The notes: generated from the letters alone by a model not told the origin. DNA of 64,000 bases from Gracilinanus agilis (GCF_016433145.1 NC_058134.1:298697376-298761375); one strand, 5' to 3'; shown: positions 1-64,000, numbered from the stretch's first letter. Made by a program: numbers and translations.

Positions 1-147
1 AGGTTTATAAAATGTGTAACACATGGAGGCTCAGGGAAAGGGCTGCCTATTTCACCTCATCCCAGGTGATTTAATAAACTCCTTTCTAAAACTTTTTTCA
101 GTTTGGGTTTTGTTTTCAATAGACGGATGGAATACATGAAATGTACT

Positions 148-3100
148 TTATTTTCTAGGCACCTCTCTTGAGTTTTTCAAACTTGGTACACCTGAACAAA
201 GACAAAAAAAATCACTTATACTTATGTTTTGGATAGAGTAAAAAGTAAAGGGGAAAACAATTGTCCCCAGTCTAATTCAAGAGTTCCCAGATTCCCATTC
301 TTCTTTAAATTTTAACAGATTTTAACCCTCCCTTGACCTTTTGATCTTATCTCCTGGATAAGAATTACTGGACTCCATATTTTATCTACCATGCTTGATG
401 TTCAGCTTCCTTGGTTTATTTATCTTTAACTTCTTTTGCCTCCTGCCACAGGGCTCTGGAAAGAACCACTGTAAAATATATATACCTGAGGACTGTTTAC
501 TTGAAATAAATTGGAAAGATAAAGGTTGACCGTCTGGAGATTTCAAAATGGGTTCAATGAGAGCACTTGTGAACATATCGCCAAGTTTTAAACTTGAATC
601 TTTAACAGAAGACAGAACTAAAAGTTCTTAAGACAGATGCTCTCTAAGATCAAGCCCACCTTCTCCTGTATTCTGGATATATCGTTGGGAGAACGTACTG
701 GGAAAGGGGATTCTTTGGACAAAGCACTTTTTTTATTGAGTAAATACCTCCTTCTAAAAGCTTCTTAGTAGGTTTATAATCAATAGGGAAAGGCAAAGTT
801 TGAGACCCAGAATGTAACATTCCATAAAATCACCGCTAGTCCCTCAGAACAAGCTAGATCCATGAGGGGGAAGTAGTCATCACACTTGGGAGCCCCAATC
901 TGGCAATGCCTGTGAGAACTGGGAGCATGAGCTCAAAGTAAAATGTGAAGCATCTGAAATGGCTCATGAATCAAAAATTATGGAGGGACAATTTTGGAAG
1001 AATGGAAGAAAAGCAACTGAGTAGGAAGGGTCAAATACATGGAATATGACTTTGTCAAAGAACCAATGAGCACTGCTACACAACTTCATCATACAAAGTA
1101 TGAGAATCTTGGCAGAAGGAGGGGAGAAAGAGATCAACCAGCATGGCCCAGCTTTGGAGCTTGGTAGTTTTGGATAGAAAGCTGAAGGCCTGAACACAGA
1201 TAACTGGTTTAGGACAGGGTTCAGAACATGCTGGAGCCCAACCAGACCTGTGGAGTGGAGAGAAACTGAGGGATTGCAATTCGAAGTGAAAATACTTCTG
1301 ATTGTTTGGATGTTTTTCTCTACACAAAGGCTAATTGTGGACCTGTCCCCCCATTTCCCAAAGCCCTGCTCCCAGGGCTCAGGAGAACCATCACATGACA
1401 ATGCTTCAGTAGATTTCAAGTCATTTCAATTTGCCAAGCGCTTAGAAAGGAGCTGCTGTGTGTAAGGCTCCTGAACAGGTCCTGGATGACCCTACACTTC
1501 AAAGATGAAACAGGCAGATAGAAGGTGCCACCCAGTTCTCATCTCAGTTCACTATGAATCTGATTTATTCTTATATCTGTCATAATCCATGATGGGGCTG
1601 CCAGCCCTCAGTAGGGGAAGCTCTCTTTGTTTTTTTACCTTTGAGTCTTCAAAACTCCAGTTCTGTTTTCTTTGAATAGCAAATCACTGAACTTTAGTTT
1701 CACTTCCTTTACTTCCTCATATTGTTTTGTTTTTGTTTTTTTTCCATCATATTGTTTTAATCTTAATTACATTGTGGTATTGAACCATATGGATACATCA
1801 CAGGGTTTTTTTAACTACCCCTACTGGAAAGTGTGACTGTTAATCAATCAAAATTACATAAATTTTGTGTTGAAATCAGAGGAATACCAAAGAAGATTTG
1901 ATTTTTCACTCTTGATGCCATTGGGAATTAGAAAAGAAATATGGAGGTCTGAGAAATGAAGAAGCAGATAAAAGGAAACAAAAGATATGAATTCTGTGTC
2001 ACAGTGAATTTCTAAAAACTTTTTACTTTTATTTCATTCCAATAACAAATTTGCACATAAGTTTTCCAAAGTTACATGATTCATGTTGTCTCCCTCTCCT
2101 TTACCCTCCCTTCTCCTGGAGTTGACAAAGAATTCCATTGGATTATACATGTATTATCACTCAAAACATATTTCCCTACTAAGTGAATTTTTATAGAAAA
2201 TTATAGAACCATTATAGCAGGGGTCGGCAACATATGGTTCTTTCTGCAGGAGCCATAAAGTCAATTTTTTTTCAGGCGTTGTTACAGGAGTGGCACTGTG
2301 AGCACTGGACGGCTCTCCCGAAATTACATTTTAAAAAATGCGGCGTTTATGGCTCTCACGGCCAAAAAGGTTGCCGACCCCTGCGTTATAGGGTTATAGA
2401 ACTTTATCAATGAGAATATAAAACTAGGACATGCTCTTTTATAATTTCAGCATTGTTCAATCCGAAGATTCCAAATAGAGCAACTATATTTATTCTGCAT
2501 CTTCAGGCGATCCTATTGATGCAGATGCTAAAAATGTTGATTATATTCAGAGATCTACAAGGTTTAAGGAAAGAACCAGAAAAAAAAAGGTTATGACATA
2601 TTAAATAGTATCAGATCTTTAATATGTTGATGAAGTTATGGTATTGTGTCAGAACATGGCAGTGATATATAATAGATAATAATAATAGAGTTGTATAGCA
2701 TGGTGGTTGTAGGGTGATGGAAAGATGAAAAGAGTTTTGAAAAAATAAGGACGACAGGCTTTGTAACTGGATCACGCAGCAATTCCTTTGTAAGGCTGTT
2801 GGGCTCACCAAATAAGGGTCCCCCATCTATAATACCTATTACCTTGGAGAATTCCCTAAAGTTGCTTTCAGGCCAAGACCAGTTCTTTCCTAGCTATACT
2901 TGGAAAAAAATATGATAAAAAAAAACAAACTATGAAAAAACTTATGAAAAGAAGGCCAAATCTGTGACTGTGATTGGAGGAGCCATGTCTGCCATAGGTT
3001 CACCACCTGCATTACAGTGTGTTTTCTTTGAACCATGTTATGAATCTATTATTGTTTGCTCAGAAATTTTTACATATGTAGATTTTTGATATTTTGATTC

Positions 3101-6100
3101 TGATTTTGAATTTTTTCTTTTTCCCAAAGTTTAATTTATCTTCTGTTTTTCATTTTACGTTTTGGTTTTCCTTTGATAATTGACTCATACACTCCATAAC
3201 TCAACCATGTGTTCTGAGTTGATCAAGGTATTGGTCAACACCTTTCTCGGGGGGATTGTATAGATTTTCATAAAATCCACAATTTAAAATTTATCATAGT
3301 GTCTGGCCCATAGGAGGTATTTATTGATTTCTTGCTAAGCAAATCAATATTACAGTAGACAACTGAGATAAATTCTGACCAACCTAATGAGCGTCGGTCA
3401 CTTTCTCTGGAAGTTAGCACTTTCTCATGTTACCTTTACCCTGCACGGATTTTTCTCTCTTTCATTCATACATCAGTCTATTGTCCCAGGTGCTTTAAGA
3501 GCCAAACAGAGCAGTTGCTCTCATTCCAATGAAGGAGCAAAGGGAAGGCTGTATAAAGAAAATGCTGTGATGACATTCTCAGAGGTCAAACCTAGCAATC
3601 AGAATTGAGAAGTGAGGGAGAGTCACAGAGGATGAAGACCAAAAACTATTATGGAAACCAGGATGACCACATACCTAATTATTACAGCTATATAAATGGG
3701 AATGAGAAGCAAAAAAGTTAAAACAGAAGGAGGCAAAATAAGAATGACCAAAATGAACAGATATGACAAGGAACCTTCCCCTGTTTCTTTTCAGTGGTGA
3801 AGGACTCTGGGTGTGGAATTCTGGAAATAATATCAGACTTTTCCCAGAATGCTAGGTAGTTTTAATGATTTTTTTCCTTCCCTTCCCTTCTCTTTTATAT
3901 TCAGAGATAACTCTTTGAAAGCCTGTTGGGGAAGAATACATGGGGAAATGCAAGTGATTCAAAACTCCAGGATGTCAAATAAAATTCTTAAAAATTGCTT
4001 CTCGGTGTCTCCAAAAATAAGGTCAAGTGGGCTAAAGATACAGTAAGGTGAGGTTTGTGACAGTGTCATATCTTCCTTCACAGCTCAGGTGGAGTTCTAC
4101 TTGTTCAGAAGACCTGTAAGTATATCTAACAATTAAAATAAAATATAATAAAAAATAATGGCCTGCTCCTCCACGCTAGTGCCTTGCCATCCAATGTTAG
4201 ATTGGTCTGCTCTGTAATACTGATTAAACACACATACATCCATATAGAACACATCTGCGTATTTATTTCTTCTGTGATAGAAAATAAACCTGAGGGCAGG
4301 GATTGTTTCTCCTTGGTCTCTGTCCTGAGTAGTCAGTTCAGCACAAGTGCACGGCAGAGGCTTCAGAAGTCCTAGTTAATGATCACTGAAGTAGAGGACC
4401 GTTGCTTGGGGGAATTGGGTGAAAAGGTGAAACTATCCAACTGGTTTTTCTTCTGTTTTTCTTCTTGGTTCACTTCTTGGAAGCTTGATCTGTTGTCTCA
4501 GAGAGCTGAAATGAAAACAAAACAGGATTAAGAGAATGGAGGGCAAGATGTCGCTAGCTAGGGTCCTGGGTGAACCTCAGTGGGTGATCTGTGACAAAAC
4601 CATGGTGAATGGCAAAATGAAAAACAAGAGTAAGCCAGAGTGGAAGGGCGATTGACTAGCCGTGTCATCTAAATCAAGCCACTTCTCCTCTGTCTTCCTC
4701 GGTTTCCTCAACTGTGAGACGGGAATAAAAATGTCATGCATGTGCCTCCCAGGGTTGTTGCGAGGAACGAATGAGATATCATATTTAAAGTTTTATAAAC
4801 TTGAAGTATTAAATGGATGCTCGTTGTAAGCATCCTTATTGTAGGGATTATTTTTATGATTGCTACTGTTGTCATGAAAGGGTCAACACACACAAAATTC
4901 CAGACTCACAAAAAAATCTGAAGACACAAGAAGGCAATAATGTCGATCCAATGCAACGACCGAATACTGCGGGTACAAAAGGAAGAGAAGGCTGAGCGCT
5001 CAAAGTCAGCGAGTGGAGAATCGTAAATGTCAAGGCAGCAAGCAGTGATTTGGTGCCTCTGATGTGTCTGATATTGTATTAATTAATGGAGTGACCAGGG
5101 AAGGTGAAAAATAAACACAGCTCATAGGCTAATAGAAGGGCAGCCACGTACACGACAGAGTGCGCTCAAGATAGATACGGTATAAATTGGGGGCAGTCTG
5201 AGAAGGGAAGGCACTAGGAGCTGCCGGGTAAAGTTCTCTTCCAACTGAGGATGGATCTTGAGGGAATTCAGGAAAGAAGTAGGAGTGGGGCGCAGTCTTC
5301 TAGGGATGGAGGATGGAAGGAAGGGAAGGAGAGAAGAAGGAAAGGAGAAATAAAAGGAAAGGAAGAAGCAAGGGAGGGATAGAGGAAAGAGTATCGCTTC
5401 CTTAAATGTCAGCACTGTGCTAAGGACTCTATAAATAGTATTTGATTTACAAATATCCTCTCATAATCAAAGTGAATAGGTGAGGGGAGGCGGGTTATGA
5501 AGATATTCCAGTGATTTTGATCCTAGAAGCAATAGAGAATCCTGGAATTTATTTAATGGGGGAAGGGTCATGTTCAGAGCTTTAGAGAAATAACTTTGGA
5601 AGATCCTCAGTGGAGAATGGATTAAAGTATGAAGAGACAAGACAAGGGGACCAAATATAATAGGGGTTTATTAACCATCCTGTGTGTCATAGTGCCCCTT
5701 GGCAACTGGATGAAATCCTTCTCAGAAATGCATTGTGAGATGACCAAAACAATGTTTGAGTATTACCTGTGAATAGGAAACAGCCTCAGATCTAGAGAAG
5801 CTCCCTTACAAGGCTGTCTAGTCCAAGCCAGTAACTATGCACTTGATGAATGTGAGACCCTCAGAGCCAACCTGCTTACATTCGATCAGCAAACCAGGAG
5901 CTAAAGGCAAGTATTGTGACTCTAAACCCATCTCTCTTCCTCCTTGTCCAAGCTGATGTTATTTATCAAGGTAAAGAAACTCGGTAAATTAAAAAACATC
6001 AGAGAAAAGGAAATCAAGACTAGATTCAACACCATAAATACTATCTAGGATTTTGTTCTAGAGATCTACCTTGGGATTCTGTTTCCTCTTTCGAGATTTT

Positions 6101-9100
6101 GACTGGCCAGGACGGTTGGGGTCAACAGATGCCATGTAGTTTGGATCCTTTCCAAGAAACTGGAGGATAGAGCTTACGACCTGTTCAAATGTCATTTTGC
6201 GGATTTGAGCTTCACTCGGATGAACTGCACTGCCTCTACGGGCAATCTGGTCATTTGAGGGCTTTGGTCGACCTGCATGAGAAGAAATGAATTAATCAAA
6301 ATCAGCAAAGTATTGGGGACATTGAGTCAGGAACTGAAGATAGACCCCAATATCTAAAAAACTCTTTCCCCTCAAGGACCTTACACTCTTCCTGAGAAGT
6401 CTGTTGGGGAGGCACATCCTTTGTACGTGCAAAAAGGGATTGTAATTAAACATAATCATGGGGGGTGGGGTGTAGGGAGAAACGAATCTCTAGAAACTTG
6501 GATTGGGATAGGCTTCAAATAGAAGGTGTTGATTTAACTGAGTTTTTTTTTTAATTTTTTAAACCCTTAACTTCTGTGTATTGGCTCCTTGGTGGAAGAT
6601 TGGTAAGGGTGGGCCATGGGGGTCAAGTGACTTGCCCAGGATCACACAGCTGGGAAGTGTCTGAGGCCAGATTTGAACCCAGGACCTCCTGTCTCTAGAC
6701 CTGGTTCTCAATCCACTGAGCTACCCAGCTGCCCCCTTTAACTGAGTTTTGAAGGAACCCAGAACCTCTTTGGCCATGCTGGTGAGGAAAGAACATTTCA
6801 ACCAAGGAGCATCATATATAGTACAAAGGCAGAGAATATCAAACATGAAGAATGGCACACAAAAAAAAAAGTCCAAGTGTGGTCAAAGTGGAGTGTGGGA
6901 AAAGGAAATGTAAACTGTAATCAGATACCAACCAGAGTTCATCCAATGATGATTCAGGGGCAATAGAGAATCCATAGATATTTTGAGCAGGGAAGTGGTG
7001 TAGTCAGAGCCACGTATTAGATAATGGACACTGGCAGGGGTGTGGAAGATGGATTAGAAAACAGAGAGATTTAAAGAGAGGAGATCAAATCAGAGGATGT
7101 AGAAATAGTCTAATTGAAAGGTGATAAACCCCTTGATGTAGGATCAAGTCCTGTGATTTGAAGGAAGGGATATATCAGTCAATCTGTCACTAAGCATGCA
7201 TCTAATGCCTACATTAGGACAAGCAATGTGCTAAGTGCCAGGGAATCAAATGAAAACCAAAAAAAGAAGTCTCTATCTTTAAGGAAGTCATAACCTAAAA
7301 GTAGAGAAAAACAATAACGAACAAGCAAATTATAGAGAGGAGAAGTTAGAAAGAATTAAAAGACTAAAAGTACTTGAAATAAGAGGGATTGAAAAAGGCT
7401 TCCGGCAGAAAGTGAGGTTTTATCAAAACTGGAAGGAAGCAAAAGAAAGAAAGAATTCCCGGCATGGGGCAAGGACAGTGAAAATGTCCAGAGTTTAGGG
7501 ATGGAGTGAAAGGAATAGCAAGTGAAAAGAATACCACCGTATCTAGATCAAAGAGCAGAGAGAAGATCTAACATGACAGGAAAGACAGGAGTTGTTATGT
7601 TATGAAGTGCTTTGAACACCAGTCAGAGGATTTTGTGTTTGATCCTGAGTAATAGGAAGCCATGGGAAATTACTGTGTCATGGGGTGACATGATCAAATC
7701 AGTGCTTTAGGACATGTAATGAGGAAAGAATCAATAAGACTTTCCAATTGCTTGGATATATCCGATGAATGACGAACTGAATTGCCTCTGAGATTTAAGC
7801 ATGGGTGTCTGTAAGGATGATAGTTCCCTTAATAAAAATAGGAAAAGTTAGGAGGAAAAGAGGGTTTTGTAGGAAAGGTGGTAAAGTTTGGTTTGGATAT
7901 GAAGTTTGGAGAAGAAAAAAGGAGCAAGTACTTACTGATTCACTCTTAAATTCACATCAGTGGTCTCTGGATGTAGAACACAGAGGAAGGAACTGAATCC
8001 CATTCCAGAAGACATTTCTTTTTCCAAATTAAAAAGTAACCCTTTAAACTTTATTTGTGCACATTCCACCTTCAACCCTATAATCATTATCTGCCTTTAT
8101 GTCACTCTCTCCCTGCTAGCTTCAGGTCTTTAAGTGAAGATTCAAACACCCATCTTCTGCCTGATAGAAGCAGAAACTGCACCCCTACATTTCAGAGATG
8201 GTCAAGGGGCAGAGTTGGAGGTTTAGTGTATTATTACTCAGCCACCACTGAGGTCCTTGCCAACTCTGATCTTCTGTGATGATCTGACTTCAGGAATGTG
8301 GTTTAATTATATATTCTGTCATTTATTAAATCCATTCAAGAAATGAATGAAAAATCAGAAAAAGTTATTAAACCATGTGGGAATCCATTTGAACAGTCTC
8401 TAGGATTGTGCTTTAGAATTTTACCTTGTGATTGAACAGCATTTTCTGGAACTATTGGGTTACGCCTCTGAGTTTCCCTTGAGGAGCTGCTTCCTGGCAT
8501 ATTAAGTCTTGAAAATGATTTGTTCTTTTCTTGGCGCTGGAAATTGGAATAGGTAGCATGCTTCAAACTCCCTTGGGAACTACCTGGGTTATTGGTGGTC
8601 ATGATTGCTTACTTGGGTAGCTCCTGTTTTGTTTTGTTTTTTTCCTCTAGGAGTAATGCACCAATTTATTGAGTTAGCTCTCCTGAATTGGAAAGAAAAA
8701 TTTTAAATCAGTATTTCCTACTCAATTCTTTCGCTTATGGCTATATTTTGCATTGAGGCATTTGAATTATCAAAAGGAAAAAGAAACTACATCCCACCTC
8801 ACCAGTATGAGTGGCTGGAAGTCTTCTTTCCTTCTTTAGATTGTCTCTAACACCATCTAACTTTACCAACATCATTTCCCCCTCTGGATTAAAGTTGTAG
8901 ATCCTCCAAAAGTAGCTCACTCTCTGATTTTTAGCTTCCAGGGGACAGAATCCTCAGATTCTGGGGTTTTTTTTAACTTCTTTGCTCTCTTGTAAAGAGC
9001 CCTGCATGTAACAGGTACATCATTTATACCAGTGATGGCGAACCAATGGCACCAGTGTAGAAGATGGCACACAGAGCACTCTCTGTGGCCATTCAGCCAC

Positions 9101-12100
9101 CTTCCCTCCCCCAAAGTTTGTTACCTAGAAAGGGATTCAGGTGGAGCTGCTCTGAGCTGACCTGGAGCAGAGCACTCGGACCTCTCTCCTCCCCCCTCAC
9201 TACACTCACTGAGGACATTCCTCACTTCACCTGCCCTCCGCCCAGCAGTCCAATGGGAGTGCTTTCTCCCTCCGGGTAAGGGGGGGAAGAGGAGGGCATA
9301 CCCAGCATGTGGTTGGGGGAGAGACATGGCACATGATCTGGGGAGGGGGGGGCCAGTCCTCCATCTCTAAAAGGTTTGCCATCACTATACCATGAGTTGT
9401 CTTGTTAAACTAAATCAAATTGGATGATCAAGGGAGAGAGCTTTGAAGATTTAACAAGGACTTAAAGGTTTTGAGCACTTAACCAATTCAGTTCTAGGAA
9501 ATATGACAAAATAGCTATAATTGATATAAGTTAAATTATTATAAATTATATAATATATAAATAAATTATATAGATTATATGAATATATAAATAAAAGAAT
9601 GAATGAGTAAATTAATGAAAATGGAACATGAACATAATGAAGTAGCAGTAATGATTATGATAGCTAGCATGTATCATGTGTCTATTATGGAGCAGTCACG
9701 TAAAACATTTTACAGTTATTATTTCATTTGACCCTCACAACAACCCTGAACCTCATAATTGCTATTATTATACAGATAAAGAAACCGAGGAAACTAGAGT
9801 TTAAGTGACTTGCCCAAGGTCATGCAGCTAATGTCTGAGATTGGATTTTTAACTCAGTTTTTTTCTGACTCCAGGCCCAAGATTCTATCCACTACAGGAC
9901 CTTACTGCTTCCTTATGGTCCAGTTTTCATCCTCACTCAGTCACCTTGCCCAGGATTTCAACACTGCCCCATCGTCTTCTCTCTCAACAGACATCTTAAA
10001 CTACTAATTTTCGGAGAAAATAAAGGCCATCTATCAGAAGTTCTGTTATCTCTCCTATCCCTTTGAAACTTCCTCCTCTCTTTCCTCTTTTCCTATAGTC
10101 TCTGAGGAAGAGTAGTTCCATCTTCTATCCCAGGGAAATTGTTCCATTTTTTTGTCTTCTATTGTCACCACTTCTTTTCTGGGCATCTTTACAGCCTCAT
10201 GATCTAACTAATTAACTCTCTGTCCTCCACCTTAAGTTGGGCCTATTCTGGTAAACCACAGAGAAACAAAATGGCTTTAGATAAGTCCCTGGCATTTTCC
10301 TAGAAGAAATTTGGGTCCATGAACATGGACAGCTGAGGTATGTAAACTGAGGAGCCAAGTTGTCTCTTTTGCATCCATTGGTCATCTCTCCGTTTCCATA
10401 GTTCAGATTCTGTCAAAGAGAAGATTATTATACTGCCTTCCCTTCCCATGGCTCACCTCGGTCAGGATACCTATTCCTTGTCTTCTTTAGGGTAAGAGTG
10501 ATCATTATGCTTTTAGGAGGAGGTAGAGTTGGCATTTTTATGGTTTTTAATTATTTTTAATATGACTAAGGTGACATTTGGACCAGGTGGTTAGAACACT
10601 TAGCCTGGAGTCAGGAAGAACTGAGATAAATCTGAAGGCATTTACCAGATGTGGAACCTAGGCAGTTCATTTAACCTTTTTTGGCTTCAGTTTCCTCATC
10701 TAGAAAACGGGAATCATAATAGCACCTACTTTGTAGGATTGTTATGAAGATGAAACACAATATTTGTAAAGCACTTGAAAGAGTGCCTGGCATGTAGTTC
10801 TCTGTGTACCATTGCTTATCTCTTCCATCCCTCCTCATAACATCTTTATGAATATGGACAAAAAAGGCCTTATTTCCCCATTGGACAAAGAAGAAAACTG
10901 GTCCAGTGAGTAGAAGTTTCTCCAAGGTCTCACAACTAGAAATATTAAAATCCATATTTTTTGAGTCCACCTCTTTACAACAAAAACTATCTTGGATTCT
11001 TCCTCAGGAACAGCTACCGTATTAGGTGTTGTCACTTTGGGCTTTCCAGAATGACAAATGGTGGCTCCAGTCAAATGGGTCCCAACTCTATCCTACATAG
11101 ATATCCCAGGATCCATTGGATCAATGAAGCACTTACCAGCAAAGAAGAATCTTTTTTTCTGAAGAGCTTCTCAAGGTGATCCCTAGAATATCGTGGGGTA
11201 GAGAGAAAAGGCAGTTTCTTGGACGTGAATGCACCAATGATTCCAGTGATTCTGAATGTAATAGATGCTTGAGATCCATTTATATAGAGGTGAGGGTGGG
11301 GCAGGGTGGTGGAGCAGGAATTCTGGGATTTCTTCTTTTACCTGAGTAGTTTACACTTCAGGGAAGTGCTTCTCACTTATCACTAAGGAGAATGGTAGAA
11401 TGTGTGAACTTAGTTTCATTGTAGTAGCCACCAAGAAAATGCAGCTCTCTCCTCATCCTTTTTAACATAATTTATTTGATTTACTAACTCTTTATAAGTA
11501 TATATGATTTCTCTATAACTAATCTACTCCACTGATGGACAAGATTGTTCCTTCATTTCAGGCACTGTGGCCATAAAATTACCCTTATATACATCCTCCT
11601 TGTATTTCTTCTTTAAGAGGGATCTGAGGAAAGAACTAGAAAAGGATTTTGGATGGCATTGGTCTTGGATTCAGCAATCTCTGGTTTTGAATCCTACCTC
11701 AGTCACTGACTAATTGTTTCTCTCTGAATAAGCCACTTAATGGTTCCCTTCCTCAGTTTCTTTCCTCTATAAAAATCTGCCACCTTCCTATTCCAAGCCT
11801 GTGATGCTGGGATTCCAAAGTCTACTACAAGAGAGGAGGGAGAGCAGGGCAGGTACCAAGTGCCAAGTGCCAAGTGCCTCAGCCCTCCATGTTCAGACCA
11901 TCCTAGATCCTCGGCCCAGGGCTTAGGTCTGCCTCCTTGGTCTATTATGTTCACTATCTGCTTGTTGAAATTAAGCAGGGCCATTAAGGCACTGAATATG
12001 AAATTGCTGAATGTTCCTCTAATTTTCAAGGATCTTGCAAAAGATAGTAACCCTGAGCTTTTGAGGACACTAATTTGATTCTTGGTGAAAACTTAAACTT

Positions 12101-15100
12101 AAGGCGGAAAATCTGGTAAAGGATTTAAGTAGAGTGAGGAAAATAAATCTCTTCCAGGAATGGAAATGTCTTCAAGGGGCTGGAGGGGTGTTGTCAGGAA
12201 AGTAATGGGAACACATGCCATCAGGATGAACAAATTTGGCAAGACTCAGAGCCAGTCAGCTCCCTGATTACTATTAGTTGCTTTGGGATCCTGAATCAGA
12301 AAACCTTTCTATGCCTCCTTGAACATCTGCAGTGACTAAAGGGAAAAAATCATAGGATGACTTGAGATTCTGAGGTTTTGTTTGTTTTATTGCTAATATT
12401 GTAATTTTTTAAAAATGTTATTCTTGTGGCAAATTTACACATAAATTTTCTAAGGTAACACGATTCTTGTTGTCTCCCTCCTCTCTTCCCTCCCCCCTCC
12501 TGGAGTTGACAACCAGTTTCACTGGGTTATACATGTATTAATTATACTCAAAACCTGTTTCCAATGATTCATTTTTATAAGAGAGTAATCTTATAAGACC
12601 AAAACCCCAAATCATATACCCAAATAAACAAGTGATAAATCAAGTTTTCTTCTGCATTTTTGCTCCAACAGTTTTTGCTCTAGATGTGGAGATCCAACCT
12701 GTGTCCCAAGTCCCTCTGAATTGTCCTAGATCATTGTATTGCTATTCGTAGCAAAGTATTACATTTGATCATCCCACAATGTTTCGATTACTGTGTATAA
12801 TGTTCTCTTGGTTCTGCTTATTTCATCAGTCTACATCTGTCTGGTTCTTAAAGAAATCATCTGGTTCGTCATTCCTTACAGAACAATAATATTCCATCAC
12901 CATCATATACCACAATTTGTTGAGACATTCCCCAATCAAGGGACACCTCCTCAGTTTCCAATTTTTTGCCACCACAAAAAAGTGCAGCTATGCCTTGAGA
13001 TTATGGGAAGAGACATGGAGTGGTTGAAGGGGTTCCTCATCCTCCTGGACATCGACACACTTAAGAGAGGCCCAGGGAGAGCTTGAGCATAAGATCAGGA
13101 AGGGAAGGATCTCTCCACTGGGAAGGGAAGATTGATAGCTCTCCAGGCTGTCCCACTATCCCACTCCAGGAACCAAGTAGAGAGGTCTAAACTCCTTAGA
13201 CTGATGAGGGATCAGACCAAAGAGAAGGTGGAAAGTGAATGAGGAGGGTCTGGCCTAACTCTGCAGAATATCTCTGTGAAGCCTCTCTCATGACTACAGA
13301 AGAAAAAGAGCTCTGCCTTGAGGCCCTTGAGGCTATGCTGACTATTTCTTCTCCAGGTCCCCATTATCCTTGGGCTTGCCAAGTGGTATCTGTGGTCAGG
13401 AACAACAAAGAAGGAAGTGAATTTGTCAGTGCTTGAGTCCCCGCCTAGACTGTCAACATCTAAGACCAGGCTGGTCTCACAAACCACAGTTGCTCTCTAC
13501 AGGCATTTGGGCCAAAATGCATCTGGATTTCTGGTGTTTGGGGATCTTGGAGCACTATGTGCTAGCTAGAGAGAGTAAGACAGATATGGGCACTCAGATG
13601 ATTTGTTGGCAGACAATTTGCTGTGTCTCTGAGTTGGAAGTCCTTCCTGCAGTCGGAGGAGACCCTGCTTCTGTCACCCTCAGTGCCATCCTAAGCCTCT
13701 CCCAGGGAACTGGACTGAGATATCATTATGATGAACCATGAGATTCATGTTTAATCTGGAGAAGAGAAGGCTCAGGGATTAGGGGAGAGCATGAGTCTGA
13801 ATCTGAAGTCTCTGAAGGGCTGTTAAGTTGAGGAGTAATAAGTCTTTTTCTACTTGGAGATAGAGGGAAGAACTGGGCACAGTGAAAGCAGGTGAGATTG
13901 GGGAAATTTTTTAAAGGGGTAGATTTAGATTTGATGTCAAAAAAGACTTTCTGAGAATGAGAGTTAACAAAAAGTGCCTGGGTTGCCTGAAGAGGTAGTA
14001 GGATTCCCCTCCAAGCAGATTGTATGGCACACCTTTGCTACTGTATTTTAGTTGGATTATTTTTTTTATGGATTGATTGGGTCATTGAAGTCCCTTCCAA
14101 CTATTTATTTCTTAGGTTCACTGGGTCTTGGAATATTCTTGAATGACCTGAGTTTTACTCAGTCAAAAAAGCACTGACCTCTATAAAAGAGAATTCTTTG
14201 TTCTCTTTGAGTTTACACTTGTGAAAGGGAATCCTTTATTCTCTTTTCCTAGTAGGAGCTAACACTTTGGTTAACAACTTAAGTACCCCTACTTAGTACC
14301 TCCTTAGATTGTGAAGACAGGATTAGCTCTCCTTTGAGTACCTTTTGATTGAATCAACAAAAACTTGAACTAAGTGGAGGAGCTGGAAAACCACTTAGAG
14401 AATTCACACCCTCCGAAACTCAAAAATCTCTGTATGCAGGGTCATATAGCTGGGAAGTGTCCGAGGCCAGATTTGAACCTAGGACCTCCTGTCTCTAGGC
14501 CTACCTCTGATTGTGAGATGCATTTCTGAACTTGGAAGTCAGGTTTGCACCAATGGCTGGGGGAGAAGGGATGGCCTTCCCAGGTATTGAATCCCTCTCA
14601 GGAGTGTGGCGGCTGGGGTGGCCCAGCCTTTAGGCCAAGAGGCCTGCCCTCCCAGGGGATGCTGGCCTCTGCACCAGCTCTCAACTCCCTACACCCCGGG
14701 CCCACCAGCACCAGGGAAGAGACAGAACTCAGCGTGCCTTTCCTCTGCCTTCCAAGCCTGGAGCCAAAGAAGCCTCTGGCAGCAACCATGCTCTCCCTGC
14801 CGATGTACACAGCGTAACTTCTTCCACAGAGCCCACACGGATCGCCCAGGTCTGACACGAGTCTCGCTTCCCTGGTCTCAGCTCCCCTCATGGTCAGAAC
14901 TGAGAGGAGGTTTCAGTCCCTTTACTGGACTGAGGAGGAGACCAAAACCCAGGGCGCTGGAATGCCTCGGCCACTCTCCCCAAGAGGGTGGGATGTGGAA
15001 GATAAATCAGGCTTACACCCTTGCTGTTAGGGCCACTCCTGACTAGCCTATAAGCTGGCCTCCACTTTTGTATCTCTGCCAAGCCCCTGGCCCAGCCTTA

Positions 15101-18014
15101 GGATGCCTGTGTTTGTATGGCCCTGTGTCTATCCGTACATCCATCCATCCAATCCATCTATTTATCCATCTAGTCACCTCTCTATCTATCTGTACATCAA
15201 TCAATCTATCCAGTCATCGCTCTATCCTTCCATCTATTTATCTATCTATCCATCCATTCATTTATCCATCTATTTTTCTATCCATCTATCTATCCATTTA
15301 TTCATCTGTCCATCCATCCATACTCCTTTCTTCCTGACTTCACCCTCTCCTTCACCTCTCTCTCTTCTCCTTGCTCCTCCCTGTCTCGGGCTTTTCTCCA
15401 ATTTCATTCAGACCCTTCAGTACTTTCCTTGTTTCCTCCTTTCTCCTACGTGCCCCTAGGAGGGTCCACCCCTCTTTGATTTACAGTATCCCCGAGATCC
15501 TGGGATTTCGTCCCCTCCTCCCCCTGGCTCACAGCTGGGAATGGCTAAACAAGGTCTGGACTGGAAGGGAAATGGATGAGGGGCATCTGCAGCCTCCTCT
15601 AGGCCAGCAGAGGCTCCCACATCCTTGCCATGTTTTGTGGCCAGAGTTGCTCATAATAGTTGTGAATGTGCCTGCATTAGGCCAATGAGCCATCCTCTTC
15701 CCAGAGTTGAGGGTTGCTTTGGTTCCTAGGTATCCCGTGGCTTCTGGCCCTGCCATAGAATAACTATGTCTTCTAGAGTTGTGGGTGACTTGGGTCAGGG
15801 CCAAGTGGACGTTACACCAATGGAGTAACATCCTGGGCTCACTGAGACCACCTTGAGCACACCAGGGCTGAGGGACTGGCAAAGTCTGTAGACTGACTTC
15901 TTGAGGTAGACAGGCAGCAAGGAGGGAAGGGTGTGTTGGATGGAGAAGATGACCATGGCCAGGAAGGCCATGAGAGGTATTTGTATTTCTGCTGGTGACT
16001 TTCATTCTGCTCCAAAGGCAAATTGGCCTCCCTCCTAGCCTAGAGAGAAAGTTGGGCCTTGTCACTCATCGGGTGGTCAGGGCCAAGGAAGGGCTGCTTT
16101 TCAAAATGAAAGCAAGGCTTCCCTGAAAAAACCTATAGGAGAGCAGCTCTCTGAATGGGCAGAGAGGACCTTTCCCTGGATCAGGATGGCACAAGGTGTA
16201 AGAAGCCCCCCTGGAAGGGAGAAGAGCCTCTATCCATCATGGGAAGCTAGGAAGTGCTCTGAGGGGCTTCCCAAGAGGGAGGAACACATTCACAGGAACC
16301 TGAGATGATGAAGGAGGATGAAGAACGAGTGAGCTATGGTCGTTGGTGACTCTCTGCTAAGAGCTAGAGAGGCGGCTGGATATCTACTTCCTGGCAAACA
16401 TCACAGAGACTCAGCTGCCTCCTCTTCATCTTCACCCAAGAAGAGAATGAGAGGAAATTCGATTCTGTGTCTGATTTCACCAAGAAAAAGGAACTGTTTT
16501 AGGGGTAGAAATGGTGGGAACCTTGCAACAAAGCAACCTCTCCATTTTCAGAGGGTTTTAAGAATGGGAAAGATCAATATGAAGATCCTGACAGTCTGGG
16601 CCCCCCAAAACTTGGAGAAAACATTTCAGTGGGATCAAAGGAAAGATAGGCAGGCTTCCTTTCCAGAGATATTAGCCCTGGAAAGATGGTAAACTCTCAA
16701 GAAGTAAACTCTTGAGGCAAGTAGTTGGCTCAGTGTATAGAGTCATACCTGAAGACAGGAGGTTCTGGGTTCAAATGTGGCCTTGGACACTTCCCAGCTG
16801 TGTGATCCTGGGCAAATCACTTAACCCCAATTGCCTAGCCCTTACTGCTCTTCTGCCTTGGAACAAATACTTAGTTTCAACCCAGTAACTTAGGGTTTAT
16901 AAAAAATGTAAAAGAAAATAATTAAAATCTCAAGACACAACAATAAGGAAGAAGAGAGTGTGTTGTCTAAAGAGGCTGATGGGGATGCACAGGGAGCTCT
17001 CTGACCAACGTAGATGTCCAAAAGAGAGATGGAAGCCAGAGCAGGGGGGGTGAGGAAGAATTCAGGGTCTGTCAGAAAGTCAAGAATGCTCCAGGACACA
17101 CAGCGAGCCAGAACAAAAGGGGATGGTTGTATTCAGTTCTCTTTGGGAGCAGAAGGACAAAAAACAGACATTTATGTCGATTTATAATTGCCCTGCAGGC
17201 ACGTATTTTACAAATAATAATCCTCACAATAACCCTGGGAGATAGGTGCTCTCATGATCTTCATTTTACAGTTGAAGAAATTAAAGCAAACTCACTCAAG
17301 GTCTCACAGCTAGGAAATGTCTGAGCTTGGTTTGAAACTCAGGTCCTCCTGACTCCAGGCCCAGTGCTCTGGGCACTATGGTGCCACCTCACAGCTGATG
17401 CTAATAGGCTACTTAGGTTTTAAGCAGTGTGATGGAGCCAGGAAGCCCTGGATTCAAATCCCACCCTGACATCCTGATAATAACTTTGTGACCCTGGGCA
17501 GGTCCTTTACCCTCAGTCTCTAAGACTTCTCTACTGAGTTTTGAAGGAAATCTCACTTCATTCCCATGTCTATCCAGGTTTGTCTTTAAAACTCACAATT
17601 GCCTTGGGAAATGGCCCCTATAGGGATTTCTAACTAAGATTCGCCAAGGAGGAAATAGATGCTAAGAAAGGAAAGTCATTTGCCCAAGGTCACCCAGAGA
17701 GCCTCAGGCAGCAGCTGAACCTGGGGTCCTGGACTCAGCTCTGGGAACTGTTTTAGGAAGGGTGTGGATGACGAGGAGGGGGTCCAGGGGAAGGCAGCAA
17801 AGATGGTGAGGGACTCACAGAAGGAGAGATAGATGTTCTGTGGCTCTTCCTGCCATCCCCTCCACTCCACTTTCAGCTCCTTTATAAGAAAACACTTACA
17901 GACGCATTCTTGTATGACGGGTTATCCTCAAAGCACTCATGGCAGAATTTGTAAAGAAAGAGGACGTCCACAGGACACCAGGACTGGCGTTCGCCGTCTT
18001 GTTGGGCTCCGAAG
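148..18014 (-). CDS. Putative unrecognised multi-exon gene (basic, largely disordered protein); exon chain tentative
   Basis: Exon-like segments with AG/GT ends and open frames: 17900-18014, 11137-11182, 10231-10409, 8425-8682 (one frame break), 6070-6272, 5179- or 5129-5299, 1248-1319, 486-599, 148-191 (stop TAA overlapping AATAAA at 147-152). Best supported: 6070-6272 (67 open codons, 7 CpG), 17900-18014 (strong acceptor, GTAAGT donor, 7 CpG) and 11137-11182 (GTAAGT donor). No homolog recognised. Confidence 0.42.
2218..2383. mobile_element. Young non-autonomous hAT (Charlie-like) DNA transposon / MITE
   Basis: Perfect 14-bp TIRs CAGGGGTCGGCAAC (2218-2231; 2370-2383), 8-bp TSD CATTATAG/CGTTATAG, 8 CpGs in 166 bp. 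Confidence 0.9.
6547..6736 (-). mobile_element. Opossum-type SINE (SINE1_Mdo-like)
   Basis: Reverse complement starts GGGGCAGCTGGGTAGCTCAGTGGATTGAG; 14-bp TSD TTTAACTGAGTTTT at 6533-6546 and 6737-6750. Confidence 0.88.
6760..7930 (-). mobile_element. Old L2 fragments
   Basis: Purine-rich decayed sequence with L2-like phrases (GGATTTTGTGTTTGATCCTGAG, GTGCTAAGTGCCAGGG). Boundaries approximate. Confidence 0.5.
9030..9387. mobile_element. hAT-type MITE, second family (TIR CAGTGATGGCGAACC), inverted relative to the other two copies
   Basis: Ends CAGTGATGGCGAACC ... GGTTTGCCATCACTA; subterminal GGCACACAGAGCACTCTCTGTGG shared with the 27.1 kb and 59.3 kb copies. Confidence 0.75.
9675..9897 (-). 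mobile_element. MIR/MAR1-type CORE-SINE
   Basis: GAAACCGAGG...AAGTGACTTGCCCAAGGTCA core. Confidence 0.7.
10585..10800 (+). mobile_element. MIR/MAR1-type CORE-SINE
   Basis: GCCTGGAGTCAGGAAGAACTGAG...CAGTTTCCTCATCT. Confidence 0.7.
12410..12995 (-). mobile_element. LINE-1 3' fragment (antisense)
   Basis: Resembles the reverse complement of the L1 3' end in this window and the fragments at about 2020-2200 and 20225-20515. Confidence 0.7.
13745..14105 (+). mobile_element. CR1/L3 3' fragment
   Basis: CTGGAGAAGAGAAGGCT...AGATTTAGATTTGATGTCAAAAAAGACTTTCT, typical CR1 3' end. Confidence 0.7.
14182..14432 (+). mobile_element. Partial LTR of the same family as 61661-62503
   Basis: Shared TTTACACTTGTGAAA..GGAAT.CTTTATTCTC...TACCCCTACTTAGTACCTC.TTAGATT sequence; truncated by a SINE fragment at about 14437. 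Confidence 0.7.
15140..15325. repeat. (ATCC/ATCT)n tetranucleotide microsatellite
   Basis: Degenerate CCAT/CTAT runs. Confidence 0.85.
16330..16670 (+). mobile_element. CR1/L3 ORF1 (SGNH esterase-like) remnant
   Basis: Translation VVGDSLLRARE..YLLPG resembles the CR1 ORF1 VVVGDSLLRG...CLPG motif. Confidence 0.55.
16714..16908 (+). mobile_element. Marsupial SINE
   Basis: A/B-box-like head (GGCTCAGTGTATAG; GGTTCAAAT), core and A-rich end. Confidence 0.8.
17170..17390 (-). mobile_element. MIR/MAR1-type CORE-SINE
   Basis: TCCTCACAATAACCCTGGGAGATAGG...TCCTGACTCCAGGCCC. Confidence 0.7.
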
Positions 18015-20224
18015 CTACCGAAAGAGAGGGGAGGATAGGGACACCCTGCCCTTCTCCCATCAACCTCTGGATAGGGAAAGGCTGGGGCAGGGTCTCCTCT
18101 CATCAATGGCACACTTGACTTTTGCCATGAACAGAGAAATGACCATACTCTGGTGATTTAGGGCCTTCCTTCAGACGGAAAGATTTGGCATTCTAGTAGG
18201 CAGGGATAGAGGCTGGTGGCTCAGCTCCCAACAATAGCTGGGCTAAATGAAGGGCCATCTGAAGGAGATGGTTTGGGATGGGGCCCTTCTTGGCCATTGC
18301 AGGAGAAAGCTGGAAGCCTGCCGCCATGTCTGCCCAGAGCACTTAGGATACGGGGGTTTTTAGAAGGGTCTTAGGACAGCCCCACCTCTATCCTGTCTCC
18401 AAATGATCCTTGAAATTCCCTCCTGGTCACTGTCTCTGACCCGAAATTTGGGGTTCATGGCCTGTGGCTCACTAGCCCACTAACCCTAACCCAACTCTCC
18501 CACAAGCTGAACCTGGAAATACTCTTTCCTGAAGCCCCTGCAGCTCCTCCTAACCCCGCATCCCACAGTACTCACAGCCACACAACCCAGCGCCCCCCGC
18601 AAACTCCTCTAAGTCCCAGCCTCTATAACCTCCCGTTGGGCTTGGTCTGGTGCTCCCTGGGCTCTGGGGCCTTGGGTTTTGGAGGCTCCAATGGGAGGAA
18701 ACCTCCAGCTTTTACTTGCCCTCCTGGGGAGGTCCTGGTGAAAGAGGAGTCTTGTTCCTGGTTCTGGGAGGGGGTCAGGAGGCTCTGGCTCAACCTCAAG
18801 GGTGAGGTCTGACTCAGTGCTGCTCTGTCATCAGGGCTGCAGCTCAAGACCACTCCCCCCATTTGCAGCTTTGACCTATAAGAAGGAGCAATAAGGAAGG
18901 ACCCCTGTGCCATGGGAAGGTGCCAAGAGTCCAGCCCTGGTGAAGAATAGCCCTGTTCTAGGCTAGGGAACAGGCAGTGGCCAAACCATAGGGAACCCAG
19001 AAGCTGTGTAGAGCCTTGCTACAATGGTACTTTGCTGGTGGGCCCTTTTCCTTCAGGCAATCAGGGAAGGCTACATGGTGACAAATGGGAATGTGATATG
19101 AGGATGAGAAATGAGGGTTTCACCCTGATGGCCTCTAAGAGTCCTTCTACTTTACAACAATTCCCTTCTCTGAACTCCCACCAACGCCACCCCTGAATTA
19201 AGGGGCTCAGACAAGCCCCATTCTGTCTGGTCTCTGGAAGGAGATAAACCAAAAGCCATCACTCCTGGGGCCCACCCTGGGACAATACCAGCTTGCTCCC
19301 AAGTCAATGGAGAAACCTTGCAGACTGGACAATGGGTGTGGGGTGCAGAAAGCAATGGTGGACATTGCTGGTCCCCTGAGGGACCTCATGGTCCTAGTTC
19401 AGGGGCATCAGGGTGCCCTAGAGCAGGTTTCTTTTCCTCTCTAGCCCCAGTGTCTCTCCGAGGCTAAAGAGGGTGACCAAGATCTTTTAGAACAATGATG
19501 AGGATCTGGAGTCTAGGAACAGGCTGTTGGTTCTGTCTGATGCTGCCCAAGCACAGTCCCCAAGATATGTAGAAGCCCAGAATGGGTTCCAGGAGTGGAG
19601 GTGCCTGACCACTGACTGGAGGGAGGCCCGACCCAGAGCAGATGCCAAGAGTGGAGATGCCAGACCACCAACTGGCAGGGAGCCCAGCACAAAGCAGAAG
19701 CAGCTCCTGTTTCCAACATACCCTCCCTGGCAGGAGTCTACAACTACAACTGTTCACTCATGCAGGAAGGCATAGTCTCGATCAAGACCAGAGGCTGCCT
19801 GACCTCTTCTTCCCCTGGTGGGGCAGAGCTGGGTGCAGAGTAAGGCAAGATGAGGTGTCTGGCAATATGACCCTGAGTCAGCCTGCTGCTCACTTGTCTT
19901 GGGGGTGGCCTGAAATCTGAGCAGGTAAGCAACTTTGATTCAAGGCCTGGTGGCCCCTTTTGCTTTTGACGATGACTTAGAGGAAGCTCTGGATTCTTGA
20001 AGGTCCTGCTGAACTTGACCAGTCAGTAGCTTCCCTTTTAGCCTGTGGACCAGACTTCAGGTGTTGTGAGGCCATCCTAGAAACTTTTTCATCCAGTAAG
20101 ATGCTTTGTTTTAAAAAGCTTGCTGAGCCCAGAGCCAACTAATATATGGGGATCCCCCCAGAAATGAAGAAAGTTGTGTGGCCAGGGTCATTAGGATAGA
20201 CATCTCCAGGGGACACTAATTTTC

Positions 20225-20515
20225 TTTAAAAGATTTTATTTTTCCCTAATTACATGTAAAAACAATTTTTTATCATTAATCCTTCTAAATTTTGAGTTCC
20301 AAATTCTTTCTTCTTCCTCCCTCTCTTAGACATAAGCAACCTGATATAGGTTTTACATGTGCAATCACGTAAGATGTTTTTTCCATATTAGTCATTTTGT
20401 GGAAGAGATCTCAAATTTTAAAAAAAGAGAAATATATTATGTTTTGGTCTACATTCAAATACCATCAGTTCTTTCCCTTTAGTCAGATGGCATTTTTCAT
20501 CACAAATCTCTGGGA
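20225..20515 (-). mobile_element. LINE-1 3' fragment (antisense)
   Basis: T-rich tail then typical marsupial L1 3'UTR wording. Confidence 0.55.
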
Positions 20516-20889
20516 TTATCTTAGATCTAGCTGCTCAGAGGCCTTTCCTTGGATGACCATCCCTCCTGGACATTCTCAGGTCCCTTCTTTTCTGCGACAT
20601 GGCTCCCACCTGGTCGAACCCTTGTTCATTGGCCACATCTCCTTGCTATCATTTATTACATGATCTGTCTCCTTTCCCCCACAGCTAAGTGATCCCTGCA
20701 GCTCTCTGAATTCTTAGACATCTTATTACTAGCCACGGCTTCCCTCATCACTTCCACAGAAGGTTCCCAGACCCAGATATTCTGTCCTAAGCCTTCTCTT
20801 GAACTTGAAGACAATTATCATCATCCCAGCTATGATTCGTGTGACAAGTGAGATCACTCTCCCCCTCCCGAGTTATGGGGATCCCCTAT

Positions 20890-21086
20890 TTTTTTAAACC
20901 CTTACCTTCCACCTTGGAGTCAATACTGTGTATTGTTTCCAAGGCAGAAGAATGGTAAGGGCTAGAGGCAATGGGGGTCAAGTGACTTGCCCAGAGTCAC
21001 ACAGCTAGGAAGTGTCTGAGGTCACATTTGAACCCAGGACTTCCCATCTCTAGGCCTGGCTCTCAATCCACTAAGCTACCCAGCCA
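20890..21086 (-). mobile_element. Marsupial SINE
   Basis: TTTTTAAACCCTTACCTTC...GGCTCTCAATCCACTAAGCTACC. Confidence 0.8.
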
Positions 21087-21229
21087 TATCTCCCTTCCCC
21101 CCTTCTATTTTTGAAAAGCTTTAGCTGGAAGTAAAATCCTCAGTCCTGTCTTCTTGGGTTCAAATCCTACCTCATCTCTTGGTTTCAGTTTGCTCATCTA
21201 TAAAATGAAGGGGTCAGGCTCAGTAGGAC

Positions 21230-21420
21230 ACTTTTATTAATGCAGTCTAAAATCATATTAGCTTTCTTGAATTCTCACCATACTCAATTCATACAGAGCA
21301 TATGGTTCACAGGGAGCCCCAGATCCTTTTCGCAGTAACTGACGTCTCCACAATCTCCCTACTTTGTAGTTTTGAGAGCCCAAGTCTAGACTTCACAATA
21401 AATTCCATCTCGTTGGCATA
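21230..21420 (-). mobile_element. CR1/L3 fragment (antisense)
   Basis: TTTATTAATGCAGTCTAAAATCATATTAGCTTT..., typical antisense CR1 RT segment. Confidence 0.55.
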
Positions 21421-23900
21421 ATTTGGGGTTCCTGTCATTTAGGGCAGGGTTTCCCTGGCCAGCATTAACTGCTCATTTCTCCTCAGACTGCCACCAATGC
21501 TCAAAGCCTATCCTAAGAAGTGCTCAGAGATGACAATCTTGTTCCCCCTGACTAAAAGCATCTCTCCTGGTTTCATGGCAGCTCAATCACATCTGACATC
21601 AGGTGAAATGCTGTCAGACTTACTGAAAACTGAAATAAAGACACACCCCCTTAACCTCCCCCTTGTCCATAGGTTTCTTCAGCCATTCCAAAACCCAATA
21701 ATGAAATCAAATTGATTCAGAGTGACGAAGCATCTCCCCAACGCAAGTGACTATGTTGGATGCTCCCTACCTTGTGGAAGCTTAAATTCTACTGGAGGAA
21801 TCAGAAGCCCAGAGTTCACAGGACCTTAGTGATCATCTGGCTCTGCCAGCACCCACCCAATCAGCACAGTATGTTGGTCATCATCCAGGCTCCTCTTCAA
21901 CAATGCCAGTGACAGGATACTGATGGGATCTTAGATTTAGAATGGGAAGGTGCCTGAGGGATTCCTAAGCATGTGCTTAGGAATTACAGCTCTAATGGGT
22001 GAAACACCACCCATGGTGTGCCTTCACAGGGATGCTTTAAGCCTCAAAGCTACAGGATGGTGAGTGGGGCCAGAGGAGAGTAAATGAACACATTCTACTC
22101 AGTAACAAAAGATCATGGTCCATAGAACAGAGAAGGGTGCTTGTTCCTTGGACCTGGTGGCCTAACAACAACAAAAAGTCAAGTGAAGCATGGTCAGGGC
22201 TTTCCTGAAGACTGGAGAGTGGGACCCCTAGTAGGGATAGGAGTCCCTTCCTGATGGCAAGAGGCAGGGGTAGCCAGGCCTTCTTAGTTCTTAATCTTAG
22301 TGCCATCCCTCTGAAATCACTCCCAATCTGTCCTGTTTATACAGCAGGGCCCGTCTTTTATCTTTTGTGACTCCAGCACAGCAGCTAAATGTTAATCACA
22401 GTTTATTCTTTGAAACCATTTTCAAGTTAGCAATTGTGCTTTTTGAAATTTCATGAAGGGTTCAGCCCAAGGTTTTGGTCTATCAAGAACTTCCCCAGTC
22501 CTATTCCTGTTTGAATACAGGACTTCCTTCTCTTCCTGCCTCCCGCCATTTCTCAACATCTTCACTGAGTGTCTCAGTCCATGGCTGCTCAGAAACTTTT
22601 CCAAGTTTATGAATTCTTGTAATAAGTCTTTGTGAAGCTCTTCCACTGTCTGCTGGCTTCCTCAGGAGCTTTCTGTGGAGTGAGTGCTGCAAGAAAGGGC
22701 TCTTTCATTTAGGTATTTCTTGGAATGTCGTGTCTGTCCCCTGATCATTCTTGAGCACAGGCTCATTAGGGATCCATAGACAACCAGAAAAACCTCTGTT
22801 TCTTGTTCCTGCATTTCTGCCCCAAAGCCAGAATCAGCTAGTGCTGCCCTACTGGGCTCTCACAGTCCTTCTTCAGGGGAGAAAGGAAGGATGATAAAGA
22901 GGTGGCAGTCAAAAGTCCAGAAATGCTGTCATCTCTGAGAAGCAGAATTCTAAGAAAGGAAAAGGATGAGTTCAAACCAAGTAAACAATGTTAAGTCCTC
23001 AAAATTGTCCAGGGCAGTTTGTTGGAAAGAATGAAACTTGGCTCTCCTCCAAAGGACAACGGACACTTCCTTGGTCCCTTGTGGTTTTTACAAAGCACTT
23101 TATACTAAATTTCAGGCGAGACCTGAGAGGTAAGCAAAAAAGGATAAATTTCCAGTTTACAGGGAAGGAAAATGAGGCACACTGATAAGACCAAGGTCAG
23201 GCAGCTACCCAGCAAAGTGGCGAAACTAGGGTCAATCCAGAATTGCTATTTAATTCAGTGAAGACTCAGTGAACATCAGAAAGTGGATTTGTTGTGGATC
23301 AGAGCCAGGCAATGTCAGTTTCCCCCAGCAGGTCTTTACCCTTCAGAAATGAATGGTGGTGCATGACAAGGGCAGAGAAAAACAAACAGTTAAAGTGGCT
23401 AACCCTACAGTCAAGGGTATTTGGGGAGGAAAGTGGAACCAGGATTGGGGTGAGACTGAAAGGAAATGCAGGATCCCAGTCCAAAATCCTCTGTAGAGGT
23501 CAACCCTGGAGGGAGGAGAAGACTTCAAGAAGCAAGTCCAACTAGGGGGGTTGACTGAATCAGCCCACAGAAACAAAGAAATAGTGGAGCTGTCCAAGCT
23601 TTATCCAGAAGGCAGGAGAATAGGCAGGGATCCAAGAAATTGGGTGTCCTAAGACCACCAACAGTTATATAAACTCAATAAGGGAGTGGTTTCCTTCAGT
23701 TCTGGGGGAAGAAGAGGTATGGACAAAAGGGTACCCCACAGGTAACAGGGTGGGGGTCCATTCCTGGGACAGAACCTAAATGGCCAGTAGGAAGCTGGCA
23801 TCTGTGGGGGCTGAGATGACAAGGGCACTCTTTAGTCTTTGATGAGTCATTTCAGACTAAAGATTGCTCAGTGACCTAAGGTTAAGAAAACTCAATCTGC

Positions 23901-24065
23901 AGGGACAGCTAGGTGGCTCACTGGATAAGAACACCAAGCCTAGTCAGGACCTGGGTTCAAATCTGCCATCTCCCAGCTATATAATTGGACAAGTCGCTTA
24001 AACCCCATTGCCTAGCCCTTGCCCTTTTCTTAAGAGTTGTTACTCAGGCTGAAAGTAAGTTTAAA
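23901..24065 (+). mobile_element. Marsupial SINE
   Basis: GGGACAGCTAGGTGGCTCACTGGATAAG head and GGTTCAAAT B-box. Confidence 0.75.
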
Positions 24066-24329
24066 AAGACAAGAAAATAGGACTTTCCATAAAGGCTAGT
24101 GAATAGTGACTGTTATTAAAGTGATTTGTGACCCTTTGGGAAACAGTACTGGACCATAGGGCCAGTATTATTGCAAAAAATTATGCCTAACTGGTGGCAC
24201 AGGTGATAGTATAGAATTAGAGACTGATATCTCAGACCATATCCTAGGAAAAAGTAAAAATGGATACTTGCCACTACAAAAAGAGCTGCTAAAATTTTTT
24301 GCTACACATATGTCCTGTTCCTCCCCCCA

Positions 24330-25330
24330 CCCCCCATCTCTGATCTAGTGATCAGGGGGATATCGTCAACAAATTAGAGAACATGGAAGTTTATCTGTCA
24401 GTTATGGATGAGGAAAGAACAAGACCAGAGAACATTATGAAAAATGAAATGAATAATTTAGACTGCATTAAATTGTTTCTATACAAAGAAACCTGAATGC
24501 AACCAAGATTAGAAAGGAAAAATAAATGGTAAAATTTCACAGCAAATGCCTTTGACAAAGGCCTCATTTCTCACACATATAGAGAACTGAGCCAATTTTA
24601 TAATATAGAGCATTGTACAATTGATAAATGGCCAAAATAAGAACAGGCAGTTCTTAAAGAAGGAAATTAAAACTATCTAGTCATATAAGAAAATGTTCCA
24701 AATCATAATTGATTAGGGTAATACTTATTAAAACAACTCTGAGATACTACCTCACACTTATCAGTGGCTAATATGACCAAAAAGGAAAATGGTAAATATT
24801 GGAGGGGAGGTGGGCAAACTGGTACACTTACATTGTTGGTGGAACAGTGAACTGATACAACCATTATAGAGAGCAATACCAGGCTCAAAGGGCCATAAAA
24901 CTAAGCACTTTTTGACCCAGCAATCCCACTACTGGGGCTATATTCCAGAGATCAAAGATGGGGGGGAAAGATGTATGTGTAGCAAAATATTTTTAGCAGC
25001 TTTTTTTTGTAGTGGCAAAATACTGCATATAGAAGAATGGGGTACGGACAAACAAGCTGTGATATATGGTTGTAATGGAATACTAATACTCCATAAGGAA
25101 TAATGAACAGGATGAGTTCAGAAAAACCTGGACTTATATGAACTGATGCAAAACGAAGTGAGCAGAACCAAGACAGTATATGCAGTAACAGAAATATTGT
25201 ACAATGATCAACAACGAAGGACTAAACTATTATCAATAAAAAAGGTCCCAAGATAACCCCAAGGGACTCATGATAAAAAAAAACAACAAAAACACACTAT
25301 ACACAGCCAAAGGAACTGATGGATTTACTA
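24330..25330 (+). mobile_element. LINE-1 ORF2 C-terminal/3'UTR fragment
   Basis: AAAACAACTCTGAGATACTACCTCACAC and TTTGACCCAGCAATCCCACTACTGGG parallel the L1 at 48370-48600. Confidence 0.8.
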
Positions 25331-26590
25331 TTAGGATCGAGCTTCTTGAGAAGCTTCAAAGAAAGCCTCTCCTGGTGGAAAAAAAATACAGCCATGGCCT
25401 AGACAGCTAGTGTCTGAGGTAGGATCTGATCTCGGGTCTTCCTGCCTTTGGCTCCAGGACTTTTACAGGTTCATGCACTGGGTTCGAAATATCAACTTCA
25501 TAAGCAAGAGAGACAGGAACACGCAAAGGATTTGGACGAGATCTGAGGGCTTTCCTTGGCTGCCAGCTCCAACAGAGAGAAGCAGCCACAACATCCAGAA
25601 AGAGGGAGGCATCACTGCTCTGAGCCAACCCCACCTACATTGAGTCCACTATGTGGCAGCCAAGCCGGTGTTTGGGCCAGAAGATCCTTGAAAGAAAGGG
25701 ACGCGTGGAACCTGAAGAAGGTTCAGGAAAAGTCCTCAGCACCCACCAGGCAAACAGGCCCAATTTTCTGGTCCAAAGGCTCCTTCAGGGAGGGGGCTCA
25801 GACTTGCTCAAGGTGGCTCCAAAGAACAGAGAATCGGTATAAGGCAGTTGAGGGGAAGGAGGGTCCTTCCCCAAAGGGAGATGGGCTACCTTGGGAGGCC
25901 CGCTTTTCAAATGACTTCCAGGAAAGTCAACATCCTTGTTCTGGTATGGATTTGGCATGTCATGTGATTCTGGCCAGCTCTAAAGTCCAACCTTATGACA
26001 GTCTGAGGACTTTTTGGCATTCTTAATCATTGGGGTGGGAGAGAGAGAGGAAGAATCATTCATGGGCTGCTGAGGTCTGGGGCAGGGGTAGGAGGGCCTT
26101 TCAGGAGAGAGGGCAGCTATAGCAGTGCAGAGGGAAACCATGGGGGTTTACAAGGCTAACAGCCTAAGAGTTTAAAAGGACCAGTGAGTAGCCGCAAAGG
26201 GCAAGAGGTAGGCTAGAAAGAAGGGAGGGTGAGTGAGGCTGAAATGAGAAGCTAACTATGGGCCCTAGAAAGGGAGATGGATGGAATCTCAAAGAGGGTC
26301 TAGATCTGGCAGGAGCAAGGAACTGCTCCTTGCCCTGAGGCCCAGCCAGTGGGTTGGAGACTGGGAATAAAACACTTCCCCAAGGCCCATCTACATAAAC
26401 ACCAGAAGGGAAGAGGGAGAAAGGAGGACTGAGGCCATTAATAAGGGAGCATCTCTGGTGCCAGCATCAGCTCCAAGGTTGGGTGAGGCAGATCATGAGA
26501 TTTACCTGATCCCTATCAATCCTTCAACAGCCCTGTGAGGTGAGACCACAATCCCCATCTTATAGAAGAGGAAACTGAGGCTGAAGCAGG

Positions 26591-26596
26591 TTTAAT
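26591..26596 (-). terminator. Candidate NME6 polyadenylation signal (ATTAAA)
   Basis: ATTAAA on the minus strand about 80 nt after the NME6 stop. Confidence 0.45.
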
Positions 26597-26675
26597 GACA
26601 GGACCCCTTGGCCCAGCCCCTGCCTCTTAACGCCCCTTCCTCCTGGAGCAACAGAGCTAGGGCATCCTCCTGCCC

Positions 26676-28565
26676 TTAGGGTGGGGGCTCTTGGCTGGTC
26701 TCCCCCCTACCCACACAGTGCACCCCTCCTTCCACACTGTAGTACACGGGCCCAAGGCGCAGCCTGGGCTCCTCCTCCTGGTACCATCGGCTCTCACTGA
26801 AGTCAGGGAAGAAGGCAGCAATCTCTCTGCGGGCAGAGAGCACCGAATCTGGGTCCATGAGAGACAAAAAGAGAGAAATCTTTGAGGGGAGTGGGGGAAA
26901 GAGGCAGTGGGCCCCAAGGAGCTGCCCATCCCCCCCTCACCTGAGCCGTGGGTAGTATTGCGGGTGTCAGTGAGGCCAAAGCTCCCCCGAATGGAGTCAG
27001 GGGCCACATAGCGAGCTCGGAACACCTTGGTGGGCCCCATCAGGCTCCTCCAGAGCTGGATAGCATCCTTGTGAGCCAAGATGTAAGCCCGGATGGGGCC
27101 ACTGGGGAGGAACAGAGAAGATGACCTATTTAAGTGATGGCAAACCTTTTAGAGGTGGAGTGCTAGGCCCCACCCCCAGACTTGTGCTGTGCCCATCCCT
27201 CCCCGCACTGAGTGCCAGGCATGCCCCCCCCTTACCCCATATAAGGAAGGGAGAAAGCGCTCCCATTGGGCTGCTGGGCAGAGGGGTGGGTGATGTGATA
27301 AAATGTCATCAGGCACAATGGAAAGGAGAAAAAGAGAATCCCTCTGCCTTTCTAAGAAAGTAAAGGACTCTGGGGAAGGGCCATGTGCCCACAGAGAACC
27401 AAAGGTTCGCCATCACTACCCTGAACTTGGGGCAGGGCCATCAGGACACGAGAAGGGGAAGCAAAATAAATAATTTAAAAAAGGAGGGGAGGGGAGCACA
27501 AGTACCTGGCCATGAACTCCACCAAGCGCTGGTAGAAAAAGCGCCCTATGGGAGAGAAACCATCAGACAAACAAACTGGGCTTGCTCCCCGCGCCCTCCC
27601 TTTGGAGGGGCTCGCCCACCTGAGTGCTCCTGGTAGAACCGCTGACAGTCCTCCCGTCCCCAAACCAGGTCCCGTGTCCGCACAATGAGGAGCTGGCTGC
27701 TCAAGATCTGCTGGTGAATGGCCTGAAACAAGACCCACGCTGAACTGAGAAGGGTCAGATCCCTCCTCCACTGCCACCCTCAGGGTCTGTAGTAGCTAAA
27801 AGTCTGTGGGAGCTCTCCAAGAAGTCTTCGGTGTGTTCCTAGGTGCCCGGGTATTCCCTCCCCTCCCCGAATTTCCCTGGAGAATCCGGGGCCAGGAACA
27901 AAGCAGAACCTAAAGGTTGTGCACCAACTTGTCCTCACCCGCCCTAACATTCTCCTGAGCCCACGCGCTGAACAAGTCTTTATCAGGGTTCTTATTAGGC
28001 TGAACCCCAAAGCCTTTGTAGCTCATGCCCTGGGGACGGAAAGTCTGGCGCTCCGAGATCCTGGGTTCAAATGCTGACCCAGATGCTTTCTAGTGGGGAG
28101 ACCATGGGTGCAAAGTCACTTCGCCACCGGCCATCATACGGCCGGTATAAAAAGAAGTCATCCTAGCAGGTCTCCCAAGGGGAAGTGAAGCACTTATGGT
28201 CACAGCTTTTCAGCAGTGACACCACAATAACCTTCGCCCTTCTTGCCCCAGGTCTGTCCAGGGCTTGGCTAGCCTTCAAGGCCCACCCAGTCAGTCCTGG
28301 GCTTCCCCTGCTTCCTTCCCTATGGGATTTGTGGGGCGAGGGGGGGAAAGGAGGGGGAGGGAAGGGCCTCAGCGGGAGGCTCCCCTGGAATGGCCCTGTA
28401 TTCCTCCCCCACCTTGACTAGTCTACACGGGTGGGAAGCCCTCCCTGCATTGCCCGGGGCCCTCCACGGAACCTCCACGACCAGGGGGTGGGCCACAGCA
28501 TCTGGCTTGATTAGAGCCAGAGTGAGTTGGAGCAGGCGGGGCCCTCCGCGCCCCAGCGCCTCCAT
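26676..28565 (-). CDS. NME6: Nucleoside diphosphate kinase 6 (NME6), 5 coding exons, 189 aa
   Basis: Exons 28473-28565, 27620-27722, 27506-27545, 26941-27101, 26676-26848 are GT-AG flanked, phase-compatible and sum to 570 nt. Translation LQLTLALIKPDAVAHPLVVE/AIHQQILSS...FYQEHS/GRFFYQRLVEFMA/SGPIRAYILAHKDAIQLWRSLMGPTKVFRARYVAPDSIRGSFGLTDTRNTTHGS/DSVLSARREIAAFFPDFSE matches mammalian NME6 and includes the NDPK catalytic HGSD motif. Confidence 0.97.
27132..27418. mobile_element. hAT-type MITE in NME6 intron 3
   Basis: AGTGATGGCAAACCTTTTAGAG ... GGTTCGCCATCACT termini; same family as 9030-9387 and 59328-59619. Confidence 0.75.
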
Positions 28566-29300
28566 AGACTCCCTGGTGCTCGTGCGCCCAAGTGTCTTCC
28601 GTGTCTACTCCTGTGCGTACTCCTGCGTCCTACTCCCCCACCCATGCGTGCGTCTTCTTTCCCCTCCCGACCCCGTACGTCCCGTACGTGCCCGTGTACC
28701 ATTCCTCCCCCTTCCCATACGTTCTCCTACGACCCTGTAGGACCCCATGGGTCCTTCCATTCTGGCCGGGATTACCCCTCCCCCATGCGCCTTCCCACAT
28801 TCTAGCTCCATGAACTGCCCTTCCCCCACAATACGCATGTGCACTCAGCCACAGGGTCCTTCGGGCGGTGCGACGGGCAGCCCAAGGGGCCTCCTGGCCA
28901 TCCATCTGGCGTTTGGGGCGGGCAGCCCCTGCCGTTGCATAGCAGCGGTGACGACGCTGCCAAGCCCGAGGCCTGAACGACATGGCCGGGGAGCCCGCTG
29001 GGGCTGGGGCTGGGGCAGGGACCGGAGCTGGGGCCGGGGCCGGGGCAGGCACGGGGCCGGAACTGGACCAGGAGAAGTATGACTCGGCCGAGAACGTCAA
29101 GATCATCTGCCTCGGGGACAGCGCCGTGGGCAAGTCCAAGTGCGTGGCGGGGGAGAGGCGGGGGCCTTGAACACCAAGTCCCAGAGTTTGGGGTGGGTGG
29201 AGCTCTGAACGCCAACCCCTGGGGCCTGGAACACTGATCCCGGGAGGGGGAGGGGAGGGAGTCCTGAACGCGGTTGTGGGGCAGTCACTGAATGCCAAGC
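28370..29300. promoter_or_regulatory. CpG island / bidirectional promoter shared by NME6 and RABL2
   Basis: GC- and CpG-rich stretch in an otherwise CpG-poor window; the two divergent ATGs (28565 minus, 28982 plus) are 416 bp apart. Confidence 0.85.
28934..28946 (+). promoter_or_regulatory. Candidate RFX X-box upstream of RABL2
   Basis: GTTGCATAGCAGC, one mismatch from GTTGCATAGCAAC, ending 35 nt before the RABL2 ATG. Confidence 0.45.
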
Positions 29301-32300
29301 CGAGGGTCTTTAAGTCCAGGTGGCAGAAGGACCCATCCCCCTATCCTCTAATGGAAGGATGTGAAGTCCCAGGCCAGGGTTATCTCCCAACCTGCCTCCG
29401 TTCATTCGTTCATTCTCTCGCCCGCTGTTCCCTTCAGGCACCCCCAGACAAGCCTGTGAATAGCAGGAGGCGGGAGTTCCCCAGCACACACCCTCCACAG
29501 GTGCAGATCGCCACCTAGAACAGCACTTACACCCAGGGTTCCCGCCCAGGCTCTTGTTCTTGGCCAGGGTTTTCTTCCTTGGGTCTCCTGCCATTGAACC
29601 TCATCTCTTGGCATTTCTGAGATCATATGAAGGAATCAGGCGTTTTAGGGAAGGACTCAGTCATTGCCATACCTATTTAACAGATGAGGAAACTGAGGCG
29701 GGGGGAGGGATGGTATTAAGTCTCTTGCTAGAAAGAATCCAAGATAGAATTTGAATTTAGGTGGTCATGGCTCAGAGGTGCAGACGCCATCTAGGAGGGT
29801 TTTGGTGGTTGTGGGGATCAGGAGGGAGACACAGACCTGGAGGAAATGAGGAGGTGGGAGAGAGACTTGGATCCAAACAATGGGGGTCTGGAAGGCTGAG
29901 GGAAGGAATTCCCTGCTCAGGGCTAGGTGACCTCTGATCCCAAGTTTGACATGCTTGGCATACAGCAGGCACTTAAGAAATGTGTTTTTGTTACCAGGAA
30001 CTTGGAGTCTGTGCCTTGGACAGCTCTGGCAGGTCGTGGGTTTATTAAGTGCCTTCAGTGGTCAGAGCCTGGGTACTGAGAAGAGCTAAGAGGGGCTCAA
30101 ATGCAGTAAACAAATAGAAAAGGCCCCTGCTCAGTGAGAGGGAGGGGGTGACTAACTCAGACTGTAGAAGGAAGGCAAAAACCTTTGACCTTGAGCTTTT
30201 TGAGGCCAGGTCACTATGACTAGGCTGAGTTGGGAGGGGGGGAAGGGGACAGGGAGGTCCATTGTTGGCGCCAAGATGGGGCACAGACCCAGGATTCTTG
30301 TCAAAAGGGAGAGCCTCAGCCCCTCAGGCTAGAGCTGGGAGGGCCCCAGGGAGCATCCAGGATAACTTTGGGGAGCCCTGTCCAGGGAGGGGACTCCCAG
30401 CCCATCTCGGAGTCACTGAGCACACTCTCTTACTTGCAGGCTCATGGAGAGATTCCTCATGGATGGATTGTATCCTTCAGGTTGTGAAATGCCCTCCTGG
30501 TCCCCATGTCCAGCAGTAGTCCAGAAAGGTCTCCTCCTGCCCTTGGTGAGGGATCAGGACTGAAACTCTGTCCTTCCCTCCCAGGACTGGGGACTTGGGT
30601 TTCTGCCATCATTACTGGTCTCCCCTATGAGCCCTGAGGGCACTTAGTGCCTGAGGCTTTATTGGGCAGATTTGAGTCCTTGATCCCCTCCTCTGTCTGG
30701 CCACCTGGGCTGAGCAAAAAAATGTTTGTTGAATGGGATGGAATCTATCCCTAGATAAGAGACATCCAGTTTGGTCCCACTTACCCAGAACAGCTGAGGG
30801 GGAGCTGACCAGCTGGACCTAGTCTGAGCAGTTTTGTATTGAGTGCCCAGGGGACCTTCTAGTTGGGGCCTTGGGTTCTAGCTGTGGGCCTCCTGGGATT
30901 GTATGTCAAACTCTTGGCTAAGGAGTGGCAGGCCTGTCCTTATTCCTCTGAGGGAGCAGCTAAATGGTAACCACTAAATCTAAGCCCATTCCCCTCAACT
31001 GATAAACCAAAGTTGAGAAATTCAGACAGACCCCACTCCCATCCCAGATTCCTACTATCTTTGGCACAGCTCAACAGTCTCTTCTGGGGCTGGCCATGGA
31101 GATGGGACATTAGACAGCCTGGGCCTGACCTAAGGGACATCCATTCTCAGGGGCAGCTGTTTCATCCCTTGTCTCCTCTCCCTCTCTCTTTCTCTTCTTT
31201 TTTCACTTTCTTTTCTCTCCCTTTCCTTTCTTTTCTTTCTTACTTCTCCGTTTTTCTCTCCTTTCTCCTTCCTTCTCTATTCTTTTTCTCCTTTTTCTGT
31301 TTTCTCTCTTCCTTTCTCTCTCTCCTTATCCTCTCTTCTTTCTCCTCCATTTTCTTTCTTCCCCCTCCCTCTTTTCTCTCCCTCTCTCCCTCCTTCCCTC
31401 TTTTGCTCCCTCTCTTCCAGTGACCTCATCAGTTCCCATGGGTTCAATTACCAATTTATAGGCAAGAGGCTTCCCAAACTATTTATCCATCTCGTGTTTC
31501 CCTCCTGGGTCTCAGGCCCATGTTACTTGCTACCTGTTAGACATTTCCTTAACCCAGGTTCAGCCAGCCCCAGCAGCTGTCCACCTATGCTCTGACCCTG
31601 TACAAACACACGGCCAATATAGACGGCAAAACCATCCTTGTGGGTGAGCAGCCATCCATTGGAGAAGAGAAGGAGGTTTGGGAGGAGGGGCTTTTCTCTC
31701 CTCACAGGTGGGGACAGACAAGCTGGGAATGTTCGTGCTGGGTGGGCAGTGAAAGGAGACCTGGGCAAATAGGCCCAGGGTAGCCTGGGGCTTGGATGGG
31801 CAAGTAGAAAGTGAGGTCAGACTGGCAGAGTAGGAGAAAGGGCGCCTAGCAATGGCCATTTCCATGTCTTTCCCAAAGCACAGTTTGCCCACCTCCAGCC
31901 AAGATCTCCAAGGTCATTCACTCTATTTTGGGCTACTCTGAGTGCTAGTTGCTGATGGACCTGGAGCCTCATCCCCCTCTGCTCATCCCCAGTGTGGCCT
32001 TTGTGAGGCTGGACATGACCCTTCTGTCCTCCTGGCTCCAGCCACCACCCCTATGTCCTTTGACCTTACCCAACCCACAAGTTCCCCAGCTGACCCCTTC
32101 CATGCTCCCAGCCCTTTTCCCTCCTGGTCATCTTACCTCCCTTAGAGGCCTTAGAGCCCAAGCCCCAGTCTACCCCCAGATACAGTCCCCTTGCCCTTTC
32201 CGGCCTGGTGGGCTCAAGGTAGAGGTAGAGAAGAGGTTGGGAGAAGGGGAGGAGAACAAGGACGCAGGACTCCCCGTGGAGTTGGGCTGGGACAAGTTGG

Positions 32301-35300
32301 AAGGAAGAGGAAAGAAGTGTCAAGGATAAGGAAAGACTCACCAGGTCTGTGCCCACCCTGCACACACACATCCCCCTGCCATCCTTCTCTCTTCGTGACA
32401 CCTTCCTCCCCCCACCTGGCTGTGTGTACACACATGCATACACTTGTATGTCCAGTGATACCCACTCTTTCCCTGGTGGTGAGAAAGGCTAGGTTTTGGG
32501 GACTGTACCATGTCTCATGCCTGTGCTCTTCCAACAGATTTCTGGGACACAGCAGGGCAGGAGAGGTTCCAGAGTATGCACGCTTCCTACTACCACAAGG
32601 CACACGCCTGCATCATGGTATGTCTCAACTGGAGACCATGGAGTCTGTTGGCCAAGGCAGCCTCTCCCCACCCCCAAAAGCCAGTAGCCTCCTGGGAGAC
32701 TGAGAACCCTTTGGGACCCTGGTTCCTGTGAGGGCTTACCAAGGTCCAGGCAGGAATGACTCCCAAGTCTGGTCACTGGAATTGGGATGGAGGAAGTGCT
32801 CCCTGAGGTCCAGAAGGGGGCAGGACCAGCCCCAGAACTCCAGCTGCCTCTCCCGAGAAAGCTGTCACTTCTCTGAGGATTGCACCCTCACTCACACACA
32901 CTCTAAACACAGGGAGTCTCATGTCCTTCCGTTTGGATCAAGGACAGATCTCAGAATTCTCCACCCACATAGGATGGCATCCGTCCAACCTCAAAGCTGG
33001 AAAGAGTTTGGGGCACGGACAAGAAGACCCTCCAGCCAGGCTTCGACACAGAGATGAGAGCTACTGTCAAAGGGGAGGGTGCCTAGACATCCCTGAACTA
33101 GGGAAGCCTATGGGGTGGCGGTGGGGAGGCCATGACTGTTCCTGAGGACCCAAGTCATAGGCTTCATGCTGATGTGTCTGTGTGTGCCCATCTGCTAGCC
33201 TGGCCCTCAGGTCAAGAGTGGGTCCAGATTGCACCCTTTCAGTGGCTATCTCCCCCCCACCCCACTCCTCTTTGCTTTGACCAGGGCTATGTCCTCAGTC
33301 CCCAGCTTGAGGCTGGATCCTTCCAGGAAGATGCTGGCCTGGAAGCTCCCAACTAGTTACTCCCAAAGGGACAGACAGGAATCAAACAGGAGGAGAGGGC
33401 CCAGGACTAGGTCTCCAAGGTCTTTGTCCTCCCTTTCTAGGTCCTGCACCAATGGCCTCTGAGGCCCCAAGAAAAGTCCCAAACGGGGCTGTCTCCCCCT
33501 TCCATTTCTCTACATTTGGCCCCTTGGGTTGGGATAAAGGGTGATACTCTGGCTGGTGTAGGGAGGCTCACCCAGTTTCTGGATCTATCTCCCTAGTAGC
33601 CACTGCACAGATGTCCTAGGACAGATTTCAAGGAAACTGTTCTTAGATGGGGAAGTTACCTAATTTTTCATAGACTTGATGACTTTGAAGGTAATCCATT
33701 TGGTGTGGTAACTAAAATGGCATCGACACAGATGTGGCCAAGAGCCGACCTACACCCCACCTGGCGCCCCTCTCTCCCCTTTTCTACGGGGTGGTAAGGG
33801 AGGTGATCCAAGGGGTGTCTCAGGGTCTAGAGAGGCAAGCAATTCAGCTTTCAGATGGCCTCTCAGCTGAACTGGGACTCCAGTATGGTCCCTGCCCCAG
33901 GAGGGGCTCAAGAAAAGAAATCCTGAAGTCAGTCCTCTCTCCCTGACTTGGCCCAACCTGTCATGTCCATGCAGTGGTACACTGGACCCAAGGCAGCATC
34001 TTAAGAGCTGCCTAGAATCCTGGGAAATAAGGGACTCCCCAGCCTTGCCAGGCTCACCCAGCCAGGAAGGGTTGGAGGGCCTTGGACCTGGGACTTCCTC
34101 ACTTCTAAGGGTGGCTGCACTGCCTGACAAGGCCCAGAGAAGAGTTTCTTCATGAGACTGAGAAGGTGCCATAGGTCCAGGTCAGCTAGGAGCTCTCCTA
34201 CCCAACAGTTATTCTCCTACAACCCAAAATGACACTTCGGGACAGATTCTCTTTGGAGCAAGATTTCCAGACTGACGTGCATCCCCATCCCTTGGTTCTG
34301 TGGCCCAGCTTAGCATCTCCCACAGGTCCCAGGCATCGTTCTAATGTGATAGTGAGTAGCAATCTTAGCTTCTCCCTGGGGATGCTGCTTGGGAGCTCAC
34401 TTCACACCCTGAGATGAGGTACAGATGCCTATCCTGTGGCCAACTGGTGCAGCCAGGCCACATTCATCATAAGGGCTAGAAGCAATTTTGGGAAACCAAG
34501 CAAGGTCCCATTCAGAGCTGGGGCAAGTTCCAGGCAGGACTGTCTAGTCCAGTCGCTGAATAATTGCATCTCTCCAAACAAAGCCCTGTCAGTGGTGGAA
34601 CCTGGGCATGTAACAGCAACCCCTGGAATCCCATGGATAGACAGACAGGTGCCCTGAGCAACCCTAGCTTTTCTGGTCCAAGGAGGCAGGCAGTCATCCT
34701 TAATATCATCCTTCCAAGCTGCCTTGGCTCCTTTCTGCTCTCGTGGGAGTCAATGTTTTCTGATTGATTGACTGATGACGTTCCTGCACCACCCTTGTTG
34801 GGCCCTTCCTGACTATTGCCAATTGGGACTTCAGGCTGCATTTAATCCACAAAGGTTTAGACTCACGGAGGATGTTTTCTCCTAGGAAGAGAGGGAAGGT
34901 CCTAAATTACAAACAGCCCGGGAGCCATGGCCCCATTGGATTGCCAGGGCTTCTTAGCCTCGAGCCCCAGCCCCTTCCCATGGTCCTGTGCATTTCAGGC
35001 CTGGTCTATTCCTTCCCCCTTTTCCCTTGGCATCCTGGAAGTCCTCCATGTGCTGGGTCACAGAGCCCTGTGAGGGGTGGGGAAGGAGAGCCCTTGGAGC
35101 TACCCACCCCTTTCCTCTTGCCCAGGTGTTCGATGTGCAGAGAAAGGTCACCTACAAGAACTTGGGCAGCTGGTACTCGGAGCTTCGTGAGTTCCGCCCT
35201 GAGATCCCTTGCGTCGTGGTGGCCAATAAGATTGACGGTGGGAAGTGGCCCCGGGGGTGGGGGGTGGGCTGACCCTAGAGGGGGGGCTCTGACACGACCG

Positions 35301-35795
35301 GCAGTAACCCTCTCCCCTTCTTTAGCCGACACCAAGGTAACCCAGAAAAGCTTCAACTTCGCCAGGAAATTTTCACTGCCTTTGTATTTCGTCTCAGCTG
35401 CTGATGGCACCAATGTTGTGAAGGTAGTTTGTCGGGATTGGGAGTGCTAGGTGAGCTGAGGCCAGCAGGTCTCAGAATGTCTTGCCTTTGCCCTTGGGGA
35501 CCTGCCTTCTCTTCTCCCCAGCTCTTCAATGATGCTATTCGTCTGGCGGTTTCTTACAAAGAGAATTCCCAAGACTTCATGGATGAGGTTTTACAAGAGC
35601 TTGAGGTGGGTGGTTAGGACGAGGTGGAGGATGGGGATGCCTGCCTGACCCCCCTGCCCTCTGATTTCAGACCTGTCCAAGGCAGGCCTGGCTCACCTAC
35701 AGCTTTTCTTGCAGAACTTTGAGCTAGAGAAGAAGATGGAGGCCGTGTCAGATCTGGAACAGAGTGACATCCTCGTGGATCTTCCATCTCCCTGA
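28982..35795 (+). CDS. RABL2: Rab-like protein 2 (RABL2, ciliary small GTPase), 8 coding exons, 240 aa
   Basis: Exons 28982-29139, 30440-30469, 31564-31643, 32538-32617, 35126-35237, 35326-35423, 35522-35605, 35715-35795 sum to 723 nt in frame. Motifs GDSAVGKS (P-loop), WDTAGQERF (G3), NKID (G4), SAA (G5); no C-terminal prenylation cysteines. Matches RABL2A/B from memory. Confidence 0.97.
30470..31563 (+). other. RABL2: U12-type (minor spliceosome) GT-AG intron 2 of RABL2
   Basis: 5' site GTATCCTT at 30470; branch point TTCCTTAAC at 31545-31553, 10 nt before the end of the 3' AG (31562-31563); no real polypyrimidine tract. Confidence 0.92.
31170..31420. repeat. CT-rich low-complexity tract inside the RABL2 U12 intron
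   Basis: About 250 bp almost entirely C/T. Confidence 0.85.
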
Positions 35796-36224
35796 GTCAC
35801 TTTCTGTCCTCTCCCTCTCCCCACAACCCCAACACCCTAAGGAGAGTTGACTTTTCCCAAGCAACCTGGGGTCTACTACTCCAGCCTTTCTATCTTTCCT
35901 GTGCTAACTCTCCTCCTCCTCCCTCTCTGCTTCTTACTCATGCCCAGCTTTCCCAACATTGGGATATGGAAGGAGGAGCACTGAGGCCCCTATCCCAGCG
36001 GGAATGGAGGAGGGTCAATACCAGGCCCCATCCTGGAGACAGAGCAGTGATGAAGAATCTGTACCCACCACACACACACATCCCAGCCTGGGGGAAGTCA
36101 TTGCCAGTCATCAACACCACCAGGACAAGAAATAGGGGGTCAGTACCATGCCCACCCTATTTGGAGGTGGGGGGCAACAGGTGGAATGAGGCGATGTTTT
36201 ATGTATCCACCTGAAGAACAGAAA

Positions 36225-36230
36225 ATTAAA
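36225..36230 (+). terminator. Candidate RABL2 polyadenylation signal (ATTAAA)
   Basis: ATTAAA about 430 nt after the stop, followed by a T/GT-rich stretch. Confidence 0.5.
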
Positions 36231-37879
36231 TATTTTGTTTTCAACATTCACCTTGGGGCCTGTTCCTTGCTAAACAAATTCTACCTCCCACAAAAAAAAA
36301 AGAAAAACTGTCCACACAGGGTCCTGGACCTCCCTGCCTTTATACACATGTGCCTACACACTGCTTTCAGATGCCCATAGAGGTGAGGAATCAGTTCCTA
36401 TTTGTCCTCTCTGCAGCTTGTTTTGTATACAGTGATTGATTTATGGTCTCCCCAATTAGCCTGGGAGCTCCTCAAGAGTAGTCAGTCTTGTTCCTTTCTT
36501 TGAACCCCAGCACTTAGCACAGTTCCTGGGCACACGGTAGGTACTTAATCAATATGAATTGAGTATAACAGCTTCCAGACCCAGGTGTTTGAGAAAAAGT
36601 ACAAACTACTGAAAAGAATGTCCAGAGAAGCCATGTCCTCTGGGAAGAAGCAGGTCTCTGAAGGTCAGAAGGCGGAAAGAGTGTGCAAGTAAGGAAGCAG
36701 GGATCCACGGGGCATAAGGTAAAGGGCACAAAAGAGTGGGGCTGAGGGAGTGAGAATAGACGATGTGGATGGAGAGAACGGATTCCCTCTCGGGACCAGA
36801 AAAGGTGCAGGACGAGGAATGAGGGAGATGGCACTTGGGTATGAAATAAGTGAAAACGTGACAGAGAACAGAGTGTCTGCTATGAGAGTGAATCAGACCA
36901 ACTGGCCAAAGGCTGTCCTGATAGAGGAGCCATTGAGAGCACATGTGCTGGGCTCCACTGGCCTTGAGAATCTTATGTGTTCTGGACTTGACTTTGGCCA
37001 ATGAAGGGAAAATAAGAATGCCAGGAGAGATCTACAAGGACCACGTGATGCTTCCTTTGGAAGGCCTAGCCACAAAGGTGGCTCAGGAGCTCCTCAAAGC
37101 CTTGGGACCATTCCACAAATTTAGAGTTGGGGTTTGCAAAGCTAGAGCTGGGGGTAGAATGTGGATGGGCTTTCTGAGGAGGATGGGATTGGAGCTACAT
37201 CTTGAGGGAAACCAGAGAGTTGGGGTTGGAGTATATCAAGTATGGGGGACAGCCTCTGACTGGGGTGGCCAGTATCTCCAGAATGTAGAATGTAAGGGAG
37301 AATGCAGAGACCAGACAGGTAGGAAGAGGCTCTCTGGTTAGGAAAAACCTCAGGTGCCAAGAAGACTTTCTAGGGATAGTCACTGGAGAGATGTTTATTT
37401 CTCCAAGGAGCAAATGGCATTAGGAAATCCTCTCCCTGGATCTCAGAAGCCCAGATTCTCAAACTTGGGGATAACTCCAAGGCTCAGACTCAGGCCAGCT
37501 GGCACACACAGGGCCATGCCATATGCTCTATTTTTCTGCTATATCTCTGCACCAGCTCTTACCATCGATTAAGCTGGAAAAGTCCATCCTAAGGAATCCC
37601 TCTCTCATCTCAGGCCAATGGAGAGCATCCAAACCTGTGCTCTTCGCCTCTTCTGGTTTCTGGTGAAAAAAAAAAAAAAAACAACTGCACAAACACTCCC
37701 TCAACCTGCTTTATTCTCCGGTAGAGAAGCCCAGGAGGTCTCCCCAGGTGGAGGCAATTCTGAGAATGTGGTTCCTTCCAAAGATGCTTGACTACTCTCA
37801 CCTGGTGGAGGATTACTGCCCAGCTAACAGGGTGCCAGAGAAGAATGAGCACAAGCACCTTATGCACATATCCTGTCCT

Positions 37880-38105
37880 CTCTACTCCCTCACAGTGGGC
37901 TGGGCCTGGAGTCAGAAGGAACTGAGTTCAAAACCATGTGACCCTGGGTAAGTCACTGAACCTCTGTCTGCCTTGGCTTCCTCAGTTGTGAAATTGGGAT
38001 CCCGTGAAATAACACCTCCCTCCCAGGGTTATTGTGAGAATCCAATAATGTTTGTGAAAGCATCTAGCTTTGTGCCTGGCACATAAAGGGTGCTTAATGA
38101 ATACT
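37880..38105 (+). mobile_element. MIR/MAR1-type CORE-SINE
   Basis: GGGCCTGGAGTCAGAAGG...GTGACCCTGGGTAAGTCAC core. Confidence 0.7.
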
Positions 38106-40664
38106 CCTGTCTTCTTAATGGGAGGAGGTGCAAAGGAAGTGCCCCAGAGAAACTGGTGGTCAACAAGCGCTTTTGTATAGACCAGGGAGAGGAGCAGCCT
38201 CTCCAATCTCCAAGAGGAGACTCCTCTCTGCCCAGCCTATCACTGGGGATGTCCCATATGAGCCTGTCCTTGCTCCATGTGAAGGCAGCCTGGGTTTCCC
38301 TTGACATTCTCCCTATTAAGCACTCACTATCTCAGTGAATCAGATCTTGCTCTTTGTAGATGTGTTGGTCCATATTCCCAACTCTCAAGAGGCCCTTGAT
38401 TGCTTGGAAAAGAATCTCTAGCAAAGTTTTACAAAATAGTTATTGGTTCCTATTGGTGTTGGTGCTCATAAGAGCATGTTCTAACACCCCCCCCCCATAA
38501 TTAACCATAACAAAAACACACAGATAAAGGGGGAAAAAACCTCAAACTTCCCTCATCAGAAAGGGAGTCTGGTACCAGATAAGCTACCTAATCGCAGGCC
38601 TATTCTAATAGGACTGGTGGCAATTGGAAGTCACCTGCCTCCCTTTCAGGTGACAGATAATCACATTTTCCAATGTATCAATGAAAGTGGAATAAGGTAG
38701 GCCAGAGCCCTTCCCATGGAGCTGTCTTTGCAGGTCCTCTGGCCTCCGTCTGCTGGCCATAGATTCTGACCTCTTGTTAAAAGACATGTGACCTAGAATT
38801 GGTTCCTTGGGCCCCTTGTTTGGGATGGTGATTGAACAAGGCAAGCTTTTAGGGGCAGGAGGAATGGGCTTGTCCTGTTTGTCCCTAAAAGGACAGGAGC
38901 AGAGGAAGAAAGGAAGGACAAACCAACTTCCTGACTACCAGAACTGCCCAAAAGAGAAGTGGGCTCTCCCCTGCCCCAAGCCATTGAAGCTGACTGGATA
39001 AGTTTTGGTGGGCTTGGTGGGGTACAGAGTTATTTCTAGAAGAGGCTGGAGTAGATAGTCACTGATGCTGAAGAAGTCAGTCCCTTCCAACTTCAAGTTC
39101 ATCGATATTCTATAAGAGGCTGTGGTCACCCTGATGCTACCCCTACTGGCACTCTCCAGCTCAGTAGTCACAGATGCCATCCTGGAAAGAGGAAACTATC
39201 AAGTCTAGTTATTGCTAGTCCAGAGAAGTTGGAAACAAATTCTTACTCCTGGGTTGGAAAACTCTGCTCCATAAATGCCAAATGGGGGAGGCCTAGAGGT
39301 CATTTCATTGAGCTCCTGAGATAGAAAATTGCCCAAAGCTACACCCTGACAGGATGAGAGACCATCATCTCATTGCTCCGGGCAGAGTGCATCCTGGGTA
39401 GTGAGCTTGGAATATCCTATCTTAGGGAATAGTTGAATGATTTGGGGGGAGGTAGTCCAGAGGGTGAGAAAAGTGGAGAGCAGGTCCTTTGAGGCTCAGT
39501 TACAGGAATTAAAGATGGATGAAAAGCCCGAATAAAGGAGAATGGAGCTAGGGTGTCAGGGAGTTCAGGGGGGAAGAAAAGCCCATGGAGTGTCAGGTTA
39601 GTTGACAGGACCAGGCTTCCTGACCATTGGAGACAGTCTAGGCTGCCTGAGATGACTGCAGGTTCAGAGGCCTTCTGAAACTTTGCCTTCACTGACCATC
39701 CTGGGCAACTTTGTTAGGGAGAGGCAGGGGCTGGGTCCTGGCCCATCCTGGGGAACTGGAGAACAGCTGGAGAGAATTAGGCATGTTTGGCACCTGGGAA
39801 GCACTGAGACTTTTAGGAAGGAATCTAGGAGGTGACAGGTGGAGGCAGGGCAATGGGAGGGTGAAGGCTAGCCTAGATTGGCATTCTGCCTGAAACATTG
39901 ATTTCAAGCTGAGGGACCTCAGAGATTATCTAGTCCACATCCACCTCCTACTTCCCAATCATCTTCTAAATGAGGAAAACTGCCAGGAGCTGAAGCAGTC
40001 ACTCAAGATCACCCAAGTTGGAAGAGGTTGGAAGCCAAGTCCTCTCCATACATCTGAGCCCACTTTTCCCACTGGCCATTGTCGAGGTGCAGAGAAGGGC
40101 CCCTCTATCTTCCCTCTTTTGACATGAGTAACTCCATCAGAAGGGCAGACCTCCATTCCAATTAAAACCCAGAATCGGGTTTCCTGGGCCTTCATTCTCT
40201 TAAGCCCTCCTCACTTCTGTCCTCCTTGGAGGCCCCAGACTGAAATGCTAACCAGTCCCCCTATCCAGACTGAACCTTTCCTATTATCCTCGAGATTATC
40301 CAAGAATTCTGGCAGGGAGGGTTTTGGGGGGGAGCAGAGACTGCTTCCTAAAAGGAGTCTACCCATATGACAAAGGCTTCATTCCAAATGAGCCAAATGG
40401 ACCTCTTTCTCTTGCTCTTGGCCACCTCCTCTTCCCTCAGTCCCCGAGTCCCTACAGGTGATCCCCCTACCAAAAGCCACAGTATGGAGGGAGCAGGGGA
40501 CAGAGCTAGCAGGTAGGCTCCAGCTTATATCCCTAAAGGCCATGAAGTATTGGGAGGAGGGGATGAGAACCGAACTAGCAGGCAGGCCCCAACTTCCCAC
40601 CCAAGACCATGAAGTATGGTTTGAGACCCAGAACTAGCAGGAAGACCCCAGCTTCACATACAAC

Positions 40665-40670
40665 TTTATT
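40665..40670 (-). terminator. ACR polyadenylation signal (AATAAA)
   Basis: AATAAA on the minus strand about 75 nt after the ACR stop, followed by a GT-rich region. Confidence 0.75.
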
Positions 40671-40744
40671 GGCCCATTCCCAAGGAAAGGCAGAAGGACC
40701 AAACCATCTGGTGCCAGGCACCAGGCCACATGTGGACAGCTTTC

Positions 40745-53850
<13,106 letters not shown>

Positions 53851-53880
53851 CTTCCAGACTGCACTGGAAGCTTGGAAAGA

Positions 53881-53930
53881 ATTCACAAAGTTCACTCCTC
53901 CAGCCAATCACAGGCCAGAGCCTTTGTGAT
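53881..53930 (-). promoter_or_regulatory. Candidate ACR proximal promoter (CCAAT box, SOX/HMG-like motifs)
   Basis: AGCCAATCA at 53902-53910 and ACAAAG/CTTTGT motifs within 80 nt upstream of the ATG; no TATA box seen. Confidence 0.35.
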
Positions 53931-55146
53931 GCCAGAAGAGAATGTCGGGGGCAGGGTCAGAGAGAACATAGGATTCCCCTGCCATGAGCATTCACTCTGA
54001 GGTCCAGCAAGCATTTGCCACACAAAAGCCCCATGAAGCATGTGGCACACGTATGATGAGCCCATCCCAAAGATGAAGAAACTGAGGTTCAGAGAATCCT
54101 AGATTTGGAAAGGACTGAGATAGCCCCAGACTAGATGAGCCTATGCAATCTTGAGGACAAAGGTCTTTCCCCCAGCTGGTGCTCTGCCTCAAGGACCAGG
54201 CAGCTGTTAAGAGTCAGAACTGAGGTCTTCAGCTGCTGGTTTGGGGATTGGTTGAGGGATCACCTTTCAGAAGAGTTAGGCTGGATCAGATGGAGACTTC
54301 CTTGGAAGGAGGCTGAGTTCCTCTGTGTCGGAGTGCACGGATCCTTGGAGGTGAAGGCTATCTTGCTCTGGTGTTTGTATCTCTGGTGTTCAGCTCAGGA
54401 CCTGGCATGGTGTCAGTTCTCACCTTCTTACTGATTCATGGATTTATCACAAGACTGGCCTCAAATAGAGGTCCCTCTCCATCCTCTCTCCCATCTTCCC
54501 CAGCACATGAACCTGGCAGAAAACCAGATGCTCGATTGCCAGGAGAAGTCAATGTTTCCCCATGGAGGGTACAACCAGGCAGTTGCAGATAGGGGATATA
54601 GACTTTGGAACCAACCAGAAAGTCATGGACATGAGTCCCACCCTGTACCTCTCAGGACTCTAGCCAGCTCTCCAAGATGATGGATTGCAGAGAAAATGCC
54701 ACCCTACATTGGCAGAGGGGTGACCCCACTTGGGAACTTTGCTTACCAGATGTAGATCTGGTTCCTGTCCTTAGACATTCAGCAAGGACGCAACAAACAT
54801 TTACAAAGTGCCTGTCATACCTAAAGACCCAGGGCTTGAGCCACACTTCTTATACTCTCCTTTTGAGTCCCCCCACCTCGAGGGATAAGTGCATGGATTT
54901 GTGGAAGAATGCTTTTGCTCTTGGAGGAGCCACTGGCTACCAACTGTCCTTCTTCTCTCTTCTTAGTCATGCCTTTTTCAAAAATCTCCTAGAGTCTGAC
55001 TGCTTCTTGTTTATGGGAAATTCAAGGCTAGGGACTCTTGAAGAACATCAACCAGAAATCTCAGCTCCTAGAACCCTGAGAGCCAGAGTTAGCTGCTCCT
55101 CTGGGAACCCCAAATCATGAAGATAGATGGGACCTGGTGTGTAGGT

Positions 55147-55148
<2 letters not shown>

Positions 55149-55203
<55 letters not shown>
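55149..55203. repeat. (GA)n microsatellite
   Basis: Pure GA run. Confidence 0.9.
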
Positions 55204-55205
<2 letters not shown>

Positions 55206-55949
55206 GCTTCTCATATTGGAGGAGTGGGTCCCCATGAGATTCCTCATGGACCGGGTACAGGCATTGTCCAACAACATTCTGTCACAACAGTCTGGGACCA
55301 GATGAGCTCTCTCTTTGACCTCCCCCAAACCACTTGCCTGCCTGCCTAGGAGAGCAGAGACTTCTTGACATGGGACCTGAGGGCCCCCTAGAAGTTAGCA
55401 GGAAGGCAGCCAAACAACTGAGAAATAAACAGAAGTGGCAGAGATTTGACCCCAAGCTAGAAGGAGCCAATGGAGCAGCAGACAGACACTGTGTGAGGGC
55501 AAGAGCTAACTAGGCATGTATGCCCTGTGCTCCAACGAGCTTGAAGCCTGGGTCAGGGGCTCTCCTTTAGCCTCTTGGGGAGGGCAATGAAGTAGTATCT
55601 CTCTCTGTGACACCCTAAGGAACTACCCCTAGGTTCCAGGTGATCAGGGAACAGATCCAGCAGCCACATAAGCCAGGGTCCACTTGCCCATCACAGCCAG
55701 ATTCAGTGATGTAAATGGCTTGGAGTTGCCACTTTCTAGGGGTCAGTCCACTGCCCACAGGAACTCAGGAGAGGGTCAGAGGAGAAGAAACAGCACCCTT
55801 CATTTTGGAGGCTTGTGACATCTTTTCAACAAAAAATACCCCTGAAAAAGTAAACCAATGTTAAATGGTTTTCATTTATATTAAGGGGGCCACAACAGGT
55901 TCAGAGCCATGGGAACACGAAATCCTGGTGATAAGAGCAACAATAACAA

Positions 55950-56205
55950 CAACCATAATAATAACGCACACTAATACAGCATTTCAAGGCTTATTTTACA
56001 CATGTTATATCATTTGTGGGTCACAACATCTCTAAAAGATAGAAGCTACTATTATCCCTATTTTATGGATGAGGCAACAGGCACAGAGAAGCTAAGGGTG
56101 AGCTGTCCAAGGTCATACAGCTAGTATACATTTGAGGCAGGATTTGAACTTACATCTTCCTGGCTCCAGGTCCAGTACTCTATTCACTGTGCCATCTGGC
56201 TGCCC
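55950..56205 (-). mobile_element. MIR/MAR1-type CORE-SINE
   Basis: ATTTTATGGATGAGGCAACAGG...GGATTTGAAC...TCCTGGCTCCAGG. Confidence 0.7.
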
Positions 56206-58278
56206 TTGTGTTAGTTGCTTTTAATGATGCTGGTGGAAACAGTCAATAGTCAAACATTAATTAAGCACTGGGTGGTGAGTGCAGTGCATAGAGCACCGGC
56301 CCTGGAGTCAGGAAGACAAATGGGTTCAGGAAGGTCAGATAGGACTGAACAACATTTAATCCAAGTATTGGGGATGCAAATACCAAAAAGAGAGTCCCTG
56401 CCCTCCCAAGGAGTTTACAATCTAACAAGGCAGCACAAAATGCAAAAGGAAGCTGAGGATCAAGGTGAGTGGGGAGGGTCCAGGGGAGGAACTTGACTGT
56501 GGCTAGGATGGAGAAGTGGGTCAGAGAAGTCCCTAAGTGGTTGCTGCAGTCAAATGTGAAGTGAGATTTAGGGTCATGTCCCTCCCCATCAGAGGGGGCA
56601 GAGGATGGAGCATCCCCAGGTTTCTAAAACCTTCCAGGATAATGAGGACTTCGGGGAGAAGTCCCAGAGCAGGGCAGACAGTGGGGCAATGAGAAGTCTG
56701 GATACTGGATGCATGTTCAGGGTACTTTGGTATTAGAGCAGAGCCATAGATAATTTCAGGGATCTGTGAACTTGGATGGAAAAAAAATCCCATCTTTCTC
56801 TTCAGTAACTTCACAACGAAATTTCAATGTTTCTAAAGTATTTTCTCCTTTTCCCAGCTGCTTCCTCTTCCCTAGGCTTTTATGCCACTGCTCTCTCTCA
56901 GTGACCTCCACCCACCCGTGGTTCATCAGAGGAGTCCTAGAGTGGGCAAAGTTTGGGTTATAGTCTCCAAAGAGTTTTCAGAGGCTACTTCAAATGCCCA
57001 TGTGTCCAAGTAAAATAAGAAATGGCATCAAGATCCTTTGGGGAAGGGGCCCTCAGCTCAGTGCCACTACCAAATACACTGATGGAGAGATGAGTGGTCT
57101 TGGATTGGGGACCGCAAGGAAAAGACTGAGGTGCCTGCCCTAAAGTCTTAGCCTAAGGTGACATGAAATGAGATGAAAAGACAGCAGGCGATAGCCTCAG
57201 AGATCAATGGACAGAGGACAACCCCCAGTGGGCAAGATCCCACACTGTAAGCAAGTGCCCATTGGGCCCAAGTCTTGGTTTCTGAGTCCCAAATGGGAGA
57301 GCTGGAGAGAGGGCGCTGAGAGGAGCTTGAGGGCAGGAGAATGAAATCTTGGCTGGGTCAGCAGACTGGCTGCCCTGGGGCACTGGAGGGTCTGGACTCT
57401 TGGTTGCTTAGTATTCTTCTATCCCATAACCCTCCCTGGTCCCCTGCACAATCACAGGGTCCCCAAGTAGGAATGGGGTCCTTGTCCCATGAAGTCCCTC
57501 AGGACCAAAGACAACTTCCCAGATCTGCCATTCATCATAAACCTCCTTCCTCCCATTTTTTGTCTCTTTCCAGCTCTCCTGCTCACTGCTCCTTTCCTGC
57601 CCTTGCCTGAGGAATGGCAGGCACAGGGCTAGCTGGTAAAGAGCAGTACCCAGGGGCCAGTCTAGTCTTCTACTTGACCCTCTCTTCTGAGAATGGGAGC
57701 AGTAGGTGGCGCTGAAGAGCTAGGAAGACTGAGCCATTTGGCCAGCTTGCTCCCTTTCCCTTTGGGAGAATCCCAGAAATCTGTTTAAGCCATAGTCCTA
57801 AGGCTCAGGGCACCTGGAAGGCTGGGGGTGGGGGGAGACTTTTAACTGGAGCAATGAGGGAAGGTTTCTGAGAGGAGGCGGTATTTGAACTGGACCTCAA
57901 ACATCAGGTCAGGACTGGAGAAGATGGCAGGAGAAAGGTGGATATTAGATGAGCCGGCCTTGGGGTACAAGCCACTGGGGCTGGAGGGAGGGAGAGGAGA
58001 TACTAACTGGACCAAAGGAAGCCATGAATAAGAAAAGTGACTGGAGCCTGGTCTTGAATGCTAGTCTTATTTGTCTTATTCTAGGAGATTTGGGGAAAGG
58101 GAAATTTCCTCTCCTATAAACCTTATTTATAATGGACTTTCTCCCCACTGACTCTTTCCCAGGACTTTTGTTAGGGAAAAGCTTTGTAGCACTGGAAGAC
58201 TTTGAGATGTGGATGCTCTGATCTTTAGCCTTAGCTAGGGAACCCTAATGATGAGCTGCAGTGTCCTGAAAGTAAAAA

Positions 58279-58289
58279 GGGGGGGGGGG

Positions 58290-58343
<54 letters not shown>
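58279..58343. repeat. Poly-G followed by (GA)n microsatellite
   Basis: Visible directly in the sequence. Confidence 0.9.
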
Positions 58344-58346
<3 letters not shown>

Positions 58347-58499
58347 GAACAAAGCTCAACTAGCAGAGAGATAGGCCTGTCTTAGAAATAATAATTTGGC
58401 TGCTACATGGAAGATGAATTGGCAGGGGGAGTAAGGAAGGAAAGAGGGAGGAAGAGAGAGAAAACAAGCATTTACAGAAGGAATATCTACCTACTATGA

Positions 58500-58735
58500 A
58501 CCAATTAGTCAATAAATGAAACAGCTACTATGTGTCAGGCACTGTGCTCTTACAGATATCTCATTGGATCCTCACAACAGCCCTACAAGGTAGGTGCTAT
58601 TATTACCCCTATTTTACAAAAGAAAAAACTGAGACAGACAGGGGTTAAGTGACTTGTCCAGTGTCACTCAGCTAGTAAATGTCTGTGGTCAGATTTAAAC
58701 TCAGGTCTTTCCGATTCCAGGCCTAGAGCTCTACT
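58500..58735 (-). mobile_element. MIR/MAR1-type CORE-SINE
   Basis: GATCCTCACAACAGCCC...AAGTGACTTGTCCAG...GATTCCAGGCCTAG. Confidence 0.7.
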
Positions 58736-59327
58736 GAGGCATAGACTCATTCAGGGTTTAGAACAATAGTCCAGACCAAGGGTGCTGAGAGATTTCACTC
58801 CAATGGTGGTGACTCCATGAGTGGAGAAAAGTGAACACGTGGGAAAGATATGATGGAGTCAAATCAACAAGACCTGGTTCCAGTTAACCTGGGGAAGGGC
58901 TTGGAGGAGAGATGAGGGAGTCAGAGTCAAGGAATCCTAGGTGCCCAGCAAGATGGTGGTGACATCTCCTAGGACCTGGGAGGCTTCAGAACAAGCTGAG
59001 AACATGGGGTGGAGTTGAAGTTGTCTCCAGTTCAGATTTGCCTGGTTCTGGCCCTGGGGGATCTGACATCTCCATGGCAATGATGGGGAGCATCTGCGGC
59101 TGGGTAGGAAGGGAGGCTATAAATGATCATTTGATTATCAGAGATGGAGTCCCAGAGCTTAGTGCTCTATTAAGATCTGTTTGGACCACAAATTAGGGGC
59201 CATATTGGGGAAGAAGACTATGAATATCCCTTGCTTTTAGGTTTTTTAAAGGTCTTTCCTCCCCACTCACCTTAAAAAGTCCCTATTTGTTGCATCGAGG
59301 CAGCCCGGCTTCTGCCAGGACTTAGGA

Positions 59328-59619
59328 AAGTGATGGCAAACCTTTTAGAGACTATGTGAAGTGCCCTCCCCCCAGACCCTGTGCTGTGCCCTGGCCCCCT
59401 TACCTCAGATGGAGGATGAAACACTCCCATCGGGCTGCTGGGCAGACGGCAGGTAAAGTGAAAAAATATCTCCAGTGTGGTGGAAAGGGGGAAGGGAGAA
59501 GCTCCCCCAAGTCCCTCTGCCTTTCTAGTAATTCATTCTATTGGGTGATGGCTCACATGCCTACAGAGAGGGCTCTGTGTGCCCTTTTTGGCATGTGTGC
59601 CATAGGTTTGTCATCATGG
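59328..59619. mobile_element. hAT-type MITE
   Basis: AGTGATGGCAAACCTTTTAGAG ... GGTTTGTCATCA termini; internal similarity to the 27.1 kb copy. Confidence 0.75.
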
Positions 59620-61660
59620 ATCTAGGAAGTCAGACTGTCCCCAATAGTCTGGCCTCTGCCTCTTCTCCAAAAATGCCTGTAGCCTATGGATGACCTCATA
59701 TCACCTGTAGGCTATTTCCTTATCAGAGATTAGACTGAGTTTACTGCAGGAAGATCTGAGCATTGGAGCTCCTCTGAGCCAGTTCCACCTAAAGGAAAAG
59801 GAAAGGACAAGGTCACGGGATGATACAAAAGGAGGAAGGACAAACTTCTCTACTAAAAGACAGTAATGAAGAGGGTGTGAACAAGTATGGAAGACAAAGT
59901 GTAAAGTGCTAGAAAGAGAAGTGGGGTGGGGTAGGGGCACCCCATGGAGACACTTTTCCCCAGTCTGTCTCCTCTTCTATCATGGGAGGATGTTGGACTA
60001 AACAATCTCTGTGCCCCTCCAGCCCTGATGCTGACTTCTTTCCATTCTTTGATTTCTCTCCATCCACTCCAATGGTCTTGACCACTAAAGGTCATTGGTT
60101 CCAAGAAATACACGATGCTAAAGTCCCTGGATGAGGCAGTGTGGCCCAGGACTTGGGTTCCAGGCTCATCACTCACACTTCCTACTTTGTAAACTTTCAG
60201 AGCCTCAGCCTTCCATCCTTAAAGGAGGAAGATGAACCAGTTGGCCTTGGAGGCCCCTTGCAGCTCCCAATCAATGAACCATGAAAACAGTACCAGATGC
60301 ATATAGGGTTGGTTCCTGGCTCTGCAATTCCTTGGCCTTGTGGCACAAGAGGTCTCAGCCTCAGCGAGGGGCTAAAGGCTTTTCTATTGAGGGATTGGAG
60401 GAACCCAAGGTCCCAACCCAAAGGGATGGACCTCAGAGAATGTGTGAGACAATTCTCCAGGCTTGACAGGTAAGGAAGCTGAGACCTAGGAAGGGAAGGG
60501 AATTTTCTTACTTTCCCAATGAGAAGGCCTGTCTGACTCCCCAGGGAAGCCCCTGTAGTCCCAGAAGAGGCCTCAGATCCATCATCAATGATCCTTGTCA
60601 TTGGGAAAATGGTTCAGACTCAGGGTCTTTGCTGCATCTGGGAGTTTGTGAGGGATGATGCCACCATGGCAGTTAGCCATACAAGGGCAGATACCATTCC
60701 TGGCACCACAAGCTCAAAGCAGATGCTTCTCTGTGGGTACCCTTGGGGCAGCCGGGCAGCCAGCAGGTACCCTAACTGTAGCTTGGCAGCTCTGGCATGC
60801 TGAGTCACACCTCCTATCAAGTCTGTCACAACATGGGCATTGGGTGGCAGATGGCTGGTCCAGAATCCTCCCATCCTGCCTCCCTTCCCTTCTCCTTTTT
60901 CCCTCCCACAGAGCTTGGGGCACTCACTCACTCCCTTCCTTCAACTTGATCATACCTGCCAGATTTCTGATCTCTGTGCCCATTGGGAAGGCTGGCTGAG
61001 TTAAGCCCTGGGGAGCTGCTCCCAGCTGGACACTGAGGTCTGGGTCACCTCTGGTTTTAGGAGAACACAGCCTAGAGCCAGACCCACATGTAGGGGAATT
61101 ACATGTGTCTGCACAATTGGGTTGAAATGGATCCTGTTGGCCTAAAGGACTCTGACCAGGGGAAAACTGATAAATGTTTAACAATCAGCTCTAGGAAAGA
61201 CTGATATATGCACCATATGCTTTTCTGTTTAATATGCATCATTCGCATTTTCTTCATTGCTTTTATAGATCTAGACAATTAACAAAACAACAAATCAATG
61301 TGTAGCCTACGCTGGTTTCCAGAATATCAATGCTCCTAATGAACATCTTTGGAGCCAGTACAAATGGACTCCTGCTGCATTTCCCACCTTTGACCCTGCC
61401 CTGCCATGTGAGCTCCTGACCTTCTTCTGGGATGGAAAGAGACAGGGCCCCGAGGCCAAAGGTGACTGGTCTGCCCAGTCCTGAATCACAAAGCCTCCAA
61501 CTGGAGGGCATGAGAATAGTCATCTACTCCTTTTTCTACCAGAACAGAAATCCTCTCTATGGCACCCTTGATAAAAGGTCATTTCCTCTCTGCTTGAAGA
61601 CCATGGATGGCAGCATCACAAGGACAGAAAAGCCATGAGCAAGAGGCAAATATTACATAT

Positions 61661-62503
61661 TGTGAAAGGAAATTCTCGGTTCTCTTTGTCTGTTCTGAAT
61701 TTACACTTGTGAAAAGGGAATTCTTTATTCTCTTTGCCTAGTTGGAGTTGAAACTTTGGTTAACAATATCTTAAATACCCCTACTTAGTACCTCTTTAGA
61801 TTATGAGGACAGGATTAACTCTCCCTTATCTACTTTTGAATTAATCAACAAAAGCAATACACCCATACTTAACTGAAAAGTAAGGGAAACTCTTACTACA
61901 GGAGTTTGCACCTCCAAAAGGAAGACACACCTATTTAGCCTTAAGTAGGTGGAAGTCTGCAACCTACATGCTAACTGGGTAATAACTCAGTAACATGTGA
62001 ATCCAAATTTGATGACAACTCAGAAACATGTGAATTCTAGGAGGAGAGTTGACACCTTTAGAGGCGACAAGTTAATCCCACAGACAGGGCAGGGCTGGAC
62101 AATTTGGAAACTGTGACTGACTCCTGTGAAGAGGGGCAGGAACAGGAAACCAATATAAAAGTCATGAAATCCTGGGCCTGAGGCAGTCTGGTGAAGTTGA
62201 GTCTGGTGGAGAGTCTCCTAGAGATAGTCTTCAAACGAACTTCATTGGAGACTTTGGCTTGGATCGTGACTTCAATTTAGATTCTGACTCCTGGACTACT
62301 TTATTGGGAGAGTGAAAAGGGCTGACCACTTTCCTAGTTTCCTAAGAGACTAGCTTCCATCTTGGAGGAGGCCTCATAATTACTCACTATTGGCCCTCCT
62401 GGCTGAGGACTAGTTTAGGTATTTTCTCTAACATCTCTCACATTTCTCTATTGTTTCCCTCTATTTTGTGAATAAACTTCTGACTTATGACCACGTAATT
62501 TCA
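61661..62503 (+). mobile_element. Solo ERV LTR
   Basis: Starts TGTGAAAGG, ends TAATTTCA, AATAAA at 62471-62476; its 5' part closely matches 14182-14432. Confidence 0.75.
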
Positions 62504-63673
62504 TGTACTTTAAGTCCAACCACTAAATTTAGCCCTTACGATATGCAGGTCTTTTTAGAACCACAAGTGGAGGGAGCCCTGAAGTCATTAACTCTGGCAC
62601 ATGATCCAGTGGTGTCCACTCATCCTCCTGACACAGAGCTGGAACTCATTGAGAAAAAGGCTGGGTTTTAGAGGGCCAGAGTTCAGCTTGTCTTTCCAAA
62701 GTGCTGGGTCCAATTGGAGTTATTCTACCAAGGAAGACATTGAGATTCAGATAGATCAAGGAGAGGACTTTGGTATAGTTCTGAGGATCATGAAGTTATC
62801 CTGACATAAACCTAAATCTGTCTCTCAGCAGTTTCTTTGCCAGCTTCTTCTGCCCTTTGGGGCTAAAGAGAACAAAGTCGATCTCTGGTTTCTGGGACAA
62901 CTCTGCAAATACCTGGGACAGCTCTTGATCCTCACTAAGGCTTCTTTTCTCCAGAGTTCTTCAACTCACTCTAATTGCCCTTCTCTAACCACTCTCCAGT
63001 TTATCAATATGGTTCCCAAACCTGAACATAAAATTCTAAATGTACTACCCCACCCCACTTTGGGAGAACTATCACTTCCCTATCCTAGACCCTATGCCTC
63101 TCTTTGTTTTTGTTTTTATTTTTTCAAGGAAATGGCGGACCAAGCAGCCCTAGAGCAGACCCTTATCCTAGCCCCCTTGCTTGCCCTGCTGGGCTAGATC
63201 TTCCTAATTGTTCTGGGGGAAATTCACACACATTCGAACTGCTTGTCAGTCAAGGAGGTTCAGCAATGTAAAGATGGTTGGTGAGGAAGACTCCCTGGAA
63301 CCTGTCACTGTGGAGTCACTTGTTGTCTCTCCTAAGTTCACAAGGACTTTGAGATCACAACTAATCCTTGGTCTTGGTTTGACACTCACCTCCCTGCCAA
63401 GCCTCTGCCTTCTCAAGAATGGATGTTTGAACCCTTGACCTGAATGTAGCCCTGGAAGGAAGTCAGCCTGAGTATCATCAAGCCCATTTTGTGCTGCTCT
63501 GAAAATTTTTCTAATTGTTAAAAAATACTAATAATGATGAGAAGCAGCAATAGTTGTCTCCAAGCACACATACAGGGCCATTATGGATCAAAGATGGAAT
63601 AATGGGAATAGGAAGGAGGACAGTGATTTTGAGGACAAGAGAACCATCAAAACTTCTTCAGCTGGATAAAGCA

Positions 63674-63676
<3 letters not shown>

Positions 63677-63722
<46 letters not shown>

Positions 63723-63945
63723 TCCATCCCTGTCTCTCTCTGTCTCTTTCTTTATCTCTCTCCTTCTCTCTCTCCAGCTCTGCTTCTCTCCTCTTCCTCC
63801 ATCTCTGTTTTTCTTTCATCTTTTCTCTCTCCATCTCTATCTCTTCCTTTCTCTCTCCATCTGTCTCTCTCCTCTTTCTTTCTCATACACAAATGCACGC
63901 ACATAAATACGCATATACTCATACAAACACTCACACACATTTCCC
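63677..63945. repeat. (CT)n / CT-rich tract followed by a CA-rich tract
   Basis: Visible directly in the sequence. Confidence 0.85.
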
Positions 63946-64000
63946 CAGATAATGCTACTTTAAAACAATTACATGTTACCAAGAAAAGTTTCTGGATTCT

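What the first reader, a model, noticed from the sequence alone, without database searches (positions are those of the whole stretch)
148..18014. Hidden multi-exon gene on the minus strand, not shown by the ORF track
Seen: exon-like segments with polypyrimidine-AG acceptors and GT donors whose phases chain into one frame. 17900-18014 holds GCCATGA with a good Kozak context (MSALRITRHTRMRL), then 11137-11182 (DHLEKLFRKKDSSLL), 10231-10409 (NLNYGNGEM...NRPNL), 8425-8682, 6070-6272 (GRPKPSNDQIARRGSAVHPSEAQIRKMTFEQVVSSILQFLGKDPNY...SKSRKRKQNPK) and 5299 downward (KTAPHSYFFPEFPQDPSS...). Two of these segments each keep 7 CpGs in a CpG-depleted background. Inference: a basic, disordered protein with an NLS-like SRKRK and one amphipathic helix, possibly marsupial-specific. 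I recognise no family, and some exons may be chance hits.
Basis: partly seen in the sequence, partly recalled or inferred. Interest (0 to 1): 0.72.

Follow-up and report, generated by a model that had tools for sequence, protein, structure and literature searches.

The report
Unannotated marsupial orphan gene, three exons

Summary
The six segments do not chain into one frame. Segment 8425-8682 has stops in all three frames. Exon-like segments of this quality are no commoner here than in shuffled sequence (92 against 90 +/- 22).

Two of the six segments are real coding exons. The 6070-6272 peptide has one relative among 1.84 billion representative proteins: 'uncharacterized protein LOC116419675' of Sarcophilus harrisii (E 7.7e-14, 58% identity). 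Antechinus flavipes has LOC127539010.

The devil protein's first 58 residues align to 8602-8423. So 8425-8682 is real and carries the start codon at 8602, with in-frame stops upstream.

Revised model: 8602-8425, 6272-6070, 4505-4470, about 138 codons, with GT-AG at every intron and AATAAA at 4267-4262. Segments 17900-18014, 11137-11182, 10231-10409 and 5299-5132 match nothing in the dasyurid proteins.

The protein is basic and mostly disordered, with one conserved helical core of about 34 residues and no known family. No RNA evidence could be obtained. The locus lies upstream of RABL2, beside ACR.

The parts
8425..8682 (-). Bases 8682-8603 are untranslated in the opossum. The CDS starts at ATG 8602-8600 and runs to 8425 (59 codons plus 1 base, MTTNNPGSS..AVQSQ).
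   Evidence: A local tblastn aligned devil residues 1-58 to 8602-8423 (43% identity, E 2e-8). Global alignment gives 25/57 identical with in-frame gaps only. The exon is the same length as the devil's internal 86-residue unit. The acceptor is TTTTTCTTTCCAATTCAG|G and the donor is AAG|GTAAAA. In-frame stops lie upstream of the ATG.
6070..6272 (-). Its first 2 bases complete a split Gly codon, followed by 67 codons (RPKPS..QNPK). It holds the conserved core MTFEQVVSSILQFLGKDPNYMASVDP.
   Evidence: It gave the only hit among 1.84 billion representative proteins (P0001, E 7.7e-14). tblastn gives E 1.6e-20. Identity is 39/67 to both dasyurids, and 26-28/34 in the core. The acceptor PWM score is 11.6. 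It has 7 CpGs, o/e 0.60. AF2 predicts helices at residues 20-24, 28-40 and 43-49.
4470..4505 (-). Coding part of terminal exon C: 11 codons (LSETTDQASKK) plus the TGA stop at 4472-4470.
   Evidence: It ranks first of 376 AG sites downstream of exon B for phase-0 anchored similarity to the devil C-terminus LQETMTQVPKK (score 26, next best 11). Its acceptor TTTTGTTTTCATTTCAG scores 7.9. Phase 0 fits the end of exon B.
4240..4469 (-). Probable 3' UTR, with AATAAA at 4267-4262.
   Evidence: This is read from the sequence and is the first canonical signal downstream of the stop. It is inferred, not shown by RNA.
17900..18014 (-). It is not supported as coding and holds a small CpG cluster of unknown meaning.
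   Evidence: It has no counterpart in the dasyurid proteins. It cannot be in frame with the conserved ORF. It has 7 CpGs at o/e 0.93, but the surrounding 500-base windows have o/e 0.17-0.27.
11137..11182 (-). Unsupported.
   Evidence: The acceptor is weak (2.6) and there are no CpGs or homologous sequences.
10231..10409 (-). Unsupported as coding; a 5' UTR role was not tested.
   Evidence: Pfam finds nothing and the dasyurid proteins have no counterpart. Segments like it are as common as chance predicts.
5132..5299 (-). It is not the homologous terminal exon and lies in the intron between exons B and C, inside a stretch that has kept its CpGs.
   Evidence: Matches to the dasyurid proteins are at chance level only (E 4-7). 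The homologous C-terminal exon is at 4505. It has 6 CpGs at o/e 0.62.
4640..4830 (-). MIR-type SINE inside the intron between exons B and C.
   Evidence: I recognised it by eye against the MIR core (..ACAACCCTGGGAGG....CACAGTTGAGGAAACCGAGG....ACACGGCTAGTCAA). The consensus is recalled from memory and no repeat library was run.
8803..9028 (-). Speculative first non-coding exon: TATAAA at 9028-9023 and a strong donor CTG|GTGAGG with its last exon base at 8803.
   Evidence: This rests on a sequence scan only. Nothing supports it beyond the motifs.

Best explanation
The stretch holds an intact opossum orthologue of a marsupial-restricted orphan gene. That gene is so far known only as automatic predictions in two dasyurids: LOC116419675 in Tasmanian devil and LOC127539010 in yellow-footed antechinus. 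No opossum protein of this family is in the protein collections I searched.

The coding sequence has three exons on the minus strand:
- 6272-6070
- 4505-4470

By arithmetic this gives about 138 codons. All introns are GT-AG, the exon A/B junction splits a Gly codon, and AATAAA lies about 200 nt after the stop.

The product is a very basic protein (pI about 11 for each of the two main exons), rich in Ser, Asn, Gln and Pro. It is mostly disordered around one conserved helical core of about 34 residues.

Inferred mechanism, not shown: the conserved helical core is a protein-binding module and the basic disordered arms contact nucleic acid or other partners. It is most likely made in a restricted tissue such as testis, as many small, basic, fast-evolving orphan proteins are.

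At most they could be untranslated or alternative exons.
For: Homology:
- The exon B peptide has a single significant relative among 1.84 billion representative proteins: P0001, E 7.7e-14. It is named XP_031796905.1, LOC116419675 of S. harrisii.
- The antechinus relatives are P0003 and P0004.

Exon mapping onto the window:
- Devil residues 1-58 align to 8602-8423 (E 2e-8) and residues 58-126 to 6273-6067 (E 1.6e-20).
- The C-terminal residues map to the exon starting at 4505, which ranks 1 of 376 AG sites.
- The protein unit boundaries (..QSQ|G.. and ..NRK|LQE..) coincide with GT-AG splice sites of matching phase in the window.
- Opossum exon A is 258 nt, the same as the devil's internal unit of 86 codons.

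Evidence of constraint:
- The roughly 137 codons show no stop and no frameshift against the dasyurids, only in-frame gaps of 1-2 codons. The chance of 137 open codons on this strand is about 1e-3.
- The 80 nt of exon A upstream of the ATG is coding in the repeated dasyurid units. In the opossum it carries two stops and a shifted frame.
- Conservation is uneven in the way constraint predicts: core 76-82% identical, flanks 24-44%.
- AF2 gives helices at pLDDT 84-90 over the core.

Antisense coding is excluded, since all three plus-strand frames over exons A and B have stops.
Against: - There is no transcript evidence. The one run search listed no RNA holder.
- The dasyurid proteins are automatic predictions whose support I could not inspect.
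So synteny, DNA-level conservation and dN/dS are untested.
- The exon C match is short (11 codons; tblastn E 0.65 on its own). The C-terminus differs in all three species.
- The function is inference only. The SRKRK cluster is not conserved.
- No diprotodont or other opossum protein of this family is in the databases.
Confidence: 0.72

Rival explanations
1. The locus is transcribed, or once was, but is not protein-coding. It would be a lncRNA or a decaying gene whose ORF is still open by chance, and the dasyurid 'proteins' would be pipeline ORF calls on such an RNA.
For: The only relatives are 'uncharacterized' automatic predictions. Isoforms and C-termini vary between species. No family, fold or paper was found. 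No RNA holder was found.
Against: The same frame is open over about 137 codons in the opossum and in two dasyurids, with in-frame gaps only. The adjacent untranslated part of the same exon has acquired stops and frame shifts. The core is 76-82% identical against 24-44% in the flanks. The ATG, all splice sites and their phases are kept.
Confidence: 0.17
2. One reading: one six-exon coding gene starting at the ATG near 17940 and ending in the exon at 5299.
For: AG/GT boundaries exist at all stated coordinates, and segments 1-2-3 chain in phase. There is a CpG cluster at 17903-18019.
Against: The frame entering 8425-8682 from segment 3 stops after about 30 codons. The conserved frame has two stops before ATG 8602. 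Segments 1-3 and 6 have no counterpart in the dasyurid proteins. The homologous last exon is at 4505. Such segments are as frequent as in shuffled sequence.
Confidence: 0.02
3. A variant compatible with the best explanation: one or more of the reader's exons 1-3, or another upstream exon such as about 8995-8803 behind the TATAAA at 9028, serve as untranslated leader exons spliced to the acceptor at 8683.
For: Exon A keeps a strong acceptor (8.9) at the position that the repeated dasyurid units use as an internal acceptor. Candidate donors exist at 8803, 10457 and 11137.
Against: There is no RNA evidence. The acceptor could be a relic. Chance gives as many candidate segments.
Confidence: 0.3

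Closest known systems
Sarcophilus harrisii LOC116419675 (XP_031796905.1 isoform X2, 150 aa; XP_031796903.1 isoform X1, 236 aa), 'uncharacterized protein'
   Same: The exon plan is the same: an N-terminal Q/S/P-rich unit ending ..QSQ|G, then the exon with the core M-T-[FY]-EQVVSSILQFLG-x-DP-x-Y-x-ASVDP, then a short tail exon starting L-x-E-T. Identity is 44% in the N-terminal unit and 58% in the core exon. The start Met is at the equivalent position (AIM..).
   Different: The devil has two tandem copies of the N-terminal exon unit, and isoform X1 reads the second copy from its acceptor. The opossum window holds one copy, whose 5' part is out of frame with stops. The devil tail is 25 residues and the opossum tail 11.
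Antechinus flavipes LOC127539010 (XP_051818888.1, 226 aa; XP_051818887.1, 309 aa, named 'AP2-associated protein kinase 1-like')
   Same: The core exon is the same (39/67 identical to the opossum), as is the repeated N-terminal unit.
   Different: It has two or three copies of the 83-residue unit. The protein ends at the end of the core exon. The kinase-like name has no support: no Pfam kinase domain is found.
Small basic lineage-restricted reproductive or nuclear proteins, for example transition proteins and other testis orphan genes (comparison from general knowledge, not tested)
   Same: It is short, very basic, low in complexity, fast-evolving, varies in exon copy number between species, and lies beside a sperm gene (ACR).
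   Different: There is no sequence relation, and expression site and localisation are unknown. This is an analogy for the likely mode of action, not a claim of membership.

Membership tests
Dasyurid LOC116419675 / LOC127539010 protein family | Conserved core exon with MT[FY]EQVVSSILQFLGxDPxYxASVDP | tested here: met
   phmmer gives E 7.7e-14 and tblastn E 1.6e-20. There are 37 invariant columns in the 3-way alignment. The core is 26-28/34 identical.
Dasyurid LOC116419675 / LOC127539010 protein family | N-terminal Q/S/P-rich unit starting at the ..AIM.. Met and ending ..QSQ, with a split Gly codon at the junction to the core exon | tested here: met
   The alignment to 8602-8423 has E 2e-8 and 25/57 identity. 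The split codon G+GT gives Gly. The exon length of 258 nt equals the devil unit.
Dasyurid LOC116419675 / LOC127539010 protein family | Tail exon in phase 0 beginning L-x-E-T..KK | tested here: met
   The start at 4505 ranks 1 of 376 AG sites. The match is short and, of the dasyurid models, only the devil's have this tail exon.
Dasyurid LOC116419675 / LOC127539010 protein family | Same genomic neighbourhood (orthology by synteny) | not testable with these tools
Dasyurid LOC116419675 / LOC127539010 protein family | Transcribed and spliced as modelled | tested here: inconclusive
   No RNA run is listed for 5200-11199, but the two exons make up only about 8% of that stretch.
AP2-associated kinase (AAK1)-like, the source's name for antechinus isoform X1 | Protein kinase domain | tested here: not met
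   A Pfam scan of P0004, P0002 and the opossum exons finds no kinase domain and no match at or above any gathering score.
Any Pfam family or solved structure | Significant profile or fold match | tested here: not met
   Pfam gives nothing at or above its cut-offs. The PDB profile search gives 0 hits at E<=1. Foldseek against PDB gives 0 hits. Atlas scores are 0.86-0.88, below its lead level.

The most novel reading that the evidence does not exclude
This would be a protein-coding gene found only in marsupials, kept since before the split of American and Australian marsupials, carrying a new ~34-residue helical module with no relative elsewhere. Its N-terminal exon has been tandemly amplified one to three times in dasyurids but stays single in the opossum, where the gene has gone unannotated as a protein. 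If it is germline-expressed beside ACR, it would be a tractable case of an old orphan gene evolving by exon amplification.
Probability: 0.45. Interest if true: 0.5.

Novelty: new member of a known kind. Interest (0 to 1): 0.42.

Why it matters
It adds a gene to the opossum catalogue that protein databases lack. It extends an 'uncharacterized' dasyurid prediction to a second marsupial order, which turns two pipeline calls into a conserved family with a defined core motif. It gives exact junctions (8425/6272 and 6070/4505) that can be checked directly in RNA data.

It is also a caution for this scan. Reading splice motifs and open frames by eye found two true exons. It also found four segments with no support, at a rate that chance explains.

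Tried and rejected
Searches that found nothing or were blocked:
- Rfam on the whole window and tRNA scans found nothing.
- A word search with exon B alone was blank. That is expected, because only proteins of 37-117 aa were candidates.
- The Atlas searches gave sub-threshold hits only.
- The PDB sequence profile and Foldseek gave nothing.
- No paper mentions either LOC id.
- Earlier scan notes hold nothing at this place.
- The within-window repeat comparison shows that none of the claimed exons overlaps a repeat copy found there.

RNA evidence:
- My single run search used a 6-kb stretch, which dilutes small exons, and listed only one DNA-like holder.

- Two exceptions need disclosing.

Each exon was handled by reference, and the 138-codon length is arithmetic.

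Ideas considered and rejected:
- A CpG-island promoter at 18 kb is rejected: o/e is 0.17-0.27.
- Antisense coding over the exons is rejected: stops occur in all plus-strand frames.
- Devil C-terminus homology to the MIR-borne stretch 4708-4664 is rejected: E 2.4 and the wrong order.

Full report
**Context**

The window carries two recognisable genes.
- Acrosin (ACR) runs on the minus strand. One exon holds IVGG..TAAHC (53383-53772). The last exon holds GDSGGP..SWGAGC followed by a proline-rich tail (40748-41419).
- RABL2 runs on the plus strand. Its first coding exon (..KIICLGDSAVGKSK, about 28980-29150) lies in the only CpG island of the window (28.5-29.5 kb). A WDTAGQERF exon lies at 32483-32728.

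From general knowledge, the two genes lie tail to tail as in human 22q13.33. The finding (148-18014) therefore lies upstream of the RABL2 promoter; the corresponding side of human RABL2B is the chromosome end. I did not verify the species independently.

**Check of the observation**

All six segments have AG before and GT after them on the minus strand, and the quoted peptides are correct. With a simple position-weight score built from approximate consensus frequencies I recalled from memory, acceptors score 2.6 to 11.6 and donors 4.8 to 10.5.

The phases do not chain into one frame.
- Segments 1, 2 and 3 chain with each other.
- Segment 3 leaves two spare bases. It would therefore read 8425-8682 in a frame that stops after about 30 codons.
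- The frame of 8425-8682 that joins correctly to 6070-6272 has two stops before an internal ATG.

The other strand has 66, and Markov-shuffled sequence has 90 +/- 22. At stricter scores the count is 23 against 13 +/- 5.5. The chain is therefore what chance gives.

The CpG remark is correct for 17900-18014 (7 CpGs, o/e 0.93) and for 6070-6272 (7 CpGs, o/e 0.60). There is no CpG island at 18 kb.

**What is really there**

- Pfam, the Atlas and a word search with the 67-residue peptide of 6070-6272 were blank.
- The exhaustive search of 1.84 billion representative proteins gave exactly one hit: P0001, E 7.7e-14, 59% identity by phmmer over query residues 2-67 (39/67, 58%, by direct count).
- P0001 is XP_031796905.1, 'uncharacterized protein LOC116419675 isoform X2' of Sarcophilus harrisii (150 aa). 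Isoform X1 is 236 aa.
- A word search with P0001 added LOC127539010 of Antechinus flavipes, with isoforms of 226 and 309 aa.
- A third search for longer relatives (170-540 aa) found nothing more.
- No opossum, diprotodont, monotreme or eutherian protein appeared.

**Mapping the dasyurid proteins onto the window (local tblastn)**

- Devil residues 58-126 align to 6273-6067 (E 1.6e-20).
- Devil residues 1-58 align to 8602-8423 (E 2e-8).

The fourth holds the start codon: ATG at 8602 (context GCAATCATGA), at the same place as the devil's start (AIM..).

The junction leaves one base, which combines with the first two bases of exon B to give GGT (Gly). This matches ..QSQ|G.. in the dasyurids.

The devil tail LQETMTQVPKK.. 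matches LSETTDQASKK followed by TGA. That sequence begins exactly at an acceptor (TTTTGTTTTCATTTCAG|) at 4505, in the phase left by exon B. Among all 376 AG sites downstream of exon B, this site ranks first for anchored similarity (score 26, next best 11). AATAAA follows at 4267-4262.

The revised model is 8602-8425 + 6272-6070 + 4505-4470, about 138 codons.

**The other four segments**

Segments 17900-18014, 11137-11182, 10231-10409 and 5299-5132 have no counterpart in any dasyurid isoform beyond chance-level matches. Because of the in-frame stops, the first three cannot be coding in frame with the conserved ORF. They might be untranslated leader exons. Exon A does keep a strong acceptor, so some upstream exon is plausible. 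A TATAAA at 9028-9023 and a strong donor at 8803 offer a nearer candidate. None of this is tested.

**Evidence that the ORF is under constraint**

I had no dasyurid DNA, so dN/dS could not be computed. Four indirect arguments remain.
- About 137 codons are open in the homologous frame. The stop frequency on this strand is 0.049 per codon, so the chance of this is about 1e-3.
- Against both dasyurids, exon B aligns without any gap, and the exon A coding part aligns with in-frame gaps of one or two codons only.
- The 80 nt of exon A upstream of the ATG is coding in the internally repeated dasyurid units (EANLTNWYINPRKKQKQ..HPHPEAIM). In the opossum it is readable only in another frame and carries two stops in the coding frame. 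The same exon thus shows decay where it is not translated and none where it is.
- Conservation is patchy in the way function predicts. Residues 18-51 of exon B are 76-82% identical, the N-terminal flank 24-35% and the C-terminal flank 44%.

No plus-strand frame is open over either exon, so antisense coding does not explain the conservation.

**The protein**

- Exon A's coding part has pI 10.95 and is 59% S/T/N/Q/P/G. Exon B has pI 11.03.
- AlphaFold2 was run on exon B with a three-sequence alignment. Mean pLDDT is 67.8, with helices at residues 20-24, 28-40 and 43-49 and pLDDT 84-90 over residues 21-40.
- Foldseek against PDB, a PDB sequence profile search and Pfam give nothing.
- The source name 'AP2-associated protein kinase 1-like' for antechinus isoform X1 is unfounded, since no kinase domain is present.
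- The opossum's KSRKRK cluster reads KSSKGT in the dasyurids, so it is not a conserved signal. The devil has a KKRTK in its tail instead.

**Family evolution**

Antechinus has three (X1) or two (X2) copies of an 83-residue N-terminal unit. The devil has two copies or one (the internal unit is 86 residues). The opossum window holds one. The unit is a symmetric exon: 258 nt in the opossum and in the devil's internal copy. Tandem exon duplication therefore keeps the frame. The tail differs in all three species (11 residues, 25 residues, or none).

**Likely mode of action (inference)**

I take it to be a small, basic, mostly disordered protein. Its one constrained element, a short helical module, would bind a partner, and its arms would make low-specificity contacts. 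Several features fit the pattern of lineage-restricted germline genes: fast evolution, exon amplification, lack of relatives and a position next to ACR. Tissue and localisation are unknown.

**Limits**

- No RNA evidence was obtained. My one run search used 6 kb, of which the two exons make about 8%, and it listed only a DNA-like holder.
- Those places were kept out of external searches afterwards and masked in scripts from then on. Two exceptions: the local BLAST used an unmasked database made earlier, and the ORF listing printed an ORF overlapping them.
- The splice-site matrices are approximate and recalled from memory.

**Verdict**

The gene is real with probability about 0.7, but it is smaller than proposed and has a different start and end. 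It is a new member (the opossum orthologue) of an already predicted but unstudied marsupial protein family.

Noticed in passing
window 40748-41419 and 53383-53772, minus strand: These are acrosin (ACR) exons. The last exon holds GDSGGP..SWGAGC and a long proline-rich tail. An upstream exon holds RIVGG..CGGSL..LTAAHC. Pfam Trypsin matches the last exon (E 5e-5).
   Followed up: partly
window 28500-29500 and 32483-32728, plus strand: RABL2: the first coding exon (..ELDQEKYDSAENVKIICLGDSAVGKSK) lies in the only CpG island of the window (o/e 0.72, 36 CpGs per 500 bases). A WDTAGQERFQSMHASYYHKAHACIM exon is also present. RABL2 lies tail to tail with ACR.
   Followed up: partly
window 4552-5291: CpGs are unusually well kept (28 in about 740 bases; o/e 0.48-0.59 per 500 bases) in what the revised model treats as intron. 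Several of them lie inside an old MIR-type SINE (about 4640-4830). This could be a germline-unmethylated regulatory patch, an alternative exon or biased gene conversion. It remains unexplained.
   Followed up: no
window 17903-18019: Eight CpGs lie within 117 bases, in a region with no CpG island around it. No ORF family, tRNA or Rfam match was found. It could be a small promoter or a conserved non-coding element.
   Followed up: partly
window 2225-2384 and 14610-14968: Two further small CpG clusters: 9 CpGs in 160 bases and 11 in 360 bases. The first adjoins a repeat copy (2046-2175, similar to 12430-12562).
   Followed up: no
window 6574-6735, 16726-16871, 20926-21084, 14437-14508, 50579-50718, 49484-49631, 50010-50138: Copies of one SINE-like repeat family of about 150 bp (72-91% identical, both orientations). 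One copy sits in the intron between exons A and B.
   Followed up: no
window 44000-50000: An AT-rich stretch (GC 0.28-0.42) with strong A-over-T skew (0.27-0.37) on the plus strand. It looks like a LINE in plus orientation inside an ACR intron. It is related to 12447-12992 (67% identity over 551 bases, opposite strand).
   Followed up: no
window 15138-15321 and 19589-19698: A (CATC)n-type microsatellite array of about 180 bases, and a 56-base unit repeated twice (80% match).
   Followed up: no
window 52626: A single N in the sequence. Left as it is.
   Followed up: no
P0004 (Antechinus XP_051818887.1): The source name 'AP2-associated protein kinase 1-like' looks like a low-complexity misnaming. 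The protein is three repeats of the orphan N-terminal unit plus the core exon, with no kinase domain.
   Followed up: yes
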